Positions 1 to 64,000 of a stretch of DNA of 64,000 nucleotides are shown here, in pieces. The position numbers were made by a program, and so were the translations under genes. Location: assembly GCA_963668355.1 (NCBI GenBank), contig OY764265.1, positions 670,553 through 734,552 of the forward strand. The letters are read 5' to 3'. This DNA is from Bdellovibrionota bacterium. Lineage in GTDB: Bacteria; Bdellovibrionota_G; JALEGL01; DATDPG01. The notes beneath the pieces were generated by a model that saw nothing but the letters and a program-made list of their open reading frames with translations, was not told the origin of the DNA and ran no database searches. How positions within the stretch are numbered: the first letter of the stretch is position 1; the number at the start of each line of letters is the position of its first letter.

Positions 1-505
1 AGCCATCCAATTCATCCGGAATGGCTTGCCAGGTCAACACCACCCGACGATCCGGTGTTCCATCTCCCAAAATTTCGTGTGCCAAATCCGTAGGCGTGCT
101 TAGCATGGCCACGATTTCTTCGTCCCTAGTGGTAACCACAATCTCTTCGGACGGAGCTGAAAACTCTGACCCTCCAAAAGCTCTTACGCGATAGCGATAC
201 ACTGTTCCCGCAGAAATATCTTCATCCGAGAATAAAAAGGTTTCGGCTTCAAGATTCACAAGCGTCGAAAATTCTGAGTCGAGACCTTGAGCGCGTTCGA
301 CTCGAAAACCTTCTTCTCCTTGAGAGCGATCCACCCATTGCAAGAGAACATGATCTCGAAAGACTTGAGCACTCAAATCCAGTGGAGCTCGTAAACTAAT
401 CCGAAGATTCTCACCCGATGTGGAGTTTAAATCCGAACCGCAAGAAGAAACCCCAAAAAGCAGAGCCCCCAAAACAATCGCACCAATGTAGTTTACACGA
501 CGCAT
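1..505 (-). CDS. Lipoprotein with FN3-like repeats, N-terminal 168 codons (gene runs off the window start)
   Basis: Not in the ORF track (no stop in window). Hand translation from ATG 505..503 gives MRRVNYIGAIVLGALLFGVSSCGSD (signal peptide + lipobox Cys), then LLQWVDRSQGEEGFRVERA...GTVYRYRVRAFGG, an FN3-like pattern. Confidence 0.55.
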   Translation of the reverse strand, partial: MRRVNYIGAIVLGALLFGVSSCGSDLNSTSGENLRISLRAPLDLSAQVFRDHVLLQWVDRSQGEEGFRVERAQGLDSEFSTLVNLEAETFLFSDEDISAGTVYRYRVRAFGGSEFSAPSEEIVVTTRDEEIVAMLSTPTDLAHEILGDGTPDRRVVLTWQAIPDELDG

Positions 506-747
506 ATGCCGAACCTCCGAAGCGTTCCCCTCCTAAACCCTCCATTGAAGGTGCAATCCCCATGCCCCCCCCTGAAACAAAACTTTCCTAGAAAAACAAT
601 ACCTTACGATCGTGAAACACAAATTCTGTCGTAAAACAGAGCAAGATTTCGGCTTTTTCAGCAGTTTTTTCCGCCTCTTTCCCTCTCATTGAAATCTGGA
701 GCATCCTCTGGTAGAAATGACGCGTTTTGGCAAAAGGAGTCGATCGA

Positions 748-1530
748 ATGCGTGTTTTACCAATTTGGGTTTCAATTTGTGCGGGGCTTTTGGGAGTTGT
801 GGGCTGCGGAAATAGCACGGACACTTCCACCAACACCTCGGCCAATACGACCGTGGTTGATTTGGCTCCTGCTTACGAATCCTTTGAGATCATTCCTGGA
901 CAGAATCGGGAACTCCGCTTTCAACTTGATGAGGAACTGCCAGCAGATGCACAAGTTGAACTGCGCTTTTTGGCCCGTACACATATCTCGCGTTTCATTG
1001 CTGGATCCTACGTTTTTCTTCAAGTTGAAATGAATGACGCCCCCTTGGTGGGGGACCAACTGATCAAGCCAGCTCCGTGTTACTACTACCCGCAATGTGA
1101 GTGGCCGGAGGACTGTGCCGAACATTGCCACGAATGGTTTTTTCCGAGTTTTACCAGTCAGTTAAGCTGCGAAGGAATTGACTTCATTTCTCCCGAGCCA
1201 AGGGAAAATATTTTTGCTCTGCAAATGTCGAATAATTTCGAAAACAATATGCTCAGAGACGACCCCACAAAGCCCGGTGAGAACGACAATCTTTTTTTCA
1301 TAGACCCGGAACAAGCCGGAAATCCCTATGAGTTTCGCTTTGATGTCTCGGATCTTCTTCGCAATTCTCAAGGCGAAATTACGCTTCGGTTCGTCAATCC
1401 CATGACGGAATATAGAGACTTCATGGGATGCATCATCCGCAGAGACGACTTCTACTGGCAAAATGACGATCTTCAATATGTAAAGATTGTGGTCGACGAA
1501 ATTTCTTTGAAAGCAAGCGTAACGCTTTAG
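748..1530 (+). CDS. Hypothetical lipoprotein
   Basis: ORF 727..1530. ATG at 748 is preceded by AAAGGAG (732-738). MRVLPIWVSICAGLLGVVGCGNS is a lipoprotein signal. No family recognised. Confidence 0.55.
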   Translation: MRVLPIWVSICAGLLGVVGCGNSTDTSTNTSANTTVVDLAPAYESFEIIPGQNRELRFQLDEELPADAQVELRFLARTHISRFIAGSYVFLQVEMNDAPLVGDQLIKPAPCYYYPQCEWPEDCAEHCHEWFFPSFTSQLSCEGIDFISPEPRENIFALQMSNNFENNMLRDDPTKPGENDNLFFIDPEQAGNPYEFRFDVSDLLRNSQGEITLRFVNPMTEYRDFMGCIIRRDDFYWQNDDLQYVKIVVDEISLKASVTL

Positions 1531-1922
1531 TAAACAATCGGGGCTCCGGGAGATCCTGGAGGAGCTAATTCCGGAACAAACGGAACAGAGGGGTTTGAGT
1601 GAGGACCAAAGCCGGCATAGTTCCAGCCTTTTACCCGAGCGCGATACTCATCCCCCGGAGAACATAAGACCGAAGCCTCCGTCGTCGTTGTAGTGGTTGC
1701 TTCTTGCCAGGGACCATCATTCACCGATAAATCGAGATGATATCTCACGACTGGCCCTCCCGTTTCAGGAGGAGCCCAACTACATTGGATATACACTTGG
1801 CTCCCGATTCGCAGAGCTTTCATTCCAACACCTTCTGATTCAGACGAAGCAGAGGAAGAAATCGAAAGCCCCAACAGAAAGAAAGAAAACGCCGAGAAGG
1901 TCATGAGTCTTTTCAGATTCAT
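1527..1922 (-). CDS. Small secreted FN3-like protein
   Basis: 131 aa with a signal peptide (MNLKRLMTFSAFSFFLLGLSISSSA). CSWAPPETGGPVVRYHLDLS...YRARVKGWN resembles one FN3 module. The same W.PP..G.PV..Y motif occurs in 2087..3268 and 55105..56148. Confidence 0.5.
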   Translation of the reverse strand: MNLKRLMTFSAFSFFLLGLSISSSASSESEGVGMKALRIGSQVYIQCSWAPPETGGPVVRYHLDLSVNDGPWQEATTTTTTEASVLCSPGDEYRARVKGWNYAGFGPHSNPSVPFVPELAPPGSPGAPIVY

Positions 1923-2086
1923 AATATAGCTAAATTTTATGCCACGAACCCGGATTCGTGTCTAGACCTGTAAAAAAACAAATAAAAATGAGCCGTTTTT
2001 AGCCACTCCATTCAAGACATTTTTTGTGGCACTCGGAGTTTGCCTTTAAACTTCGCTTTCAGTAACCTTCACAAAGTTTCGGAAGG

Positions 2087-3268
2087 ATGTATCCCAAAAT
2101 GAGGTTTCCCATGTTTTTCCGTCTTTTTTTGTTATTTTTTTTGACGTGTGTGCTGCCTTTTCCCCAAAGTGTTTTTCTCGCTTTTGGCGAAGAAGTAGAC
2201 TGCACCAGAAAAATTCTCCCAATGGAAGACCGAAACGTATCGTGGACCGCGCCAAGATCTGGAACACCTTCGGATCATTATCACTTCTATCGACACTATT
2301 TTCCGAAAACAGAATCAGCCGAACAGCGCTGCACGTATATGCATTGTCGGCATTGCGCCTTGACTTGGTCACAGGGAGACTTGGTACCTAGACAATGTTC
2401 AGAAACATACGCGCAAAATGATTGTGAAGAGGTTTTGGAAAGTGAACCTCCAGAGTCATTCTTTCGAGATGCCGTGGCTGAAAACCAAGCTTCCCTACCC
2501 GGATGGCAAGATGGGTATCGCGCCATTCTCGCGTCGTCTGGAGTGGATCAAAATGGAATTTTAGGTGCCCTTTCCCCCTGTACTTGCGTGGAATATTCCA
2601 CCGAAACCGAAGGACCCGAACCCGGTCCTCCGGCCCCTCCCACCAACACACTGGTTACAGTCTCCGAAGGGGGCGATCACGTACGCATTCAATGGGATGT
2701 CGTCTCCGACCTAAATCTCGACACATTCCTGGTCACTTGGAGGCGGTTAACCCAGGGATACAAATCAAGCAGCAGCGACGAAGAAGCCTGCATGAACCCC
2801 AACAACCATTCACAGGAAGTTTCCGGAAACATTCGGCATTATGACTTCACGGAAAATGACCTCCGTCACATTCGACCGGGCGAAAACTATTTGGCCCTGG
2901 TTTGTTCCAAGAACGAATATGGACTAACCGCTGGAGAAACCTCACCATGGGCCCTCCCACAAGAAGCACCTGAAAACGCCATCCTACCTTCCATGAAAAT
3001 TTTCCCCAATCCGGCCCAGCCCGGCCAAGACATTCGTTTTCAATTCTCCGTTCCCAAGATGGGCCGAGTAAACCTAAAAGTCTTTAATGTACGAGGGATT
3101 CTGATCAAGGACTTGGCGAATGTTCACAGAGACAAGACGTCTTCCGAAACCATTATATGGGATGGTAGAACTTCAAATGGAGAAAGGGTGGCCTCCGGCG
3201 TTTACCTGTACCGTTTGACCATTTCTGGAAAATTGTATTACCGAGGAAAGGTTGTTTTGGTCCGATGA
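2087..3268 (+). CDS. Secreted FN3-domain protein with C-terminal FlgD-Ig / T9SS-type sorting-like domain
   Basis: 393 aa with a hydrophobic N-terminus. FN3-like VTVSEGGDHVRIQWDVVSD..FLVTWRR. C-terminal FPNPAQPGQDIRFQF..LKVFNVRGILIKDL..WDGRTSNGERVASGVYLYRL..GKVVLVR matches the Por_Secre_tail/FlgD-Ig beta-sandwich pattern. Confidence 0.7.
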   Translation: MYPKMRFPMFFRLFLLFFLTCVLPFPQSVFLAFGEEVDCTRKILPMEDRNVSWTAPRSGTPSDHYHFYRHYFPKTESAEQRCTYMHCRHCALTWSQGDLVPRQCSETYAQNDCEEVLESEPPESFFRDAVAENQASLPGWQDGYRAILASSGVDQNGILGALSPCTCVEYSTETEGPEPGPPAPPTNTLVTVSEGGDHVRIQWDVVSDLNLDTFLVTWRRLTQGYKSSSSDEEACMNPNNHSQEVSGNIRHYDFTENDLRHIRPGENYLALVCSKNEYGLTAGETSPWALPQEAPENAILPSMKIFPNPAQPGQDIRFQFSVPKMGRVNLKVFNVRGILIKDLANVHRDKTSSETIIWDGRTSNGERVASGVYLYRLTISGKLYYRGKVVLVR

Positions 3269-4935
3269 AAAGATTTTCGTTTATCACCCTAACCTTCGCC
3301 TTTTTCATCCTGTCCGCTTGTTCTTCGACGTCGAATGTACGTTTTGGAGGAGAGGGCTATCGTGTGAGCGTAGATGCCTCGGGACTCTCTTTGGAGTTTT
3401 CAGATACGGTTCGTCTGTCCAATAACGAAACCGACGAACTGGAAATCACCTCGGATGGGGTTCACGCGTTTCCGCAAGTTTTGCGAAATCAAGAAGCCTA
3501 TAACGTGAACATTGTCGAAAAACCCCCGCTTCAAAATTGTCGTTTGTCCGATGCCATCGGACAAATACAAGGTGAAGATGTCACTGTGGTTCTTTGGTGT
3601 GATGATCGCTCGTGGTCTTTTCGAAATGACGATGTCGAACAGTTGAGCCTCGAAGGCTATGAAATGCGTAGCTTTGACCTGGACATGGATGGAGAAGGCA
3701 ACCTCCTCCTGTCATGGCAACAAGTCCTGGATGATGACTGGAGGGTGTTCAAGGGCGAGCTGGAAAACGATGTATGGACTCTTCCCGCAACGTTTGACGA
3801 CTCCATCAGTTTTTCGTCTTCCAAGGCCATGAATCCAAAAGTAAGCACAAACGATGCGGGACAAGCCCTTATCGCATGGGGGCAACAAGATGGAAACAAT
3901 GCTCTTCAAATCATGAAATGCGAAAAAACCTCAGAGATGTGGACTTGCCCAACGGATCTGGAGGACAACTTAAGTCCAGATGGAACACATGCTCGTAGAC
4001 CTTATGTGGATTTGGCTGACAATGGAGAGGCCTTGATTTCGTGGTCCCAAGACGACACTCCCGCAGAAAATGCGCCTCAAAGTTTGTATTTTGCCGAACG
4101 TAGAAATGGTGTGTGGAGTCATCCCGAAAATCTGAATGCGCATTTTGATTTCGATGGAGAAAGTTCGTATTCACTCCGTCAGGCCATGAATAACGAAGGC
4201 ACGTCCATCATTCTTTGGCAACAGGCCTTTGGATCCAGACAAGGAGATCTCTACGGGCGTCACTATGTCAATGAAACTTGGATCTCTCCGGACAACAATA
4301 CGGACTATCTTTCTTTCTCACAAAACGCTTCTGTGATTGATCCTTCGATCTCACTCAACGATTCCAGACAAGGTTTTGCGGCTTGGACTCAATTCATCAA
4401 TTATGATTATCGCGTTTATGTCCGGGAATTTTTTGAAGGTTCTTGGCAGCCCTTGGGATTTTCCTCCGACTATTTGAGTGTGGATGGAATGAACTCTGCA
4501 GCCAATACCCAAATTTCCATAAACAATCTTGGCCAAGCCATCCTCGTCTTTTCTCAACAAGAAAATCCCTATGGAGCCGTACGTATTTTCAAAAGTGAGT
4601 ACGAAGACGGAACCTGGGAAAAACCTCAATCCGTCTACGATGCACTAAATAATTCCGGACAATCTGGTTTCGGTCCTAAGGTGGCCATGGATGATCAAGG
4701 AAATATTCTTGTGGGATGGTTAGAAGTCATGGACTCGGGTTCCATTCATCTCATTCTTCGAGAAAAGCGTATGGGAGCTTGGTTTCCTCCGGAAGATGTC
4801 ACGCAGAACCTATCCGAAGAAGATACGGTGGAGGCCTTTGAACTCGCCATGTCCAATGCGGGGAACGCCATCATCGTGTGGCGCCAAATGGATGCGGAGG
4901 GGATGAGTCGGTTGTTCGCAAGTCAGTTCAAATAA
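3265..4935 (+). CDS. Lipoprotein with eight ~55-aa repeats (beta-propeller-like)
   Basis: ATGA overlap with the upstream gene. MKRFSFITLTFAFFILSACSS lipobox. Eight repeats of a G.a.I.W.Q motif (GNLLLSWQQV, GQALIAWGQQD, GEALISWSQDD, GTSIILWQQA, RQGFAAWTQF, GQAILVFSQQE, GNILVGWLEV, GNAIIVWRQMD). Confidence 0.6.
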   Translation: MKRFSFITLTFAFFILSACSSTSNVRFGGEGYRVSVDASGLSLEFSDTVRLSNNETDELEITSDGVHAFPQVLRNQEAYNVNIVEKPPLQNCRLSDAIGQIQGEDVTVVLWCDDRSWSFRNDDVEQLSLEGYEMRSFDLDMDGEGNLLLSWQQVLDDDWRVFKGELENDVWTLPATFDDSISFSSSKAMNPKVSTNDAGQALIAWGQQDGNNALQIMKCEKTSEMWTCPTDLEDNLSPDGTHARRPYVDLADNGEALISWSQDDTPAENAPQSLYFAERRNGVWSHPENLNAHFDFDGESSYSLRQAMNNEGTSIILWQQAFGSRQGDLYGRHYVNETWISPDNNTDYLSFSQNASVIDPSISLNDSRQGFAAWTQFINYDYRVYVREFFEGSWQPLGFSSDYLSVDGMNSAANTQISINNLGQAILVFSQQENPYGAVRIFKSEYEDGTWEKPQSVYDALNNSGQSGFGPKVAMDDQGNILVGWLEVMDSGSIHLILREKRMGAWFPPEDVTQNLSEEDTVEAFELAMSNAGNAIIVWRQMDAEGMSRLFASQFK

Positions 4936-4945
4936 AAACCAAATT

Positions 4946-6661
4946 TCAGGATTTTTCATTCTTTAATCGAACGCTCAGTGTACGCATTCGATTGATCGCT
5001 GCCGCCAATTCAAAGGAACGAGCAAACACACGATCTCCATCCATACTGGAAGTGGTGTGGGAAAGACTTTTCTCAATGGATTCTTGCTCGAGTTCTTTGC
5101 AGATGGATAACAAAGAACGCTCTCCATCGGCCAGACCACGAGAACATCTGATCAACCAATCCGCCAAAGTTCGGGTTTGTCCATCATCCATCAATTGCCC
5201 GACCAACGAGACATCAATCTCATGCCGACCAAAAAGAATGATTCGAGTTCCTGTTGTTTTCACTTTTTCCGACCGATGTCCACGAGAAGGGTCGAAGCTT
5301 TTTGGAAGAGGGGCTCGATGAGCCGGTTTCGTTAAATGGGGTCGAAGCTCTTCGACACGATCGGCCGGATATTTTGATGCGATCTCTTTGGCCTCCTTCG
5401 TCGCCATGCGTGGGCGAAAACCTTCCATCAGAAGGACATTGTCGGCCACATCGAAATAATCCCCCGCACCCCCGATGACCAACACGCTTGAAATCCCAAA
5501 CTCCCGATGGAGATCCTTCACCCGGTCAATGAAGGGGGTAATGGGCTCAGAAGAAGTTGAAACCAACTCTTGCATGCGTCGGTCTCGAACCATAAAGTTT
5601 GTCGCAGAGGTATCCTCATCAATCAAAAAAACTCGCGCCCCCATCTCAATATTTTCGACCAGATTCGCAGCTTGACTGGTGGAACCACTGGCATTTTCTG
5701 TCGAAAACGACGTCGTGTCTGCCCCTGTAGGGAGATCATTGATGAACGGAGAAATATCCACTTGAGCGACACTGCGACCATCCTCAGCACGCACCGAAAG
5801 CGCGTCATTCCGCGTGACACATAGCTCTCGGCCATCCCCTGGAATGTGGTTATAAATCCCTCGCTCCAGCGCATGTAGTAGCGTCGATTTTCCGTGATAC
5901 CCTCCGCCACAAATCAACGTCACCCCCTCTGGAATAAACGAACCTGCGACCTTTCCTTGATTGGGCAGCTCAACTTCAGTCCGAAGTTCTTTTGGCGAAT
6001 CCCAAAGTACGGCTTTTCCAGAAAAAGGACGATCATCAATACCCGAGGCACGAGGAAGCAAGCTTTCATTGGCCACAAAAGAGACCCATTTTTTCTCAGC
6101 CAGAAGATGTCTCAAATGGTCCTGATCTTCAAAGGCATCAGCATGCTCCACCCACTTCGTTCGATCTCCTTCATAGGCAGCCTTTTCAACAATGGCTGGC
6201 AACTCCTCCATGAACATCTCGGTCGCTTCATGGCCTAAGATTCGTCGACCTGCGGCCGGCAACCCTACCGTAAAACGAACGGTGACGGTTTCCGGATCAA
6301 TCTCTACAGCCGTGCGGGGAAGCATCTCTTGCCCCGGCGTCAAAATTCTCCATTGGCCTGATTTTCCTGTACCACGTGATTTTCCCGTCCGCGAGACCAC
6401 ACGAAAAAAGGAGCGCAAAATGGCATCTTCCAATCCTATGCGTCGACTAAAGGAAGCAAGATCTTTTGCACGCAACTTAAGATCACTGTTGGTGATTCGG
6501 ACGGCGATTCGACTGGGCATTGCAAAGGGATCTCCTTGAACATGCATGATTTGCAAGTCGAACCGGCCAAAGTCGAAATGCCCTTTAATGCTTTTATATT
6601 GTGGATATCCCCGTCCGTTTAATTGACGAAGTTTTTTTTGGAGATCTTGATCATTCATCAT
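4946..6661 (-). CDS. ABC-ATPase domain-containing protein (predicted ATPase of the ABC class, COG3044/PF09818-like)
   Basis: 571 aa. N-terminus LRQLNGRGYPQYKSIKGHFDFGRFDLQIMHVQGDPFAMPSRIAVRI is characteristic of this family. Walker A-like GGGYHGKST and FLIDEDTSATNFM. Confidence 0.8.
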   Translation of the reverse strand: MMNDQDLQKKLRQLNGRGYPQYKSIKGHFDFGRFDLQIMHVQGDPFAMPSRIAVRITNSDLKLRAKDLASFSRRIGLEDAILRSFFRVVSRTGKSRGTGKSGQWRILTPGQEMLPRTAVEIDPETVTVRFTVGLPAAGRRILGHEATEMFMEELPAIVEKAAYEGDRTKWVEHADAFEDQDHLRHLLAEKKWVSFVANESLLPRASGIDDRPFSGKAVLWDSPKELRTEVELPNQGKVAGSFIPEGVTLICGGGYHGKSTLLHALERGIYNHIPGDGRELCVTRNDALSVRAEDGRSVAQVDISPFINDLPTGADTTSFSTENASGSTSQAANLVENIEMGARVFLIDEDTSATNFMVRDRRMQELVSTSSEPITPFIDRVKDLHREFGISSVLVIGGAGDYFDVADNVLLMEGFRPRMATKEAKEIASKYPADRVEELRPHLTKPAHRAPLPKSFDPSRGHRSEKVKTTGTRIILFGRHEIDVSLVGQLMDDGQTRTLADWLIRCSRGLADGERSLLSICKELEQESIEKSLSHTTSSMDGDRVFARSFELAAAINRMRTLSVRLKNEKS

Positions 6662-6676
6662 TCCGAAATAACTTCT

Positions 6677-7363
6677 TTATGCAACACCCAGGACGGTACG
6701 AATGTATTCGTCCAAGTCCCGCTCCTCTTCTTCGGAGTTATTCACAAATTGGAGGCCTACTCGCCATCTTGGGCTTCCCTCCTTATCCTTATACGGAAAT
6801 TGAGACACAACCTTTCCTGTTAAATAAAGAGGCGGGGTCGTGGCTGTAACCGAAGAAGGCCAAGGGATCTCAACATCCACCTCTTCTCCAATCTTGAGTT
6901 CTTTCGGGGAACTCATCCCCATCCCTCCCAAGGCAATGGTTTCCAGAAGAGCTGGGTGAGATTCTGGCGTCCGTAAAACCACTTCGATGTGAAATGCGAT
7001 GCGAGGAAAGCGTCGGGTTTCGCTCCCCCTCATACGAAGGGCACGCTCAATAAAATTATCCAGCGTGGAAACCATGGTCGGCTCGACCATACTAAAACGA
7101 ATGGCATACAGGTTTCCCTGGGGCAATTCTTGAACTCGAATCAATTCGCCTTCAACGGCCACATCGGACTTTTCCGTGAAAGGGATAAGAACATCCAATG
7201 TATCTCCCAATTTTCCGACAGGTTCCTCCAAAAAGAAACTCGCATTTCCCTTGGAAAGATCCCTTAATTTTCCATAGGAAACGCCATCCGGGCCTGAAAC
7301 ACGAACCTCCAGTGTAATTTGGATCCGTGGAAACGACCGTCTTTCATCAAAATCAAAAGGCAT
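6677..7363 (-). CDS. Tandem PilZ-domain protein (c-di-GMP binding predicted)
   Basis: Two PilZ signatures (ERRSFPRIQITLEVRV...DLSKGNASF and ETRRFPRIAFHIEVVL...). The track ORF starts at TTG 7405; ATG at 7363 (MPFDFDERRSFPR) is more plausible. Confidence 0.7.
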   Translation of the reverse strand: MPFDFDERRSFPRIQITLEVRVSGPDGVSYGKLRDLSKGNASFFLEEPVGKLGDTLDVLIPFTEKSDVAVEGELIRVQELPQGNLYAIRFSMVEPTMVSTLDNFIERALRMRGSETRRFPRIAFHIEVVLRTPESHPALLETIALGGMGMSSPKELKIGEEVDVEIPWPSSVTATTPPLYLTGKVVSQFPYKDKEGSPRWRVGLQFVNNSEEEERDLDEYIRTVLGVA

Positions 7364-7435
7364 GAGGGTGTTTCTAGTTGTCCCTAAAAACACCCCATAG
7401 ATCAAGAACGTTTTCTTAACTTAAACCGAGGTTCG

Positions 7436-7918
7436 TTATTTCAACTGGCCTCGTAATCTCCTCCAAGCGGAAGGAGGAATGGCCGTTCGAGACTTCCAAA
7501 GACCCAATAATTGTTGACGGGCACCGATTTCAAGCTCTGCATACTCGAATTCATCGTTGTATTCATGGTTCCACCAGGCCAAACCTTCCGAAAGAAGCAT
7601 TTTGTTGAGATTTCTTCCATCTTCTAAAAACACGATTCCAATGGAACGACCATAGTTCCCTATATCAGTCACTTCCACCTGCACATGTTTTCCCAAAACG
7701 AAAGAACTCGTGAATTCACCCGCTTCGGGGCCAAACGCTTGATCGCTCTCAGGACAATCAATGGCGTAAAATCTCACCTTAACTTTATTTCCATCCGTAT
7801 CGATCATCGTAAAGGTATCTCCATCGGCCACCTTCACAACTTTTCCTTCAAGAGCAACGGCAGAAAACGAACCAAATAGAACAAATCCAAAAACCAATAA
7901 AACCAAACGTAACTTCAT
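7436..7918 (-). CDS. Secreted thermonuclease (staphylococcal nuclease homolog)
   Basis: Signal peptide followed by VKVADGDTFTM..VRFYAIDCPE..QAFGPEA..YGRSIGIVFLEDGRNLNKMLLSEGLAWW, the SNase fold motifs. Confidence 0.85.
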   Translation of the reverse strand: MKLRLVLLVFGFVLFGSFSAVALEGKVVKVADGDTFTMIDTDGNKVKVRFYAIDCPESDQAFGPEAGEFTSSFVLGKHVQVEVTDIGNYGRSIGIVFLEDGRNLNKMLLSEGLAWWNHEYNDEFEYAELEIGARQQLLGLWKSRTAIPPSAWRRLRGQLK

Positions 7919-8228
7919 AATTCCCTCCCTTATCTCTTTTCATATCAAGCGTGTTGGCGTTGACAATTGAGCACATTTGTCTCATTAGCCAGGGACGTAC
8001 AGGTGCGACGCTTAGCGACCAGGTACATAGATCCAGAAACCTGCCTTTCTCGCCAAAAAAGTGTCCCTCGATCTTGGAGGGGTGTTGGAGAGGAAAATAC
8101 GACCAGAAAAGTTTCCGAAACTCCCCGTTTCACAGAACTTCAACAACAACTTTTGTTCTGCACGTCAGCACTGTTAACTAGCTGAAAAATCTAGTAAAAT
8201 AGAGACTATAAGGTTCTAGCTTCATCAA

Positions 8229-11200
8229 ATGTCGGGAAACAAAAAATACCCTTTGTATGGCGTTGTGTTTTTTCTCTTTCTCTCTCTCCTTGCCCTAGGA
8301 GGTTGTTCTTCTTCCTCCGAAAGCACATCATCCACACCCATTGTATTGGGCTCCTTCTATGCTCATGTAGATGTCGAAAATCGATCCGTCGAGTTTTATC
8401 CCTTGGATGAAACGGATGACTTCTCTGGAGCTAGCATTCGTGCAGCTTTGGATGAAAACAATCGAATCGATTGGCCAAGGTATTCCATTTACACGGAGGA
8501 ATGTGCTGAAGCCAATTTCAATGAGACCACACAAACCTTATCCAACAACTTCCGCCTATGGAATTTTTCGGATGAAGTCGGCTATGGACCTGAACTTGCC
8601 TTCGCCGCACCTCTGGAAGTCAGACTCACCTCCATCAACGAGGAAGACGCTTTTGATCTTGAACGAATCTCTACGAATGTTGGTTTGTGTACGAACAATG
8701 GAGAACTCATTTTAAACTCCACGTATGATGGGGACAACGACGGGCTCTTTGACTGCATCGGCCCCGAAGACACAGCCAATACCGAAGATGATCCAGGCTG
8801 GACATTTTCAGACAAAATTGGGACGGACCATCTTCTGACCGCCGGTGAAAAAAGTGAATGCGTGTTTGTTCAATGGCGGGTGGCTTCCCCCACAACCGAA
8901 TTTGGATTCACCTTTTCTGTTTTGGGGAATCTTGCGTCAGCAGCCGTTTCCACACCCGTGGTCGACAACATCCCTGCGGGAAGCAATCCGGACTTAAACA
9001 CACCCACCAATCAATCCAGTTCCGATATTTTTGTGGAAGGTTTGACGGGAGGGTTGAGCGACAGCGTAACCATTGAAGGGGGTCTCACTCCGGTAACCGT
9101 AAACCAAAATGGAAGCGGCTCCCAAACGGTTTCCGTAGATCTAATCCCCAACCAAATCAACACACTTTCGATCACCCAAAATGTGGGTGGACAAGATAGT
9201 CCGGCAGCCATCGTCACCATCACACAGGACAACGTGGCTCCAACTGTAACGGCTGTGATACCCACAGATGGTTCCACCAATGTGGACCCTTCCACGTATG
9301 TTCTTCTAACGTTTTCCGAACCTTTGAATTCGTCTTCCGTCGACACCTCCACCATCCGTTTGAGAAGAGGAGGAACCACAATCACCGGAACCGTGACCCT
9401 TGGCAGCAATGAATATCAGGTCACTTTCCTTCCCAACAGTGATCTTCGAGCCAATCAAGATCACACCATCACAGTGCTCGGAGGCGCTTCCGGAGTCACA
9501 GACCTTGCTGGGAATGTTCTTTCGACAGACTTTGTATCGACCTTCCGGACGGGAGGTAATGGGGTGGACGATGAACCTCCATACGTTGTGTCTTCCTCAC
9601 CCAGCAATAATGCAACTCTCGTTCCGCCATCCATCAGCCCCAGCATGGCCGTAAACGAGCCCTTAGATTCTTCTTCGGTCACACTTTCCAATGCGTGTTT
9701 GATTTTTTTGAACCCCAGTGTGACCTTGGTCTCCATCAACGGCCCCACGCTTTCAGCAGACGGGAAAACCATCACATTTGATCCCACGAGCGACTTAAGC
9801 TTTAACACGGAATACTGGATGGTCCTTGAAAATGGGAGTGGAAGTGGCGTTTGTTCAGGCTCTCCCTCGGGAATTGAAGACTTGGCCGGAAACAACTTAC
9901 TCAGCCAAACGGCTTATAGTTTTACAATTGCTGGCTCCATTGACACGACCCAACCCGAAGTAGTGGATGTCGTCCCTGCCAATGGAAGCGTTGGTGTCAG
10001 TGAAAACGTCATCCCAGAAGTTGTGTTTAGCGAAGCCGTCGATCCCGCAACCGTGAACACCAATAATTTTCAATTGCGTCGCGATTTCGACAATACGCCC
10101 CTCTCCGTAAGCGTTTCTCTCGCAGAAGATGGAATTACCGTTCTCATTGATCCCTTAGATGTTCTTGAGAACGATGATTCAGCCTATGACAATAATGGAG
10201 ATGGTGTGGAGTATTTGGTGTCTGTCAGCGCCAACGTCACCGACTTAGCCGGGAACCACTTACTCACTCCAGCCACATTTGAATTTACTACCGCTCCCGC
10301 GCCGGACACCACAGCTCCTTTTGTGACCAGCACCATTCCGGCCGATGGAAATGGGGAAGTACCTCGAGATACAGATGTATGGGTTGAATTCTCTGAGCCC
10401 ATGAACCCCGTCACCGTAGGAACCAACTCGATCATTGTTCGAGAAGGGGGATTCTTGAGTTGTTCCGGGTTTGGCTCTCCGATCGCTGGGGAAGTGGAGC
10501 TACTTAGCAACCAAACAACCGCCCATTTTACGTTGAGTGGGTCTCGGTTGAGCCAGTATCGGTGCATTCGAATCGAAGCCACAACCGACAATGAAGACAT
10601 CGCAGGGAACTCCTTGAATCAAACCACCTATGCGTATTTTATCACTCTGGGAGATGATCGAGACCCACCTAGTGTGGTGTCCATATATCCTCCAGATGAT
10701 CCTGGATGTTCGAATCCCATGCCAACCAATATCAATATTGCCGCAACCTTTGATGAGTTGATCGATGGAAGCACAGTTACCGGAAGCACGTTTTACTTAA
10801 GTCCCTCAACCAGCTCAGTGGTTTCCATGGGAAGTGACCTCCAATCTGCCACATTGAACCCTGTCAACCAGCTTTCAACATCAACTACGTATACGGTCGT
10901 TCTCACGAATGGCATTCGTGACGCCAGCTCTCGCTCCAATCGCCTGGAGCCCGCTCCTGTAACCAGCACATTTTGCACAGGGAACACCACCGACTATACG
11001 CGACCCACGGTCTTGACCGTAAGCCCGGTGGATGAATCCACCGGAGAAAAACTCGTCGTGAATGTGGACTTAAATTTTAGTGAAGCCATTGACCCCAACA
11101 CCATCACCACCACCTCTTTGAAATTAAGAGATCCTTCTTCCGCCATTGTCCCGGCGAATGTAAGCGTTCTGGAAGATGGTGAAACGGCTCGGCTCAATCC

Positions 11201-11696
11201 CATTTCGGTCCTGAATTCTTTAACCGAATACACCGTCGTGGGAACCACAGCCATTCGGGATTTGGCCGGGAATGCTCTACAAAATCATTTCGAAAGCACT
11301 TTTTCCACCTTGGACGGAAGCTCCGACACGACTGCGCCGCGCGTTGTAACGTCCAGTCTTTCTCCGGGATACAACGCAAACAATGTGGACCGTGACATTT
11401 CAAGCATTCTCATTCCCATTAATGAAAACGTAGATCCAGACACGATCAACACGGTCAACGTCACGCTTTACGATTTGTGGCTTGGTATCCTGGAACAACA
11501 ATATGAAATTGAAGTCTCGCTGGATCCGGATCTGAATACCATTCGCATTCACCCTTTGGAACGCCTGGGGCGTCGAACCACCATTTACATACGAATTTCC
11601 GGCAATATTACCGACGAAGTCGGTAACTACTTAAATTGCAATGATCATTGTGACGGTGGAGACTATTTAAGTCGATTTACAACGGGAAATAATTAA
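8229..11696 (+). CDS. Giant surface lipoprotein with about 7 SbsA-type Ig-like (Big_5-like) repeats
   Basis: 1155 aa with lipobox LLALGGCSSS. Modules start D(N/T)xxPxV (DNVAPTVTAVIP, DDEPPYVVSSSP, DTTQPEVVDVVP, DTTAPFVTSTIP, DRDPPSVVSIYP, DYTRPTVLTVSP, DTTAPRVVTSSL) and each ends ..DLAGN.L... Confidence 0.7.
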   Translation: MSGNKKYPLYGVVFFLFLSLLALGGCSSSSESTSSTPIVLGSFYAHVDVENRSVEFYPLDETDDFSGASIRAALDENNRIDWPRYSIYTEECAEANFNETTQTLSNNFRLWNFSDEVGYGPELAFAAPLEVRLTSINEEDAFDLERISTNVGLCTNNGELILNSTYDGDNDGLFDCIGPEDTANTEDDPGWTFSDKIGTDHLLTAGEKSECVFVQWRVASPTTEFGFTFSVLGNLASAAVSTPVVDNIPAGSNPDLNTPTNQSSSDIFVEGLTGGLSDSVTIEGGLTPVTVNQNGSGSQTVSVDLIPNQINTLSITQNVGGQDSPAAIVTITQDNVAPTVTAVIPTDGSTNVDPSTYVLLTFSEPLNSSSVDTSTIRLRRGGTTITGTVTLGSNEYQVTFLPNSDLRANQDHTITVLGGASGVTDLAGNVLSTDFVSTFRTGGNGVDDEPPYVVSSSPSNNATLVPPSISPSMAVNEPLDSSSVTLSNACLIFLNPSVTLVSINGPTLSADGKTITFDPTSDLSFNTEYWMVLENGSGSGVCSGSPSGIEDLAGNNLLSQTAYSFTIAGSIDTTQPEVVDVVPANGSVGVSENVIPEVVFSEAVDPATVNTNNFQLRRDFDNTPLSVSVSLAEDGITVLIDPLDVLENDDSAYDNNGDGVEYLVSVSANVTDLAGNHLLTPATFEFTTAPAPDTTAPFVTSTIPADGNGEVPRDTDVWVEFSEPMNPVTVGTNSIIVREGGFLSCSGFGSPIAGEVELLSNQTTAHFTLSGSRLSQYRCIRIEATTDNEDIAGNSLNQTTYAYFITLGDDRDPPSVVSIYPPDDPGCSNPMPTNINIAATFDELIDGSTVTGSTFYLSPSTSSVVSMGSDLQSATLNPVNQLSTSTTYTVVLTNGIRDASSRSNRLEPAPVTSTFCTGNTTDYTRPTVLTVSPVDESTGEKLVVNVDLNFSEAIDPNTITTTSLKLRDPSSAIVPANVSVLEDGETARLNPISVLNSLTEYTVVGTTAIRDLAGNALQNHFESTFSTLDGSSDTTAPRVVTSSLSPGYNANNVDRDISSILIPINENVDPDTINTVNVTLYDLWLGILEQQYEIEVSLDPDLNTIRIHPLERLGRRTTIYIRISGNITDEVGNYLNCNDHCDGGDYLSRFTTGNN

Positions 11697-11705
11697 CCCT
11701 TGATC

Positions 11706-13283
11706 TTAAGAACTTGAAACGGTCATTGTTCTGGCTGTCCCCGTCTCTGGCGTCAAAACCAATGTGTCCCCCTCATCCGCCTCAATGAACAAATAAAAGC
11801 TTCCATCACTTTGGGTCGAAATTACATGCGTTTTATTCTGCGTTTCATTCAAAACCGTGAGAGAAATATTCGGAAGGAAGCTCCCCGCCTCCCCCCTGAC
11901 ATTTCCAGACCTCAAAGAAAGGCTTTGCATCCCTGAAAGCTCCAGCGCGCTCAAGTATGTCGTAGGAGGAGAAGTGTGAACCGTGGAAATCTTCGAAGCC
12001 AACACTTCAGGGTCTTTTCGGGAGCTAAGAAGTCCGAAATGCATAAACGTCTTGGTTTCTCCCGCCGAAAAACTGACATCGGACCATTCATACTCAAGTT
12101 TCCCAATGCAACCATCGGGATCTGAAAGATCTACCGTGAGATCTGCTGAATCCACATCCATGGGCGAGGCATCGTTTTGCCATAACGTAACCACGGAAGG
12201 AATGATTCCACCATCATCCGAGGTGATGGAAAAATCATCAGAGACCGTAAGCGATTCATCTCCCAAAAGAACGGTATTGTTCTCTGAGCCCAAGCAAGAC
12301 GTGATCAAGATGGTTGTTTCTTTTGATTCGGTGGAAAGATTTTTCACGACTTCGAGATATCGAAAATATTCTTCCGTTTCCGGAACCCAGATCTTTCGAG
12401 AAACCTGAAAATTTCCCGAAACCGTTTGGACTGGACCCAAGCGTAACTCGTCTTCATCTTCCCATTTGACATTTTCACCCGACACCTCTGGAAACACCGA
12501 GGAACCGCTTCCGGAAAACACCTCGTCTGGAAGAGATAGCTCAAACCCGCGCAAGCGATATCCAGGTTGAGCCAACTGATAATGTCCCTTGCATATGCTT
12601 CCATTGGCTTGCACGTCCAAAGTGAAATACAGTCCCGTAAGATCCACATGATCCTCTTGACAAGGATCCGAAATCTCAGGAGCGTCAAAGGTCGGACCGG
12701 CAGTTTCGACATCCGTTGCTCCATAATCTTCGATCGGCTCAGCTATTTGTTCCGCCAATTCGGAGTCCAAAATTTCATCCCCCACAAGAGAAAATACCGT
12801 GTTCACGAGAGAGGTTTGGTTCGTAAGGTCCTCTTCGGAATTTTCAGCTGCAACGCTCAAGGCCATTCCGATGTTTTTCAATTCTTCATCAGAGTAATCC
12901 TCCAGAGAAAGGCCTCCCTGAGTTTCGGTCAATTGAATCAAAGCGGACACCAGAGCATGCGTCCAAGGAGACACCAAGACATTGGAACGTGTCCCCGACA
13001 CAAATCCGCGCATCGTGGACCCATCAGACGAAATGACCTCCAACAATTGACGTCCATCCACATGCGAGGGTCGATAGAGACTCATTTTTCCACTCCCATC
13101 GGTCATCCCAACTTGCCATTCTGCAGTTTCCTCCCCCTGATCATCCACGCTGATCAGACGAACCACTTGGTAAGGCATGACTTGGAGATTTGCATCTAGG
13201 GCAAGACCTTCCACGAGAGAGGAGTTGGAACAAGCGGACAAAAGGCAAAGTGAAATCACTCCCCAGAAGAATCTTTTCATCAT
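11706..13283 (-). CDS. Hypothetical lipoprotein
   Basis: The track ORF extends to 13634 but overlaps the upstream gene. The internal start MMKRFFWGVISLCLLSACSNSS (ATG 13283) gives a clean lipoprotein signal. Confidence 0.55.
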   Translation of the reverse strand: MMKRFFWGVISLCLLSACSNSSLVEGLALDANLQVMPYQVVRLISVDDQGEETAEWQVGMTDGSGKMSLYRPSHVDGRQLLEVISSDGSTMRGFVSGTRSNVLVSPWTHALVSALIQLTETQGGLSLEDYSDEELKNIGMALSVAAENSEEDLTNQTSLVNTVFSLVGDEILDSELAEQIAEPIEDYGATDVETAGPTFDAPEISDPCQEDHVDLTGLYFTLDVQANGSICKGHYQLAQPGYRLRGFELSLPDEVFSGSGSSVFPEVSGENVKWEDEDELRLGPVQTVSGNFQVSRKIWVPETEEYFRYLEVVKNLSTESKETTILITSCLGSENNTVLLGDESLTVSDDFSITSDDGGIIPSVVTLWQNDASPMDVDSADLTVDLSDPDGCIGKLEYEWSDVSFSAGETKTFMHFGLLSSRKDPEVLASKISTVHTSPPTTYLSALELSGMQSLSLRSGNVRGEAGSFLPNISLTVLNETQNKTHVISTQSDGSFYLFIEADEGDTLVLTPETGTARTMTVSSS

Positions 13284-13309
13284 AACCCCTGAACTATAGC
13301 TTAGAACGC

Positions 13310-13939
13310 TCAAAAAACGAAAGGAACCAGGCGCCACTTCACAAGCTTTGTGTATTCCACATACTCCAAATCTTTCTTCAAAAATTCTTCCTCTTTGAGG
13401 ATTCGATAGATCACCATCAAAAAAAGAACCGCATAGAGCAAGGCGTTTCGAACGCTGAAAGCACAAATCAAAAACCCGACTCCCCCAATTATATACCCCA
13501 CATACATGGGATGCCGGATGATGCGATACGGTCCGGTTTTGACCAAGCCCCGATGGGCGGGCAACAATCCAAATCGATTCCAAATCCAGATCTTTGATGC
13601 CAGCTCGATGCCCAGCCCCGTTAATTGAAACCACCTTCCGTACACAAAAGGCACAAGTGGCACACCACTTTCCAAGTCAATCAAGAGGAAATAACAGGAG
13701 GAAAGAACGGTCACCGCCATGATGAAGGGACGCCGAACCACCTCCTCCGTTGGCTTGGAAATCACCACCAACGAAATCGTAAGAGCTTCAGCCAATAATA
13801 AAAGGATCAACCGTGTGTCCGTGGGGAAAACCAGAAAATGCTGATAGGTTCGGTGCGTCAAAAACACCAACGCGAAAACACATGAAACCTTTGAAACAAG
13901 GCTTAAAACATACGCACGTGTTGAAATGGATTCAGACAT
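13310..13939 (-). CDS. Isoprenylcysteine carboxyl / phospholipid methyltransferase family membrane protein
   Basis: Polytopic membrane protein. GLVKTGPYRIIRHPMYVGYIIGGVG...YRILKEEEFL matches the ICMT/PEMT C-terminal motif. Confidence 0.7.
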   Translation of the reverse strand: MSESISTRAYVLSLVSKVSCVFALVFLTHRTYQHFLVFPTDTRLILLLLAEALTISLVVISKPTEEVVRRPFIMAVTVLSSCYFLLIDLESGVPLVPFVYGRWFQLTGLGIELASKIWIWNRFGLLPAHRGLVKTGPYRIIRHPMYVGYIIGGVGFLICAFSVRNALLYAVLFLMVIYRILKEEEFLKKDLEYVEYTKLVKWRLVPFVF

Positions 13940-14007
13940 GAAAAAGTTCGAGAAAATTCTAACACGAAAGCGTAGTTTTTCTTGATTTGCGTTGATATCT
14001 TCCCCTT

Positions 14008-14877
14008 GTGAAATTGCTACTCACCTTAATTTTCTCAACATGCTTCTTGGCCTGTTCTCCCGACACCCAATTCTCGTCAGACCCCCTTGTCAACGCTCGC
14101 CCCTATCTTTCTGCCGCGCCGGACAACTATGATGGCAGTGTTTCTCTTCCATTAATTATTACATTGCATGGATCGGGGGAAAGCGGGCTCACTCAAGGTG
14201 AGGTTTCTGGGTTGGAAGACTTGGTCAATGAAAAGCAATTCATTTTGGTGGCTCCCGATGGTTTGGAGATCGCCTCTGAGCTTACGGGTTGGTATTTTTC
14301 TTGTTGTGATGAAAACCTTCAAGGGGAAGATGACGTCACCTATTTGAGAGCCGTCATCGCGGATGTTTCCAGGCGTTACAACGTCGATGCGCAACGCATT
14401 TACATCACAGGGCATTCAAATGGAGGTTTCATGGCCTATCAAATGGCTTGTCAAGCTTCGGATCTTATCGCTGCCATTGCCGTTCATGCCGGCACCTTCA
14501 AAGAGGGGGAGGAACTTGAATGCAATCCAACTCACCCTGTTGCCATCTTACATGCGCATGGCACAGCGGACATCAATGTCATTCCTGAAGGGGGTTCTTT
14601 CAATTTTGGTCAAGGACCTGTCTCTTATATATCGGCAGAGGAAACGCTTTCGAGATGGCGAGAAATCAATGCGTGCTCAGACTCCAGCACCGAAGAAGAG
14701 TTTGATGCAGACAGTTCGGTTTCGGGTGAAGAAACGATTGTTCATGCGTTTGCAGATTGCACTTCCGGAAAAGATGTCCTCTACTGGGAAATGGTTGGCA
14801 GCACTCACGATCAAATGTACACCGAGGCTTTCGCAGAAAACACGGTCGATTTTCTATTTCGATTTCACCAACCCTAA
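14008..14877 (+). CDS. PHB depolymerase-family esterase (LpqC-like), lipoprotein
   Basis: GTG start and lipobox FLACS. PLIITLHGSGESG and the nucleophile elbow IYITGHSNGGFMAYQMAC. Confidence 0.7.
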   Translation: MKLLLTLIFSTCFLACSPDTQFSSDPLVNARPYLSAAPDNYDGSVSLPLIITLHGSGESGLTQGEVSGLEDLVNEKQFILVAPDGLEIASELTGWYFSCCDENLQGEDDVTYLRAVIADVSRRYNVDAQRIYITGHSNGGFMAYQMACQASDLIAAIAVHAGTFKEGEELECNPTHPVAILHAHGTADINVIPEGGSFNFGQGPVSYISAEETLSRWREINACSDSSTEEEFDADSSVSGEETIVHAFADCTSGKDVLYWEMVGSTHDQMYTEAFAENTVDFLFRFHQP

Positions 14878-14892
14878 AGAAAGGATATTGAA

Positions 14893-15204
14893 TTGGTCCT
14901 ACTAGAATTTTCCATGTCCCCTCTGGATAAGGGAGAAAGTGTCGGAGACTATGTAGCTCGCTCCATTGACATCATCGACAAAAGTGGTGTCACGTATGAA
15001 ACCAACTCGATGGGAACCGTTTTGGAAGGTGAGTGGAAAGACGTGATTGCCGTCATGACCCAATGCTTTGAACGAATGCAGGAGGATTGCCATCGCATCA
15101 CGGCCACGATGAAATTGGACTATCGAAAAGGAACATCCGGTCGTATCCGCGGAAAAATTCAAGCGATTGAAACCCGCTTGGGGCGCAAAATTCAGCGCGG
15201 TTGA
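14893..15204 (+). CDS. MTH1187/YkoF-family thiamine-binding-like protein (DUF77)
   Basis: 103 aa. LLEFSMSPLDKGESVGDYVARSIDIIDKSGVTYETNSMGTVLEGEW matches the family pattern. TTG start follows AAAGAAAGGA. Confidence 0.75.
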   Translation: MVLLEFSMSPLDKGESVGDYVARSIDIIDKSGVTYETNSMGTVLEGEWKDVIAVMTQCFERMQEDCHRITATMKLDYRKGTSGRIRGKIQAIETRLGRKIQRG

Positions 15205-15240
15205 AGTGGCGTAACGAAGGCAAGCATATTGTAAATATGC

Positions 15241-15531
15241 TTAAGGATTTCTTCGGACACTTCCCGGAGATACCACGTATCTTTCCACTGGAAAATGCTC
15301 GTCACAAAAGAGTATGGCAGGAGCCAAACCTTGGTGATACAAATCCGCAGCTTCCAGAACTCCACGAGAAAACGTCCCGCCTAAAAGAAAAATCACATTG
15401 GAAGATTTCGGTAAATCTTCCTTAATCACCCAAACTCCCAAAGCCTTGAGCCAAACATTTCGACCAAGAAACAAAAGAAGAAGAAAGACCCCCAGCATAA
15501 GAAAAAGGAATCTTCTTTGACGAAAACGCAT
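15241..15531 (-). pseudogene. DUF218/YdcF-like N-terminal fragment (probable gene remnant)
   Basis: 96-aa ORF with a TM segment plus VIFLLGGTFSRGVLEAADLYHQGLAPAILF (DUF218-like start). The frame then ends only 36 nt from the neighbouring gene, so there is no room for the rest of the domain. Confidence 0.35.
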
Positions 15532-15554
15532 TAAAAAATGGAACGCTTAAAACT

Positions 15555-15927
15555 TAAGCAGAAGACTTGCGGTGGGCAGCCATTTCATGAAGCAAAAGGT
15601 GATTTCCATTGGGATCCGCAATCACCGCCATTTTGCAAATGGATGTCCGTCATCATCTTTGTTCTCCCAGACATCTTGGATAACCTTCACGCCCTGTTCT
15701 TTCAATCGAACGACTTCTTTCTCAATATCATCCGACTCCAAAGCGAGATAAGGACCTTCTTTGGAAAATGTTTCCACAGCCAGCGTATTTCCGTCCGGGA
15801 GAGCAAACTCCACCCACACGTTCCCAAACTCTTTTTCAATCTTCAGGCCCAAAACATTTTGATAAAAAGATTTTGATTCATCCATATTGCTTGTCGGGTG
15901 GGCAAAAAACGGGGCCTTGGTAATCAT
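15555..15927 (-). pseudogene. VOC/glyoxalase-family protein interrupted by a 1-nt frameshift
   Basis: ORF 15622..15927 ends ...DDDGHPFAKWR*. The adjacent frame reads ICKMAVIADPNGNHLLLHEMAAHRKSSA* (stop at 15555), the expected VOC C-terminus. The shift must lie around 15637-15650. Confidence 0.7.
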
Positions 15928-16064
15928 TTTAACTCCTTCGTTAAAAACGGGGTGGTCTCCATAAAGACGGCAGTATATTCAAAATCTATTTTCACTTAAA
16001 CGGCTTTCCCTCATTCGATGGCCCCCATTGTCAGGAGACCTCTTTTGCGGTACGTTGCGTCATT

Positions 16065-16655
16065 ATGTTAAAAATGTGTTGGATCGCTATTGTGGGACTC
16101 CTCCTTTTCCCCTCCCAAACCTTTTCCAAAACCTGCCCCCAGGGGATGGATTTATTGTCCCTGACCATCGGAGGCTGCGTTGACTTCACCGACACTCTAA
16201 AAATTGAGAATGGCGATTTTGTCTGGAGATCCTTTGGACATTTTTTTACGGCATATCCGCCGGGAAAACATCCCACTTGCCAAGAGCAAAATCGAAAAAC
16301 ATTTATTCAGACCCGATCCAACCTTCGATTTCTGAACGATGCCCCTCTTGAAGCCGGGCGTTCCAAATGGACGCACCGGGGTTTTTGGGAACTTCGAATG
16401 CCCTTGAATCAACTTCAACCGGGAATTTCCATTCAAGGAGACTCTTTCCTATTGGACTGGAGACCCATTGAAGGGGGCTTGCGAAAAAGCAGCGCTTCTC
16501 GCACAACGGAAGATGGAATCGGTTGGGGACGATTCGAGGAAATTTTGAATCTTTCCAACTTAGATCCATCCGGTTTGCGCATCATAGACGAACAAAAGGG
16601 AGCGCACTGGTATCAGGTGGAATTGCAATATTGTTATGACTCGGCCAACGAGTAG
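16065..16655 (+). CDS. Hypothetical secreted protein
   Basis: 196 aa with signal peptide MLKMCWIAIVGLLLFPSQTFS. No family recognised. Confidence 0.45.
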   Translation: MLKMCWIAIVGLLLFPSQTFSKTCPQGMDLLSLTIGGCVDFTDTLKIENGDFVWRSFGHFFTAYPPGKHPTCQEQNRKTFIQTRSNLRFLNDAPLEAGRSKWTHRGFWELRMPLNQLQPGISIQGDSFLLDWRPIEGGLRKSSASRTTEDGIGWGRFEEILNLSNLDPSGLRIIDEQKGAHWYQVELQYCYDSANE

Positions 16656-17221
16656 CGTTCATCACTAGGCGTTGAAACTTCCAAAAGCCCTGGAACCTCT
16701 CCAGGTCCGATGGCGCGCGCGCGGACTGACGAAAGAAAACTCTCAACCGACAAAAGCCCCATACGCACGGCCTGAGAAAGCGTCTTGGCCACCAACACAT
16801 CATTTTTCAGCACAAACGGAAAAAACGTGCGTTTTGTGAATCGCCCATGCTCTTGAACGCTTGGAAAGCCCAAGTGCTCAATGAACGTTTCGTTCACATA
16901 AGGCATATCACACGTCAAACAGAGCAAATACCGCGACGTGGTTCGCCGCAAAGCGGTTTGAATCCCTCCCAAACTTCCTCGCTCGGCTTCGTCCTCTGGC
17001 AGAATTTCCACATTCTTCCAAATGGGAACATCGCTGTACTTCACACCTGCAGGCGTCACAACGAACACTTTTTCGGCATGTGCGGAGGCCAAGGCAATCA
17101 TCCGATCCAAATACGTTCGACCGGAGGCATCCTTACGAAAGGCTTTCTCAAAATGAAGTTGCTTTCCCTTGGTCCCCGTAAGAACGACTGATGTTACCTG
17201 ACGTCTCTCATTCATCCGCAT
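16634..17221 (-). CDS. MobA-like nucleotidyltransferase (NTP_transf_3-like)
   Basis: SLGGIQTAL...YLLCLTCDMPYV resembles MobA/NTP-transferase motifs. The N-terminal G-rich loop is atypical. Start chosen at an internal ATG (MRMNERRQ). Confidence 0.45.
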   Translation of the reverse strand: MRMNERRQVTSVVLTGTKGKQLHFEKAFRKDASGRTYLDRMIALASAHAEKVFVVTPAGVKYSDVPIWKNVEILPEDEAERGSLGGIQTALRRTTSRYLLCLTCDMPYVNETFIEHLGFPSVQEHGRFTKRTFFPFVLKNDVLVAKTLSQAVRMGLLSVESFLSSVRARAIGPGEVPGLLEVSTPSDERYSLAES

Positions 17222-17306
17222 ATGACCTCCTGCGTCCATGAGAGTAGGCATCTCTCCTCCTTTTGGCAACTTGCGAAAACCATTCTGAGTATGTATTTCG
17301 CTCTAC

Positions 17307-17723
17307 ATGTCAAAAACTCGTGTCCTTTTTGTATGTACTGGAAATTCTTGCCGAAGTCAGATTGCAGAAGGCCTTCTCCGGCACCTGGCCCCAGAAAACA
17401 CCGAAGTCTTCAGTGCGGGAACCCACCCCATGTCACCAAACCCAAGAGCCATCGAAGCCATGAAAGAAATTGACGTGGACATCTCGAACCAAACCTCAAA
17501 CCACGTAAACGAGTATGCCTCCGAAACCTTCGATTGGGTCATTACGGTATGTGATTCGGCCAACCAACGCTGCCCCGTATTCACGGGAGCCAAGAATCGC
17601 CTCCATTGGAGCATTCCCGACCCCTTTGATGTGGATGGCCCACCACAAATGATCGCTCAGGCCTTTCGTGCCGTTCGAGAGGACCTAAAAACCCGCATCC
17701 AAAGCCTCATGGAACAGTTTTAG
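17307..17723 (+). CDS. arsC: Arsenate reductase, thioredoxin-coupled LMW-PTP type
   Basis: VLFVCTGNSCRSQIAEG P-loop plus VITVCDSANQRCPVF (the Cys82/Cys89-type pair). Confidence 0.85.
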   Translation: MSKTRVLFVCTGNSCRSQIAEGLLRHLAPENTEVFSAGTHPMSPNPRAIEAMKEIDVDISNQTSNHVNEYASETFDWVITVCDSANQRCPVFTGAKNRLHWSIPDPFDVDGPPQMIAQAFRAVREDLKTRIQSLMEQF

Positions 17724-17855
17724 GGCATTTCCGAGGCTTGCCGAATGAAAAAAAATGACGTATCACCCTGTTCCGCCAAAGCTACTCCGTAGCCAAGGCG
17801 CTTGGCTGGGTTTAAGGATTGAGCCTTACGACCCGCCCCTAAATCATTAAATCGT

Positions 17856-17948
17856 GGAGAGGTGACCGAGTGGCTGAAGGTGCTCGCCTGGAAAGCGGGT
17901 GATCGGTCAAAAGCTGATCCGCGGGTTCGAATCCCGCCCTCTCCGCCA
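17856..17948 (+). tRNA. tRNA-Ser (anticodon GGA), CCA encoded
   Basis: GGAGAGG acceptor pairs with CCTCTCC. Anticodon loop CTGGAAA, long variable arm (GTGATCGGTCAAAAGCTGATCC), T-arm GCGGGTTCGAATCCCGC, terminal CCA. Confidence 0.9.
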
Positions 17949-17957
17949 TACAAAAAA

Positions 17958-17982
17958 TGCCCGCCTTGCGCGGGTTTTTTTG
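17958..17982 (+). terminator. Intrinsic terminator after tRNA-Ser
   Basis: CCCGC-CTTGC-GCGGG hairpin followed by a T7 run. The flanking ccatacaaaaaa/ttttttgtatgg extends the pairing. Confidence 0.6.
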
Positions 17983-18138
17983 TATGGTTGAGCGGGTGCG
18001 GTGAGACCTGCGTGCCGTAGGCAGGGTTCGAACATGCCGATCTTTCCTAGGAAAGATCTTTACAAAATATCGGTGTCGAACCGGGAGCCCTTTGGGCGGT
18101 TCGACACACACCTCACATGTCTACGTGCGAGAGCACGT

Positions 18139-18158
18139 GAATCCCGCCCTCTCCGCCA
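18139..18158 (+). repeat. 20-bp direct repeat of the tRNA-Ser 3' end (att-like)
   Basis: gaatcccgccctctccgcca is identical to 17929-17948 and is followed by its own terminator-like hairpin. Confidence 0.8.
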
Positions 18159-18165
18159 CAAAAAT

Positions 18166-18194
18166 ACCCATGACGTAAGTCGTGGGTTTTTTTG
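18166..18194 (+). terminator. Second terminator-like hairpin after the duplicated tRNA 3' end
   Basis: acccatgac-gtaa-gtcgtgggt followed by a T7 run. Same architecture as 17958-17982. Confidence 0.5.
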
Positions 18195-18241
18195 TGGCGG
18201 GGCAGTTGGAACTTAGTTCGACTTTATGGGAAACGAAAATT

Positions 18242-18297
18242 GATTCGGGGGACACACGACTGAATCCGATTCAATTTTTTCTGTACCAGTCGTGCGT
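18242..18297 (-). repeat. Hairpin repeat family B, copy B1 (interrupted by IS110; the last 11 nt resume at 19487-19497)
   Basis: gattcgggggacacacgactgaatccgattcaattttttctgtaccagtcgtgcgt is the reverse complement of copy B2 up to the IS junction. Confidence 0.85.
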
Positions 18298-18515
18298 TGT
18301 ATGTGCGGGTATCCCTTCGAACGAAGCAGATGTAAAGGAGTTGGTAGGGATATTCCAGGGAGTTGTTGCAACAACTCCCTGGAAAGCCGGCTGGCGACCG
18401 ATCGTGTGTAGATCTTGAGGATCGCGGGGACCCAGGTACCAGTCTGGCCATCTCTTTACACTTGATTAGTTGAGAGGGCTTTACGCCCGCATACAATGCA
18501 AAGATTGGAGTCACT
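18298..18515 (+). ncRNA. Candidate bridge/seek RNA region in the IS110 left end
   Basis: 218 bp non-coding. Perfect 32-nt palindrome at 18353-18384. Short segments match the target flanks (18402-18409, 18421-18431, 18436-18444) and the IS termini (18339-18345, 18486-18496). Transcript ends unknown. Confidence 0.4.
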
Positions 18516-19481
18516 ATGCGAAACCAGCCAAGGAAGTACAAGCATTTTTTGGGGATTGATATGGGAAAGGATTTCTTCGAAGTCTTTGCTTTGGGTGATC
18601 CAAAGACCCATACATTTCAAAATAAACGCTCTGGATTTCAGACGTTCTTGAGAAAATACCGGCAGAAACTGCCCTCAGCCCTGATGACTGTAGAAGCTAC
18701 AGGGGGCTATGAGAAAGCCTTGCTCAAAGAGCTTGCCACTAGAGACTTGAAAGTACATCGGGCCAATCCAAGGAAAGTGAAGTTCTTTATTCGCTCCTTT
18801 GGCATTGAAGGCAAATCAGACACCACCGATGCACGTGCCTTAGCTCAATATGCTCTAGAACGACATCCTCACCTCGACCTCTTCCAAAAGCCCGATCTGA
18901 ATGTGGAAATCCTTTCCAAACTAGTGAAACGGCGCGCAGAACTGGTCGCCATTCAAACTCAGGAACGCAATCGCCTCAAAGGACCGGATCGGGAAATCCT
19001 CAAAGCAAGCGTCCAAAGAGTCTTGGCTTGTTTAAAAGAAACGATTGCCGAAATCGAAGCTCAAATCACAACTCATCTGCGCGAGAACGATCAGCTCCTA
19101 CAAAAGTATCGGGAAATTCAAACCATTCCAGGCGTCGGACCCAAAGTCGCCGCAGCTCTCTTGGCTGACCTCCCGGAACTTGGAACGATCTCCGGCAAGC
19201 AGATCGCTTCTCTCGCTGGAGTGGCTCCTCATCCCAATCAAAGTGGAAAACGAGAAGGCTACCGAAAGACAAGAGGTGGACGCGTCCAGATCAAGCCCAT
19301 CCTCTTTCTTGCTGCCCTCACAGCCTCTCGCAGCAAATCCCCGCTCGGCAACTTTTATCGAAATCTCCTCGCACAGGGCAAAAAACCCATTGTCGCTGCC
19401 GTCGCCCTCATGAGAAAAATCGTCGTTATCGCCAACGCCAAAATCAGGGACCTCTCACTTTCTCCTTGCTCTTCTACTTAG
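18516..19481 (+). CDS. IS110-family transposase/recombinase
   Basis: FLGIDMGKDFFEV..VEATGGYEKAL..KSDTTDARALA (DEDD RuvC-like N-domain) and IQTIPGVGPKVAAALLADLPELG..IASLAGVAPHPNQSGK (Transposase_20-like C-domain). GGAG sits 5 nt upstream of the ATG. Confidence 0.9.
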   Translation: MRNQPRKYKHFLGIDMGKDFFEVFALGDPKTHTFQNKRSGFQTFLRKYRQKLPSALMTVEATGGYEKALLKELATRDLKVHRANPRKVKFFIRSFGIEGKSDTTDARALAQYALERHPHLDLFQKPDLNVEILSKLVKRRAELVAIQTQERNRLKGPDREILKASVQRVLACLKETIAEIEAQITTHLRENDQLLQKYREIQTIPGVGPKVAAALLADLPELGTISGKQIASLAGVAPHPNQSGKREGYRKTRGGRVQIKPILFLAALTASRSKSPLGNFYRNLLAQGKKPIVAAVALMRKIVVIANAKIRDLSLSPCSST

Positions 19482-19497
19482 TTGGTCCCCCGATTTT

Positions 19498-19804
19498 TTT
19501 TTGGAATTTTTCGGCGCCCTGCCCCCGCCCAATTTATTCACCTCCTACTCCTGACAAACCCCTAAAAACGCTGGGTCTGGGCCCGTTTGCGCACACCCGT
19601 GCGCCCTTTTCATCAAGATTAAGAATTTTTGCCCTGTATCACCGACCCGCCCAGGTGTCCTCTTCATACCTGGCATCCATCAGATACGCCTCATCCCCTA
19701 TTTCCTCGTCGGCTTCGAACGCCTCACCCTGAACACCTTCTAGCTGTTTCATCCAACCTGGAGGCCCTGTAGCCCGCTCCTCACTCGTTGCCTGTCCCAA
19801 ATGG
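19498..19804 (+). repeat. Dispersed repeat family A, copy A1 (lacks the left ~90 bp)
   Basis: Near-identical to 26815-27121 and 29926-30232. The left boundary is ambiguous because the B-hairpin end cccccgatttt resembles the internal A motif cccccatttt. Confidence 0.85.
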
Positions 19805-19836
19805 CAATTGTTGCGGTCTGTGTGAACAGATTGCGC

Positions 19837-20361
19837 TCAAGGACGATCCAGGTAATCGCTACACCAATCATACCCTTCTGGTTGGTCTTCAGTTTTGAAA
19901 AGAATTTCGAACCATCCGCTCTCGGGACGAAAATGAGCTTCGGCTTTGAGGATGTTTGTATTCGAAAGATCTGGATCGGCTTGGCGAAGGATTTCGACTT
20001 GGGAATTCGAAAAATCGAAAGCGTACTCAATTTCGTAAAGATCATCGGACAATCCCACAGCCAGATCTTGAAAGGACAAAGAATGAACAGATTCAGATGT
20101 TAGGGTTAGTTTTGCTTCGTGTTGGTCTGTGTTGTGTGCGTCCGGAAAATGGGTTTCCACGAGAAGAACGCGGATAGTTTCCGAATGAACCGAGGAAACA
20201 CATTCTCCTCGCCAATAAAATTGTCCCGAATCTGGAAGCAGTTGGCCTTCTTCGTAAGGACAAATCGATCGTTCGCAGTTTTTCCAGTCATCATCGTCCC
20301 AATCACAACCTGAACCGATTAGAAGAAGCGTAACAAGTATTAAAGAATTTATTTTCGTCAT
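19837..20361 (-). CDS. Hypothetical lipoprotein
   Basis: MTKINSLILVTLLLIGSGCDWDDDDW lipobox. Last gene of the 21414->19837 operon. Confidence 0.5.
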   Translation of the reverse strand: MTKINSLILVTLLLIGSGCDWDDDDWKNCERSICPYEEGQLLPDSGQFYWRGECVSSVHSETIRVLLVETHFPDAHNTDQHEAKLTLTSESVHSLSFQDLAVGLSDDLYEIEYAFDFSNSQVEILRQADPDLSNTNILKAEAHFRPESGWFEILFKTEDQPEGYDWCSDYLDRP

Positions 20362-20362
20362 A

Positions 20363-20845
20363 TTAGAACTCCAGGCGGGCCGTAAGAAATGCCCCTTCTT
20401 TGGTTGGGGAGATGGAGAGATTCCATTTTCTTTTGTTTTCAGTGAGGCGCTCTTTCACGAGTCGATTGTGGTCGATGACTCCGGATACCCCTCCCGCGCA
20501 ATCCCAAATGAGGGCTGGAATGTAGAGAAGAGCTCCTCCAACTAGAAACATTCCCCCTACAATATCGAGGTCGTCGCAATCGCTTCCAGGTCCTCCTGTG
20601 CAAGTGGCATTCATCATGGCCACGCCCGCCCAAAAAGCCAAACCGCCAGGAATTCCTATCAAGCCATTGATTGTGGCTTGAATGGGTTTTCCTCCGTAGA
20701 AAAGGCCGTCCATGGAAAGAGGGTCCAGTCCTAGAATCCAGGCCGTTTGTTCAGATTTGAGTTGGAGAGATTCTTGAGCTCTTAACGTGGCCGGAACCAA
20801 AATGAGAAACATAAGAAACATGAGTGCTATCGTGTTTTTTTTCAT
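20363..20845 (-). CDS. Hypothetical secreted/membrane Gly-rich protein
   Basis: Signal peptide MKKNTIALMFLMFLILVPATLRAQE, then Gly-rich hydrophobic segments. Separated by 1-2 nt from the downstream gene. Confidence 0.45.
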   Translation of the reverse strand: MKKNTIALMFLMFLILVPATLRAQESLQLKSEQTAWILGLDPLSMDGLFYGGKPIQATINGLIGIPGGLAFWAGVAMMNATCTGGPGSDCDDLDIVGGMFLVGGALLYIPALIWDCAGGVSGVIDHNRLVKERLTENKRKWNLSISPTKEGAFLTARLEF

Positions 20846-20859
20846 ATTGATGTCACCTT

Positions 20860-21414
20860 TCAGAAAGAAAATTCGAGGCCTAATGCATCAAATGAAGGTA
20901 AAAATTTTGTTTGATTATTGGGCACGCTGGAGCTTCCTTGGTGGCTGCCGAAGAGCGTCGTGAGACCCCCTTGAAAAATGAGCGCAAAGTGTTTGGTTGG
21001 TTTCCAGCGAAACCCAGCTCCAGAAAGAAGTGTTGGACCTGACCAGGAAGGTCTGTTCTCCAAACCGATGGCTTTGAAATATCCACCTCCGGCGTAAAGA
21101 AATGGCTGAAAAGCTCCCATCGAGAGTTTTCCTCGAACAACGGCATTCGCATTCATTCCCATGATCGGAATGGGAATGGGGAGAGAAACTTCGAGTTCGA
21201 GAAAAGAGGTTGCTTCAAAACCAAAAGCGACAAGAGAGTGTACGCCTGTCGGGCTGTTGTTATCTCCTGGTTGAGGAAGAATGAAGCTTGTGAAGGGTAA
21301 CTGCAGTCTAATATGAAACCGATCGCTGCTCGTTTCTTGAGCTTGAGCATTGCTTGCAGATACGACGAACAAAGATAGAAAAAAAACTAAGCTCGCGATG
21401 GCTTTGCGTTTCAT
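20860..21414 (-). CDS. Putative outer-membrane beta-barrel protein
   Basis: Start at ATG 21414 (MKRKAIASLVFFLSLFVVSASNAQA) preceded by AAAGGAAG. Alternating beta-strand pattern and a C-terminal ..LGLEFSF aromatic end. Confidence 0.5.
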   Translation of the reverse strand: MKRKAIASLVFFLSLFVVSASNAQAQETSSDRFHIRLQLPFTSFILPQPGDNNSPTGVHSLVAFGFEATSFLELEVSLPIPIPIMGMNANAVVRGKLSMGAFQPFLYAGGGYFKAIGLENRPSWSGPTLLSGAGFRWKPTKHFALIFQGGLTTLFGSHQGSSSVPNNQTKFLPSFDALGLEFSF

Positions 21415-21449
21415 ATGTGTACTTCCTTTCAACATCACCCTTTAGCTAG

Positions 21450-21466
21450 AGCGAGAGACGTGCCAA
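21450..21466 (-). promoter_or_regulatory. Sigma-54 (-24/-12) promoter for the 21414->19837 operon
   Basis: The minus strand reads TTGGCACGTCTCTCGCT. TGGCACG is exact and GG-N10-GC spacing is correct, with the -12 element TCGC. Predicted TSS is about 25 nt upstream of ATG 21414. Confidence 0.6.
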
Positions 21467-21508
21467 TCAAATGAGCCTGATATCATTGGGGAATTTCACT
21501 GTTTGGAA

Positions 21509-21544
21509 GTGTCAAAAAGATGAAAGCTGACACTCTTTGTGTCA
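21509..21544. promoter_or_regulatory. Candidate enhancer (UAS): three GTGTCA/TGACAC half-sites
   Basis: GTGTCA (21509-14), TGACAC (21528-33) and GTGTCA (21539-44) form two overlapping inverted repeats 45-95 bp upstream of the sigma-54 promoter. Confidence 0.4.
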
Positions 21545-21601
21545 GGATGGTCGAAAGCCGATGTGTGTTTATAAAGACTTAGCGATGAAAAGAAGGGTGG
21601 C

Positions 21602-23398
21602 GTGATCTTTGCTCTTACATCTTTTCTAAATATGTTTCGAAAAGGTAAATCGGGGTTTGTTTTGCTCACGATCTATGGAGTGATTGCGATCACGCTTTCT
21701 AGTTTGTCTCTTTATTTTGCTTTTCAAACCATTGGAAAACCGTTCGCAGGGTTTTTGCCATTTCAAAATCTTTATGTAGGAGCGTTCACACAATCGAGCT
21801 GGGAAGGCGGGAAACAAAATTTAAAATATCATGATCGAGTTCAGTCCATTGACGGAAAGATCGTTCGGGATGGGAATGAATTTCATCAACATTTGGAGGG
21901 AAAGTCTGAAATTGAACTTGGAATATTATCCGGTATTGAGGAAAAACTGAGCCAGTTTTCTGTTGAGACCCTTCTTCCAAATGATGTTTTTGTTATTTTT
22001 GCACCGTTGTTCGGTACAGGGTTGGCGTTCTTGGTAATCGGATTGTTGGCTCTTATGGTTCATCCGGCACCAGCGGGGGTTGTGTCCTTTGCGACGTTTT
22101 GTCTGTGTTTAGGGGCATATTTTTTGAGTGCCTACGATTTTCACACGACCTACCATTTGGTTCCGGTCCTCTTGTTTTCTTTTGCTCTTGTTCCTGCGGT
22201 AACCATCGATTTGATCGTTAGTTTTCCGAAAAAGATGGGGCATTTTCCAAAGCTTAGAGGTGTTGCCTACGGTTTTTCGGGGTTGATGGCCATTCCCTAC
22301 ATTTGGCTATTCTCCAAAGATTCATCTCGGTGGGTTTGGTTTGAGTATGCGTTTTTCCTCTATCTTTCTATGGCCTACCTTTTTTGGCTTGTGGTGATGG
22401 CTCACCGAAGTCTTCGCGATCAAGATGATACGGTCAGGCGTCAATGTAGAATTTTACTCATACCTATGATTTTGGCCTTCGGCTTTTCCTTCATCGTCAC
22501 TTGGATGGTCTTTGTTTTTGACTGGGCCATTCCCTTAAATTGGGTGGCTCCGTTTTCCCTCGTGTTCCCATTAGCCATTGGCTACGCCATGCTTCGGCAG
22601 AATTTGTTCTTAGTGGATCATTTAGAACAACAAATTCATGAGCGAACAAATGTGTTGAAAAAAACCCAGGCAGAATTGTTTGAAGCTTCCAAGTTGGCTT
22701 CTGTAGGCACATTGGCTGCGGGAATGGCTCACGAAATTGGCAACGCGATGCATCTCATCTCGTCCAATCTCCCCATTTTAAGAAAATATACCAACTCCTT
22801 GATCAACAGCGGACGGGAGTCTGCACAAGAGCTTGAGTTTGTAAAAGAGGATATGCCTGAATTGTTGTCAAACATGGAGAGAGGAGCTCAGCGGGCCCAA
22901 GATATTACAATGGATCTTAAAAATTTTTCAAAACCGGAGAAGGCGAGTTTTCAGCGTGTGTCACTTCAACATGTGTTGGAGGGGACGCTACGTCTTTTGA
23001 AAATTGAATTCGGTTCAAACATAAGTGTTGTAACGAAGTTTTCTTCTATACCTGAAGTTATGGGGTCGGAGAGGCAACTTCATCAAATATTTTTAAATCT
23101 TCTCTTGAACGCCAAACAGGCGATTGAAGGAAAGGGAGAAATCCGGGTATCGATATATGGCTCCGACGCGGAGGTTGTTGTTGAGATTCAAGACGATGGC
23201 AGAGGGATCTCGCCAGAACATCAAGCTCGAATCCTGGAGCCTTTTTTCACGACGAAAGAACGGGGTACAGGTCTAGGTTTGAGCGTTACGAAGGGCCTTG
23301 TGGAAGCTTATGGTGGAAAGTTGGCCATCGAAAGCGAAATTGGAAAAGGGACAAACGTGAAAGTATTTTTTCCGACTGATATAAAGAACGTAGCATGA
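21602..23398 (+). CDS. Membrane sensor histidine kinase
   Basis: 598 aa with multiple TM segments. H-box AAGMAHEIGNAMHLI, N-box FLNLLLNAKQA, G-boxes DDGRGI and GTGLGLSV. GTG start; an alternative ATG is at 21632. Confidence 0.85.
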   Translation: MIFALTSFLNMFRKGKSGFVLLTIYGVIAITLSSLSLYFAFQTIGKPFAGFLPFQNLYVGAFTQSSWEGGKQNLKYHDRVQSIDGKIVRDGNEFHQHLEGKSEIELGILSGIEEKLSQFSVETLLPNDVFVIFAPLFGTGLAFLVIGLLALMVHPAPAGVVSFATFCLCLGAYFLSAYDFHTTYHLVPVLLFSFALVPAVTIDLIVSFPKKMGHFPKLRGVAYGFSGLMAIPYIWLFSKDSSRWVWFEYAFFLYLSMAYLFWLVVMAHRSLRDQDDTVRRQCRILLIPMILAFGFSFIVTWMVFVFDWAIPLNWVAPFSLVFPLAIGYAMLRQNLFLVDHLEQQIHERTNVLKKTQAELFEASKLASVGTLAAGMAHEIGNAMHLISSNLPILRKYTNSLINSGRESAQELEFVKEDMPELLSNMERGAQRAQDITMDLKNFSKPEKASFQRVSLQHVLEGTLRLLKIEFGSNISVVTKFSSIPEVMGSERQLHQIFLNLLLNAKQAIEGKGEIRVSIYGSDAEVVVEIQDDGRGISPEHQARILEPFFTTKERGTGLGLSVTKGLVEAYGGKLAIESEIGKGTNVKVFFPTDIKNVA

Positions 23399-24759
23399 GT
23401 TTGCCCACGCTTCTTTATGTAGATGATGATCGAGAAAATCTTCCCACGTTAAGACGAACCCTGCGTGGAAAGTTTAATCTGGAAACCTTTGAACATCCGG
23501 ATGAGGCATTGGAGTCTGTTCAGACCTCTTTTTTCCCCGTCTTGATTGCAGATCAACGCATGCCAAAGATGACCGGAGTGGAATTTTTGAAGAAAGCCAA
23601 AAAGGTTTCGCCAAATTCCGTTGGAATTGTTCTTACAGCCTACTCGGATATCGACGCTCTCATTGAGGGAATTAATGCGGGTGTGATTTATCGTTATGTG
23701 ACCAAACCATGGAATGAGAATATTTTGTTTCAGGCCATCGAGCAGTCCTTGGAATATGTTCGTTTGGTTGAAGAAAATCGGAAGCTCATGCATGCGCTCA
23801 AGTGCGAGAATGAAGTCTTGCATTCACAAATTAACGAGCAATTTGACGTCGATGCACTTGAAGAAGGGCAAGCCGGATTAAAAGGCGTTGTTGATCTTAT
23901 TGCCAAAGTGGCGAAGACGAATTCGACCGTGTTGATTCGTGGAGAAAGCGGCGTTGGAAAAGAACTCGTGGCAAGGGCTATCCATCGATCGAGTCCTCGA
24001 AAAAACAAACCCTTTGTTCGTGTGAATTGTGGAGCTTTGTCTGAAACGTTGCTGGAAAGTGAATTGTTCGGGCATGAGAAAGGGGCCTTTACGGGAGCTT
24101 CTCAGAAACGGATTGGGCGTTTTGAAATGGCCGATGGTGGAACGGTCTTTTTGGATGAAATTGGAGACATTTCTCCCAAGATGCAAGTCAGTCTGTTGCG
24201 CGTCCTCCAAGAACGTGAGTTTGAGAGGGTGGGTGGCAGTCAGACGATTTCTTGCGATGTTCGTGTTTTAGCAGCAACCCATCAAAATCTGGAAGAGCTT
24301 TCGCGTGAAAAAAAATTTCGAGAGGATTTGTACTATCGTCTGAATGTTTTTCCTCTTCAGATTCCCCCCTTGCGGGATCGACTTGAAGATCTTCCGTCCT
24401 TGGTGACTCGGCTCATGCGAAAAGCGAGTCGAAATACAGGAATCACTCCCCTTCCTCTTTCAAACGAAGCCACGGAAAAGTTGGGGCGCTATGACTGGCC
24501 CGGAAATGTTCGAGAATTGGAAAATGTTTTGGAAAGGGCGCTGATTTTAGCGACCGATCGAGAGATTGCTTCGGAAGATTTGGTGATGGGGCCAGGTTTT
24601 GATGAACAAGATCTGGGTCGCCCTCGTGAGGAAATTACCAAAGAGCTTTTGGAGAAAACTCTGAGGGAAGCAAGTGGCAATAAAATGGAAGCGGCCAAGC
24701 GTTTGGGGTTGAAACGCCCAACGCTGTACTATCATTTAAAAAGATTTGATCTGAGTTAA
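23395..24759 (+). CDS. Sigma-54-dependent response regulator (NtrC family: REC + AAA+ + Fis HTH)
   Basis: ATGA overlap with the kinase gene. REC (LLYVDDD..ADQRMPKMTG), Walker A GESGVGKE, GAFTGA loop (EKGAFTGA), C-terminal HTH NKMEAAKRLGLKRPTLYYHLKRF. Confidence 0.9.
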   Translation: MSLPTLLYVDDDRENLPTLRRTLRGKFNLETFEHPDEALESVQTSFFPVLIADQRMPKMTGVEFLKKAKKVSPNSVGIVLTAYSDIDALIEGINAGVIYRYVTKPWNENILFQAIEQSLEYVRLVEENRKLMHALKCENEVLHSQINEQFDVDALEEGQAGLKGVVDLIAKVAKTNSTVLIRGESGVGKELVARAIHRSSPRKNKPFVRVNCGALSETLLESELFGHEKGAFTGASQKRIGRFEMADGGTVFLDEIGDISPKMQVSLLRVLQEREFERVGGSQTISCDVRVLAATHQNLEELSREKKFREDLYYRLNVFPLQIPPLRDRLEDLPSLVTRLMRKASRNTGITPLPLSNEATEKLGRYDWPGNVRELENVLERALILATDREIASEDLVMGPGFDEQDLGRPREEITKELLEKTLREASGNKMEAAKRLGLKRPTLYYHLKRFDLS

Positions 24760-24787
24760 CCGTTTTTTTGAAACGTTTCAAAAAGCC

Positions 24788-24825
24788 GAAAGGTCAATCA
24801 ACGCGCGACCATTGATTGACCTTTC
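24788..24825 (+). terminator. Strong hairpin downstream of the regulator gene
   Basis: gaaaggtcaatcaa / ttgattgacctttc gives a 13-14 bp stem with a roughly 10-nt loop. It is preceded by the smaller palindrome ttgaaacgtttcaa. No clear T-run. Confidence 0.45.
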
Positions 24826-24943
24826 CCTATTGGTGTTCAACCGTCTTCGGCTTAATAGTTCGGGTTCGGCTCTTCAGACACGTCATCTCCATCACAATCG
24901 TCGGCGGACCATTCCAATGGAAAACCTTTGATTGTGTGTTCGT

Positions 24944-25014
24944 CCTGAAAATCGGGGGACGCACGACTGGTACAGAAAAAATTGAATCGGATTCAGTCGT
25001 GTGTCCCCCGAATC
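24944..25014 (+). repeat. Hairpin repeat family B, copy B2 (full length, reference copy)
   Basis: Left arm cgggggacgcacgactg (24953-69) and right arm cagtcgtgtgtcccccg (24994-25010) are imperfect inverted repeats around an A-rich loop. Confidence 0.85.
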
Positions 25015-25126
25015 CCCACAAAATCGTCGCTTCATTTTTTCTCGTTGGGCTTTCTTATCCACGAAACCCGTGACACCTTGTTTGAACTCTTAACTATGGG
25101 TAGCGCCCCGCCCTCTCGACGAGTGC

Positions 25127-25165
25127 AAAATTAGAAATCGGATTCTGCCGTGTGTCCAGCAATCT
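25127..25165 (+). repeat. Family B, copy B3 (loop + right arm only, diverged)
   Basis: aaaattagaaatcggattctgccgtgtgtccagcaatc aligns with the B2 loop and right arm. Confidence 0.6.
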
Positions 25166-25303
25166 CAGATCTCACGTAACGTATTCTTGGAATCCCAAAA
25201 AAATTAACCATCTGAAATCATTAAGCTAATAAAGGGAGGTTTTACAGTTCGCCGGAACTCGAGGAAGAAGCTTGACAAAATTGACGCGCCACATTACATC
25301 AAC

Positions 25304-25346
25304 AAAAATCGAGGCAGACTGAATTCAGTCGTGTGGCCCCAGATTT
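25304..25346 (+). repeat. Family B, copy B4 (right arm only)
   Basis: gaattcagtcgtgtggccccagattt aligns with the B2 right arm. It lies just upstream of the ORF starting at 25372. Confidence 0.6.
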
Positions 25347-25371
25347 GCTGTTTCAAAACCAGGAGAAAAGT

Positions 25372-25713
25372 ATGAAAAAGTCAATTGTCGTATGCCTGAC
25401 GCTTCTTTCTTTCCTTTGGAGTTTTTCCACATTCGCTGATCCCTGTAGCTGCCACATAGAAAATAAGCAATTCGTTGAAGATGGCCCTACGCTAATCGAC
25501 CACTTCGAGCAATCACGCGGAGACAAATGCCCCCGAACAGCGGTTCACGAATCGGAAAGCGGCGAAACGCATTACCAACTGTTTTTCCAAGACGCATCGC
25601 GCTCGGAGAAGTGCCTTTATCACTTGTTCAGATACGGCCCGGACAATAGCGCCGAAACCATTGTTCGCTGTGATCGCGCGTGCGCGCTGGCCAACGTTGA
25701 AGAGCCAAACTGA
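25372..25713 (+). CDS. Small secreted Cys-containing protein, unknown function
   Basis: ATG 25372 lies 8 nt after AGGAG. MKKSIVVCLTLLSFLWSFSTFA is a signal peptide. 113 aa. Flanked by B4 and B5. Confidence 0.5.
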   Translation: MKKSIVVCLTLLSFLWSFSTFADPCSCHIENKQFVEDGPTLIDHFEQSRGDKCPRTAVHESESGETHYQLFFQDASRSEKCLYHLFRYGPDNSAETIVRCDRACALANVEEPN

Positions 25714-25714
25714 G

Positions 25715-25783
25715 CCTGAAAATCAGGGGCCACGACCACTACAGCTTCAGAAAACAGATTCAGTCGTGCGTTCCCCGGTTTCC
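25715..25783 (+). repeat. Family B, copy B5 (full length, diverged)
   Basis: cctgaaaatcaggggccacgaccactacag...gattcagtcgtgcgttccccgg. It sits between two convergent ORF ends. Confidence 0.7.
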
Positions 25784-25786
25784 ATT

Positions 25787-26726
25787 TTATGAAGTATGGA
25801 CGTGGAAATAGGCCTCAAACGTCTGAAGGCGGGAATCTTCCACCGGACCACCTACCGTAAAATGATAGAGGCTCTGCCAAGTCTTGTCCTTCAAGCCTAG
25901 CAAATCATGCACCCCGTCATCAAAAAAACAACCAATCCCCGTACCCCGCACGCCCTGCGCTTCCGCCATCAAGTAAAGGACTTGCCCAATCATGCCGGTC
26001 TCCCAGAAAAGCTGACGATAAAGATGAGGAGACGCTTCGATAACATCGTGAAAGCGAGCCAGCATACCTAGAGAGAACGCGCTATCGCCGGCAATGCTTT
26101 GTTGGCAGCTAAACGTGGCCGCCTCATGGCGAAAATCTCCCTCTATTAAAGCATATAGGGGAAGGCCTTCCTCCTCAGGACGCCAGAGGAATTCTGAACG
26201 AGTCTTGGATTGCAGTTCTTCCAATTCGAAAGGCCGGCGGAGAAAGGCATAGAGGCCCGAAGGCAGCCCCTCCACCCGATGCACAAACAAGAGAAGATGC
26301 ACGCGTGGCTCCCCTACATCCAAACTAAATGGAGGTCTGGCTGGACGCGGCAAAGTTGCTTCTAACATCTGAAAGAACGTGTCTCGAGTTATGGAGGTTT
26401 TCCCATCGAAGGCCACCGCGCTTCGACGCTGCCGCACCGTCTTGGCGACAGATCGGTCTGGCCAATCTCTGGGCGGCATGTCCGTTAACTCGACGGAACT
26501 GCCCCTTTCTTCTTTTCCGTCACACACCGAGGCTTCTGAAACCTTGCCAATCTCTGGCCACGCATGGTGGGAGGAACTTAAGACATTCGGAACGCCTTTG
26601 ATGTCACCCATTCGCCATGCAAACAGTTGACGTAACACCTCTTGGCGGGACGAAATTGGCGCCGGCGAAACAAACACCAAACATTCGGCTTCTTCGCTCT
26701 CCTGTGCGGGCCAGGTGGTTACATTG
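25787..26726 (-). pseudogene. 5'-truncated SagB/ThcOx-type nitroreductase paralog (C-terminal domain only)
   Basis: Collinear with residues from about 225 to the end of the 535-aa protein at 34719..36326 (RRSAVAFDGKT.., SCQQSIAGDSAFSLGMLARF, GVRGTGIGCFFDD, QSLYHFTVGGP). The homologous frame (VTTWPAQESEEAECLVFVSPAP) runs up to the A2 boundary at 26727. Confidence 0.7.
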
Positions 26727-27121
26727 ACGTATAGGGAATTCCTTTCCCATCGGTAGACACGAACTTTCCCCTGGCTCGTATTCTTGAACCTTAGGCATCG
26801 AGCCTTTCCCCCATTTTTTGGAATTTTTCGGCGCCCTGCCCCCGCCCAACTTCTTCACCTCCTACTCCTGACAAACCCCTAAAAACGCTGGGTCTGGGCC
26901 CGTTTGCGCACACCCGTGCGCCCTTTTCATCAAGATTAAGAATTTTTGCCCTGTATCACCGACCCGCCCAGGTGTCCTCTTCATACCTGGCATCCATCAG
27001 ATACGCCTCATCCCCTATTTCCTCGTCGGCTTCGAACGCCTCACCCTGAACACCTTCTATCTGCTTCATCCAACCTGGAGGCCCTGTAGCCCGCTCCTCC
27101 CTCGTTGCCTGTCCCAAATGG
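26727..27121 (+). repeat. Dispersed repeat family A, copy A2 (full, 395 bp)
   Basis: acgtatagggaattcc...cctgtcccaaatgg. About 6 substitutions versus A3 by eye. It carries a small acidic frame and an SD-preceded basic frame on the minus strand. Confidence 0.85.
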
Positions 27122-27349
27122 CGCAGATGGAAAGGTGTGTGTTTTAAGGCATTTGCGAAAGCTAGCGGGTGGTACGCGATTTGCTTTGATGGCCCGTGTC
27201 TCATTAAGGGAAGGGAAGAATTAGAATGCGAAACTTAAGCATATATATTGGCCATTTATGTTGATCTCTCTTGTTTTCGTGGCTACGGCCCACGCGGCGG
27301 GAACCCGTAGTTGCGAAGGCATACAAGAGGATGGAACCAGATTCTACGT

Positions 27350-27749
27350 CATTTGGGACAGCCAACGAGGGAGGAGCGGGCCACGGGGCCACCGGATTGG
27401 GTAAAGCAGGCTAGTGTAGGTCAAGGGGAATCGGAGTACGCCGATACAGAGGTAAGTGACGAGAGTTATCTAATCGATACAGAGTATCGGGGAAGCCGTC
27501 GAAATAAGCATATAGGCGCAATCGAAGGAGACTTCATTTGATGGATAAGGTGCGCGGGTGTGCGAAAAACGCGGGCTTTGTGACCATTCGTGGGGTTTTC
27601 AAAGGGATTCGAGGTATCAGGATGGGCGGGCGGCGGTGGCAGGGCGCCAAAATCGAAAAACCAACGGTCGGAAGATTCAAAAAACGACTCAAGAGGTTGT
27701 TCAAAAGGCAGGTTCAAACTTCTACGACTCAATACTTTTCCCTATACGT
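27350..27749 (-). repeat. Family A, inverted and diverged copy A-prime (about 400 bp)
   Basis: Starts catttgggacagccaacgagggaggagcggg and ends ttccctatacgt, so both A termini are present in reverse orientation. Internal blocks are homologous (gtgtgcg hairpin, ggcagggcgcc). Confidence 0.7.
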
Positions 27750-27777
27750 TGACATAGTCCATCAATTTACAAAAAAC

Positions 27778-28113
27778 TTAAATTCTTGTTCCACGAACTG
27801 TGAAACGAGTACCAATAGAACAATATTTTAGTTCATCGCTTAGATCTTCCAATTCATCCTCTCCTACTCGAACGATGGAAATATCACGAAGGTTAACTTC
27901 GTCTCCCAATAGCTCAGCGTAGTGGTCTTTGATGAGGATGGAATTAGGATTGCTCGGGTTTGTTTCAGATCCTTCGATGAGAGTTCCTTCGAATTCGATT
28001 ACTTCTCTTGGCCGAGCCGTAAGAATCGCATCGAAATAGGTTTCATTTAGTTCGAGAGTCACAAACAATTCAGTTCCGTCTTGTCTTCGATCATTCAGCG
28101 TTACGTTTGGCAT
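27778..28113 (-). CDS. Hypothetical protein (111 aa)
   Basis: ORF with GAAAGG upstream of the ATG. Acidic, no signal peptide, no recognised family. Confidence 0.4.
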   Translation of the reverse strand: MPNVTLNDRRQDGTELFVTLELNETYFDAILTARPREVIEFEGTLIEGSETNPSNPNSILIKDHYAELLGDEVNLRDISIVRVGEDELEDLSDELKYCSIGTRFTVRGTRI

Positions 28114-28273
28114 GGGGCAACCTTTCTATAGGTGTGAGTGAGTCTCTCATATCATCGATATAGGCACAGTGCGCAATAAATTCACAGAGTTTAAGAGTGG
28201 CCCCATTTCTTTCCTAAAAGCTGAGAACGGTCGGATTCAAATCTGGTATGGACCTGCCCCCCCCGATCCGAAA

Positions 28274-29671
28274 TTATTCCTTGGCGGTCTGCCTAGCTAA
28301 ATCAGCTAGATGTTTCTTCGAGATGTTGCAGACATCACAGTTCATATCCAAGTTAAGCCCCGAGTTCATCTCCGAACGAAGCTCTGAGATAGTTGCCTCG
28401 AAATGTTTCTTTGCTGCCTGCGCATTTTTAAGAACTTCTTGAATCAGTCCGATACTGAAATGAAGAATCTTTCTAACCTGCTTTTCTTTGGTGTTTTCAA
28501 GTTTCGATTCGAGTTTTTCCAACATATCTTTGATCGACAAAGGATGGTTCGCATATAAACGAACCATTTCTTGAACCGCAAACGGCGCTACATAGCCCGA
28601 TTCATACATCCCCATTTCATGATCTGCCGAAAGGGCCATCTTTATATGATAAAAGCCCTGATAGGCTGCCGACTCGTTTAGCAAGATCTTTTCATACTTT
28701 GTGAGAGCTTCCTTCGCACGATTCTGCTTTTGTAACCACCGAGCCAATGCAAGATCGAGCATGATACGGTTAACTTTTTCAACATTAGCCTTGTCAACCG
28801 CCTGCAGCATAAGATCAGTTTTTTCTTTGGAAACTTTATCAAGAGTTTGTTCAATTAGCTCTATCGCGACGTTATCGTATGCCCACGAAGAATCACTCTC
28901 TCGACAATAAACTGTGCGTGCCTTAGTCGAGAACGTTGAAAGATATGTAAGAAGATCCGGAATAACGTTATCTATCCGTTTTAAATGAAACGATGCATCG
29001 GCCTTGAAGATTGCAGCTAACGCTTTCGAATGAGATACAAACCCAGCATAACATCCATAAAGAGACCAGACTTCTGTCGTCATATCGGGTTTCTCGATAA
29101 CATGCTCCGCCATCTGCAGAAGAGTTTCTTGGTCGTCGAAATAATCTGCAAAAACCATCACGGCGACAGCCTGCGCAGCCGTCTCATCTGTCCATGGTTC
29201 TTGCTGTTTGAGCGTTTGATCTTTTAACGTCCTTAGATTTTGTTCGACGATCGATTTCTCTTGCATTGAAAATGGCATATAACGACGGAGAATCTCAGCC
29301 GCCCATAGCCGATTTAAATTTTTCTCATCCACTAATCGCTTGGCAAGGGGAAGTACGGGCTCCCTTCCCAACTTCACGGTTTTTCGATTCGAGATTGCTC
29401 GAAGAGCATATTCTCTAACATGGCCACGCGCATCTTCGAAAAGAGGTAAAATTAACGGCAATAGCTTAGGGTTACTTGGGAGCATCCTTTGTAGCTCAGT
29501 CCCAGCTTCAGATGATGCTACCTGATCGTTACTCTGAAGATTCTCGATTAACTGACGTCCTCGAATAAGATTTGAATCCGATACATTGGTTTGAGCTGTC
29601 CGCCAACGGCTTGAACTAGCCATGATATGGAAAGAACGACTGAAACAATCAAAATTGACGTCTTCATCCAC
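28274..29671 (-). CDS. Hypothetical alpha-helical repeat (HEAT-like) protein
   Basis: 465-aa ORF. LLPLILPLFEDARGHVREYALRAI.. resembles HEAT repeats and the remainder is helical. The start is uncertain (GTG 29671 or ATG 29623). Confidence 0.45.
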   Translation of the reverse strand: MDEDVNFDCFSRSFHIMASSSRWRTAQTNVSDSNLIRGRQLIENLQSNDQVASSEAGTELQRMLPSNPKLLPLILPLFEDARGHVREYALRAISNRKTVKLGREPVLPLAKRLVDEKNLNRLWAAEILRRYMPFSMQEKSIVEQNLRTLKDQTLKQQEPWTDETAAQAVAVMVFADYFDDQETLLQMAEHVIEKPDMTTEVWSLYGCYAGFVSHSKALAAIFKADASFHLKRIDNVIPDLLTYLSTFSTKARTVYCRESDSSWAYDNVAIELIEQTLDKVSKEKTDLMLQAVDKANVEKVNRIMLDLALARWLQKQNRAKEALTKYEKILLNESAAYQGFYHIKMALSADHEMGMYESGYVAPFAVQEMVRLYANHPLSIKDMLEKLESKLENTKEKQVRKILHFSIGLIQEVLKNAQAAKKHFEATISELRSEMNSGLNLDMNCDVCNISKKHLADLARQTAKE

Positions 29672-29730
29672 CGAACTATATGTCAGATACTCAATGTCAG
29701 ATACTCATAACTGTGCCACTCCGAGCGACT

Positions 29731-29791
29731 AAAATCCGGGGACGCCCGACTGTATCTAATTTCTTAAACTGGATAGCGTCGACTGTCCCTC
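29731..29791 (+). repeat. Family B, copy B6 (most diverged)
   Basis: aaaatccggggacgcccgactgtatc...ggatagcgtcgactgtccctc aligns loosely with both B2 arms. Confidence 0.5.
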
Positions 29792-29837
29792 ATTGCTAAA
29801 GGCAGGTTCGAACCTGCCTACGGAACAGAGGTTCTCA

Positions 29838-30232
29838 ACGTATAGGGAATTCCTTTCCCATCGGTAGACACGAACTTTCCCCTGGCTCGTATTCTTGAAC
29901 CTTAGGCATCGAGCCTTTCCCCCATTTGTTGGAATTTTTCGGCGCCCTGCCCCCGCCTAATTTCTTCACCTCCTACTCCTGACAAACCCCTAAAAACGCT
30001 GGGGCTGGGCCCGTTTGCGCACACCCGTGCGCCCTTTTCATCAAGATTAAGAATTTTTGCCCTGTATCACCGACCCGCCCAGGTGTCCTCTTCATACCTG
30101 GCATCCATCAGATACGCCTCATCCCCTATTTCCTCGTCGGCTTCGAACGCCTCACCCTGAACACCTTCTAGCTGTTTCATCCAACCTGGAGGCCCTGTAG
30201 CCCGCTCCTCCCTCGTTGCCTGTCCCAAATGG
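29838..30232 (+). repeat. Dispersed repeat family A, copy A3 (full, 395 bp)
   Basis: Same termini as A2. Preceded by a 37-nt segment that is an inverted copy of 18002-18038. Confidence 0.85.
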
Positions 30233-30337
30233 AAAGACGCGTCGCGCAAAAACCCACAGATCCAATAACCTAAACGCTCTATATGTGAGCCTTTTAACGC
30301 ATCGCGCATCAAAAAGGTGCCTGGCACCTATCTTCAT

Positions 30338-31024
30338 TTAAGACCGTGGTAAGCTGGAAATCCAACATGGGTGGCTTCTAAACTTGTCCTCGAATTGACA
30401 CCTAATGATTCTTTCATGGTCGGCGTTTCTCACCCAAAAACCGGTGTCACCAATGTCTTCAGTCTCAGCCAGCTGTCTAAACAATTTCAAATGACCTCGA
30501 TAGCCCCAACTCGTGGTCCACGTTCCGATATCTGTTGACTCATGAATGTTGTGAAATCTCTCGAATTGCTTCACGCCACGTTCAAGAGCTTCCGCTAAAT
30601 CAGAGTCAATTTTCTTCAGAGGTTTAAAAGAAAACGTACACAAGGCTTGTTTAAATTGTCTTCGATACTCTTCGCGTGCGGCTTCAACAGCTGCTTTTTG
30701 TTTCTCTTCTATATGCGAAGGCCTCAGCTTGCCCCAAATTTTGTCCCAACGACCAAGGTCCGCATCCACTGACGTTTCATCAAAGTTATCCCAATTCACG
30801 ACCTCTTCACATTTCCATCGTGAGCGGTTGGCGTTTCTAAATGTGTAGCCCTGATCTCCAATGGCTATGAACTTCAGTTCATCCGGCCGTTCATCGCTCC
30901 AACGAACGGTTATGGAAGCAAAACCATCCCATTCACCACTATCGTAAATAAAGATCGCGTCAGCAGGGGCCGAAAAAGCAATTAGGGTGAAAAGAAACGA
31001 AAAAAGAGCGGTATTAAGCTTCAT
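30338..31024 (-). CDS. Hypothetical secreted protein
   Basis: 228 aa. MKLNTALFSFLFTLIAFSAPADA is a signal peptide. GGAGG lies upstream. Confidence 0.5.
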   Translation of the reverse strand: MKLNTALFSFLFTLIAFSAPADAIFIYDSGEWDGFASITVRWSDERPDELKFIAIGDQGYTFRNANRSRWKCEEVVNWDNFDETSVDADLGRWDKIWGKLRPSHIEEKQKAAVEAAREEYRRQFKQALCTFSFKPLKKIDSDLAEALERGVKQFERFHNIHESTDIGTWTTSWGYRGHLKLFRQLAETEDIGDTGFWVRNADHERIIRCQFEDKFRSHPCWISSLPRS

Positions 31025-31211
31025 AAGTTACCTCCAAAAGACTTTTTATTAACGACGACGCAGGACGTCAAGTTTTCCAAAAATTCCCATTACCTCCCAA
31101 ACACGCCAACTAGGTTGTGTGTCACCGGAACTGCGTGTCCCATCAATCTCCCCAAAAACGCACTCTAACCCTCTGTTTTTATTAGCATTCACTGTGGCAT
31201 TTAACTTGCTT

Positions 31212-32504
31212 ATGAAGACGGCCATGAAGGGTTTTTCGGCAGCCTTTTTGGTTTTGCTTTTTCCCTGCCTTACGCAGGGGAATCCGGCTCAATATGCCAA
31301 TTTTTCTACAGCCCAGCGCGACGCATTCGTCACAAAAGATTTTTCGTACGTAATTGCGGATCTAGAACGCCTCGCCAACAAACGCGTTGAAGATCTACAA
31401 CAAAAGTCAGATTTAATGTCGATTCAGCTCGAATCTTGCCAGAGCGAATTCGCAGATTTGATTTCCGGCCAAACAGGTTTTCAAGTTTCCGGAGAAATCG
31501 TGGACTGCGCATTTCTGAAAAAAACTAAGGAACGGATCGAGTTTTATAGCAATCGCTATCCCAAAGTTATCCTTGAGGCTTTTTCGAGTCCCGGAGGACA
31601 GTTTCACTTTGAATTCCAGCTTAAACGTTATTACCGCTTTGCCGAGGCTCACCCGACGGGTTTAGATTTGGAACTCAATGGTCGATCGAACATTGAATTC
31701 ATTGCAAGCGGTTGGGGAATTGGTTTGAGTGTTTCTTACATTTATGTGGATAGAACGTCCTCTGCTCGAAATGGAAAGTGGGCACATTACCTCCGCTATG
31801 ACCTCCCTACACGAGCAAAGCCTGGTGAACTCACGGCAGAAGACCTAGGGCCTCAACTCGATGCATTGATTGCTTCTTTCTTTGCTGAAACCGAAGCCAT
31901 CCTTTATCCAACAAGAAAAGAGACCTTGAAAGAAGAGGAACTCTCAAAGCCTTTACATGAATTCGAACACAAGAACGTCCGTGTCACTTTTCATTCAGCG
32001 AAACTTGAAACGGGCATCCCTCAATTTCCCTTCTTTCATATGAGGCATTATTTCAAACCCCTAATAAATGACGTCATGGAATATTTCGAAGATCCAGCCA
32101 CTGTTCTTCCTGAAGAAGTCGGATCAATGCGAATTCACCTGATGCATAGTAGCTTCCGCACATTTGCTTCACTCATCAGCCCGGCCGTCGATAGACACAA
32201 TCCGTCTTTATACGGCCCCTCTTTTCCCGGCGATAAGGCAACCATCGTTGGTTACTTTGAAGTTTATGATCACAAGGGCGAGAAACTGATCTACATGGTT
32301 CAAAACGGACCCGGAAATGTCAGGGAAAGAAATATGGGATACATCGACACGATTCCACTTCCATATAAGAAGGGCCTTTTCCAAATCATGATGAAACGAG
32401 TCATGGCTGAGATATCAACCACACTCCGAACCGATCGACCCAGCCGCGCCGACTATAAAAACTCCTCCTGGGACCTCGGACCGATTAAAGAAACGACACC
32501 CTAA
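31212..32504 (+). CDS. Hypothetical secreted protein
   Basis: The track ORF starts at 31119. The internal ATGs 31212/31224 give MKTAMKGFSAAFLVLLFPCLTQG, a signal peptide. Confidence 0.5.
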   Translation: MKTAMKGFSAAFLVLLFPCLTQGNPAQYANFSTAQRDAFVTKDFSYVIADLERLANKRVEDLQQKSDLMSIQLESCQSEFADLISGQTGFQVSGEIVDCAFLKKTKERIEFYSNRYPKVILEAFSSPGGQFHFEFQLKRYYRFAEAHPTGLDLELNGRSNIEFIASGWGIGLSVSYIYVDRTSSARNGKWAHYLRYDLPTRAKPGELTAEDLGPQLDALIASFFAETEAILYPTRKETLKEEELSKPLHEFEHKNVRVTFHSAKLETGIPQFPFFHMRHYFKPLINDVMEYFEDPATVLPEEVGSMRIHLMHSSFRTFASLISPAVDRHNPSLYGPSFPGDKATIVGYFEVYDHKGEKLIYMVQNGPGNVRERNMGYIDTIPLPYKKGLFQIMMKRVMAEISTTLRTDRPSRADYKNSSWDLGPIKETTP

Positions 32505-32507
32505 AGC

Positions 32508-32544
32508 AAATCAAATTTCGATTCAGTCGTGTGTCCTCAGAATT
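32508..32544 (+). repeat. Family B, copy B7 (loop + right arm only)
   Basis: aaatcaaatttcgattcagtcgtgtgtcctcagaatt aligns with the B2 right arm. It begins 4 nt after the stop of 31212..32504. Confidence 0.6.
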
Positions 32545-32905
32545 AATGGATCGGGGCCTTATCGATATTATATATCCATGGTGATTTGTACGGCGAGTGA
32601 TTCAGGCATTGTTGCGGGTGATCATCCCCAAAAATGTGGTTACTTATCGTCAAACGAAACTCGACCGCCAGAATTGGCTTGTGACGGTTTAAGTTTGAGT
32701 TCGCGAGAAAAATTGATCCGCGTTCTCGTGTCGTGGATCGGAAGAGATGGCATGTGTCATTCCAGAAATGCGGATTCACTGGCCTTTCGTTGGGCAGGGG
32801 AACCTTCTTAACAATCAAATAACTACAGGTGCTTACGAAGAGTGCTTGACGCAGTGACCCTAAGCCCATATATCGCTTAAAGAGTTCATAAATAGGGGGA
32901 AAATT

Positions 32906-33400
32906 ATGAGAAGGATTTCATGGTTTGTTCTGGCTTTGTTTCTTTGCCAAATCACTACACAAGTTTTTGGCACACCTATTCCCAGAGGACGTATTGATGT
33001 TCCGCAGGAGTCTTTGTCGAAGCTTGTGCGCCTCATGTTTCTTGACCCACACTTGGCCGAAGAGGGGTATCTCATAGTTCTTCCCTACGGGGATGTCGAA
33101 AATGTTTTCTTTCGTGTTCAGCCTCTAACCGAAGAGAACTATGATCACATTTGGACGTGTCAAAATAGTTATGAAACTGAGCATGACGACACCGGTGTTC
33201 ATCTTCAAAGGCAAATGAATAAAATGTTGCATGAAGAACCGTTTAACCCCATTCGTGTGGAAGCGTGGGGTTCAACGGAAGGTGGTCGGTCCTATGTGGT
33301 TAGTTCATGTGAATACACCGATGAATTTTTGCAAAGACCGCAAGGAACTTTATCTTACGCGGGATCTACTTACCTGCGTTTGAATGGCTACATCGACTAA
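32906..33400 (+). CDS. Hypothetical secreted protein
   Basis: 164 aa. MRRISWFVLALFLCQITTQVFG is a signal peptide. GGGGGAAAA lies upstream of the ATG. Confidence 0.5.
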   Translation: MRRISWFVLALFLCQITTQVFGTPIPRGRIDVPQESLSKLVRLMFLDPHLAEEGYLIVLPYGDVENVFFRVQPLTEENYDHIWTCQNSYETEHDDTGVHLQRQMNKMLHEEPFNPIRVEAWGSTEGGRSYVVSSCEYTDEFLQRPQGTLSYAGSTYLRLNGYID

Positions 33401-33465
33401 GAAAAAACTTAGCCTGAACAATTTGTTTTCTTAAAATCTAGATGCCGAAATCCGATCGAAAACGG

Positions 33466-33506
33466 GAAAATCGGGGGACGCACGACTGGTACAGAAAAAA
33501 TTGAAT
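33466..33506 (+). repeat. Family B, copy B8 (left arm + loop only)
   Basis: gaaaatcgggggacgcacgactggtacagaaaaaattgaat is identical to the B2 left arm and loop; homology then stops. Confidence 0.75.
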
Positions 33507-33544
33507 AAGTCGCAACTAGCTAAAATGACGAGAAATTCTGTAAA

Positions 33545-33952
33545 ATGAGTTTGATCACATGGAGTAAAAGTCTTAGCGTAAACGTCAAAGAAATTGACAA
33601 AGAACATAAGCGTCTTGTCTTTCTACTAAACACTCTGCACGAAGCCATGTCAGAGCGAAGGGGACGAGCCATCGTTGGCACAGTCGTACGAGGACTCGTA
33701 AAGTACGCGGACACTCACTTCCAAACGGAAGAAAAGTACTTCGATCAGTTCGATTTCCCTCAGGCCCAAGAGCACAAAGAAGAACATGCCGCCTTCGTAA
33801 AAAATGTCTTACACTTCAAGGAGGAGTACGACGCGGGAAGGAAGGAAATCACCGTCGAAGTTCTCAACTTCCTAAGCAACTGGTTAAGAAACCATATTCA
33901 GGGAACGGACCAGAAATACTCAAAGTTTTTTAATGATCAAGGCCTCTTTTAA
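33545..33952 (+). CDS. Bacteriohemerythrin
   Basis: W.KSLSVNVKEIDKEHKRLVFLLN, THFQTEEKYF and QEHKEEH are the hemerythrin His/Glu/Asp iron-ligand motifs. Confidence 0.85.
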   Translation: MSLITWSKSLSVNVKEIDKEHKRLVFLLNTLHEAMSERRGRAIVGTVVRGLVKYADTHFQTEEKYFDQFDFPQAQEHKEEHAAFVKNVLHFKEEYDAGRKEITVEVLNFLSNWLRNHIQGTDQKYSKFFNDQGLF

Positions 33953-34154
33953 AAATTCTGTGCGAAGAGGCTTGGCCCGTTTAGATCGTTCTGCAGGTGG
34001 GTTCTCTTCGTTCAAGCCATTCAATATAAGGCCCAAAATCAAAATTATTTAAAGAATGACCTTTCAGGACTGAAAACCCATTCATGGGGGGCTTGATTTC
34101 CGCTGATTCGGTTTGCTAGTTTCAGTTTTTCATTCTTTTAAAGGAGAAATCCAT

Positions 34155-34703
34155 ATGCATCGATTATTCATGATGGCCGGGGCAATCCTTCTTACGATGA
34201 GCTCGGTCGCATCTGTCGAGGCTTCGCCCTCATTCACGTTTGATGCTCCCAAAGGATGGGTTCAGGAGAAACCTCGCTCCACCATGCGAAAGGCGCAATT
34301 TCGCTTGCCGGGAAAAAGTCAGCAAAAAGATGCCGAGCTTGCCATTTTTTCCTTTCCTGGAGGAGGGGGAAGTATAGAGGCCAATCTGCATCGATGGTAC
34401 GGACAATTTGAAAATGAAAATGGGAAAAAGCGCACTTCCCCGGACAAAAAAGAGACGTTGAAAACGAAAGAAGGGTTGTCGGTGACATGGGTTCGTATCA
34501 ACGGCACCTACTTGAAGAGTCGTTCCCCCATGATGAGGGGTCCGGTAGATAAAATTCCAAATCAGGGAATGTTGGGCGCGATTGTTGAGGCAACCCCCAA
34601 TCCCTACTTCATCAAGGCCACCGGCCCACGAGGGACGATCGAAAAATGGCAAAAAGAATTCACAACATTCGTTACCTCGTTTCGAGTGAACCATAAAAGA
34701 TAG
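34155..34703 (+). CDS. Hypothetical secreted protein
   Basis: ATG 34155 follows AAAGGAG. MHRLFMMAGAILLTMSSVASVEA is a signal peptide. Confidence 0.5.
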   Translation: MHRLFMMAGAILLTMSSVASVEASPSFTFDAPKGWVQEKPRSTMRKAQFRLPGKSQQKDAELAIFSFPGGGGSIEANLHRWYGQFENENGKKRTSPDKKETLKTKEGLSVTWVRINGTYLKSRSPMMRGPVDKIPNQGMLGAIVEATPNPYFIKATGPRGTIEKWQKEFTTFVTSFRVNHKR

Positions 34704-34718
34704 CCCTTTGATTCGAAC

Positions 34719-36326
34719 TCAAAGGTTGAGATGTGCATAGGGAGGATACGTTCGCAACCTTGAGTCTTCCAGGGGTCCGCCTACCGTAAAATGATAGAGA
34801 CTTTGAAACGTTTGGTCTTTCAGACCAATCAGCTCATGGACAGCATCATCAAAAAAGCAGCCAATGCCCGTACCCCTCACTCCGAACGCTTCCGCCATTA
34901 AATAGAGGGTTTGTCCAATCATGCCCGTTTCCCAGAACAGCGAACGATAGCGTGAAGGAGAGGAGGAAATTTCCTCTTGAAATCGAGCCAACATACCCAG
35001 GGAAAAGGCGCTGTCACCCGCAATCGATTGTTGGCAACTCAAAAGCGTGGCTTCGCGACGCATATCCCCTTCTTTAAGCTGAAAAAGAGGAAGATGGTCA
35101 TGCACGCTTTTCCAAGAAAATTCGGTCCGGAGAGATTTCTTTAAAGATATGAGATCGTTGGCATTTCGAACCCACAAATACATTCCCGAAGGGATGTTGT
35201 CGACTCGGTGAACGAAAAGAAGAAGGTGTACGGCGGGGTTGCCAAATTGAACACGAAGAGGAGTACGATTTTTTCCGGGGAGTGTGGATTTGAGAATGGT
35301 GAAAAACGTCTCGCGAGACATTCTCGTTTTCCCGTCAAACGCGACCGCACTTCGTCTTTTCCGAATCGTTTGAGCTAGAGATGCTTCTGGCCAAGTGTCT
35401 TTTTCCCCCGAATCGATAGAGAAAGAAGCACTCTTGGTCTGGCCACCTTGGTTCTTTGTGGCTTCAGAAACAAGCTGAATATTGGGCCAAGGATGATGAT
35501 CGGGACTCAATGAGTTGGGAGAACCTTCCAATTCACCGCAACGAGTTGAATCCAAAGGCAACGCGAGAAGCTCTTCCTCCGTTGGAGAGGTGGGTGAAAT
35601 GAAAAGAAGGAGATCGGCTTCTTCTTTTTCCGACTCGACCCACTCGACTCGATCAAATCCGAATAAACATTCGAGGGATGAACTTTTTTGTGTGGGAACA
35701 TCGTGAATCTTCCACCCCAGCAAAGCTGCAGCATAGTCGATGGCTGCGATGGCGTGGCCCACATCATGTTGACAATAGCGAAAGGCTCGCTCGCCATACT
35801 TCCATGCCTCTCGCCAATAAATGCTGGTAAGAAGAACAAAAAAGCCTTTTGGCTGCCAATCCGGTGACGGGCTAACAATTTGAGAACGCTGCTCAAGCTG
35901 GTGATGAAAGACGTCGTAATGATAGACCCCCGCAGAAAACTCAGGAATATCAGGAAGCAAGAGGTGCACTTCTGTGGGGTGAAGATTCCCACTGGAGGGA
36001 TTCATACGGAGGGCCCATCGACTTCCTCCAGTCTCTTTCCAAGCTGAAAGCCCCATGGAAAACTCTAGAAATTTACTTAGGGAGTCTCGGGTTAAAGCCG
36101 AAGCGGGGTTGTCGTCATTCAAGACCTTCCTGATCGACGCGTCTGGATCCTCCGCATTTAAATTCAAGGAGATCGTTTTACATCCTTGAAAAAAACGAAA
36201 GGGGTTTGGTTGGGTGGACCAGTCTAGGTAGCCCAAGGACGGAGACATGCGATGAAAGTGGTGTTTGGTGCACTCGTGAAATTGAAACACGACATCAAAG
36301 GGGGATCGCCTAGGCACAGATTGCAT
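34719..36326 (-). CDS. Tandem SagB/ThcOx-type (nitroreductase-fold) dehydrogenase
   Basis: 535 aa. The N-terminal half starts FHECTKHHF..LDWSTQPNPF (SagB-type signature). The C-terminal half repeats the fold (RKRRSAVAFDG.., GIGCFFDD, LYHFTVGGP). Confidence 0.75.
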   Translation of the reverse strand: MQSVPRRSPFDVVFQFHECTKHHFHRMSPSLGYLDWSTQPNPFRFFQGCKTISLNLNAEDPDASIRKVLNDDNPASALTRDSLSKFLEFSMGLSAWKETGGSRWALRMNPSSGNLHPTEVHLLLPDIPEFSAGVYHYDVFHHQLEQRSQIVSPSPDWQPKGFFVLLTSIYWREAWKYGERAFRYCQHDVGHAIAAIDYAAALLGWKIHDVPTQKSSSLECLFGFDRVEWVESEKEEADLLLFISPTSPTEEELLALPLDSTRCGELEGSPNSLSPDHHPWPNIQLVSEATKNQGGQTKSASFSIDSGEKDTWPEASLAQTIRKRRSAVAFDGKTRMSRETFFTILKSTLPGKNRTPLRVQFGNPAVHLLLFVHRVDNIPSGMYLWVRNANDLISLKKSLRTEFSWKSVHDHLPLFQLKEGDMRREATLLSCQQSIAGDSAFSLGMLARFQEEISSSPSRYRSLFWETGMIGQTLYLMAEAFGVRGTGIGCFFDDAVHELIGLKDQTFQSLYHFTVGGPLEDSRLRTYPPYAHLNL

Positions 36327-36327
36327 C

Positions 36328-37173
36328 CTATCTTTTCACAAACAACGCATTGTCCATCACATTTTCAGGGACGTTTTCAATCGGAGTCATGCCGAGAGGA
36401 AAAGCACGAGGCCAAAAGCCTTCAAAACCCAATTTTTCTAAAAAGCAAATCTCTTCCTGCACACTGGTTCCGGCCATTCGTGCCGTCTCTTCATTCAGTT
36501 CGATGATCACAGTCATGGGTCGTTTTTGTGAAAGCAGACGTTGAGCACCGAGGAGTGCTTGCATCTCATACCCTTCGATATCGATCTTCAAAAGATCAAT
36601 TGCATGAAGCCCATTCGCGTCTGCATAGGCATCCAGAGATGTAACATTCATTTCACATGAGGTTTCATCTTTCTCGAATCGACGCACAGCCGAGGGGAGC
36701 CCACTTTGACTTAAAGTGGAGTGATATAGAAGAGTCGTCTCGAAAGATTGACCTAGTCCCAAGCGATTTATTCGAACAATGGATTGCAAATCTGGGTTCA
36801 ATGCACGATTTCGCGCCAATCGGTCAAAATTTTCAGGATGAGGCTCGAATGCATGAACTTCGCCTTTCTGACCTACGCAGCTTGCCGCCGTAAGGGAGTA
36901 GATTCCTAAATTGGCCCCCGCATCCACAAAAACCATTCCCGGCCGAAGGCATTTTCGAAGCCAACGCATGCAGTTCTTCTCGTAGGTATCAAAGAGATAT
37001 ATCTCTCGAGGCTGTCGATCCCTGAGATCCAATTCAAATTGAAGGCCTTTTCGCGATCGGTAGAGCGTTGAGCCTTCCCAGTCACAACGAACCTGACTGG
37101 CAAAAAATTCGCAGGCGGCGTGATAAGGAAGATGTCTGGACAGCCATAAGAAGGCTTGATTGGAGATCCGCAT
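36328..37173 (-). CDS. FkbM-family SAM-dependent methyltransferase
   Basis: VFVDAGANLGIYSL...VHAFEPHPENFDRLARN...LKIDIEGYE. Its stop lies 1 nt from the SagB-type gene start. Confidence 0.8.
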   Translation of the reverse strand: MRISNQAFLWLSRHLPYHAACEFFASQVRCDWEGSTLYRSRKGLQFELDLRDRQPREIYLFDTYEKNCMRWLRKCLRPGMVFVDAGANLGIYSLTAASCVGQKGEVHAFEPHPENFDRLARNRALNPDLQSIVRINRLGLGQSFETTLLYHSTLSQSGLPSAVRRFEKDETSCEMNVTSLDAYADANGLHAIDLLKIDIEGYEMQALLGAQRLLSQKRPMTVIIELNEETARMAGTSVQEEICFLEKLGFEGFWPRAFPLGMTPIENVPENVMDNALFVKR

Positions 37174-37314
37174 ATGACCTGATTGGCTATCATATCGGAA
37201 GCCGTTTTAACAGGAGGCCAAAGGGGGGACGCTCTACCTACTTTCCCTACATGCAGGTTAGACATGTGCCCCCGCCACAGAACTTTAAGCCTCTTTCATT
37301 CGATCTTCATATTT

Positions 37315-37560
37315 CTACTTTACTTTCTCTTCACTTTCTTTCATTTCTTCCTTCTTCTTTTCCATCTTTTTTTTCATTTTTTCATCTTGGCTCGCCGTTT
37401 TGATGTCTTTCGCTTTTTCTTTCAAATCCGCCGATTTTTCTTTTTTCACGTCACAGGCCTTTCCATCTTCTTTCACAACCGGACAGGTCTTAGACGCACA
37501 CCCTGAAACTGCCGAGACAAAAATGGAGGCCAAGAGGATTACCATCGATTTCTTCATCAC
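37315..37560 (-). CDS. Small Lys/Glu-rich lipoprotein
   Basis: MMKKSMVILLASIFVSAVSGCAS lipobox, then a low-complexity K/E tail. GGGAG lies upstream of the ATG. Confidence 0.5.
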   Translation of the reverse strand: MMKKSMVILLASIFVSAVSGCASKTCPVVKEDGKACDVKKEKSADLKEKAKDIKTASQDEKMKKKMEKKKEEMKESEEKVK

Positions 37561-37596
37561 AAACTCCCTATTTTTGAATTAAAAGAAGCAAGGAGA

Positions 37597-37616
37597 TTTG
37601 CAAAGGCTGTTCCAGG
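37597..37616 (-). promoter_or_regulatory. Sigma-54-type promoter upstream of the K/E-rich lipoprotein gene
   Basis: The minus strand reads CCTGGAACAGCCTTTGCAAA. GG-N10-GC spacing is correct and the -12 element TTTGCA is good. It lies about 28 nt upstream of ATG 37560. Confidence 0.45.
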
Positions 37617-37782
37617 TCATAAAAAAACAACCTTTTCTTGTTTTTCAGGCATTTGCGAACTTCCCGCACCAACAAACGACCGAAAATAATTCATCATCCT
37701 ATTCAACTTGGATACTTCTTGCAGGGTTAAGGATCATCCGATCCTTCTTCGGAATCGCAGACCTTTTCCCCCTTAACGCCAT

Positions 37783-37813
37783 AAAAAAAGCCCCCTTAAA
37801 AAGGGGGCTTTTT
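37783..37813. terminator. Bidirectional intrinsic terminator
   Basis: aaaaaaagccccc-ttaaaaa-gggggcttttt: a GC stem flanked by A and T runs, 40 nt downstream of the small peptide gene. Confidence 0.75.
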
Positions 37814-37852
37814 ACAGCCTAGGGCTGCGAATGAGCTAAAAACTGGTCCTCG

Positions 37853-37993
37853 TTAACACTCAGCTCCCGCGTAAATGCTTAAGTTTACGTCACATTGCCC
37901 ACCACATACTGGAGTAGGCGTAATCTTGCTTTCGAGTTCTAAGATCTCGAGGTCCAAGTTAAGTTTCTTTTTAGCTTTTTTTGTTCTTTTCAT
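37853..37993 (-). CDS. 46-aa leader/core-like peptide (possible bacteriocin/RiPP precursor)
   Basis: ATG 37993 follows GAAGGAAA. MKRTKKAKKKLNLDLEILELESKITPTPVCGG-QCDVNLSIYAGAEC has a basic/amphipathic leader, an internal GG, 3 Cys and several Thr/Ser. A strong terminator follows. Confidence 0.45.
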   Translation of the reverse strand: MKRTKKAKKKLNLDLEILELESKITPTPVCGGQCDVNLSIYAGAEC

Positions 37994-38227
37994 GGTGTTT
38001 CCTTCATTTCGACAGCTTGCCAACCATACAAGACTCCACAAAGACTCAGGCTTAGGCTACAAGCTTTGCGCCCCCCAACTTTCGTAAAAGGGTAGCCGTT
38101 TCGACGAAGAGAGGTCGTTTAAACACCCTCCACCGCTACTTTTATTTCTATCAGAAACTTTTGTTTCTTTCAATGGATTTTCGAGAAATCAAATAAAAAC
38201 AACCCCTTACACACCCAAGACCCGTTC

Positions 38228-40213
38228 TCAAAGGCTGTACTCGATTTTGAGGGCAACCTCTCGAGCAGAACCGGGAAGTGGGGAATGATAACCATCATAC
38301 GGTTGCACGAACGCATGTCCGACATTGAACAAATCATAAAAACCCAAACCAATGTTTAACCCCTTGAGAAAGGCACTCCGATAGCGAATGAACAAGTTCA
38401 CTACAGCCTCCGGGTCCAACTCCGATATCTCGGATGTTCCAGTTCCAGCAGAAACCGTTTGATAGGCCGGACGTTCGCTGATCACGATGATTGACGGATG
38501 AAGAGTCAGGTTCTCAAAAAGTTCCCAGCTACCTGAGAAAGTCCACTTATGAGAAGGAAAGCCAACATAGCGCGAACCCCCGGATGGGGGAGAGTAAGCG
38601 TGGGTCGAGGTATAGGCTGAATGATAATAAGAATAATTTAGACTCAAAGACCCCCATTTTTCGCGCATTCGAAATTCGAATTCCGTCCCCCTGGAACCCA
38701 TTTTTCCCAAGTTGAGATAGCTATCCTCTCCCGTGGAAGAGTCAAAGGCATAAACAATCGGATCTTTGATTCGAATATCAAAATAATTGGCGACAAAGAA
38801 TAGGTGGGCCGTCGGCGTCCAACCCACCTCAACTTCGAAAACATCCGTTTTCTCTCGGCGAATATTGGACCCAAAATTGATTTGCTCGATACTCGGAGAA
38901 CGAAAAGCTCGGCTGTACAAAGCCTTCCCATGGAATTTCTTCCAAGCCTTTGTCAAGCCCACACGAGGTGCGAACATACTTCCAAACTCCTCGTGCCAAT
39001 CAAATCGAATTCCAGTTGTCAGATCGAAGAGCGAGTTCTCCCAGTTGGACTCTCCAAACACCGAGAAACTTCCAAACCCAATATCATCATCTCCATTTTT
39101 AAACACCCAGTCCGCCGAATTTCCGTATTCGGCGAAGTCATGTCGATATTCTCCCCCAAGCAAAACATGGAAATTTTCCAGGGGCGTCCAATCCATTTTC
39201 AAGGCTCCCAGATGTTGATAAGCGGTCGGGTCATAGCGCGTAACATTTGCCGTAGGAATGTCTGGCAATTGCCAAGGTTGATGGGCTTTAAACTTATACT
39301 CTGGCGTGATGGAAAAGCGTGGGTTGACATTCCACGTGTTTGACAAGCTAGCATTATAGGAACGAAATCGATTGTCGACGGAAGCGGGAAGCAAAGCATC
39401 GTAACCATCTTTCGATTCCATGACATAATCGTCATACAAAAGCTTCGCGATCAAATCTTTCCATCGAAAACGAATGTTGATATTCGATGATTTCATTTCG
39501 GAGGATTCATACATGTCAAATGTACCCCCGTAGATATCTGTGTATGGCTGGTCACTTCTTCGGGCATACCCCAAGCCCCCCGAAAAACCGATGAACACAT
39601 CCTCGCCGAGACGGGCACCGGTCGTGGCTTGAAGCGTCTGTCGTGCATATCCGTGACGAGACCAGCTTGACAAGAGAGAGGCATCGCCATTTTCCTTTTC
39701 GGCTTCCAAGCGCGTTGTGATGCGAATGACTGCAAGTTCCGCAAAACCTCCATAAATAGCGGACCCAGGCCCTCGGATGACGTCGATTTGTTCAATTTGA
39801 TCGACAAAGTAGTGATTTCCAAATTCCGTATTGGAATACATGAGTTCATTCATCTCGTGGCCGTCCACAATGAGAAGGACTTTTCCTTCATGTCCCCAAT
39901 TTCCCCGGAATCCAATTCCAACCGTTCCCAAAATATCTACGCCGAATTCAATTCCGGGAATAAGCCTTAAAACATCAATCAAATCTCTAGCGCCGGAGTT
40001 CGCAATTTCTTCTCTTGTGATCGTAGAAATAACCCCTGGAGATGTCCGACGACTCTTGGGAACGCGAGAGGCCACATCCACGGGCATATTGAGAAGATCC
40101 TCCAGAGAGTGGGCTAAAAGATCCTTTCCACCTTCTGGTTCTTGGGTTTGAGCAAAAGAAATGCCCCCCCCGAGCAGAACCAAGAAAAAACATATCCAAA
40201 ATGGATATTTCAT
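38228..40213 (-). CDS. TonB-dependent outer-membrane receptor
   Basis: Signal peptide MKYPFWICFFLVLLGGGISFAQ. Plug motifs GARDLIDVLRLIPGIE and IDVIRGPGSAIYG, followed by a long beta-barrel. Confidence 0.85.
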   Translation of the reverse strand: MKYPFWICFFLVLLGGGISFAQTQEPEGGKDLLAHSLEDLLNMPVDVASRVPKSRRTSPGVISTITREEIANSGARDLIDVLRLIPGIEFGVDILGTVGIGFRGNWGHEGKVLLIVDGHEMNELMYSNTEFGNHYFVDQIEQIDVIRGPGSAIYGGFAELAVIRITTRLEAEKENGDASLLSSWSRHGYARQTLQATTGARLGEDVFIGFSGGLGYARRSDQPYTDIYGGTFDMYESSEMKSSNINIRFRWKDLIAKLLYDDYVMESKDGYDALLPASVDNRFRSYNASLSNTWNVNPRFSITPEYKFKAHQPWQLPDIPTANVTRYDPTAYQHLGALKMDWTPLENFHVLLGGEYRHDFAEYGNSADWVFKNGDDDIGFGSFSVFGESNWENSLFDLTTGIRFDWHEEFGSMFAPRVGLTKAWKKFHGKALYSRAFRSPSIEQINFGSNIRREKTDVFEVEVGWTPTAHLFFVANYFDIRIKDPIVYAFDSSTGEDSYLNLGKMGSRGTEFEFRMREKWGSLSLNYSYYHSAYTSTHAYSPPSGGSRYVGFPSHKWTFSGSWELFENLTLHPSIIVISERPAYQTVSAGTGTSEISELDPEAVVNLFIRYRSAFLKGLNIGLGFYDLFNVGHAFVQPYDGYHSPLPGSAREVALKIEYSL

Positions 40214-40833
40214 GGAACCTGCTCTCCTTTTTCTTCGTCGCAAAATGAATATGGATCCCGAATTACGTTTTTGGAAAGTCGCAGGAGTTTAGAGCTGATG
40301 TCAAAACTGTACTTCCGGGCCATGCCCAAACTAATATCCAAGGAAACATGTCCTTCTAAAATTTTCATGGATACGATTCCACCCTTTTCCAGCCACTCGT
40401 CGTTTTCCACGATCGTCAAGACACCCCTGCGAATCGCACGACATAAAACCGAAGCATCAACCTTCGTTAAATGAAGAATTTGGCACCGAGCAAGATCTTC
40501 GTTCTTAGAAAAAGGAAGAACATGAATGGCTTTGCCAGCAATGCTCTCTCCCTCCAAAAGAGCTTTCCACACCTTGAGATTTGTCTCACTTAAATCTGTA
40601 CAAATCGAAACCCGAGTTGGATTTTCAGATTCCAAATTTTTTGTTGGCCACGTCACAAAGGGAATCATTCGATAGACAATCGATGCCTTGAGGGGCACGA
40701 CCGAATTTCTTTCCATAGATTGCCCACGAGAAGATTCGGGAAAAAACCCGAAAGAAAAAAGAAAAAAACAGAAAAGCAAAATCTTTGGACTCAAAAAAAC
40801 ATCATTTCTTCTAGGTATCAAACGTTTTTCCAA
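40210..40833 (-). CDS. YfiR/DUF4154-family periplasmic protein
   Basis: LKASIVYRMIPFVTWP..VSICT......CQILHL...ISSKLLRLSK follows the DUF4154 pattern. ATGA overlap with the receptor gene. Confidence 0.65.
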   Translation of the reverse strand: MEKRLIPRRNDVFLSPKILLFCFFLFSFGFFPESSRGQSMERNSVVPLKASIVYRMIPFVTWPTKNLESENPTRVSICTDLSETNLKVWKALLEGESIAGKAIHVLPFSKNEDLARCQILHLTKVDASVLCRAIRRGVLTIVENDEWLEKGGIVSMKILEGHVSLDISLGMARKYSFDISSKLLRLSKNVIRDPYSFCDEEKGEQVP

Positions 40834-40929
40834 TCTTTTCCGTGAGACCCCCTATGTTTTCATATACGGATTATTTTTCTAACCTTTTTTATATTTCTTT
40901 ATTCGTGTCCAAACAACTGCAATTCTGCA

Positions 40930-42660
40930 GTGCGTCTATTTCAAAAAAATTCTAAGGAGATCTTCATCAAGGTAAGATCTTCGTCCACAACAATGAAGTG
41001 CTTCACAAGATGCTTAGTCGCTTTCAAACGATCCAAGGTCCGTTGGGCCACTTGGGTTTTTTTTGCTCCTGTTCTGCTTTTTTCATCCAACCTTGATGGC
41101 ACTTGGATTTTAGACGACCACTATCAAATCGAAGAAAATCCCTATGTACGCTCCGTGAAGCATATTCCTCGAATCTGGACCACACGAGTCTGGGAATCGA
41201 CCTCCTTGGAGTCAACGGGTTCGGACATCTATCGTCCGGTCTTTCTCACTTCCTATATCTTGGATTCTTACCTTTTTGCTCTTGCTCCTTGGGCCTGCCA
41301 TTTATTGAACAATTTGCTGCATGCCTTAAATGCGCTGCTTCTCTTCCTCATCATGAGCCATTTCGTTCCCTTAAGATGGGCTGGATGGGCCGCTATCATA
41401 TTCGCCTTACATCCATTGGTGGTAGAGGGGGTGACTTGGATCAGTGGTCGCATGGACCTTTTGGTGACGTTTTTTGCCCTTCTCAATCTCCTCTTTCTTC
41501 GGAGAGCCCTTTGCCCTCCTTCCTCCAGTTCATGGAAGTATGTGCTGCTCTTCTTCATCACCATCCCCCTTGGACTGTTCTCAAAAGAGGTTTTTCTCCC
41601 TTTGCCCTTCCTCTTCATCGGGTCCTTATGGTTAACAACGAAGACCAAGCCCAAACGCTTATTCCCCTCTTTAATTTTTGGAACTTTTTTCCTCACGCTC
41701 ATCGGCTTAATTTGGAGAAATCAAATTGTTCAAAAAGATATTTTTCAGCTCTTGTCTTTAACGAACCTACGAAATGCAAATGCGCTTCTGGGTCGTTTTT
41801 TCACCCTTTTTCTCAACCCAAGCGACTCTGACTTCTTCTTCCAATACCCAAATCGGCCATTTTCTTGGAGTTTTGATTTTTCGATTTTTCTAGGATTGCT
41901 CATCGTTGTAGGCGTTCTCGTTTATAAAAGCCGAAAGAATGTTTTTGCTCTATGGGGATGGGGCCTGCTATTGGGACCTTTTTTGCCCCTTTCTTTGATC
42001 GTGGACCTTCTGGGATTAATCAGTGAGCGTTATTTTTATCTCCCGTTCGCGGGGTTTTGCATCCTTTTGGCCCAGGGAAGTTTCTGGGCCCAGGAAAACA
42101 TTCGACCCCGATTGAGCGCCTTTCCCGCCAGAGGATTCACATCGATTGGGCTGGTTTGGATTTTGGCTCTATCCACCATCACCGTGTTGCGAAATCGAGA
42201 ATGGCGTAGTGAAGTTCAGCTATACGAAAGCTCGATGGAACGAGACCATGCCAATTACCTTCCTCACTTTTTCATGGCTTGGCATCATCGACGGACTGGG
42301 AGATCAGATCTGGAAGTTCAAAGCTACCAAGAAACCTTGAAACGAAAGCCCGGCAATCTTCACTCTCTGAACAACCTCGCCGTTCATTACATCGACCATT
42401 CACAGTTTACCAAAGCCTTGCCTCTGCTGGAGAGGGCATTGAAGAAGAATCCCCATCGCGCCAAAACCTTCTATAATTTTGGGTATTTCTATGAGAGACA
42501 AGGGCAGTATCACCACGCCAAATCTCAATACGAAGCCGCACTCCATCTCCGCCCCGGATATCTAGCCGCGCAAAAGGCCTTACGTCGCATTCGCATCATT
42601 CTTAAAAAGGCTGATGATCAAAAAAAGTCTGAGACTTCACAAGCGGTTGACTTAGAATAG
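40930..42660 (+). CDS. Polytopic membrane protein with C-terminal TPR repeats (GT-C / PMT-like fold suspected)
   Basis: 576 aa. The N-terminal ~400 aa are multi-TM with YRPVFLTSY. The C-terminal part has TPR-like repeats (NNLAVHYIDHSQFTKALPLLERALKKNP, YNFGYFYERQGQYHHAKSQYEAAL). Confidence 0.5.
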   Translation: MRLFQKNSKEIFIKVRSSSTTMKCFTRCLVAFKRSKVRWATWVFFAPVLLFSSNLDGTWILDDHYQIEENPYVRSVKHIPRIWTTRVWESTSLESTGSDIYRPVFLTSYILDSYLFALAPWACHLLNNLLHALNALLLFLIMSHFVPLRWAGWAAIIFALHPLVVEGVTWISGRMDLLVTFFALLNLLFLRRALCPPSSSSWKYVLLFFITIPLGLFSKEVFLPLPFLFIGSLWLTTKTKPKRLFPSLIFGTFFLTLIGLIWRNQIVQKDIFQLLSLTNLRNANALLGRFFTLFLNPSDSDFFFQYPNRPFSWSFDFSIFLGLLIVVGVLVYKSRKNVFALWGWGLLLGPFLPLSLIVDLLGLISERYFYLPFAGFCILLAQGSFWAQENIRPRLSAFPARGFTSIGLVWILALSTITVLRNREWRSEVQLYESSMERDHANYLPHFFMAWHHRRTGRSDLEVQSYQETLKRKPGNLHSLNNLAVHYIDHSQFTKALPLLERALKKNPHRAKTFYNFGYFYERQGQYHHAKSQYEAALHLRPGYLAAQKALRRIRIILKKADDQKKSETSQAVDLE

Positions 42661-42664
42661 AAAC

Positions 42665-44476
42665 GTGCCCGATTTTCCAATGTTTGGGGTTTCCTCCTCC
42701 CGAAGCAAAGACTCGGGATCGGTCAAAACAAAGATCATTTTTACCCTTCTCGGTCTTGGCCTGGTTCTCTTCACATTTTTTTGGAAAGAAAGCATTCCCC
42801 CTGCCGATTTTCAATGGCACGAGCAAGAGACTCAAAAATACCAACTAAATATTTCTTCCAAAACACAATTCCATTCCAACGCTGAGATGGGAACCACACT
42901 TCGCATTCGGGGACTTCTTCAGCTCCATGTTTTCTCAAATGTCCACCCGATCCAACTCGGATTCAGGTTAAATGATGCAGAAGTATTTTCAAATGGCGTT
43001 GTTGACTCGGAAATGAAGGATCTTTACTCCACTCCGTTTTTAGCCACAATGAATTCCCACGGGAGATTTTTAAATTTTTTCTTTCCTGAGACGCTCGAGA
43101 AAGATCAAAAAAACCGCTTAAAGCATATGATCCTCCCCTTTGAAACCATTCTGCGATCCAAGAAAGCATGGGACACGCGGCAAAACGACGCTATCGGAGA
43201 ATACGAAGCGAAGTATGAACAAATCACTCCCAAAACGTTCAATAGAACAAAAACACACTATTTGCTAAAGGGGCCGGAAAGCCCAAATGTCGAGATCCAT
43301 ACTTCCTCGGGACAGTTTAACCTAACGGCTTCCCTTTCTTGGCTCGAACAGTCAAAAATCTCGGAAACCCTTCTCATTTCACCTCTGAATGATCAGCCCA
43401 TTCTATCCACGCAAAACCACTTTTCATTGGAACTTCTAGGAAAGGACCAAAGTAGCTTAATCTGGTCTCAAATGACTTTTCTTGAAGCCCAAAGTCAACT
43501 CAACCAGACATCTACCAAAAGAAATATTGATCCCCCAAGTCTCGAGAAGAGACCACGCGAAGGGGGTCTCATTGAAATCTTAGAGCGACTTTCAGAAAAC
43601 GAAAGCCAAGCAAAGCTTTCCTCATTCCAAGAATACTTAAGCCTTCACCCCAAGGAAATATCGGAACTCCCCCAGATTTTTATGACCCAGGGCTTAAAGG
43701 AGGGCCTGTACGTTTCGATGATGAATGTCCTCGCACGTCTCGGAACCCCGGAATCGCAGCAAGTTCTTCTTCGCCTACTGGATGAGGAGAGGCAATCCAC
43801 ACAGAACCGGATCCAAGCAGCCAAGGCCTTTTCAAAGATTCAACAACCCCTCTCAGATGAAATTCAGAGAGAATTGATGGCACGAATCGAGCGCTTGGAT
43901 ACGGAAGAAGATACCCGAGAAATATACTCGATGGCCATCTTGGCCCTCGGAACCATCGGCAAAAACTTACGTGACAAGTACCCACAAGAGTCTCAAAGGA
44001 TCGAATCTCTCTTGGTCAGTGAATTGGAAAATGCAAACACCACAAAACAGGCGTCATGTTTATTATCGGCACTCGGAAATTTGGAGGATTCAAGAAATGC
44101 CTCTCTATTCGAGTCTTATTTGCAGCATGAAAATCAAAACCTTCGTAAAGCCGCTGTGGAAGCCTATCAATATATGAAGCCGGAAATCATTCAAACGCCT
44201 TTGCTTAATCGCCTTCGCCTCGAAAAAAACACTGAAATCATTGATGTCATCGCAAGCTTGCTTCAACGCTGCTCGCTTTCCGTTTCGGATGCCCAAATCA
44301 TCTTTCAGAAAATCCTTTCGGAATCCGATCCGACTTCCAGACAAAAACTCCTTCAATTATGGACTCAAAATACGCCTTCCGAAAGCCGTACGGAGGAGCA
44401 GATTCGAGAGTTGCTTGAAAACGAGGACTCTGAGCCAAATCGAGAGCTCTTGTCCAAAGCCTTACCCAACCTCTAG
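42665..44476 (+). CDS. Hypothetical protein with C-terminal HEAT-like repeats
   Basis: 603 aa with one N-terminal TM/signal segment. The C-terminal half has repeated LL..L.D....VR..A motifs. Confidence 0.45.
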   Translation: MPDFPMFGVSSSRSKDSGSVKTKIIFTLLGLGLVLFTFFWKESIPPADFQWHEQETQKYQLNISSKTQFHSNAEMGTTLRIRGLLQLHVFSNVHPIQLGFRLNDAEVFSNGVVDSEMKDLYSTPFLATMNSHGRFLNFFFPETLEKDQKNRLKHMILPFETILRSKKAWDTRQNDAIGEYEAKYEQITPKTFNRTKTHYLLKGPESPNVEIHTSSGQFNLTASLSWLEQSKISETLLISPLNDQPILSTQNHFSLELLGKDQSSLIWSQMTFLEAQSQLNQTSTKRNIDPPSLEKRPREGGLIEILERLSENESQAKLSSFQEYLSLHPKEISELPQIFMTQGLKEGLYVSMMNVLARLGTPESQQVLLRLLDEERQSTQNRIQAAKAFSKIQQPLSDEIQRELMARIERLDTEEDTREIYSMAILALGTIGKNLRDKYPQESQRIESLLVSELENANTTKQASCLLSALGNLEDSRNASLFESYLQHENQNLRKAAVEAYQYMKPEIIQTPLLNRLRLEKNTEIIDVIASLLQRCSLSVSDAQIIFQKILSESDPTSRQKLLQLWTQNTPSESRTEEQIRELLENEDSEPNRELLSKALPNL

Positions 44477-44600
44477 GGCAAACTTGTGCGGCGCGTCTAT
44501 CTAACCTTCGCAAAGCCCCCCCTTTCTCATGTTTCTTCCGAAGATTCTTCGCTAAGATGGTGATGGCAAACCCACGCATCCTTCAGAAAAGGAACTTCTC

Positions 44601-45929
44601 ATGGCAAAAAAACATGCTTTCTTCGGGTGGTTGGCTGGCGGTCTGATCCTTCTTTTTTCCTGTGGGGGTGACGACAATCCAAACGCCGAAACGGCCTCTC
44701 TAACTATCAACCTGCTTCCCTCGGCTGTGGAAGGGCTTCTAAACTCAACACGAACGCCCCTCGCGACTCGCCTTCAAATTTCGCCTCCTGCCGTGGGACA
44801 GACCACAACGAGTTCTTTGACCAGCCTTCAATATTTCATAAGAGAAATCCGTCTCTGCAAAGACATCACGACGTCTGGAACCGGCTACTCCGGGGTTTCA
44901 GACTGCATTTCTCTCTATCGAACCGCCGATGACGCAGCTTCAAGCGAAACGTTCTACAATGAATATACGGTTTCAGATGCGTTAAATGATGAGGACGAAG
45001 GTCATTTCATCGACTTGGTTTCAGAGGCGGGAAGAGAACAACTCGCATCCACGCCGACTTCACTCACCAGCGCAATGATCGGGGATTATCATTACGGCGT
45101 CATCGACTATATGCGCCCCATTCGAATGAAGGCTGAATTCAAAAACTCTGATGGAGAAGTGGTTGCTTATACGAAAACACCGACCACTTCTCAAATTCAG
45201 GAAGAAGAGACCAGCGAGGGCGGAATGGAATTTGAGACTGTCCGTCTGGACAACTCCACGACAGCTCCGGCAGAACTCATGACCTACATGTTAAACAATG
45301 GGGGAAAATGGTTTCCTTTTCTACAGCCCTTTTCCATCACCGAAGAAGACATCAATGCCAAAGAAAGCATTCAATTGGATTTCGTTTTCAATCCGAATGG
45401 ATTTTCCACAGCGACGCATGCCGCTTCTTGCGAACCGTCTTCCAGCAATCCTTTTCCCGTTTTTGACGAAACCAATTGCGTAAGCTTCGATCTCCCCTAT
45501 GCTCAATTTTCTCCGGTACCAAGAAGGTCCGGAGAATCTACATTGAAGGAAGTGTATCTCGTCGACTACATCACCGAGGGTGCTCAACAAAGTCAGCTTC
45601 GGGTAGAAATTTACTATAATGATGGGGACGAAACAAAGTCTGTGCAAGGCGTTGATTTGGCGGTCATCATGGACCCGAATGCCACTGAAGGTGTTGGTAA
45701 TATCGTACAAGCCCTTGAAGTCACCGAAGCGGAAAACGTCCTCACGTTTTATGGATGGAACGAGAACTCTGGCGAAGTGGATGCGATCTCCCTTTCAGGA
45801 CTGGAAAGGGAGACAGATGGAGACCTTTTGATCCATTGTATTTTTTCAGGAGGCCCCTGTAGCGACAATGATGGATCAACGTTTTCGCGAAGTTACACTT
45901 ATGAGGGAAGCACTTCCCTCACGGATTGA
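44601..45929 (+). CDS. Hypothetical lipoprotein
   Basis: MAKKHAFFGWLAGGLILLFSCGGDD lipobox. 442 aa. Confidence 0.5.
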   Translation: MAKKHAFFGWLAGGLILLFSCGGDDNPNAETASLTINLLPSAVEGLLNSTRTPLATRLQISPPAVGQTTTSSLTSLQYFIREIRLCKDITTSGTGYSGVSDCISLYRTADDAASSETFYNEYTVSDALNDEDEGHFIDLVSEAGREQLASTPTSLTSAMIGDYHYGVIDYMRPIRMKAEFKNSDGEVVAYTKTPTTSQIQEEETSEGGMEFETVRLDNSTTAPAELMTYMLNNGGKWFPFLQPFSITEEDINAKESIQLDFVFNPNGFSTATHAASCEPSSSNPFPVFDETNCVSFDLPYAQFSPVPRRSGESTLKEVYLVDYITEGAQQSQLRVEIYYNDGDETKSVQGVDLAVIMDPNATEGVGNIVQALEVTEAENVLTFYGWNENSGEVDAISLSGLERETDGDLLIHCIFSGGPCSDNDGSTFSRSYTYEGSTSLTD

Positions 45930-45935
45930 TCTTCG

Positions 45936-47171
45936 TTGAATACGCACTTTCTCAAACAAAAGAAAACGTACTGGATCGCCGGGGGGATCTTACTCGCCTT
46001 TGCTTTCCTGATTCGAGTCAAATTTGTTTTTTATGAACATCCTCCCAAAGCTTATTTGTTTTCAGACATGGAAGGGTGGGCCAATATGGCAAAAGATTTC
46101 CTTCGCGGGAAATATGACTCCTTTCATTTCTTTCGTCCGATTGGGTTCACGCTCTGGGTAGCGTTGATGCAAACCCTGGGGGGCTGGTTTGTTTTCAACT
46201 TTTTTCAAGTCCTATTGGGAACCAGCACCCTTGCATTGATGTGGCGGGGCAGCGCGAGACTTTGGAGCGAGCCTCTCGCACTTTTTGTTCTTTTGGTCGC
46301 CACATTTCACGTGCCCTTCATTTTGCTCTCTGGTTTTGTCATGGCCGGAACACTCTTTGGATTTCTAATTGCGAGTTTGTTCTATCTTCTGGTGCGATGG
46401 AATGGCTGTGAACGAAAAAGACACGCCTTTGCCATGGGCATTCTTTTTACGATCGCATTCTATGTCAAAGGTCATCTGGCGTTCTTCTTCCCTTTATGGG
46501 CCTTATGGCGAAAAAAATTCCAACCCATTGCCTTTGCCCTTTTGGGAATCGCCGTTATTGCGAGCATTCACCTGCTCTTTTCTTGGAAAATCTATGATCA
46601 ACCCCGAATTGGGGGTGAAAACGGCGGTTTGGCATTTGTTGAAGGAAAATGCCCTGAAAAAACGAATATCGATTCCTATGGTCGTCTTTTTCTTTCCCCA
46701 GTCCACTGGCAATTGGGGGAACGAAAAGAAAAACGGTGGAATCATTCTTTCTTGGATGGAAAAGCATTTATGCGCGAGGGGCTAACGTGCATTCAAAAAG
46801 ATCCTTGGGTTTTGATCAAAAGCTTTCGATACGTTTGGTTCCTTTTCGGAGGAAATGAGCTTTGGCCCCCAAACGTCACTCCGTTTAAAACCTTAAGCCG
46901 ATGGTATTCACAGTTTTATTTGTGGTTATTTCTTCCCCCTCTCATTTTAGGCATTTTTGTTTCGATTCAAAATCGAAAGAAATATGGGTTTCTGCTCGCA
47001 ATCGCGTTTTCTGAGCCCATTTTGGCCTGGGTCATGTTTGCTGAGATGAGATACCGCGTACCGTTTGATGTGGTTTACATTCCCTTGGCGATTTTTGGTT
47101 GGAGCCGCATTTACAGGTACATCGAGCAAAGGATCAAGCCCTTAAATTCCGATGACGCCACCGAATCTTGA
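45936..47171 (+). CDS. Polytopic membrane protein (possible GT-C-type glycosyltransferase)
   Basis: 411 aa, TTG start, about 9 TM segments. Sits in a cluster with GT2 and ArnT-like genes. Confidence 0.4.
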   Translation: MNTHFLKQKKTYWIAGGILLAFAFLIRVKFVFYEHPPKAYLFSDMEGWANMAKDFLRGKYDSFHFFRPIGFTLWVALMQTLGGWFVFNFFQVLLGTSTLALMWRGSARLWSEPLALFVLLVATFHVPFILLSGFVMAGTLFGFLIASLFYLLVRWNGCERKRHAFAMGILFTIAFYVKGHLAFFFPLWALWRKKFQPIAFALLGIAVIASIHLLFSWKIYDQPRIGGENGGLAFVEGKCPEKTNIDSYGRLFLSPVHWQLGERKEKRWNHSFLDGKAFMREGLTCIQKDPWVLIKSFRYVWFLFGGNELWPPNVTPFKTLSRWYSQFYLWLFLPPLILGIFVSIQNRKKYGFLLAIAFSEPILAWVMFAEMRYRVPFDVVYIPLAIFGWSRIYRYIEQRIKPLNSDDATES

Positions 47172-47883
47172 GAATATCGTTGGCCATTTGAAGACTGTCC
47201 AAAATGGGATGCACACGACTTTCTGCAATATGACGCCACCGAACGGGAAGCTCTTCCACTTCGAGCTGTAGTTTTCGCGAAATCCATAACAGCTCCACGT
47301 CAAACGCGAATCGTTCAAGCGTTTGCCGAGAGAAGCATTCTTGCGCAGCCACCTGACCAAACAACTTAAACCCACATTGCGTATCTTTGAAAGGCATTCC
47401 CACAATGAAACGCATTAAAAGATTAAAGGTCATTCCCATTCTCTTTCGCCACCAGGGCTGCCTTTTTTCCACTTTTGAGTTTTTTCCTCCGCGCGTGCCA
47501 ATCACAATCGAACGATCTCCCTTCAAGAGGTCGAGCATTCTCTCGACTTCCTCAATCGGAGTTGCATTGTCCGCATCGGTAAATAACCGAGCTCTGCCTT
47601 GAGCCTTAGACATCCCCGCACGAACAGCCGCGCCCTTTCCCTGATTCTTACCCAAGCGAAGAAGCATGGTATGGAGCTTGGGAAACTTTTTCAAAAGGCT
47701 TTCAGCTTCTTGGGCCGTTTGATCTGGGCTTCCGTCGTCCACGAGAATGACTTCTCCGTCTGGAAATTTCTGTGACATAAATTCCAGAACCGGTCTTACA
47801 CCCTCTTCCAAGCGTTTCTCTTCTTTGTACATTGGGATGACCACAGACAAGGAAATCTCTTTTACATGTTCCGAAAAACTCAT
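47134..47883 (-). CDS. GT2 polyprenyl-phosphate sugar synthase-like glycosyltransferase
   Basis: LSVVIPMYKEEKRL...VILVDDGSPDQT...FTDADN...DTQCGFK are GT2 (DPM1/ArnC/GtrB-like) motifs. ATGA overlap with the upstream ArnT-like gene. Confidence 0.8.
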   Translation of the reverse strand: MSFSEHVKEISLSVVIPMYKEEKRLEEGVRPVLEFMSQKFPDGEVILVDDGSPDQTAQEAESLLKKFPKLHTMLLRLGKNQGKGAAVRAGMSKAQGRARLFTDADNATPIEEVERMLDLLKGDRSIVIGTRGGKNSKVEKRQPWWRKRMGMTFNLLMRFIVGMPFKDTQCGFKLFGQVAAQECFSRQTLERFAFDVELLWISRKLQLEVEELPVRWRHIAESRVHPILDSLQMANDILKIRWRHRNLRA

Positions 47884-49673
47884 TTTAAAAAATCACCTTT
47901 CGCCGCTGTCTCGAAAACTTTTGCGGCCTTTAAAAAACCTGATTGTTTGAAGACTTGAGCGGTCCGCTTGAAACGCATTTTTAGTTTTTCGACGTTCCCA
48001 ACAAGGCATTTTTGAGGATCAAAGCGGATTTTGGATTTTAGAGATTCCAAATAGGTTTTCTGAACACATTGCTCAGGCGTAAGAAAACCCTTTTGACTAA
48101 AAAATTCCTGAATCTCCATATCTGCCTCATCATATTCTCCCATCGCAAAACGATAGAAGCCATTGTAAACATACGCATTGGAGGCCCATGGGTGGTTTGA
48201 AAGGGAAGAGATCGGGTTTGGACCCCTTTCCAGGAGAAGGTAGTTGTTTGATCTAAACGCCACCTTCGCTTTCCACCCTTTCATCAAATTCAGAAAGTCT
48301 TCACGTGTGACCACAAGCCAGCTCATTTCGCCGAGTTCCCAAGCCTTCCGAAGGCTTAAATAGTCACGATATTCAAGCAAGGTTGAGTTTTTTAGGTCCT
48401 GATTTTTTCTCATTTCATCGTAGACCTTCCGATTCAGAAGAATTTCCTTCACCGGAGCCTTTGAGTAATAAACCGGTTGAGCAAAGTAGATATTGAGCAA
48501 GTAAATGTTTCTGTTTTTAACATTCAACTCATTTGCCCGAAGAATGACTTCTCGGAGACCCGGATTCGAGAAGGGAATGGTCTGGGCGTTTTGGTGGGCA
48601 GGAAACTGCATCACAAAAAAAAGGATGCCCACAAACAGGGGGATGAACTTCGTCCACTTCCAACGAATTTGCGATAGTCGAAGGCAGCCCCATGTGATGA
48701 GGGCTGGATATACGGGAAGAAGGTATCGAAACATTCGGGTTGAACTTATGAACACAGATAACGTTCCAAACCCGATCCAAACGAGGAGAACGTGCGAATT
48801 AAAGGAAGTTTCGCGCTTTTTCTGCCCGCCCAAGGAAACAAGCCCCACCAATAAAAGCACGAGCAATCCCGGACTATCCCACACTCCCTTAACCAAAAAG
48901 GAAGTCAGAGTCTGAGAATGACCTGCAATCACTTCCCCCCGGAGAAGCCTAGACCATGGATGCCATTTCGCATGAAGCCAGGCCTCTCCCCCGAAGGCAT
49001 AAGCCAACCCAAACCAGGCTCCAATTAAAAGAAGAACGAGAATGACAATTTGTTTAGCGTTCCTTCGTTGAGATGCTTCTTTTTGAAAAGCCCAAACAAA
49101 TAGAAGAGATAGGAGGGGATAAAGAACCACCAAAAAACGAAACATAAAAACGAAAAATAACGACACCGCACACAAGAAGACTTTAGACCTCTCTCGTTTA
49201 AGAGAAATCCACCCCCAAAGGAACAAACACAATGCCGCCAGCGTCGGACCATCGGTGAGGATTCTTCGCCCGACCGAAAACACCTCTTGAGAGCTTACAA
49301 GGAGCAGCGCCGATAAGATGGCGATCCATCGGTCTTTTGTGAGGCTTAATACGGTAAGAAAGAGAAACGACATCGCCAGAAGAACCGAAAAAACTCCGAC
49401 GCAGCGATAGACCATGAGATGGTCTCCGAATACCTGCGCCATACCTCCCAGCACCCAGAAAAGCAGAGGGGGTTTCGCATCAAAATAATCGATCCCATTA
49501 TATTGAAGCGGAAAGAGTTCACCTTTCGCAACATTCGAGGCGATTTGCGCATAAATGGCATCATCCGTATTGGCCACCGGAATCTTTTCCAAGCCATAAA
49601 AGAAAAGGACCGCAAACGTCAGAACGATGAGAACGAGAGGACCGTATTTTGCAAAACCGCTTTTCAATCGCAT
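47880..49673 (-). CDS. ArnT/PMT-like GT-C glycosyltransferase (GT39/GT83-like)
   Basis: DDAIYAQIASNVAKGE..YFDAKPPLLFWVLG is the signature N-terminal loop. About 11 TM segments plus a soluble C-terminal domain. Confidence 0.7.
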   Translation of the reverse strand: MRLKSGFAKYGPLVLIVLTFAVLFFYGLEKIPVANTDDAIYAQIASNVAKGELFPLQYNGIDYFDAKPPLLFWVLGGMAQVFGDHLMVYRCVGVFSVLLAMSFLFLTVLSLTKDRWIAILSALLLVSSQEVFSVGRRILTDGPTLAALCLFLWGWISLKRERSKVFLCAVSLFFVFMFRFLVVLYPLLSLLFVWAFQKEASQRRNAKQIVILVLLLIGAWFGLAYAFGGEAWLHAKWHPWSRLLRGEVIAGHSQTLTSFLVKGVWDSPGLLVLLLVGLVSLGGQKKRETSFNSHVLLVWIGFGTLSVFISSTRMFRYLLPVYPALITWGCLRLSQIRWKWTKFIPLFVGILFFVMQFPAHQNAQTIPFSNPGLREVILRANELNVKNRNIYLLNIYFAQPVYYSKAPVKEILLNRKVYDEMRKNQDLKNSTLLEYRDYLSLRKAWELGEMSWLVVTREDFLNLMKGWKAKVAFRSNNYLLLERGPNPISSLSNHPWASNAYVYNGFYRFAMGEYDEADMEIQEFFSQKGFLTPEQCVQKTYLESLKSKIRFDPQKCLVGNVEKLKMRFKRTAQVFKQSGFLKAAKVFETAAKGDFLK

Positions 49674-49743
49674 GGTTAACTTCTAGACAAAGTTAACCCG
49701 ACTATATGTAGAAAGAGCGTTTAAGAAAAGGCTTCAGCTGTCT

Positions 49744-50976
49744 CTAATCATTCAAATCATGAAGCGTTTTGAGCCAGTCGAGCCAATTCGTTTCTTGTGC
49801 AAAACGAAGTTCCAAATAGTCCCCCATTTTGTATCTCAGCGAAGACACATATCTAGGTGACCACACGGCGAGGCCTTTGGCACCATCAAACTTTGTCCCC
49901 ACCTCAATGTTATGGATCAACAAATAGCTATGATAGAGGTTCCACCAGGCTTCAAAAGGTTCGAAAAACGTAGTCGAACCCAAATCCGAAGCCACGCGCA
50001 GAAAGAAGTCTGCTAAATCCATATTGTCTTGATAATCAAAACGGGTGGCCTTTTTTGCGGCCGTTCGAATGAGTTCAGGATGCTCCTCAAATTCTTGAAG
50101 GGTTTCCCACACCAGGGCTTGTGTGTACTCCATGAACTCCAATAGGAATGCGCTTCGAATGGCTGAAAGGGTTGTACTTGAACTTCCCTGAGACCCCCCA
50201 TCATATGATCGTCCATACAGATCCACGAGACTTGAAGCCACATGCTCCTTGCTCATGAAAGGGTGTTCAACCCACTCAGCAAGGAAATCATCATAAGGCC
50301 AACCATCAAATGGCTCTGTGGATTCCGCACCAATGACCACATCTGCATAGGGAGACAACTCATACGCCACTTCGACCATGCCCATCAGACATGCATCGGA
50401 TCCATAAATGTCGATCGGTCTACCCAATTCCGAAGAAATTACTTCCAACGCATGTCCCAGTTCTGGCGTAGACATATGATTTGCACTTTCATCGTCGTAC
50501 GAAATGCCCTGAAGCTGCGCTCCATCTTTCAAACGCACAGCTCCCGTACGGTGATCTTTCAACCAACCGGATCCATGATCCCAAACCGTGAGAAAATAAT
50601 GATGGGCGGGATACTCTTGGATTCCCCAGAGTGCGAAATCAATCAAACTGTTCGCACTTCCCATATCGACCTCCCCAGAGGAAGCCTGATCTGAAAAATC
50701 GTAGACTTCCTTTCGTCGACCTTTTTCAATGAAGTAGCGCCTGGAATCTCCAAGGTTTTTTCCGTCAAATTGAACGACGATGTTGATGTCTTTCGTGGAA
50801 CCCACGGCCTGCATCTCCCTCAAGTCATCCAATCCCGCATCGTGAAGATTGTTATCGGCATTCATAAACACCAAGAGCGTCCACTGAGCCTTTTCGTGGG
50901 CCCAAGCCCCGTCCAGCCCAAAAACCGCCCCAAAAAAGCCAAAAACCACAAAAAATACCCAAAAACGACTTACCAT
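49744..50976 (-). CDS. Clostripain-family (peptidase C11) cysteine protease, secreted
   Basis: WTLLVFMNADNNL.., FLTVWDHGSGW (catalytic His region), IYGSDACLMGMVEVAYE (catalytic Cys). ATG 50976 follows GGAGGGG. Confidence 0.8.
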   Translation of the reverse strand: MVSRFWVFFVVFGFFGAVFGLDGAWAHEKAQWTLLVFMNADNNLHDAGLDDLREMQAVGSTKDINIVVQFDGKNLGDSRRYFIEKGRRKEVYDFSDQASSGEVDMGSANSLIDFALWGIQEYPAHHYFLTVWDHGSGWLKDHRTGAVRLKDGAQLQGISYDDESANHMSTPELGHALEVISSELGRPIDIYGSDACLMGMVEVAYELSPYADVVIGAESTEPFDGWPYDDFLAEWVEHPFMSKEHVASSLVDLYGRSYDGGSQGSSSTTLSAIRSAFLLEFMEYTQALVWETLQEFEEHPELIRTAAKKATRFDYQDNMDLADFFLRVASDLGSTTFFEPFEAWWNLYHSYLLIHNIEVGTKFDGAKGLAVWSPRYVSSLRYKMGDYLELRFAQETNWLDWLKTLHDLND

Positions 50977-51261
50977 GACCCCTCCATGTCCCAAATTTTG
51001 GAGGAACACTATCAAAAAAAGTATTTTTGGGACATTTTTTGGTCGGCTTAATCCGCCGTGGTTATTTGTGTCTCGCTCACACTCGTAGCTAAATCCGCGG
51101 GCTTCCTGGGACAGAGAAGCAGCAGATTGAGTGCAAATTGTCTCGGGGCATTTTTAAATATTTTAAACGAATTCAATATGTTAGACATGGTACGCAACTT
51201 GAAACACGGAAGCCTGTGAAAAAAGTTCGCAAGAATTTAAAGATTTGATAAAGGGGGGACC

Positions 51262-51822
51262 ATGAAGTCCGGAAAATTTAATGTTTTTGTTTTAGTTCTT
51301 TCATTTTCTCTTGTTGGGCTAGCTACAAATGCGAACGCGCAATATCCCTGCGCGAAAGGCGTTGAAGCGTCCATCATTGAGACGTTGGGTGACACGGAGT
51401 TCGTTCGAAGCCTGGATTTTACTTGCCAACTCGACGTCTTAAAACGTTCTGTTGAAAATCCTGAAATTGCCGAGATTCTTAAGGCCAAACTTCCCCTCAT
51501 CATGGAAGAAATTATTGGGATGGTAGAAGAGCTTTATCCTGAAGGTGCACCCCGAATTATTTTCGACAACTGGAACCAACCCGGAACTTTCTTCCCATTT
51601 ACAGTTAGCGATGACGGGATTCAAATTGCCACTCTAAATACTTGGGTTGGTACTGATTTGGAACGGACCCGCAATCAGCTGGACAATATCCTTAATGATC
51701 GACTGTGCGATCAGTTACGGTTAGCTCACAACAATTATCTCGCTTCACTAACACCGGGAAAGAAAACAACGTTAGCTGAACAAGGATATTACGGAGGAAA
51801 CTCTTTTAGCACCATCCGCTAG
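51262..51822 (+). CDS. Hypothetical secreted protein
   Basis: MKSGKFNVFVLVLSFSLVGLATNANA is a signal peptide. 186 aa. Confidence 0.45.
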   Translation: MKSGKFNVFVLVLSFSLVGLATNANAQYPCAKGVEASIIETLGDTEFVRSLDFTCQLDVLKRSVENPEIAEILKAKLPLIMEEIIGMVEELYPEGAPRIIFDNWNQPGTFFPFTVSDDGIQIATLNTWVGTDLERTRNQLDNILNDRLCDQLRLAHNNYLASLTPGKKTTLAEQGYYGGNSFSTIR

Positions 51823-51851
51823 AATTTTCATAAGAACTCTAAACAATTCAC

Positions 51852-51884
51852 AAAAGGCCAACCTACAAAGGTTGGCCTTTTTTA
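51852..51884. terminator. Bidirectional intrinsic terminator
   Basis: aaaaggccaacc-tacaa-aggttggcctttt lies between convergent genes. Confidence 0.75.
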
Positions 51885-51946
51885 ATATACTGAAGAATTG
51901 ACTCTTCCAAACCTGTTAATGGAACCACCAAAGACAAGATTCAATA

Positions 51947-52261
51947 TCACAAAGGTTTGCATCGAATGGTCAACTGGTGTTTTTCGACCGGAACATTCGT
52001 GATGGCGCCCGTGGCTTGGGGGTCGTTTTCTTGAGAATCCGTTCCCAAACTCATCGTGGAATAGCTTTGGTCGGATCGACTGACTTCTTCATATCCGGAA
52101 GGGCAGGCTTTTCTGGCTTCTCGATAACATGATTGAATGTCTCCGCGACACGAAATGGAAAAACCGTCTTGGGTGGGGACAGAGCGAACCCGTTGCCAAG
52201 AGGAACAAGAAAGAAAAACACTCAAAAACACGGTTCCCAACAGGGGAAAATATTTTTTCAT
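51947..52261 (-). CDS. Small lipoprotein
   Basis: Internal ATG 52261 gives MKKYFPLLGTVFLSVFLSCSSW (lipobox). Four further Cys residues. Confidence 0.45.
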   Translation of the reverse strand: MKKYFPLLGTVFLSVFLSCSSWQRVRSVPTQDGFSISCRGDIQSCYREARKACPSGYEEVSRSDQSYSTMSLGTDSQENDPQATGAITNVPVEKHQLTIRCKPL

Positions 52262-52364
52262 CTCACCGCAGAAAGTAGCAAAATCCCCGCAGCGTCCTAG
52301 AAAAAAATATTTACAGGCTAAACACTTACAAAGAGGCACCCTGGTGCCTTGAATTTCTTTCTCC

Positions 52365-52793
52365 TTAAAGTTCTAGGGAAGAGGCTCGACTCAAATTCGC
52401 CAATTTAACTCCGCGAATGCCTCCAATTTGGGTTGCAAGAGATTCGATTTCATTTCCCTTTCCCTTGATGATGATGGCTTCTAAGCAGTGTTCATGATCC
52501 AAGTGCACATGTGTCGAGCATAAAACATTGACATACGTGTGGTGCTGGAGATCCATGAGTTTGGTGGCCGTCGATCTTTGGTGATGGTTGTAAACAATGG
52601 TCAACACACCAATGACAGACTTGGAGCTTTTTCCCCACTCATCCTCAACGATTTTTTCTCGAACCAAATCACGAACAAATTCAGATCGAGAGGAATAGCC
52701 TTTGTTCACACTCCGACGGTCCATTTCTTTCAACAAACCTTTCGGCAACGAAACACTAAAGCGAATGGTCTCATCCATTTTCTTAGACATCAT
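52365..52793 (-). CDS. nikR: Nickel-responsive regulator NikR
   Basis: N-terminal ribbon-helix-helix ([31 protein letters not shown]) and a C-terminal metal-binding domain ([12 protein letters not shown]). Confidence 0.85.
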
Positions 52794-52981
52794 AAAAACC
52801 TCTTATTACATGCTCTCCAAAACCACGAAGAATCTTTTTAGCCTAGAAAGAGTGCCAAGTTGAAAAACGCTCATCTCACATCACAAAAACTTTCTTAACA
52901 TATTAATTTTATAGCCTTTTTCTTAATTTGACTTGCATTTCCCTCGGAACGATGTTCTAAGAACCCAGGCGAGGGTGAGAC

Positions 52982-54955
52982 ATGCAAGTGACGCAAAACA
53001 GCAAACATAAAAAGACCACGAAGTCTTCTACGTATGTAAATTCATGCGTTCGTCATGACTTTTCGTTGCTCACCCAAGACGACCTTTTTCTTTTTAATGA
53101 GGGAAAGCATTTTCGCCTGTATGACAAACTCGGGTCGCATGTCATCGAACACGAAGGAGTTGCCGGTACGTATTTTGCCGTTTGGGCTCCCGATGCACAC
53201 TACGTTTCAGTCATTGGAGACTTCAATCATTTTGATCCAGGGAAACACCCCCTCAAACCCTGCGGAAACTCAGGAATATGGGAAGGCTTTGTTCCCGAAG
53301 CCCAAGAAGGCATGTGCTACAAGTATCATGTTGCCTCGCGGTACCATGGACACACTTCCGATCGGGCCGATCCCTTTGCGCAACGATTTGAACACCCGCC
53401 ACGTTCGGCTTCGGTGATTTGGTCCCCCCGAAACCAATGGTCCGATCAGCCCTGGATGGAGAAACGAAAAGAAATCAATTCTCATCAAGCGCCCATATCC
53501 ATCTATGAACTTCATTTGGCTTCCTGGATGCGTGTTCCAGAAGAGGGAAATCGTCCACTCACATACCGAGAAATGGCTCCCAAATTGGCCGACTATGTGA
53601 AACGAATGGGCTTCACGCATGTAGAGTTTCTGCCCGTCATGGAGCATCCCTTTGACGGATCTTGGGGTTATCAAACCTTAGGATACTTCGCTCCTACGAG
53701 CCGGTTCGGCTCTCCGGACGACTTTGCTTTTCTGGTAGATCACCTTCACCAAAATGACATCGGTGTGATTTTGGACTGGGTCCCGTCCCATTTTCCGTCT
53801 GATGCGCATGGCTTAGCTTTCTTTGACGGAACTCATTTGTATGAACATGCGGATCCACGCCTGGGTTTCCACCCAGATTGGAAGAGCTGCATTTTCAATC
53901 ATGGACGCAACGAGGTTCGAAGTTTTTTAATCAGTAGCGCGCTGTTTTGGTTAGATCGATACCATGCCGACGGGTTACGCGTCGATGCCGTCGCCTCCAT
54001 GTTGTACTTGGACTACTCTCGCAAGGAAGGAGAATGGATCCCAAACCATTTTGGTGGAAATGAAAACTTGGAAGCCATCGAATTCCTCCGAATGTTGAAT
54101 GCCGAGGTTTACAAAAGTTTTCCAGACGTTCAAACCATGGCAGAAGAATCAACCTCCTGGCCAGCCGTTTCACGACCGACTTACCTCGGTGGACTCGGCT
54201 TTGGAATGAAATGGGATATGGGTTGGATGCATGATTCCCTCGTTTACTGTTCGAAGGAACCTGTACATCGAAAATGGCATCACAACCTCTTGAGTTTTCG
54301 AATGCTCTACGCGTGGCACGAAAACTTTGTTTTGCCCCTGTCCCACGATGAAGTGGTTCATGGAAAAGGTTCCCTTTTAAACAAAATGCCCGGAGATGCT
54401 TGGCAAAAATTTGCCAACCTTCGCTTGTTGTTGGGGTATATGTACGCCCAGTCCGGCAAGAAATTGCTGTTCATGGGAGGAGAATTTGGACAATGGGACG
54501 AGTGGAACTACCAACGCTCGTTGGATTGGCACTTGACGGAATTTGATCGACACCGAGGAATGCAACAATGGGTCAGCGACTTAAATCGCGTTTATCGGAA
54601 TCATCGATCCATGCATGTTCTGGACTTTCACTCCGAAGGTTTTGAATGGGTCGACTGCCAGGACACCGAAAACAGTGTGATTAGTTTCTTAAGACGAGAC
54701 CCGGAAAGCCACGAGTTCTTGCTATTCGTATTCAACTTCACGCCCGTCCCTCGACAGGGGTATCGCATTGGGGTTCCCCGAAATGGACACTGGGAAGAGA
54801 TTCTCAACAGCGACGCACCCACCTATTGGGGAAGCGGAATCGGAAACCAGGGTGGACGATGGGCGGAAGACTGGGCGGAACACGGTCGACCCCACTCGCT
54901 CTGCACAGACATTCCTCCTTTGGGGATGGTGGTCTTTCGATGGAGACAAGGTTAG
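52982..54955 (+). CDS. glgB: 1,4-alpha-glucan branching enzyme
   Basis: GH13 motifs: GVILDWVPSHF, HADGLRVDAVASMLY, EESTSWP, LPLSHDEVVHGK. About 650 aa. Confidence 0.9.
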   Translation: MQVTQNSKHKKTTKSSTYVNSCVRHDFSLLTQDDLFLFNEGKHFRLYDKLGSHVIEHEGVAGTYFAVWAPDAHYVSVIGDFNHFDPGKHPLKPCGNSGIWEGFVPEAQEGMCYKYHVASRYHGHTSDRADPFAQRFEHPPRSASVIWSPRNQWSDQPWMEKRKEINSHQAPISIYELHLASWMRVPEEGNRPLTYREMAPKLADYVKRMGFTHVEFLPVMEHPFDGSWGYQTLGYFAPTSRFGSPDDFAFLVDHLHQNDIGVILDWVPSHFPSDAHGLAFFDGTHLYEHADPRLGFHPDWKSCIFNHGRNEVRSFLISSALFWLDRYHADGLRVDAVASMLYLDYSRKEGEWIPNHFGGNENLEAIEFLRMLNAEVYKSFPDVQTMAEESTSWPAVSRPTYLGGLGFGMKWDMGWMHDSLVYCSKEPVHRKWHHNLLSFRMLYAWHENFVLPLSHDEVVHGKGSLLNKMPGDAWQKFANLRLLLGYMYAQSGKKLLFMGGEFGQWDEWNYQRSLDWHLTEFDRHRGMQQWVSDLNRVYRNHRSMHVLDFHSEGFEWVDCQDTENSVISFLRRDPESHEFLLFVFNFTPVPRQGYRIGVPRNGHWEEILNSDAPTYWGSGIGNQGGRWAEDWAEHGRPHSLCTDIPPLGMVVFRWRQG

Positions 54956-55104
54956 CGACACAAGGTCGCTATTTTTTGCGCGGCTTCGAGCAAAGATTCT
55001 CCCCATTTTCGGATTTCCCCCTTCAACCTCTCCCATAAGATCCTGTTTTTAAAGATTTTTCTTTGTTTCCTGGCTGGCACTCCCTTTGCTTCCTTTCCAA
55101 GGAA

Positions 55105-56148
55105 ATGGGGAGAGGGAGAGCATTCAAACGTCTGGCGACCGGAGCGTTCATTCTGGGACTTTTGCCCCTTTTTTACTTTGCCTCTCCCGTCTTGGCGGAA
55201 GACTGTTCTCAAGTGATCAAAGCTGAAAATCATCTTCGATGGACCCCCCCGACCGAAGGAAGCCCCGTAGAACACTATCGCCTCTATTTCATTCCGGTAG
55301 AGAGCTGCGATCAAGCGTACGAGCTTTTTACCGAACATCGGAATCAGAACTTCGTTCCCACGTTTTCCAATGATCCAGAAATTCATGTGTCGCGTCTGAA
55401 TCTCCAACCCGGACCCTACCAATTTGCCGTTCTGGGGGTCGACGCCCAAGGGAGATTGGGGCGCCTCTCCAATTTCGCACGACCACAAGGATGTTCTTGC
55501 TACACCTTTGAAGAGCAAGCGACTCCGATCGAGCAGATCCCAAACCCCACAAACGTCACAGCGACTCCCCTTTCCCCAAAGGAGATTCGTTTAGAATGGG
55601 AGGCGCCATCCAATGTGGACGGCAGTCTTTCTTTCGTTGTGAATATTGAAGAGGTCCCTTTGAACGAATCAAACTCAGGAGACGCTCCCCCCACCCCCCC
55701 AGTTACACAACCGGCTCCATGTCTTGGCCCCGAGAGCATTCCTGTTGGAGAGCAAACGTTTTTCGCTTTTCGAGACCTTACTCCCAACCGACTGCATTTT
55801 ATTCGTGTCTGCACGCAATCAGAGGATGGCCTATCAACTGGAACCGTCTTGACCGAAAAAACACTTTCACTTCCTTCGTTCTCCGTTCGTTCTGCACCCA
55901 ATCCGTTCAACGAGAAAACGACAATCTTCTATTCTTTGGAAACACCCGGAAATGTGCGCATCGACATCTTTAACCTACGAGGACAGATCGTCCGACATCT
56001 TCTCAACGCTCCCCATGCACTCGGTAGCTATCGAACCGCTTGGGATGGACGAAACGATATTGGCGAAACACTTCCTTCCGGTGTGTACTTGATTCGTGTG
56101 CACACCCCAGACGGCCCTGCAAATCAAAAAGTCACCTTAGTTAAATGA
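55105..56148 (+). CDS. Secreted FN3-domain protein with C-terminal FlgD-Ig / T9SS-type sorting-like domain (paralog of 2087..3268)
   Basis: Signal peptide MGRGRAFKRLATGAFILGLLPLFYFASPVLA. LRWTPPTEGSPVEHYRLYF and VTATPLSPKEIRLEWEAP are FN3-like. Tail: APNPFNEKTTIFYSL..IDIFNLRGQIV..WDGRNDIGETLPSGVYLIRV. Confidence 0.7.
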   Translation: MGRGRAFKRLATGAFILGLLPLFYFASPVLAEDCSQVIKAENHLRWTPPTEGSPVEHYRLYFIPVESCDQAYELFTEHRNQNFVPTFSNDPEIHVSRLNLQPGPYQFAVLGVDAQGRLGRLSNFARPQGCSCYTFEEQATPIEQIPNPTNVTATPLSPKEIRLEWEAPSNVDGSLSFVVNIEEVPLNESNSGDAPPTPPVTQPAPCLGPESIPVGEQTFFAFRDLTPNRLHFIRVCTQSEDGLSTGTVLTEKTLSLPSFSVRSAPNPFNEKTTIFYSLETPGNVRIDIFNLRGQIVRHLLNAPHALGSYRTAWDGRNDIGETLPSGVYLIRVHTPDGPANQKVTLVK

Positions 56149-56160
56149 AATGGCAAACCT

Positions 56161-58101
56161 CTAAAAACCCAGGCTCTTCTTCATATCTTTCCCGACATCT
56201 TTGACTTTTTTGGAGGCTTTCTTTTTGGCTTTTTCTGTCTTCTCCCGCAGCAACTTCTTCTGTTTGTCTTTGAATGCAGCGACTTTCTTTTCAAGTTCGG
56301 TTTTCAACTGAGTGACCCGCTTTTTCTGCACAGCCAATTCGTTCAGGATATTTTTCTTCTGCTTAGCAATCTCTTTTTCGGCTTCTGAAATTCTAGACCC
56401 AATTTCTTTGCGCAAATAAGCCTCCAGTTTCTTTTGGGCCTTGCGAACCTTCTTCATCAACGTACGTTCCAGCCCGTTCTTCAAGGCATTGTCGAAAGTA
56501 GAGGAAATGGAAATCTTGGGTTTTTTCAATTCTCCCGAAAGCCCGATTTTTACGGAAAAGGTTTTAATTTCACTCATAACCTCCCGCAAAATCTTCAAAA
56601 CGGGATGTGTATGTGCATCATTTTGAAAGGCGTATTTCAACGCAGAAAAACTTCCCACCATTGAGGCCTCAACTTGATCGTGGTGAAATAACAGATTCGA
56701 CTTCCAATCGGCCTGGCCACGCTTCAACGGCAAGCTAAACACCGCCCCTTTTCCAAGCTCAATATCATCTAGTCGAATCCCTTTCACATGAGCTTCGAAC
56801 GCAGTTTGATCTTCCTGTTCATCTGCTTGATAACGAAAGGAAACACCCGCATTTTTAAAGTGTCCCGCCACCATATCCGCCGTCAGACTCGCAACCATTG
56901 GGCGCTTCCAAAGTTTCGGATGAGACGTAAAATCCTTCCCTTCCAAAACATACAACCCACGATAGGACTCCGGAACCGCTTCATTTTCTCGGGTGTCACT
57001 CGAAACCAATGCATGAGAAAGCAAAAACTTTGGCGTATGATCCGTGATCGGAAAATAAACCATTCGCCCTTTCATGCGTTCCTTTTTGGGTTTTTTGGAA
57101 GTTCCTTTATAGCGCTCAGCATATTGCTTAGCCGTTAAATAGTACTCCAGAAATTTTCTGTACTTTTCAACAACGGTTAGCCCAAACACACCTTCGGAGA
57201 GTCGATCCAGCTTCCAATCGCCAAGACCAATCTTGGATTTTAGACGTTCAATGTCCTCTTTCATGTCACTCTTCAAACGTGCAATCTGGCCGACTTGGTT
57301 TTCCAATTCGGATTTGGCTTTCTTGGTCAGGTGAACGACCTTGGATTCTTGCTCTTTTAAATCACCCTTAAAGCTCTCAAGCGTCTGGATGGCAGAAACG
57401 ACTTGGGGAACCGTTTTAATTTTTCGGGGATCTAACGTCTTGGCTTTGTTCCGAATTTTTGAAAGTTCTTGCTTCTGCTTTGAAACAAATGTTTGAGATT
57501 CTTTTTTCCAATTTCGAACCAGCTTCTTCGTTTCTGACGGGATATTTTTAGCTCTCTGATACGCCTGTATATCCTCCAACTTTACAAACTTCTTTGGGTT
57601 AAACCGATCTCCCAATTGCGCCAAGTCCAACTCAGGGAATTTCGTTTTGAACTTGGCCTTCAATTCGTCCAGTGTCTGGGACCAAAGGCTTGGACCTGCA
57701 GATGCCTCCTGCTTGGCCCATTCTTTTTTCCATGCCTCCGGAACCTTTCCCGGTTTTTTTCTTTGGGTCGCCCATTGAATGCGTTCAATTTTAACGTCAT
57801 CAATCACCACTTTTTTCTTCAGGAGCGGCAAAAACTGGAGATCGGCAACAAGCTCGTTTACTTCAAACCTATTTTTCATCAAGTCCTCAGGGTCGGTGAC
57901 GCGAAGGTCTTGAATTTCTAACTTGCTGCTTAGGAAAGAAAGTGTGACAGAATCCACATCGACCAAGGCCCCATTTAACTTCGTGCCTTGTTTGACGAGT
58001 GAATTTTTCAGAAAATGGTCCAAATAATATGTGGCAAACACATACACGCCAACCGTAATCAGCACGAAAGGGAGAAAACCTTTCCAACGAACGATCTTCA
58101 T
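56161..58101 (-). CDS. TIGR03545-family membrane-anchored protein
   Basis: MKIVRWKGFLPFVLITVGVY.. N-terminal anchor with a long coiled/K-rich body. ATGA overlap with the upstream TIGR03546-like gene, the usual pairing. Confidence 0.6.
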   Translation of the reverse strand: MKIVRWKGFLPFVLITVGVYVFATYYLDHFLKNSLVKQGTKLNGALVDVDSVTLSFLSSKLEIQDLRVTDPEDLMKNRFEVNELVADLQFLPLLKKKVVIDDVKIERIQWATQRKKPGKVPEAWKKEWAKQEASAGPSLWSQTLDELKAKFKTKFPELDLAQLGDRFNPKKFVKLEDIQAYQRAKNIPSETKKLVRNWKKESQTFVSKQKQELSKIRNKAKTLDPRKIKTVPQVVSAIQTLESFKGDLKEQESKVVHLTKKAKSELENQVGQIARLKSDMKEDIERLKSKIGLGDWKLDRLSEGVFGLTVVEKYRKFLEYYLTAKQYAERYKGTSKKPKKERMKGRMVYFPITDHTPKFLLSHALVSSDTRENEAVPESYRGLYVLEGKDFTSHPKLWKRPMVASLTADMVAGHFKNAGVSFRYQADEQEDQTAFEAHVKGIRLDDIELGKGAVFSLPLKRGQADWKSNLLFHHDQVEASMVGSFSALKYAFQNDAHTHPVLKILREVMSEIKTFSVKIGLSGELKKPKISISSTFDNALKNGLERTLMKKVRKAQKKLEAYLRKEIGSRISEAEKEIAKQKKNILNELAVQKKRVTQLKTELEKKVAAFKDKQKKLLREKTEKAKKKASKKVKDVGKDMKKSLGF

Positions 58102-58631
58102 GCCATGGTCTCCTTCACTCGTTCATATTTGGTATACAACTTATAAATTCCTGTCGTCTTCCAAGCCTTAAACCATTTGGTCCCTTTAATTCTCTCCAAT
58201 ACGGTTTGACGATATTTCCGAATCAAAGACCGAAAAAGAAACAGCGACGGAAGAAACAATATGAAGCTAGTCACAAGACTCCCCGCCACGATCGAGTTAT
58301 TGAATCGGGTCCAAGGAAAGACAGGTAAATTGTAAAGTTTCGTAAAAAAAGCTTGAAGGGCAGGATATTGCGTGAGCAACGCATATCCCAAAGTATCGAA
58401 CAGAGGATCCAGAAACAGGGCCAAAACACCGAAGATTGCCCACCCTAGAAACATCGCACCCCCGTGAATGCGGAAAACACAAAACACAAAGAAGAACGCC
58501 AAGAGGAGAAGGGGGTTGGATGGAACAAAACCCATCACCATCCCGAGTGAAAAACCGGCAGCTACAGACGTTTCGCCCTTGGCTGAGTTGATGATTTTGA
58601 TCAACGAAAATAACTGTTCAATCCCAAACAT
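58098..58631 (-). CDS. TIGR03546/DUF2062-family membrane protein
   Basis: 177 aa. SVAAGFSLGMVMGFVPSNPLL and multiple TM segments. Confidence 0.6.
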   Translation of the reverse strand: MFGIEQLFSLIKIINSAKGETSVAAGFSLGMVMGFVPSNPLLLLAFFFVFCVFRIHGGAMFLGWAIFGVLALFLDPLFDTLGYALLTQYPALQAFFTKLYNLPVFPWTRFNNSIVAGSLVTSFILFLPSLFLFRSLIRKYRQTVLERIKGTKWFKAWKTTGIYKLYTKYERVKETMA

Positions 58632-58706
58632 TTTGGCAGTCTACCTCACTAAAATGTTTCGAAAAGGCCCTTTCACCAAGACCTTTGACAGCCATGCCAA
58701 TTCAAA

Positions 58707-58728
58707 ATATTGTGCATATGCACAATAT
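58707..58728. promoter_or_regulatory. 22-bp perfect palindrome (operator candidate)
   Basis: atattgtgcatatgcacaatat ends 4 nt before the ATG of the DUF134 gene. Confidence 0.5.
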
Positions 58729-58732
58729 AGTC

Positions 58733-59041
58733 ATGCCTCGTCCTTTAAAACATCGCCGTTGTCGTACCTGGAATGGGCATCGGGTTTTCAAGCCCATTCG
58801 GACACCCATTTCCAGCCTAGAAATTGTTCCGCTTCAAATGAGTGAACTTGAAGCCATGAGACTCTGTGATTACGAACAAATGGAACAATCTGAAGCGGGA
58901 GAGCAAATGCAGGTTTCGCGAGGCACCATTCATCGCCTTTTGAAATCGGGACGAAGAAAAGTGTTACACGTACTTCTAAATTCACAGGCTCTTGAAATCA
59001 AAGATGATTTGATTTCCAAAACATCTGAGGAGAAGAAGTAA
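58733..59041 (+). CDS. DUF134 (UPF0251) predicted DNA-binding protein
   Basis: MPRPLKHRRC... start typical of the family. LSELEAMRLCDYEQMEQSEAGEQMQVSRGTIHRLLKSGRRKV is a sigma-70 region-4-like HTH. Confidence 0.7.
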   Translation: MPRPLKHRRCRTWNGHRVFKPIRTPISSLEIVPLQMSELEAMRLCDYEQMEQSEAGEQMQVSRGTIHRLLKSGRRKVLHVLLNSQALEIKDDLISKTSEEKK

Positions 59042-59053
59042 GAAAGGACCCTC

Positions 59054-59656
59054 ATGAAAGAAACGGATCGCATCGGAAAACGCAGCCTCAAAGAAATCTG
59101 GCACGATTTGAGCCCCCAAGCGCTGAACGAAATGAAGTCTCTGGGACTTCCTGGTCCCTCCTGGGAAAATCCAACGGCCAAACTTGGTCTCGACCCTGTT
59201 CCAGGAAGAGATCGCATTCCTCGCCACGCCATTCACGCTCCCTCTGTGATCAACGAAGCGCATGACTATGACCGACCCTCTTCCTTTAGTCGCGGCCTTC
59301 GCGTGGAACTTCCCGGAGCCACCATGCTCCTTCTCTCCGGAACCGCTAGTGTAGATGAAGCTGGGGGAGCCGCACACGAGGGAGATTTTGCGGCACAGTG
59401 TTTTCGAACGTATCGAAACCTAACCGAATTGCTCGCAGCCGAAAAAGCCAGTTGGCACGATGTCGTAAGAACCACATGTTATTTAAGAGACATTGAACGA
59501 GACTACAAACTGTTTAACGAAATTCGGACCATTTTCTTTACAGAATTGGGATTGAATCCACTTCCGGCAAGTACGGGAATTCAGGCCCGTTTATGCTGGT
59601 CGGAGCTTCTGGTTGAAATTGAACTGATGGCTATTCTTCCCAAAACTGATAAATAG
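59054..59656 (+). CDS. RidA/YjgF-fold protein with an ~80-aa N-terminal extension
   Basis: LLLSGTASVDEAG..FAAQCFRTYRNLTELL..VVRTTCYLRDI..ASTGIQA..LVEIELMA matches the RidA/endoribonuclease L-PSP fold. Confidence 0.6.
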   Translation: MKETDRIGKRSLKEIWHDLSPQALNEMKSLGLPGPSWENPTAKLGLDPVPGRDRIPRHAIHAPSVINEAHDYDRPSSFSRGLRVELPGATMLLLSGTASVDEAGGAAHEGDFAAQCFRTYRNLTELLAAEKASWHDVVRTTCYLRDIERDYKLFNEIRTIFFTELGLNPLPASTGIQARLCWSELLVEIELMAILPKTDK

Positions 59657-59667
59657 GGCAGCCAGAA

Positions 59668-60549
59668 ATGGTATGGAATTACGAAAACATTCGAGCGCAT
59701 CTTCCTGATTTAAGCATTCTCCGTCACAACTGGAGAGAGTTTCAAAACACGACTTCGACTCATGAGGTCTCGGTTCAAGGGGCGACAATCGGAGGAGAAC
59801 GCCCTACCCTCATCGCCGGGCCCTGCGCTGTGGAAACGCAGGAACAAACGTTAGCCATTGCCAAGGTCGTTCATGACATGGGGATTCGACTTCTTCGAGG
59901 GGGTGCTTTCAAACCACGAACCAATCCGCATGACTTTCAAGGTTTGGGAGTAAAGGGTCTGGAAATTTTGAGTCAAGCCCGAGAGGAATTTGGTTTAGGA
60001 ATCGTCACAGAAGTCATGGATCCACGAATGGTGGAAATCATGATGTCACATGCTGACATGTTTCAGATTGGATCTCGCTCCATGTACAACTACCCGCTCT
60101 TAAAAGAAGTGGGAAAAACCAAGAAACCCGTTCTTTTGAAAAGAGCGTGGTGTGCAACTCTAGAAGAGTGGCTATGTGCTGCAGAGTATATCGCGAAAGA
60201 AGGAAACAAAAACATTGTGCTATGTGAAAGAGGTATTCGCACCTCGGTTCACTGGAATTACTCCCGCGCCATACTGGATCTAAACATCATCGAACCTTTG
60301 AGACGATTGACACCGTTGCCAGTGATCGTGGACCCCTCTCACGCCACAGGCCAATGGAGTTTGGTCCCGGCTATCGCGAGAAGCGGCCTCGCTGCTGGTG
60401 CGCACGGTGTATTGATTGAAGTTGCCCTCTCTGGAGAAGCCAGAAAAACGTTAAAATGTGACAACGAACAAGGTATTTCTCCGGACCAGCTTAAAGAGCT
60501 TCATGACTTTGTAAAAAACGAGAAAGTTGCACCCTTCACAATCGATTGA
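59668..60549 (+). CDS. 3-deoxy-7-phosphoheptulonate (DAHP) synthase, class I-beta type
   Basis: LIAGPCAVE..LLRGGAFKPRTNPHDFQGLG..VTEVMD..MFQIGSR..LKR..CERGIR..VDPSHATG. Confidence 0.8.
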   Translation: MVWNYENIRAHLPDLSILRHNWREFQNTTSTHEVSVQGATIGGERPTLIAGPCAVETQEQTLAIAKVVHDMGIRLLRGGAFKPRTNPHDFQGLGVKGLEILSQAREEFGLGIVTEVMDPRMVEIMMSHADMFQIGSRSMYNYPLLKEVGKTKKPVLLKRAWCATLEEWLCAAEYIAKEGNKNIVLCERGIRTSVHWNYSRAILDLNIIEPLRRLTPLPVIVDPSHATGQWSLVPAIARSGLAAGAHGVLIEVALSGEARKTLKCDNEQGISPDQLKELHDFVKNEKVAPFTID

Positions 60550-61534
60550 GCTTTTTTTCCAGCTTAGCCTCGGCCAAAACCAAAGCTGCCATCGCATCGA
60601 CTACCGGAACCACACGTGGAACGATGCACGGATCATGTCTTCCCTCTTGAGCCTTCTTTCCTAAGGTACTGGTCGGCTTAAAGGCAACCCGAAAGACGAT
60701 TCGCTCCCCGGTGGAAAGGCCTCCCACAATCCCACCCAAATTCTTTGAAGATGCGTGAAACGCGACTCCTTCATCCTGCGAAGACGAAAAGCCCTTCCCC
60801 AACTCGAAGCCTACGGCGCCTCCAATGCCCAACATGGCTGAGGCCAATTGAGATTTAAGCTTTCGGAAGACTGGCTCTCCCCACCCTTCGGGAATGCCGT
60901 CAATCCAAGTCTCGACAACACCGCCCAAGGAATTTCCCTGCTTTTTGAACTCAGTCAGCTTTTTTTCAATACTTTGAGCTATCCGGGAATCGGGGCAGCG
61001 CAAGACGTTGGAATCCACCTCTTCCCGGCTCAAAGAGGAGGGAAGTTCTGCACAAACACATTCACCAACCGCGCGAGTGAAGCTAACAATCTTCACATCT
61101 GAACCTAAAATTTTCTGAGCAACGACGCCTCCAAGAACGCGCGCCACCGTTTCTCGACCGGAGCTTCGCCCTCCTCCTCGCCAATCTCTGATGCCAAACT
61201 TCTGTTCCCACACGAGATCGGCGTGTCCCTGGCGGTATTCGTCGGGAGAATAATCCTCAGACCTGGCATCGACATTTCGAACCATCAATGCAATGGGAGT
61301 ACCCAAGGTCTGGCCCTCAAATATCCCACTTAGGATCTCAACACGATCGGTCTCTCCTCTTCCACTGGTAACCGGGGACTGAGCCGGGCGACGTCGATCC
61401 AGCTCCTTATGAAAATCATCCACGCATAGGTTCAGACAAGACGGACATCCGTCGACGACAGCGCCCAAAGCAAGGCCATGCGACTCACCAAAGGTAGAAA
61501 TAGATAACAAATGTCCGAATGAGTTTCCTCTCAT
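60536..61534 (-). CDS. aroC: Chorismate synthase
   Basis: GNSFGHLLSISTFGESHG..AVVDGCP, GRSSGRETVARV, GRHDPCIVPR. Confidence 0.9.
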   Translation of the reverse strand: MRGNSFGHLLSISTFGESHGLALGAVVDGCPSCLNLCVDDFHKELDRRRPAQSPVTSGRGETDRVEILSGIFEGQTLGTPIALMVRNVDARSEDYSPDEYRQGHADLVWEQKFGIRDWRGGGRSSGRETVARVLGGVVAQKILGSDVKIVSFTRAVGECVCAELPSSLSREEVDSNVLRCPDSRIAQSIEKKLTEFKKQGNSLGGVVETWIDGIPEGWGEPVFRKLKSQLASAMLGIGGAVGFELGKGFSSSQDEGVAFHASSKNLGGIVGGLSTGERIVFRVAFKPTSTLGKKAQEGRHDPCIVPRVVPVVDAMAALVLAEAKLEKKLNRL

Positions 61535-63285
61535 AAGAGCTCCTTTACATCGAATCCCCAGCAGTTCAATTGTTCTTTCGCCTGCCGCAGAAAAAATGCT
61601 TCACCCGACAAGAACTTCTTTCCCCCATCATTTGAGGCCATTTTTCCATACCGAAGATCGATCCACAACGACGCCTTTCGCTTCGGGCCTCCAACGATGC
61701 TTCTTCCGGAGGCATTGATCACTGCGTCCCAGCTGTTTCGCCAAACCAAGGAAGACGGCGCAATCTCGCGATACCCCATATGTTTGACGTCACAAAACCC
61801 ATCCTCCTCCAACGCTTTTAAGATGCTTGGAGAAACTCCCCCTTGCCCAATCAAAAGAATTTTTGATTTTTGATCCAGAGAGGTCTTAGAAAGAAGAGCG
61901 TGCATCCCCTCCACGTCAAAATTTTTAGCTCTCCATTTCCCCCCTGTATCTCGAATCAATGTATTTCCACTTTGAAGGGTCTTCGTAAAACGATCTGGAG
62001 AAACGCAGGGCAAATTCAAAAGAGCCTGTTTTAAGGGTGAGGTTACGGAGAGACCCTTAAAGCCCATCTCATAAAGGGCATTCAGAGCACACTCCAGTTC
62101 CTGTTTTTGAACGGGGATCAACACATACACCGCATTGAGCCCTTGGGTTCGAAACACGTTGTTGTGAAATTCAGCGCCCCAGCTCGCATCCACGGGATCT
62201 CCAATTAAACCATACAAACTTGGGTTCCGATCCACATGCGCATAGAAGGCCCACTCGTCCCAAGGAGGCGTTCCAAACGAATTCACTGCAGAATGAGGAG
62301 AAATGAAATTCCATCGATTTTCAGTAAGCGTTTCAAGGATACGGAGCCATTTCCATCGATTCCCTTGGGGCAAAACCGTCACTTCTTCGTGCCGACCTTT
62401 CAGGTCCCGTTTCCATTTTTCGTACGTTTTGAGTTCTTCAAAAGAAGGTGGCGTCGGGGCCCACTTCACAGAGTGGGCTCTCTTCGGAAACCGTGGCATC
62501 TCCCACTCAACAGCATGAGAGGAAAACATCTGACGAGAGTCTCTCCACTTTGGAGAAACTTCTTTTACATACGCCAAATCGACATCTTGGAATGCCGCCC
62601 CTTCAAGAAGATCATTTGCCTTGGACGTACGAACACTCCATAAGCGATTTTCCATGGGAAGTTGTTTAAGTCCCTTCCATTGTTCAGGAAAACGGTCGCT
62701 TCGAATTTCAATTCCTGCGGATTTCGTGTACTTCCATGCACGAAGCTGACGTTTCCATCGCTTTCGATCTCCGATCCAAAATGAACGAGAAAAAAGATCG
62801 GAGTTCGATGCCTCTTCCATCCGAACAATGAGATCGACCAAGCGCCGCGTCGTCAGATCCCACCCTTCTCCCAAACCAATGTCCATTTTCGCATCTGCCC
62901 AAGAGAAAAAACGCGGTTCGCGTTTTTCCTCCATCCATTTCAGCTCTTCTTCCAGCGAGAGATCCAAACGAATCCGGGAGCGTCTTCGGCTCGCATAATG
63001 TTTCCAACCCTCACGCCAAAGCCAAATCACAAAAAAAGAAGACGGAATTTTCTCAATCCCACCGCCCGGAGAGACAATCGAACCATCCGGAACGTGTTGA
63101 ATGAGTTCTTTTTCCAGTCGTCGAAATTCCACCAAAGATTCACGAATCAATTCCGCAGGCGTTTTTCCCGTTTTCTTTTTCGCCTCAGCGTCGATATCCA
63201 CAAACGGTCGCCGTAGGGCCTTCGAAACCCGTCGTCCGAGCGTCGTTTTCCCGGTACCACGATGCCCAACCAAAGCCCAAATCAT
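61531..63285 (-). CDS. Fusion protein: shikimate kinase + type I dehydroquinase-like domain + shikimate dehydrogenase
   Basis: N-terminus LVGHRGTGKTTLGR (AroK Walker A). The middle has SSH..VKWA..VTVLPQGNRWKWLRIL..NFIS, resembling AroD type I. The C-terminus has YGLIGDPVDASWGAEFHN..GLSVTSPLKQ..LLIGQGGV (AroE). ATGA overlaps on both sides. Confidence 0.7.
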   Translation of the reverse strand: MIWALVGHRGTGKTTLGRRVSKALRRPFVDIDAEAKKKTGKTPAELIRESLVEFRRLEKELIQHVPDGSIVSPGGGIEKIPSSFFVIWLWREGWKHYASRRRSRIRLDLSLEEELKWMEEKREPRFFSWADAKMDIGLGEGWDLTTRRLVDLIVRMEEASNSDLFSRSFWIGDRKRWKRQLRAWKYTKSAGIEIRSDRFPEQWKGLKQLPMENRLWSVRTSKANDLLEGAAFQDVDLAYVKEVSPKWRDSRQMFSSHAVEWEMPRFPKRAHSVKWAPTPPSFEELKTYEKWKRDLKGRHEEVTVLPQGNRWKWLRILETLTENRWNFISPHSAVNSFGTPPWDEWAFYAHVDRNPSLYGLIGDPVDASWGAEFHNNVFRTQGLNAVYVLIPVQKQELECALNALYEMGFKGLSVTSPLKQALLNLPCVSPDRFTKTLQSGNTLIRDTGGKWRAKNFDVEGMHALLSKTSLDQKSKILLIGQGGVSPSILKALEEDGFCDVKHMGYREIAPSSLVWRNSWDAVINASGRSIVGGPKRKASLWIDLRYGKMASNDGGKKFLSGEAFFLRQAKEQLNCWGFDVKELL

Positions 63286-64000
63286 TCAACACTCCACCCT
63301 ACATATTGAGCATGTTCCCAAAACTCTGGATATGATTTTTGGACGACGAAAGGTTCGAGAACCGTGACAAAATCGCATTGGGAAGCAAAAAGCGTCGCAG
63401 CCATGGCCAAGCGATGATCTCCAAAAGGAGAAAATTCACCCGAAGATGGAACTTGGTCACCAAGAATCGAAAGTCCATCCTCTGTGTTTTTCAATTCAAT
63501 TCCCAAAGAGGTATAGGCTTTTTGGAGATCTTCAATTCGATTGCTTTCTTTATGTCTGAGATGTTGGGCTTCGAAAATGGTCGTATTTCCAGGCAACAAT
63601 GCACTCAACGCTGCTAACACCGGAGCTAGATCTGGCGCATTTTTTAACGAAAATTGGCGACTGGGTTCGTTGAATTCTTCAAGGAGCTTTGGAAAACAAG
63701 CGTCGGCCTGCCGCTTGCTTCGAGGATAGTTTTCCACCAAAACGGGCCAGCCCAGTTTTTTAGCCGCCAACCAAACAGCTGCAGAACTGGCATCGGCTTC
63801 CAACTCAAAAATGTTCTCTACGCCTTTTGAAGAAACAGGATGAATCCGAACCCCTTGATCCAAAGGCTCAATATTTGCGCCAAAGGCTTCGACACATTCT
63901 CGGGTGAGTTGAAGATAAGGACTCGACACTACCTCCCCCTTAAACAACAACTCAGTGGGTTCGAGAAAAAAGGACGTCACCATCATTAAAGCTGACGCGA
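63282..64000 (-). CDS. aroA: EPSP synthase, C-terminal part (gene continues past the window end)
   Basis: DASSAAVWLAA.., LRHKESNRIEDL.., GDHRLAMAATL.., VQKSYPEFW. Confidence 0.85.
   Translation of the reverse strand, partial: ASALMMVTSFFLEPTELLFKGEVVSSPYLQLTRECVEAFGANIEPLDQGVRIHPVSSKGVENIFELEADASSAAVWLAAKKLGWPVLVENYPRSKRQADACFPKLLEEFNEPSRQFSLKNAPDLAPVLAALSALLPGNTTIFEAQHLRHKESNRIEDLQKAYTSLGIELKNTEDGLSILGDQVPSSGEFSPFGDHRLAMAATLFASQCDFVTVLEPFVVQKSYPEFWEHAQYVGWSVE

What the first reader, a model, noticed from the sequence alone, without database searches (positions are those of the whole stretch)
18298..18515. Left end of the IS110 element looks like a bridge/seek RNA with target-like and donor-like guide segments
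IS110-family recombinases are known to use an IS-encoded structured RNA whose loops pair with the target and with the IS ends. The 218-bp LE is non-coding and highly structured, with a perfect 32-nt palindrome at 18353-18384 and a small GATC hairpin at 18411-18424.

Target-like segments:
- tcgtgtgt (18402-09) matches the left target flank plus core, tcgtgcGT (18290-97), at 7/8. It matches the other hairpin arm at 8/8.
- atcgcggggac (18421-31) is the reverse complement of GTcccccgat (core plus right flank) with one bulged C.
- gtaccagtc (18436-44) is identical to 18283-91.

Donor-like segments:
- agttggt (18339-45) is identical to the IS right terminus (19480-86).
- cccgcatacaa (18486-96) is complementary to the junction and left terminus ttgtatg..cggg (18297-18309).

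Left-side matches are same-sense and right-side matches are antisense, as expected for guides that pair with opposite strands. The order of the segments differs from the IS621 layout as I remember it, so this may be a variant architecture.
Basis: partly seen in the sequence, partly recalled or inferred. Interest (0 to 1): 0.75.

Follow-up and report, generated by a model that had tools for sequence, protein, structure and literature searches.

The report
Ordinary IS110 bridge RNA, guides remapped

Summary
The element at 18298-19486 is an intact IS110-group insertion sequence. It has a DEDD/Ser recombinase at 18516-19481, a GT core and an exact empty-site paralogue in the same window.

Its 218-nt left end has the published bridge-RNA layout, in this order:
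- a 5' stem-loop (18353-84);
- a target-binding loop, with LTG UCGUGUGU at 18402-09 and RTG CGGGGAC at 18425-31;
- a donor-binding loop, with LDG UUAGUUG at 18466-72 and RDG CAUACAAU at 18490-97.

I collected about 80 related loci from genomes and metagenomes. A covariance model built on this fold hits just upstream of the recombinase gene in most of them (seed rows included). All four guides covary with the flanks or termini of their own element:
- LTG: 34 distinct guides, 6.85/8 identity against 3.47/8 for mismatched pairs, 0 of 10,000 permutations as good.
- RTG: 0 of 10,000.
- LDG: 23 of 10,000.
- RDG: 1 of 10,000.

Its left donor guide (agttggt, 18339-45) and the 9-mer at 18436-44 are not conserved in close relatives and are best read as chance. 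The "different order" claim therefore falls: the order is canonical.

Expression and activity are untested. This is a new member of a known kind, of modest interest.

The parts
18280..18297 (+). Left target flank plus GT core (18296-97): tctgtaccagtcgtgc-GT. It is one arm of a REP-like palindromic repeat.
   Evidence: Left flank and right flank joined are 29/29 identical to the uninterrupted paralogue at 24948-24976 (- strand). The repeat has 8 copies in the window against 0.03 expected.
18298..19486 (+). The IS110-group element, 1189 bp counted with one copy of the GT core (the 3' copy is 19485-86).
   Evidence: Boundaries come from the empty-site paralogue and from relatives that share the termini TGTATG... 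and ...TTAGTTGGT. It is a single copy in the window.
18298..18352 (+). 5' leader of the LE. The first 6 nt, TGTATG, are the right-donor (RD) sequence; the rest is not conserved.
   Evidence: Only TGTATGT is shared with L002, L008 and L009. RD covaries with the RDG across relatives.
18353..18384 (+). 5' stem-loop of the bridge RNA (the perfect 32-nt palindrome).
   Evidence: Arms are 100% complementary. Most relatives I read have a near-perfect hairpin of different sequence at this position; L012 lacks an obvious one. This corresponds to the '5' stem-loop' of the IS621 consensus.
18386..18449 (+). Target-binding stem-loop. Basal helices are 18389-94/18439-44 and 18397-99/18435-37, and the apical GAUC hairpin is 18411-14/18420-23.
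   Evidence: Helices are supported by compensatory changes: 91% of cells paired, 14 of 18 pairs with double changes, 0 of 500 shuffles as good. The centroid fold leaves both guide strands unpaired.
18402..18409 (+). Left target guide (LTG) UCGUGUGU, same sense as LT plus core tcgtgcGT. The one difference gives an rU-dG wobble with the bottom strand.
   Evidence: This column block matches each element's own left flank at 6.85/8, against 3.47/8 for other elements' flanks. There are 34 distinct guides, and 0 of 10,000 permutations do as well.
18425..18431 (+). Right target guide (RTG) CGGGGAC, the reverse complement of GTCCCCG. The right flank here is GTCCCCC, so 6 nt pair contiguously including the core. 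The next two nt, CC (18432-33), occupy the handshake-guide position.
   Evidence: The contiguous match from the core averages 5.6 nt with the element's own flank and 2.9 nt with other elements' flanks. There are 18 distinct guides, and 0 of 10,000 permutations do as well. In L001, with the same guide, the flank GTCCCCG matches 7/7.
18460..18504 (+). Donor-binding stem-loop. The basal helix is 18461-63/18501-03, the apical hairpin is GGGC 18476-79 / GCCC 18485-88, and the loop is uuuac.
   Evidence: The apical helix is in the consensus fold. The 4-bp basal helix covaries at a fixed offset: GUUU/AAAC, GCUU/AAGC, ACUU/AAGU, ACUC/GAGU. The window forms 3 of the 4 pairs.
18466..18472 (+). Left donor guide (LDG) UUAGUUG, same sense as the last 7 nt of the RE before the core (19478-84).
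   Evidence: With the RE end located by the RTG alone, 6 distinct LDG variants match their own RE end at 41/42 positions. 23 of 10,000 permutations do as well.
18490..18497 (+). Right donor guide (RDG) CAUACAAU, the reverse complement of core plus RD, GT-TGTATG, with a U-G wobble at the first core base. The next two nt, GC (18498-99), occupy the handshake position and are complementary to target positions 6-7 (GC).
   Evidence: With the LE start located by the LTG alone, 9 distinct RDG variants match at 49/54 positions, and 1 of 10,000 permutations does as well.
18516..19481 (+). Recombinase gene (321 aa). The stop codon TAG (19479-81) lies inside the left-donor sequence.
   Evidence: Pfam PF01548 (1.6e-19) and PF02371 (6.6e-18). 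NCBIfam NF033542, 'IS110 family RNA-guided transposase', scores 192.7 bits against a cut-off of 140. It is 30% identical to the IS621 recombinase (E 7e-36), with D15, E60, D102, D105 and S243 aligned to the IS621 catalytic residues.
19478..19486 (+). Right end: LD TTAGTTG plus GT core. The RE runs only 5 nt past the stop codon.
19487..19500 (+). Right target flank, cccccgattttttt.
18245..18262 (-). Unoccupied, perfectly matching target copy (CAGTCGTGTGTCCCCCGA) in inverted orientation. It is the other arm of the same palindromic unit.
   Evidence: Zero mismatches; inverted repeats I5 and I13.

Best explanation
The left end (18298-18515) encodes a canonical IS110-group bridge RNA that works with the recombinase encoded just downstream.

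Layout (shown):
- a 5' stem-loop;
- a target-binding stem-loop whose internal loop carries the LTG (UCGUGUGU) and RTG (CGGGGAC);
- a donor-binding stem-loop whose internal loop carries the LDG (UUAGUUG) and RDG (CAUACAAU).

Mechanism (inferred by analogy with IS621):
[quoted passage not shown] - The LDG and RDG do the same on the RE-LE junction of the excised circle (...TTAGTTG-GT-TGTATG...).
- The recombinase tetramer then exchanges strands at the GT core, inserting the element into one arm of a REP-like palindromic repeat (consensus CAGTCGTG[T/C]GT|CCCCCGA).

What is shown: the fold and its covariation, the covariation of all four guides with flanks and termini, the IS boundaries, and the intact catalytic residues.
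What is inferred: that the RNA is made, that the protein binds it, and that recombination follows the IS621 pathway.
For: - Recombinase: Pfam DEDD_Tnp_IS110 plus Transposase_20, and NCBIfam 'IS110 family RNA-guided transposase' above its cut-off. It is 30% identical to IS621 over its full length, with the catalytic D/E/D/D/S residues aligned.
- Boundaries and core: an exact 29/29 empty-site paralogue in the same window, and an empty site next to a relative (L003).
- Fold: consensus over 28 diverse relatives has 91.4% of cells paired, 14 of 18 pairs with compensatory changes, 0 of 500 shuffles as good, and collapses when the partners are slid.
- Covariance model R1 built on that fold: hits the LE just upstream of the recombinase gene in most of the ~80 independently fetched loci. 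Matches outside the seed include L039, L061, L040, L026, L064, L065, L050-53, L024, L030 and L068. It hits the window once (E 4e-19).
- Guide covariation:
  - LTG 6.85/8 against 3.47/8, 34 guides, 0 of 10,000 permutations.
  - RTG 5.6 against 2.9 nt, 0 of 10,000.
  - LDG 41/42, 23 of 10,000.
  - RDG 49/54, 1 of 10,000.
- Window-specific pairing: LTG 7 Watson-Crick pairs plus 1 G-U out of 8; RTG 6 contiguous; LDG 7/7; RDG 7 Watson-Crick pairs plus 1 G-U out of 8.
- Agreement with publication: the layout, strand logic and guide lengths match IS621, including the variable first loop and the conserved second loop (PMC11208160).
- Handshake positions: these behave as published for many relatives. 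The TBL handshake 'CA' is complementary to donor 'TG' in most, and the window's DBL handshake GC is complementary to target GC (PMC11208158).
Against: - There is no expression or activity data.
- No convincing sigma-70-type promoter spans the RE-LE junction in the window element. Most AT-core relatives have TTGAT|T, a 17-nt spacer, then TAnnnT at that place.
- Rfam 15 gave no bridge-RNA match, and my clade model does not reach the IS621 bridge RNA. Kinship with the experimentally proven RNA therefore rests on architecture and on the protein, not on RNA sequence similarity.
- The LDG does not extend into the core here.
- The DBL basal helix has only 3 of 4 pairs in the window.
- The full-LE MFE fold pairs the RDG with the LE 5' end instead of leaving it free.
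- Only one copy is seen in the 64-kb window, so recent activity is not shown.
Confidence: 0.9

Rival explanations
1. The donor guides are split, with the LDG (agttggt, 18339-45) upstream of the target loop and the RDG at the far 3' end, so the segment order differs from IS621.
For: agttggt is identical to the last 7 nt of the element including the core. A specific 7-mer is expected only about 0.01 times in 218 nt (my estimate).
Against: - L002, L008 and L009 have the same RE terminus TTAGTTGGT and the same DBL, but read AGATTAAGAG or unrelated sequence at this place.
- The segment lies outside the conserved, covarying part of the RNA.
- A 7-nt match or longer to the RE end occurs in 7% of shuffles.
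- A different 7-mer at the canonical position (18466-72) covaries with RE ends through 6 variants.
Confidence: 0.03
2. The LE is only a structured 5' UTR or promoter region for the transposase gene. On this view the similarity to the flanks is chance, or sequence picked up from the REP target, and there is no guide function.
For: - Short matches are common by chance in a single sequence.
- A sigma-70-like site, TTGAGA-16-TACAAT, overlaps the donor loop at 18470-97.
- The 3' part of the RNA overlaps the ribosome-binding site, and in relatives it pairs with the linker, so some regulatory role is plausible alongside guiding.
Against: Chance or capture cannot explain why four separate segments change in step with each element's own flanks and termini across dozens of unrelated targets. 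It also cannot explain why they sit in internal loops of a fold kept by compensatory changes. The protein family has a demonstrated need for such an RNA (PMC11208160).
Confidence: 0.04
3. The element is an IS1111-type member whose guide (seekRNA) lies in the right end, and the LE structure is unrelated to guiding.
For: The IS110 family contains both layouts (PMC11208160). Some plasmid relatives, at about 36% identity, are annotated only as 'IS110 family transposase'.
Against: The RE is only 5 nt beyond the stop codon, so there is no room for an RNA gene there. The LE is 218 nt and carries all four guides.
Confidence: 0.01

Closest known systems
IS621 bridge RNA and recombinase (E. coli; Durrant et al. 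2024, PMC11208160; Hiraizumi et al. 2024, PMC11208158)
   Same: - The RNA is encoded in a long LE directly upstream of a DEDD/Ser recombinase, and the RE is very short.
- The layout is a 5' stem-loop, then a variable target loop, then a conserved donor loop.
[quoted passage not shown] The 3' side is antisense to the core plus the right half-site (6-8 nt).
- There is a 2-nt core.
- The LE starts TGTAT.
- The target is a REP-like repeat.
- One tolerated guide/target difference is a wobble pair, like IS621's ATCGGGCCT guide against its common ATCAGGCCT target.
- Two-nucleotide handshake positions follow the RTG and RDG.
   Different: - The recombinase is only 30% identical.
- There is no detectable RNA sequence similarity: model R1 does not hit IS621.
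- The core is GT, not CT; most relatives of this clade use AT.
- The LDG stops before the core.
- The RDG is contiguous (8 nt), not discontiguous.
- No junction promoter is recognisable in the window copy.
ISPpu10 (Pseudomonas putida; REP-targeting IS110-group element; bioRxiv 10.64898/2026.03.19.712850)
   Same: It inserts into REP sequences that occur as convergent or palindromic pairs. The left half-site is part of an intramolecular stem (here 18252-62 pairs with 18287-97).
   Different: The core is CT and the target sequence is different. I did not compare its protein or RNA with this element. Whether the target hairpin matters here is untested.
IS1111-group seekRNA elements (IS1111, IS4321/IS5075)
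   Same: Same recombinase superfamily, and the same principle of guiding by an RNA encoded in the IS.
   Different: Their guide RNA lies in a long RE and they have long subterminal inverted repeats. This element has a 5-nt RE and an LE-encoded RNA.

Membership tests
IS110-group bridge RNA system (IS621 type) | Recombinase with an N-terminal DEDD RuvC-like domain (PF01548), a C-terminal Tnp domain with a catalytic Ser (PF02371), and the catalytic residues present. | tested here: met
   D15, E60, D102, D105 and S243 are invariant in 39 homologues and align with IS621 D11, E60, D102, D105 and S241.
IS110-group bridge RNA system (IS621 type) | Long non-coding LE upstream of the gene on the same strand, and a very short RE. 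| tested here: met
   The LE is 218 nt and the RE is 5 nt past the stop codon.
IS110-group bridge RNA system (IS621 type) | [quoted passage not shown] The first loop is variable and the second conserved. | tested here: met
   Consensus fold with compensatory changes; centroid fold of 18350-18515; conservation pattern in A5 and A6; published description.
IS110-group bridge RNA system (IS621 type) | First loop: the 5' strand is same-sense to the left target plus core, and the 3' strand is antisense to the core plus right target. Both covary with insertion sites. | tested here: met
   (0 of 10,000 permutations for each). In the window the LTG matches 7/8 plus a wobble and the RTG matches 6 contiguous nt.
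IS110-group bridge RNA system (IS621 type) | Second loop: the 5' strand is same-sense to the RE end and the 3' strand is antisense to the core plus LE start. Both covary with the IS termini. | tested here: met
   LDG 41/42 and RDG 49/54. In the window the LDG matches 7/7 without the core, and the RDG matches 8/8 with one G-U.
IS110-group bridge RNA system (IS621 type) | Handshake guides: the 2 nt 3' of the RTG pair with donor positions 6-7, and the 2 nt 3' of the RDG pair with target positions 6-7. | tested here: inconclusive
   Across the 42 tabulated relatives:
- the TBL handshake is CA in most, complementary to donor TG;
- DBL handshake N2 pairs with target position 6 in 29 of 42;
- DBL handshake N1 pairs with target position 7 in 20 of 42.
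In the window, DBL GC against target GC gives 2/2, and TBL CC against donor TG gives 1/2.
IS110-group bridge RNA system (IS621 type) | Match to a curated or published covariance model of the bridge RNA. | not testable with these tools
   Rfam 15 returned no bridge-RNA match at E up to 10. The published models are not available here. My own clade model does not reach IS621.
IS110-group bridge RNA system (IS621 type) | Promoter reconstituted across the RE-core-LE junction of the circle, driving the RNA. | tested here: inconclusive
   Most AT-core relatives have TTGAT|T, a 17-nt spacer, then TAnnnT. The best junction site in the window scores only 6/12.
IS110-group bridge RNA system (IS621 type) | The RNA is expressed, is bound by the recombinase and is required for recombination, and the loops can be reprogrammed. 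| not testable with these tools
   There is no transcriptome or biochemistry for this organism.
IS1111-group seekRNA system | Guide RNA encoded in a long RE, a short LE, and long subterminal inverted repeats. | tested here: not met
   The RE is 5 nt and the LE is 218 nt.

The most novel reading that the evidence does not exclude
In this copy the start of the LE (18297-18310, UUGUAUGUGCGGG) is complementary not only to the RDG but also to the 3' strand of the donor-loop hairpin (CCCGCAUACAA, 18486-96). The full-LE MFE fold closes on this long-range helix.

It could act as a cis 'donor mimic'. Transcripts that read in from outside or start at the very end of the LE (integrated state) would then fold into an inactive RNA with the donor loop occluded. 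Only transcripts that start further inside the LE would give an active bridge RNA.

The evidence does not exclude this. But the extension beyond the 6-8 nt that any such element must have is absent in L002, L008 and L009.
Probability: 0.06. Interest if true: 0.5.

Novelty: new member of a known kind. Interest (0 to 1): 0.25.

Why it matters
It adds a well-mapped bridge-RNA element from an uncultured-type lineage. It has a GT core and a defined REP-like target. It comes with about 35 related natural guide/target pairs that share one RNA scaffold.

Such natural series help define which loop positions are programmable in a scaffold other than IS621 or IS622. For genome annotation, the 218-nt 'non-coding' LE should be annotated as an ncRNA gene.

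It does not change the understanding of the mechanism.

Tried and rejected
- Rfam 15 scan of 17700-19800 at E up to 10: no bridge-RNA family matched, only the neighbouring tRNA-Ser and noise.
- Clade covariance model R1 against the IS621 locus (L089): no hit at E up to 1, so no direct RNA-level link to the proven RNA.
- Search for other copies of the element in the window: none.
- Junction-promoter scan: clear in AT-core relatives, not in the window or its three GT-core relatives. In-LE scan: the only sigma-70-like site overlaps the donor loop.
- Protein search of plasmids for a named ISfinder relative: only generic 'IS110 family transposase' at 38% identity or less.
- Linker pairing with the 5' leader or the 3' tail, by duplex energies: the element's own partners are only modestly better than those of other elements (-10.9 against -8.7, and -12.2 against -10.7 kcal/mol). 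I rely only on the 4-bp covarying basal helix.
- The 9-mer gtaccagtc as an extra guide: rejected. It is the 3' strand of the target-loop basal helix, it covaries with its 5' partner, and it does not track the flank in L002 or L009. Its chance probability of about 1% is left as an unexplained coincidence.

Full report
**What is there**

The window holds one ORF of 321 aa at 18516-19481 (+). It carries Pfam DEDD_Tnp_IS110 and Transposase_20. It scores 192.7 bits against NCBIfam NF033542, 'IS110 family RNA-guided transposase', whose cut-off is 140.

It is 30% identical to the IS621 recombinase over its whole length (E 7e-36). I fetched the IS621 locus from E. coli as L089. The residues that align with IS621 D11, E60, D102, D105 and S241 are D15, E60, D102, D105 and S243. 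They are invariant in 39 homologues (catalytic roles from PMC11208158).

**Boundaries**

The left junction reads tcgtgc-GT|TGTATG and the right junction reads TTAGTTG-GT|cccccg. The left flank (18280-97) joined to the right flank (19487-97) is 29/29 identical to an uninterrupted sequence at 24948-24976 on the minus strand. So the element is 18298-19486 counted with one GT core.

The stop codon lies inside the last 9 nt, so the RE is 5 nt past the stop and the LE is 218 nt.

The target belongs to a REP-like repeat, CAGTCGTG[T/C]GTCCCCCGA. It has 8 copies in this 64-kb window against 0.03 expected, often as inverted pairs. A perfect unoccupied copy lies 35 nt upstream in the opposite orientation (18245-62).

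**Checking the observation**

The LE folds far better than shuffles (z = -4.3).

From one sequence alone, however, the short matches prove little. In 2,000 dinucleotide shuffles, 61% gave at least one exact match of 7 nt or more to a flank or terminus. The 7-nt match to the RE end recurs in 7% of shuffles. Only the 9-mer is rare, at about 1%. The question had to be settled with relatives.

**Relatives**

The protein has one 85% relative (L001, a short contig) and many at 58% identity or less. I fetched loci for P0002, P0003 and P0004 and 80 further loci from GTDB genomes.

In the closest set (L001, L002-L008, L009) the LE is conserved from the palindromic hairpin to the start codon. The first ~55 nt, apart from TGTATGT, are not conserved. 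These elements share the window's termini and insert into much the same site...GTCGTGTGT|CCCC(C/G)G.... Empty copies of that site lie next to L003 and L009.

More distant relatives keep the same scaffold but carry different loop sequences and different flanks.

**Structure**

RNAalifold on 28 diverse sequences gives two stem-loops with internal loops. A hand-refined 18-pair structure has 91.4% of cells paired, and 14 of the 18 pairs show compensatory double changes. None of 500 shuffles reaches that, and the signal collapses when the 3' partners are slid by 1-3 columns.

Upstream of these, most relatives I read have a near-perfect hairpin of unrelated sequence; L012 lacks an obvious one. In the window this hairpin is the 32-nt palindrome.

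A 4-bp helix closes the second loop and covaries at a fixed offset: GUUU/AAAC, GCUU/AAGC, ACUU/AAGU, ACUC/GAGU.

A covariance model of the two loops (R1) hits just upstream of the recombinase gene in most of the fetched loci. Many of these were not in the seed. It hits the window once, at 18378-18500 (E 4e-19).

The centroid fold of 18350-18515 shows the 5' hairpin, the first stem-loop with both guide strands unpaired, and the GGGC/GCCC hairpin. [quoted passage not shown]

**Guides**

[quoted passage not shown] I read the homologous alignment columns in every relative.

| Guide | How the boundary was located | Own element | Other elements / permutation |
|---|---|---|---|
| LTG (8 nt) | LE start located by RD | 6.85/8 identical to own left flank | 3.47/8; 34 distinct guides; 0 of 10,000 permutations |
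| RTG | RE end located by LDG | 5.6 nt contiguous from the core | 2.9 nt; 18 distinct guides; 0 of 10,000 |
| LDG | RE end located by RTG alone | 41/42 over 6 variants (TTAGTTG, ATAGTTG, ATAGTTC, TGAGTTG, AGAGTTG, TGACTTG); ATGGTTG (L013) also matched its RE end | 23 of 10,000 |
| RDG | LE start located by LTG alone | 49/54 over 9 variants | 1 of 10,000 |

In the window:
- LTG UCGUGUGU (18402-09) against tcgtgcGT is 7/8, and the odd position is an rU-dG wobble with the bottom strand.
- RTG CGGGGAC (18425-31) pairs with GTCCCC.
- LDG UUAGUUG (18466-72) equals 19478-84.
- RDG CAUACAAU (18490-97) pairs with GT+TGTATG, with one U-G.

**Handshake positions**

In IS621 the two nucleotides after the RTG and after the RDG pair with the other DNA after strand exchange (PMC11208158).
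- In most relatives the two nt after the RTG are CA, complementary to donor TG.
- In 29 of 42 relatives the second nt after the RDG is complementary to target position 6.
- In the window the two nt after the RDG are GC, complementary to positions 6-7 (GC) of the arm it actually occupies.

This last point is suggestive, but it is a single case.

Right:
- the LE encodes a bridge RNA;
- tcgtgtgt is the LTG, cggggac is the RTG and catacaa is the RDG;
- the strand logic.

Wrong:
- agttggt (18339-45) as the LDG. It lies in the non-conserved leader, and L002, L008 and L009 lack it despite having the same RE terminus.
- gtaccagtc (18436-44) as a guide. It is the 3' strand of the first loop's basal helix (GGU-AC-CAGUC pairing with GGCUGG-CG-ACC). 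Its variable part changes with its 5' partner and not with the flank.
- the claim of a different segment order. That came only from the misplaced LDG; the true order is canonical.

The MFE of the whole LE does pair the RDG with the LE 5' end. That is expected for any transcript that contains the RD sequence, although here the pairing is longer than it needs to be.

**Open points**

Expression is unproven. Most AT-core relatives reconstitute a -35-like TTGAT|T across the junction, 17 nt upstream of a TAnnnT hexamer. This mirrors the junction promoter of IS621. The window and its three GT-core relatives show nothing convincing there. The only sigma-70-like site in the LE overlaps the donor loop (TTGAGA-16-TACAAT, 18470-97).

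Rfam has no matching family, and my model does not reach IS621. Membership therefore rests on the protein, the architecture and the guide logic, not on RNA sequence similarity.

**Verdict**

This is a typical IS110-group bridge RNA, a new member of a known kind, with a GT core and a REP-like target. Interest is modest.

Noticed in passing
window 17856-17948 and 18139-18159: tRNA-Ser(GGA) is followed about 190 nt downstream by a 21-nt direct repeat of its 3' end (gaatcccgccctctccgcca). Each copy is followed by a terminator-like hairpin. This looks like an att-site remnant of an integrated element, or a small tRNA-end duplication.
   Followed up: no
window 18245-18262, 24952-25011, 25326-43, 25761-78, 29735-52, 32524-41, 33471-88: A REP-like repeat, CAGTCGTG[T/C]GTCCCCCGA, occurs 8 times in 64 kb, partly as inverted pairs about 24 nt apart. 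The pair at 24948-25015 is the same ~66-bp unit as the IS-occupied one but flipped. The IS sits in the GTGCGT arm.
   Followed up: partly
window 18470-18497: A sigma-70-like site, TTGAGA-16-TACAAT (10/12), overlaps the LDG and RDG of the donor loop. It is well placed to drive the recombinase mRNA from the integrated copy. The spacing is not conserved in distant relatives.
   Followed up: partly
window 18293-18311 versus 18482-18500: A 19-nt, 79% complementary long-range inverted repeat joins the LE start to the RDG plus the 3' strand of the hairpin. It is longer than the 6-8 nt that the guide logic requires and is absent in L002, L008 and L009.
   Followed up: partly
L002 and L003 (JGI Ga0558119_00025, about 656.8-663.0 kb): Two inverted copies of the 57%-identical relative flank a Y1_Tnp (RAYT-type, PF01797) gene. 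This fits insertion into the REPs that border RAYT genes, and the arrangement resembles a composite transposon.
   Followed up: no
L013, L016, L020, L044, L061 and other AT-core relatives: linker between the two loops, and the region before the start codon: The linker CUCUCGA(U/A)A can pair with a UCGAGAG(G) stretch that overlaps the Shine-Dalgarno region, and alternatively with AAGAGAG upstream of the 5' hairpin. This may couple bridge-RNA folding to recombinase translation. The duplex-energy excess over mismatched partners is small.
   Followed up: partly
RE-LE junctions reconstructed from L016, L029, L043, L045, L061, L065 and others: A -35-like TTGAT|T hexamer is formed only when RE, the AT core and LE are joined, and lies 17 nt from a TAnnnT hexamer in the LE. 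This is a conserved circle-junction promoter in the AT-core relatives.
   Followed up: partly
L012 559-685 (- strand): A second, divergent bridge-RNA-like match (E 1e-9) lies back to back with the main element of that contig, with different guides (LDG GAACAGUUG). It is probably another IS110-group element.
   Followed up: no

Follow-up and report, generated by a model that had tools for sequence, protein, structure and literature searches.

A repeat family that very probably consists of miniature oriIS ends of an IS91-family insertion sequence

Insertion sequences of the IS91 family are rolling-circle transposons whose transposase is of the HUH/Y2 type (PMC13181058, PMC6218425). They lack terminal inverted repeats (TIRs), do not duplicate the target site (TSD) and are flanked by sequences starting with GT (PMC13181058). 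The oriIS region of ISCR1 spans 232 bp and carries outward promoters (PMC6218425), and in another IS91 element oriIS is located 167 bp after the coding sequence (PMC5737581). Miniature derivatives have been described for IS801 of Pseudomonas syringae pv. phaseolicola: 26% of its insertions are right-end miniatures of 229, 360 and 679 nt, produced at defined tetranucleotides within the element (Bardaji et al. 2011, PMC3189936).

Four copies of a repeat designated family A were found in the window, i.e., the whole 64-kb stretch of DNA that was analyzed (Table 1), at positions agreeing to within 1 nt with those of the initial annotation. The identity among A1, A2 and A3 is about 98.4%: the roughly six substitutions estimated earlier between A2 and A3 proved to be exactly 6 in 394 positions, and A1 differs from either of them at 5 of 306 positions. 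Two to three private changes per copy form a star-like pattern. A-prime, placed head-to-head with A2 across a 229-bp spacer, was indeed inverted, much diverged and in possession of both termini, as had been claimed. It shares 85–87% identity with A over the first 60 nt, about 68% over the coding part and the identical last 12 nt (TTCCCTATACGT), and the hairpin region and a GC-rich patch are also common to both. The nhmmer E-values of the family A copies ranged from 1e-104 to 1e-129, and no fifth copy was detected by nhmmer in the 64-kb window. A 25-nt match at 41072, falling within a gene of 576 aa, was dismissed as a chance one. The left boundary of A2 may be located up to about 6–9 nt further out, at about 27129, and its exact position is uncertain by up to about 9 nt; CT(G/A)CG(C/T) is common to A2 and A-prime just beyond the shared block. 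Elsewhere in the same genome there are two further copies of family A, which start within about 5 codons of the common boundary.

Table 1. Coordinates of the family A copies, their parts and neighboring features in the window
Feature	Position	Strand	Remarks
A1	19498-19803	-	without the last ~87 bp (oriIS terminus)
A2	26727..27120	-	complete miniature element, 394 nt: transposase-tail relic, 229-bp non-coding oriIS region and terminus
A3	29838..30231	-	complete miniature element, 6 substitutions from A2
A-prime	27350-27749	+	diverged, inverted copy
Transposase-tail relic, A2	26956..27120	-	last 54 codons and stop of an IS91-family transposase gene; HLGQATREERATGPPGW...
Transposase-tail relic, A3	30067-30231
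Transposase-tail relic, A1	19639-19803
Transposase-tail relic, A-prime	27350..27541	+
GC hairpin, A2	26906..26921		6 bp, GCGCACACCCGTGCGC; about 35 nt past the relic stop codon
GC hairpin, A3	30017-30032
GC hairpin, A1	19589-19604
GC hairpin, A-prime	27550-27564		degenerate
GC-rich patch, A2	26830..26846		GGCGG(G/T)GG(C/A)AGGGCGCC, followed by an A-run
GC-rich patch, A3	29941-29957
GC-rich patch, A1	19513-19529
GC-rich patch, A-prime	27632-27648
oriIS-type terminus, A2	26727..26738	-	...TTCCCTATACGT, identical in A2, A3 and A-prime
oriIS-type terminus, A3	29838-29849
oriIS-type terminus, A-prime	27738-27749
IS110-family insertion sequence	18298..19484	+	transposase 18516-19481; not part of family A
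Hairpin B1	18242-18297 plus 19485-19497		68 nt; IS110-family element inserted in the stem
tRNA-Ser	17856-17948
Duplicate of tRNA-Ser 3' end	18139-18164		26 nt

The element had been left unclassified, which can no longer be upheld, as its frame was connected to the C-terminal tail of IS91/ISCR-family transposases through a 526-bp ENA metagenome contig, L001. Among 5.8 billion clusters, the profile of the A peptides matched no more than six proteins, all of them short, and one of these, P0003, is encoded on L001. In this contig the A frame continues upstream for at least 64 codons without a stop (as ...RKRWAQLIRQVFEVDPLECQRCGGKMRIISFVSVRQVEVIEGILN followed by HLEEPTREERATGPPEW) and reads '...RWAQLIRQVFEVDPLECQRCGGKMRIISF...ILNHL', the C-terminal sequence of transposases of the IS91/ISCR family. 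The upstream stretch matched the NCBIfam model ISCR_clade_Ia (model positions 436–497 of 509, E 9.6e-8) and, in tblastn, 2787 plasmid records, with 'IS91 family transposase' as the annotation of most annotated top matches. Across the A boundary it could also be aligned with the transposase of an ISPps1-like element (BLASTP E 2e-15). The homology of L001 to A and A-prime extends over the stop codon, the hairpin (degenerate in L001) and the GC patch, and L001 is the closest relative of A-prime (88% nucleotide identity over 46 tail codons). A profile built solely from three annotated IS91 tails placed A-prime first among 1318 six-frame pieces of the window (E 0.043). The direct similarity of the 54-aa A peptide to the classical IS91 tails is weak (E 0.04–1.2); the assignment to IS91 rests on the L001 bridge and the terminus.

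No IS91-type transposase body was detected in the 64-kb window by tblastn, and no full-length member of this sub-lineage was found in the genome and metagenome scans of the public data searched; a HMMER search of 1.84 billion representatives yielded tails of 61–80 aa and no full-length protein. From the source genome itself, nothing but short tail ORFs appeared among the proteins retrieved. L001 has an in-frame stop at its second codon and may itself be a fragment too, only a longer one. The family A copies contain only 54 transposase codons and no HUH/Y2 domain; A is not an autonomous IS91-family element.

The other end of the repeat was compared with the right terminus of the ISPps1-like IS91 element (1881 bp), mapped by comparing two plasmid copies. 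The right end of A (...CCCTATACGT) and that of the ISPps1-like element (...GCCTATCCGT) match in 8 of the last 9 nt, CCTAT(A/C)CGT being the common terminus, and the distance from the stop codon to the end is 229 bp in A vs. 198 bp in the ISPps1-like element. No terminal inverted repeats were present between the two ends of A, and neither a target-site duplication nor a direct repeat common to the flanks of A2, A3 and A-prime was found, so that a classical MITE was ruled out. If the element ends with ...TATAC, the flanks beside the ori end at the three sites are GTCA, GTTG and GTTG, a reading resembling the GTNN targets of the family (PMC13181058); in the alternative reading, with ...ACGT as the end, they are CAAT, TGAG and TGAC. 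The left-end tetranucleotide is CATT, or G(C/T)CA one reading further out, with no obvious match to a GT-type target. A conserved palindrome of the terIS type was not found at the left end, where homology stops abruptly inside the transposase tail; the missing terIS is the defining mark of a one-ended, or miniature, derivative.

Within the non-coding part, the GC-rich patch is the only strongly conserved block and probably serves as a cis site of the oriIS region. The hairpin reported earlier after the first frame was confirmed in A2 and A3, and its sequence is readable in A1 as well; a T-run comes after it on the + strand, the one antisense to the transposase, where the hairpin looks like a terminator. 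Two subterminal palindromes, GGGAA-N5-TTCCC and GGCTCG-N20-CGAGCC, occur in A and neither occurs in A-prime; none of those in A folds better than shuffled sequence (z-scores not significant). Altogether, family A very probably represents the miniature right (oriIS) end of an IS91-family insertion sequence, and most likely arose by partial rolling-circle transposition.

The coding signature of the repeat, on which the initial annotation had focused, was verified in formal terms. In the Nei–Gojobori analysis over the first 46 codons, dN/dS was 0.28 for A2 vs. A-prime (dS 1.1), 0.19 for A2 vs. L001 (dS 1.6) and 0.25 for A-prime vs. L001 (dS 0.34), as compared with 1.2–3.9 in two control frames, and the differences between A2 and A-prime at codon positions 1, 2 and 3 numbered 13, 9 and 22. 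Purifying selection on the peptide, suggested previously, is thus corroborated, and so is the lack of a conserved start codon or RBS: no copy has a Shine–Dalgarno sequence, and the upstream sequences are unrelated. The low dN/dS, together with a peptide family conserved in five variants, a frame that in A2, A3 and A-prime stays open upstream and has a start codon of some kind there, and no full-length transposase with this tail among 15 billion proteins, would fit an independent repeat or mobile element with its own expressed and selected small gene, encoding the 54-aa acidic peptide with or without the second, GTG-initiated frame. Such a gene is nevertheless very unlikely. In L001 the frame runs on into the transposase body. 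Upstream sequences, starts and RBS are unrelated between the copies, and there are no Pfam matches. The frame of A-prime is shifted by a 1-nt insertion near 27488, so that the conserved ...E(I/R)GT end is lost and the ancestral TAG no longer lies in frame. The private changes of A1 and A2 (2 non-synonymous to 1 synonymous) indicate that the recent changes do not favor synonymous sites. L001 is nested within the truncated copies, which means that the divergence pre-dates the truncation. The AGGAG-preceded GTG frame proposed earlier did not hold up either, as only a DNA patch of about 20 nt (GGCGGNGGNAGGGCGCCRAAA) is conserved; it is open in two different frames across A, A-prime and L001, and the GTG start codon is not conserved. 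The peptide does not represent a gene belonging to the repeat. The third-position signature is present because the tail formerly belonged to functional transposase genes, in which it evolved: selection acted on the full-length genes before truncation, the signature was inherited from the transposase and is not the mark of a new small gene, and the copies are now non-coding relics.

Beyond the observed homology, terminus, anatomy and decay, we infer that the miniatures arose through partial transposition and that an internal stop signal brought this about. IS91-type transposition starts at oriIS, and copying then proceeds back across the transposase 3' end in the direction of terIS. If copying ended prematurely, after about 395 nt, at a terIS-like site inside the element, the product would be a miniature element with the last 54 transposase codons, the stop, the short hairpin and an origin of about 229 bp ending with ...CCTATACGT, the anatomy of each complete copy. 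The miniature would then be inserted beside a GT-starting target tetranucleotide without target duplication. A1–A3 probably stem from one recent burst of a single master, and A-prime and the two further genomic copies from diverged masters that were truncated at nearly the same position. In the tree, L001, uncut at the A boundary, is a sister to A-prime and nested among the truncated copies, which implies that A and A-prime were cut independently and that truncation at nearly the same site was repeated.

Alternatively, the copies could be the remains of full-length IS91-family elements left after deletion or recombination. In Pseudomonas syringae most IS801 fragments were judged to be products of reorganization and not of one-ended transposition (PMC3189936), the transposase gene is absent from the window, and the opposite end of A1 was clearly lost through an event of this kind. 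As had been noted before, the missing end of A1 was replaced by hairpin B1; the replacement begins at a T-run, the right arm of B1 abuts A1, and the IS110-family insertion carried in B1 accounts for this truncated end. However, the starts of the three 98.4% identical copies and of the diverged one lie no more than 9 nt from a common position, the two further genomic copies start within about 5 codons of it, the flanks are unrelated, and nothing is common at the junctions. Random deletion is not expected at the same place in at least two to three independent lineages, and we regard this explanation as unlikely.

A tRNA-Ser gene adjoins the family A region, and the duplicate of its 3' end indicates that integrative elements were once present here. 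Successive site-specific integrations beside this gene could in principle have duplicated the 3' end of a target gene (att duplication). A similar reservation had been made in the initial annotation, according to which the repeat might be the 3' end of a known gene duplicated by an integrase; the 3' end part was essentially right, the gene being that of the transposase, but the integrase part was not, and rolling-circle transposition is proposed instead. An integrase was not found beside any copy, the copies occur in both orientations at unrelated flanks, and the repeat is homologous to a transposase tail and an IS terminus and not to a host gene, which makes att duplication extremely improbable.

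Read as products of partial rolling-circle transposition, the family A copies resemble the IS801 miniatures in being continuous fragments that retain the right (ori) end intact together with a portion of the 3' region of the transposase gene, in having a defined internal start and a recurrent origin, and in lacking inverted repeats and target duplication; the size of 394 nt is similar to that of the 360-nt IS801 miniature. In contrast to IS801, family A belongs to a very distant IS lineage and a different host, the tetranucleotide rule of the IS801 left end (similarity to the target, GAAC-type) is not evident, neither the window nor the public data searched yielded an active full-length partner, and the formation of A is deduced whereas that of the IS801 miniatures was demonstrated experimentally. 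With IS91, IS1294, ISPps1 and ISCR, family A shares the C-terminal transposase motif CxxCGGxMR(I/V)I(A/S)F...IL.HLG...GPP.W followed by an acidic tail, oriIS located about 170–230 bp downstream of the stop, the lack of TIR and TSD and, if the element ends with ...TATAC, the GT-starting flank. It differs from them in that nothing of the transposase gene but its last 54 codons is present, and both the HUH/Y2 domain and terIS are missing; its tail is at most 40% identical to those of the characterized IS91-family members. Truncated ISCR copies retaining oriIS occur in resistance islands, beside unrelated genes. Family A, likewise an oriIS-side IS91-family fragment next to unrelated genes, is not accompanied by resistance genes, and a simple scan revealed no sigma-70-like outward promoter in it. 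Family A is ordinary in kind but comes from a rare lineage. The 'TREERATGPPxWVKQ' sub-lineage was otherwise seen only in one ENA metagenome contig.

A further-reaching proposal, which we consider rather doubtful, is that in this sub-lineage a stop signal is conserved inside the element, about 395 nt away from oriIS and at the codons of the ...IL.HLG motif, so that rolling-circle transposition repeatedly sheds the same miniature, which would persist or be mobilized in trans long after the loss of the autonomous element. Such miniatures would be a bacterial counterpart of the non-autonomous Helitrons, possibly able to move or to regulate adjacent genes. In a bolder version, the acidic tail peptide would be translated, e.g., fused to upstream frames, and selected.

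These results show that a repeat can owe a clean third-codon-position signature to its parental gene; in this case the signature led gene callers to the deposition of at least five spurious small 'proteins' (P0001, P0002 and P0004–P0006). They also document an IS91-family lineage otherwise known only as fragments, in one ENA contig and in more distant ones (a Planctomycetota MAG contig and another ENA contig). The shedding of right-end miniatures by IS91-type elements at a preferred internal site, which until now rested mainly on the IS801 trapping experiments, gains independent sequence-based evidence. Confirmation of the common boundary in the full genome could allow the internal stop signal to be defined, which bears on how IS91/ISCR elements select their termination site and, therefore, on the adjacent DNA that they capture.

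Repeat search, MAFFT and nhmmer agreed on four copies of the ~395-bp repeat family A in the 64-kb window and none beyond, at the places proposed by the initial annotation, whose data are accurate. A2 and A3 differed at 6 of 394 positions, in line with the approximate count by eye, and A1 differed from each of them at 5 of 306, with 2-3 private changes in each of the three copies. The diverged inverted copy A-prime was 85-87% identical to A over the first 60 nt and shared with it the last 12 nt (TTCCCTATACGT), the hairpin region and a GC-rich patch; outside these conserved blocks the comparison was near saturation. A 25-nt match at 41072, inside a large membrane-protein gene, was rejected as a further copy and ascribed to chance.

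The coding signature noticed earlier in the HLGQ frame, the first small frame of the repeat, proved to be real. Nei-Gojobori estimates over its first 46 codons gave a dN/dS of 0.28 for A2 versus A-prime (dS 1.10), 0.19 for A2 versus L001, a related 526-bp ENA metagenome contig (ERZ23877644; dS 1.6), and 0.25 for A-prime versus L001 (dS 0.34), against 1.2-3.9 in the other two frames. Differences between A2 and A-prime at codon positions 1, 2 and 3 numbered 13, 9 and 22. No Pfam match was obtained for the A peptides, and the tRNA, tmRNA and Rfam scans found tRNA-Ser alone, which leaves A outside the known RNA families. Among the neighbours, Pfam recognized a nitroreductase-family protein, an IS110 transposase and, weakly and below threshold, a HEAT-repeat protein. 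A RiPP precursor beside a SagB-like nitroreductase was considered and dropped, as L001 showed a transposase continuation.

A profile of the four A peptides, run against 5.8 billion protein clusters, matched only six proteins, all of them short: three are ORFs of the window itself, P0004 and P0005 lie elsewhere on the same 2,922,492-bp contig, and P0003 comes from L001. In L001 the HLGQ frame stays open over 64 or more codons further upstream, reading ...RTRRKRWAQLIRQVFEVDPLECQRCGGKMRIISFVSVRQVEVIEGILN before the boundary and HLEEPTREERATGPPEWVKQ... after it. This longer frame matched the NCBIfam model ISCR_clade_Ia at positions 436-497 of 509 (E 9.6e-8) and, in tblastn, 2787 plasmid records, the annotated top matches being mostly 'IS91 family transposase' or ISPps1. 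Its alignment with an ISPps1-like transposase crosses the A boundary (E 2e-15). The C-terminus of the latter reads ...ILDHIGADSEPPRISPARGPPLWDD, followed by an acidic tail, and a Trichlorobacter homologue ends in ...YADSQVIEYEEAYYEPEYL, much like ...EYADTEVSDESYLIDTEY of A. When the window was cut into 1318 six-frame pieces and scored with a profile of three annotated IS91 tails and nothing else, A-prime came first and A2 fourth; with some 35 residues to score, a weak E-value such as that of A-prime (0.043) is to be expected. Therefore, the small frame is the 54-codon 3' end of a transposase gene of the IS91/ISCR family, and its earlier reading as a small gene gives way to that of a relic of the transposase C-terminus. 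The relics of this genome have been deposited as five hypothetical small proteins of 37-82 aa (P0001, P0002, P0004, P0005 and P0006), for which gene callers chose arbitrary starts, either upstream or internal.

The low dN/dS is explained by divergence that built up in full-length transposase genes. As to whether the relics are still under selection, the evidence says no. A 1-nt insertion near 27488 in A-prime puts the ancestral TAG out of frame and swaps the conserved end, ...EY-GE-(G/A)VEIGT and stop, for an unrelated extension, and the private coding changes of A1 and A2 comprise two non-synonymous and one synonymous. The initial annotation saw no conserved start or ribosome-binding site for this frame; indeed, the copies share neither a start codon nor a Shine-Dalgarno motif, and the sequence upstream of CATTTGGG is unrelated. 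Where A1-A3 have the internal Met18, the other sequences have Val, with the codon GTA in A-prime.

Past the stop codon, L001 is still homologous to A and A-prime across both the hairpin and the GC patch, which reads GGCGG(G/T)GG(C/A)AGGGCGCC(G/A)AAA. As a reference for the right-hand (oriIS) end, two plasmid copies of an ISPps1-like element in different contexts were compared; their homology spans 1881 bp and ends 198 bp past the stop with ...AAAACGCCTATCCGT. In A2, A3 and A-prime, the distance from the stop to the end (...TTCCCTATACGT) is 229 bp. The last nine bases of the two termini agree at eight of nine at a fixed terminal position (estimated chance about 1e-4), this motif being the only informative part of a global alignment of the non-coding regions. 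The oriIS region of ISCR1 measures 232 bp (PMC6218425), and that of another IS91 element lies 167 bp after the CDS (PMC5737581). Neither terminal inverted repeats nor target duplications were found at the copies of A. If the end is ...TATAC, the tetranucleotides beside A2, A3 and A-prime would be GTCA, GTTG and GTTG, three sites with a possible resemblance to the GT-type targets listed for IS91 (GTTC/GTCC/GTAC/GTCG; PMC13181058). Folding of both A ends as DNA was no better than that of shuffled sequence, and an ISCR1-like POUT was unsupported, as a promoter scan found no sigma-70-like outward promoter in A. The AGGAG-preceded GTG frame, proposed earlier as a second coding frame, is open in A. 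Its start is not conserved, and conservation within it is confined to the ~20-nt GC patch, which in A, in A-prime and in L001 looks just as 'conserved' in either of two frames (GGGRAPK; GR.(Q/K)GA(K/E)). No evidence of coding was seen, and the patch is more likely a cis-acting site of the oriIS region. Altogether, the L001 tail and the terminus place the previously unclassified family A as miniature right-end (oriIS) derivatives of a rarely sampled lineage of IS91-family rolling-circle IS.

The region of about 17.9-33.5 kb is a mosaic of mobile-DNA remnants throughout. Comparing B1 with the intact hairpin bore out the hairpin and IS reported on the truncated side of A1: at a T-run, the last ~87 bp of A1 give way to CCCCCGATTTT, the B1 right arm. 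Hairpin family B is REP-like (~68 nt, CGGGGGACRCACGACTG...CAGTCGTGYGTCCCCCG), with several partial copies directly past gene ends. An IS110-family element (transposase with Pfam DEDD_Tnp_IS110 and Transposase_20) splits the 68-nt B1 precisely in the stem, which fits the known preference of this family for REP-type hairpins. The tRNA-Ser(GGA) 3' end is duplicated 190 bp on (26 nt, 92% identical), as though an integrative element had been lost nearly whole, leaving an attL/attR scar. Directly after the tRNA gene lies one of an inverted pair of ~40-nt elements, GTTGAG...CCGTAGGCAGG(G)TTCGAAC(A/C)TGCC, with a tRNA T-arm-like core and no Rfam or tRNA call. The other abuts the oriIS end of A3, which would thus have been inserted at the leading GTTG of that element. 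Downstream of A2, 46 bp past its oriIS end and oriented like it, is a nitroreductase-family gene that shares 73% nt identity over 300 nt with a paralogue. An ORF with a signal-peptide-like start (MLISLVFVATAHAAG...) leads into A-prime at its left end; with A-prime removed it stays open to a TAG (58 aa) and overlaps a convergent ORF. A-prime may have interrupted a small secreted-protein gene, and the open continuation could be chance.

Coordinates of family A copies and neighbouring features in the window
Feature	Position	Strand
A1	19498-19803	-
A2	26727-27120	-
A3	29838-30231	-
A-prime	27350-27749	+
Hairpin B1, split copy	18242-18297 + 19485-19497	
Hairpin B, intact copy	24947-25014	
Hairpin B copy	33466-33506	
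Hairpin B partial copies (about 26-41 nt)	near 25136, 25317, 25752, 29730, 32515	
IS110-family element	18298-19484	
tRNA-Ser(GGA)	17856-17948	
Duplicate of tRNA-Ser 3' end	18139-18164	
~40-nt element	18003-18040	+
~40-nt element	29795-29832	-
Nitroreductase-family gene	25787-26680	-
Nitroreductase-family paralogue	about 34737-35036	
Rejoined 58-aa ORF	27258-27349 + 27750-27831	
Convergent ORF	27778-28113	

Neither the window nor the public data searched yielded an intact member of the sub-lineage. A protein search with the L001 C-terminus and a full HMMER search with P0003 returned short tails only and no full-length transposase, and A2 had no blastn match among plasmids. The second codon of L001 is a stop, and this contig, too, may hold a fragment, only of greater length. 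Degenerate-pattern scans of genome, metagenome and viral contigs yielded only a Planctomycetota contig and two Streptomyces loci, the latter presumed to be chance. The Planctomycetota MAG contig (L006, JBDRKQ010000122.1, 60-363) and L007 (120-429) carry more distant IS91-type C-terminal fragments, broken or at contig ends, with related tails (...HLGEPTE.ERATGPP.W). In-frame stops lie upstream, so this tail sub-lineage has so far been seen only as fragments.

IS91-family elements transpose from oriIS, downstream of the transposase gene, to terIS upstream of it; in cis, the terminal 82 bp on the right are enough, and the elements terminate imprecisely (PMC13181058). In IS801 trapping, right-end fragments of 229, 360 and 679 nt made up 26% of the insertions and derived from full-length copies, not pre-existing fragments (PMC3189936). 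The anatomy of A is exactly that of these fragments. A1, A2, A3, A-prime and the P0004 copy all start at HLGQ, with unrelated sequence upstream, and the P0005 copy starts five codons further in. The boundary (...ATCCTCAAC followed by CATTT) is uncertain by at most ~9 nt: CT(G/A)CG(C/T), Leu-Arg with synonymous differences, is common to A2 and A-prime directly outside the common block, where A-prime reads ILRHLG versus ILNHL in L001. The left-end tetranucleotide had no obvious likeness to the target. L001 runs across the boundary untruncated, yet A-prime and L001 are sisters (88% identity in nt and 76% in aa, versus 56-63% aa identity between A-prime and the other truncated copies), and L001 is nested among truncated copies in a neighbour-joining tree. 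Since a lost transposase body cannot return, A and A-prime lost theirs in separate truncations at almost the same place, and so, probably, did the P0004/P0005 lineage. These independent cuts and the clustering of left boundaries argue for a site-preferred process and against random deletion. Rolling-circle copying from oriIS would stop at a preferred internal site, leaving a right-end unit of ~394 nt. The remaining interest in family A lies in this repeated truncation at one internal site.
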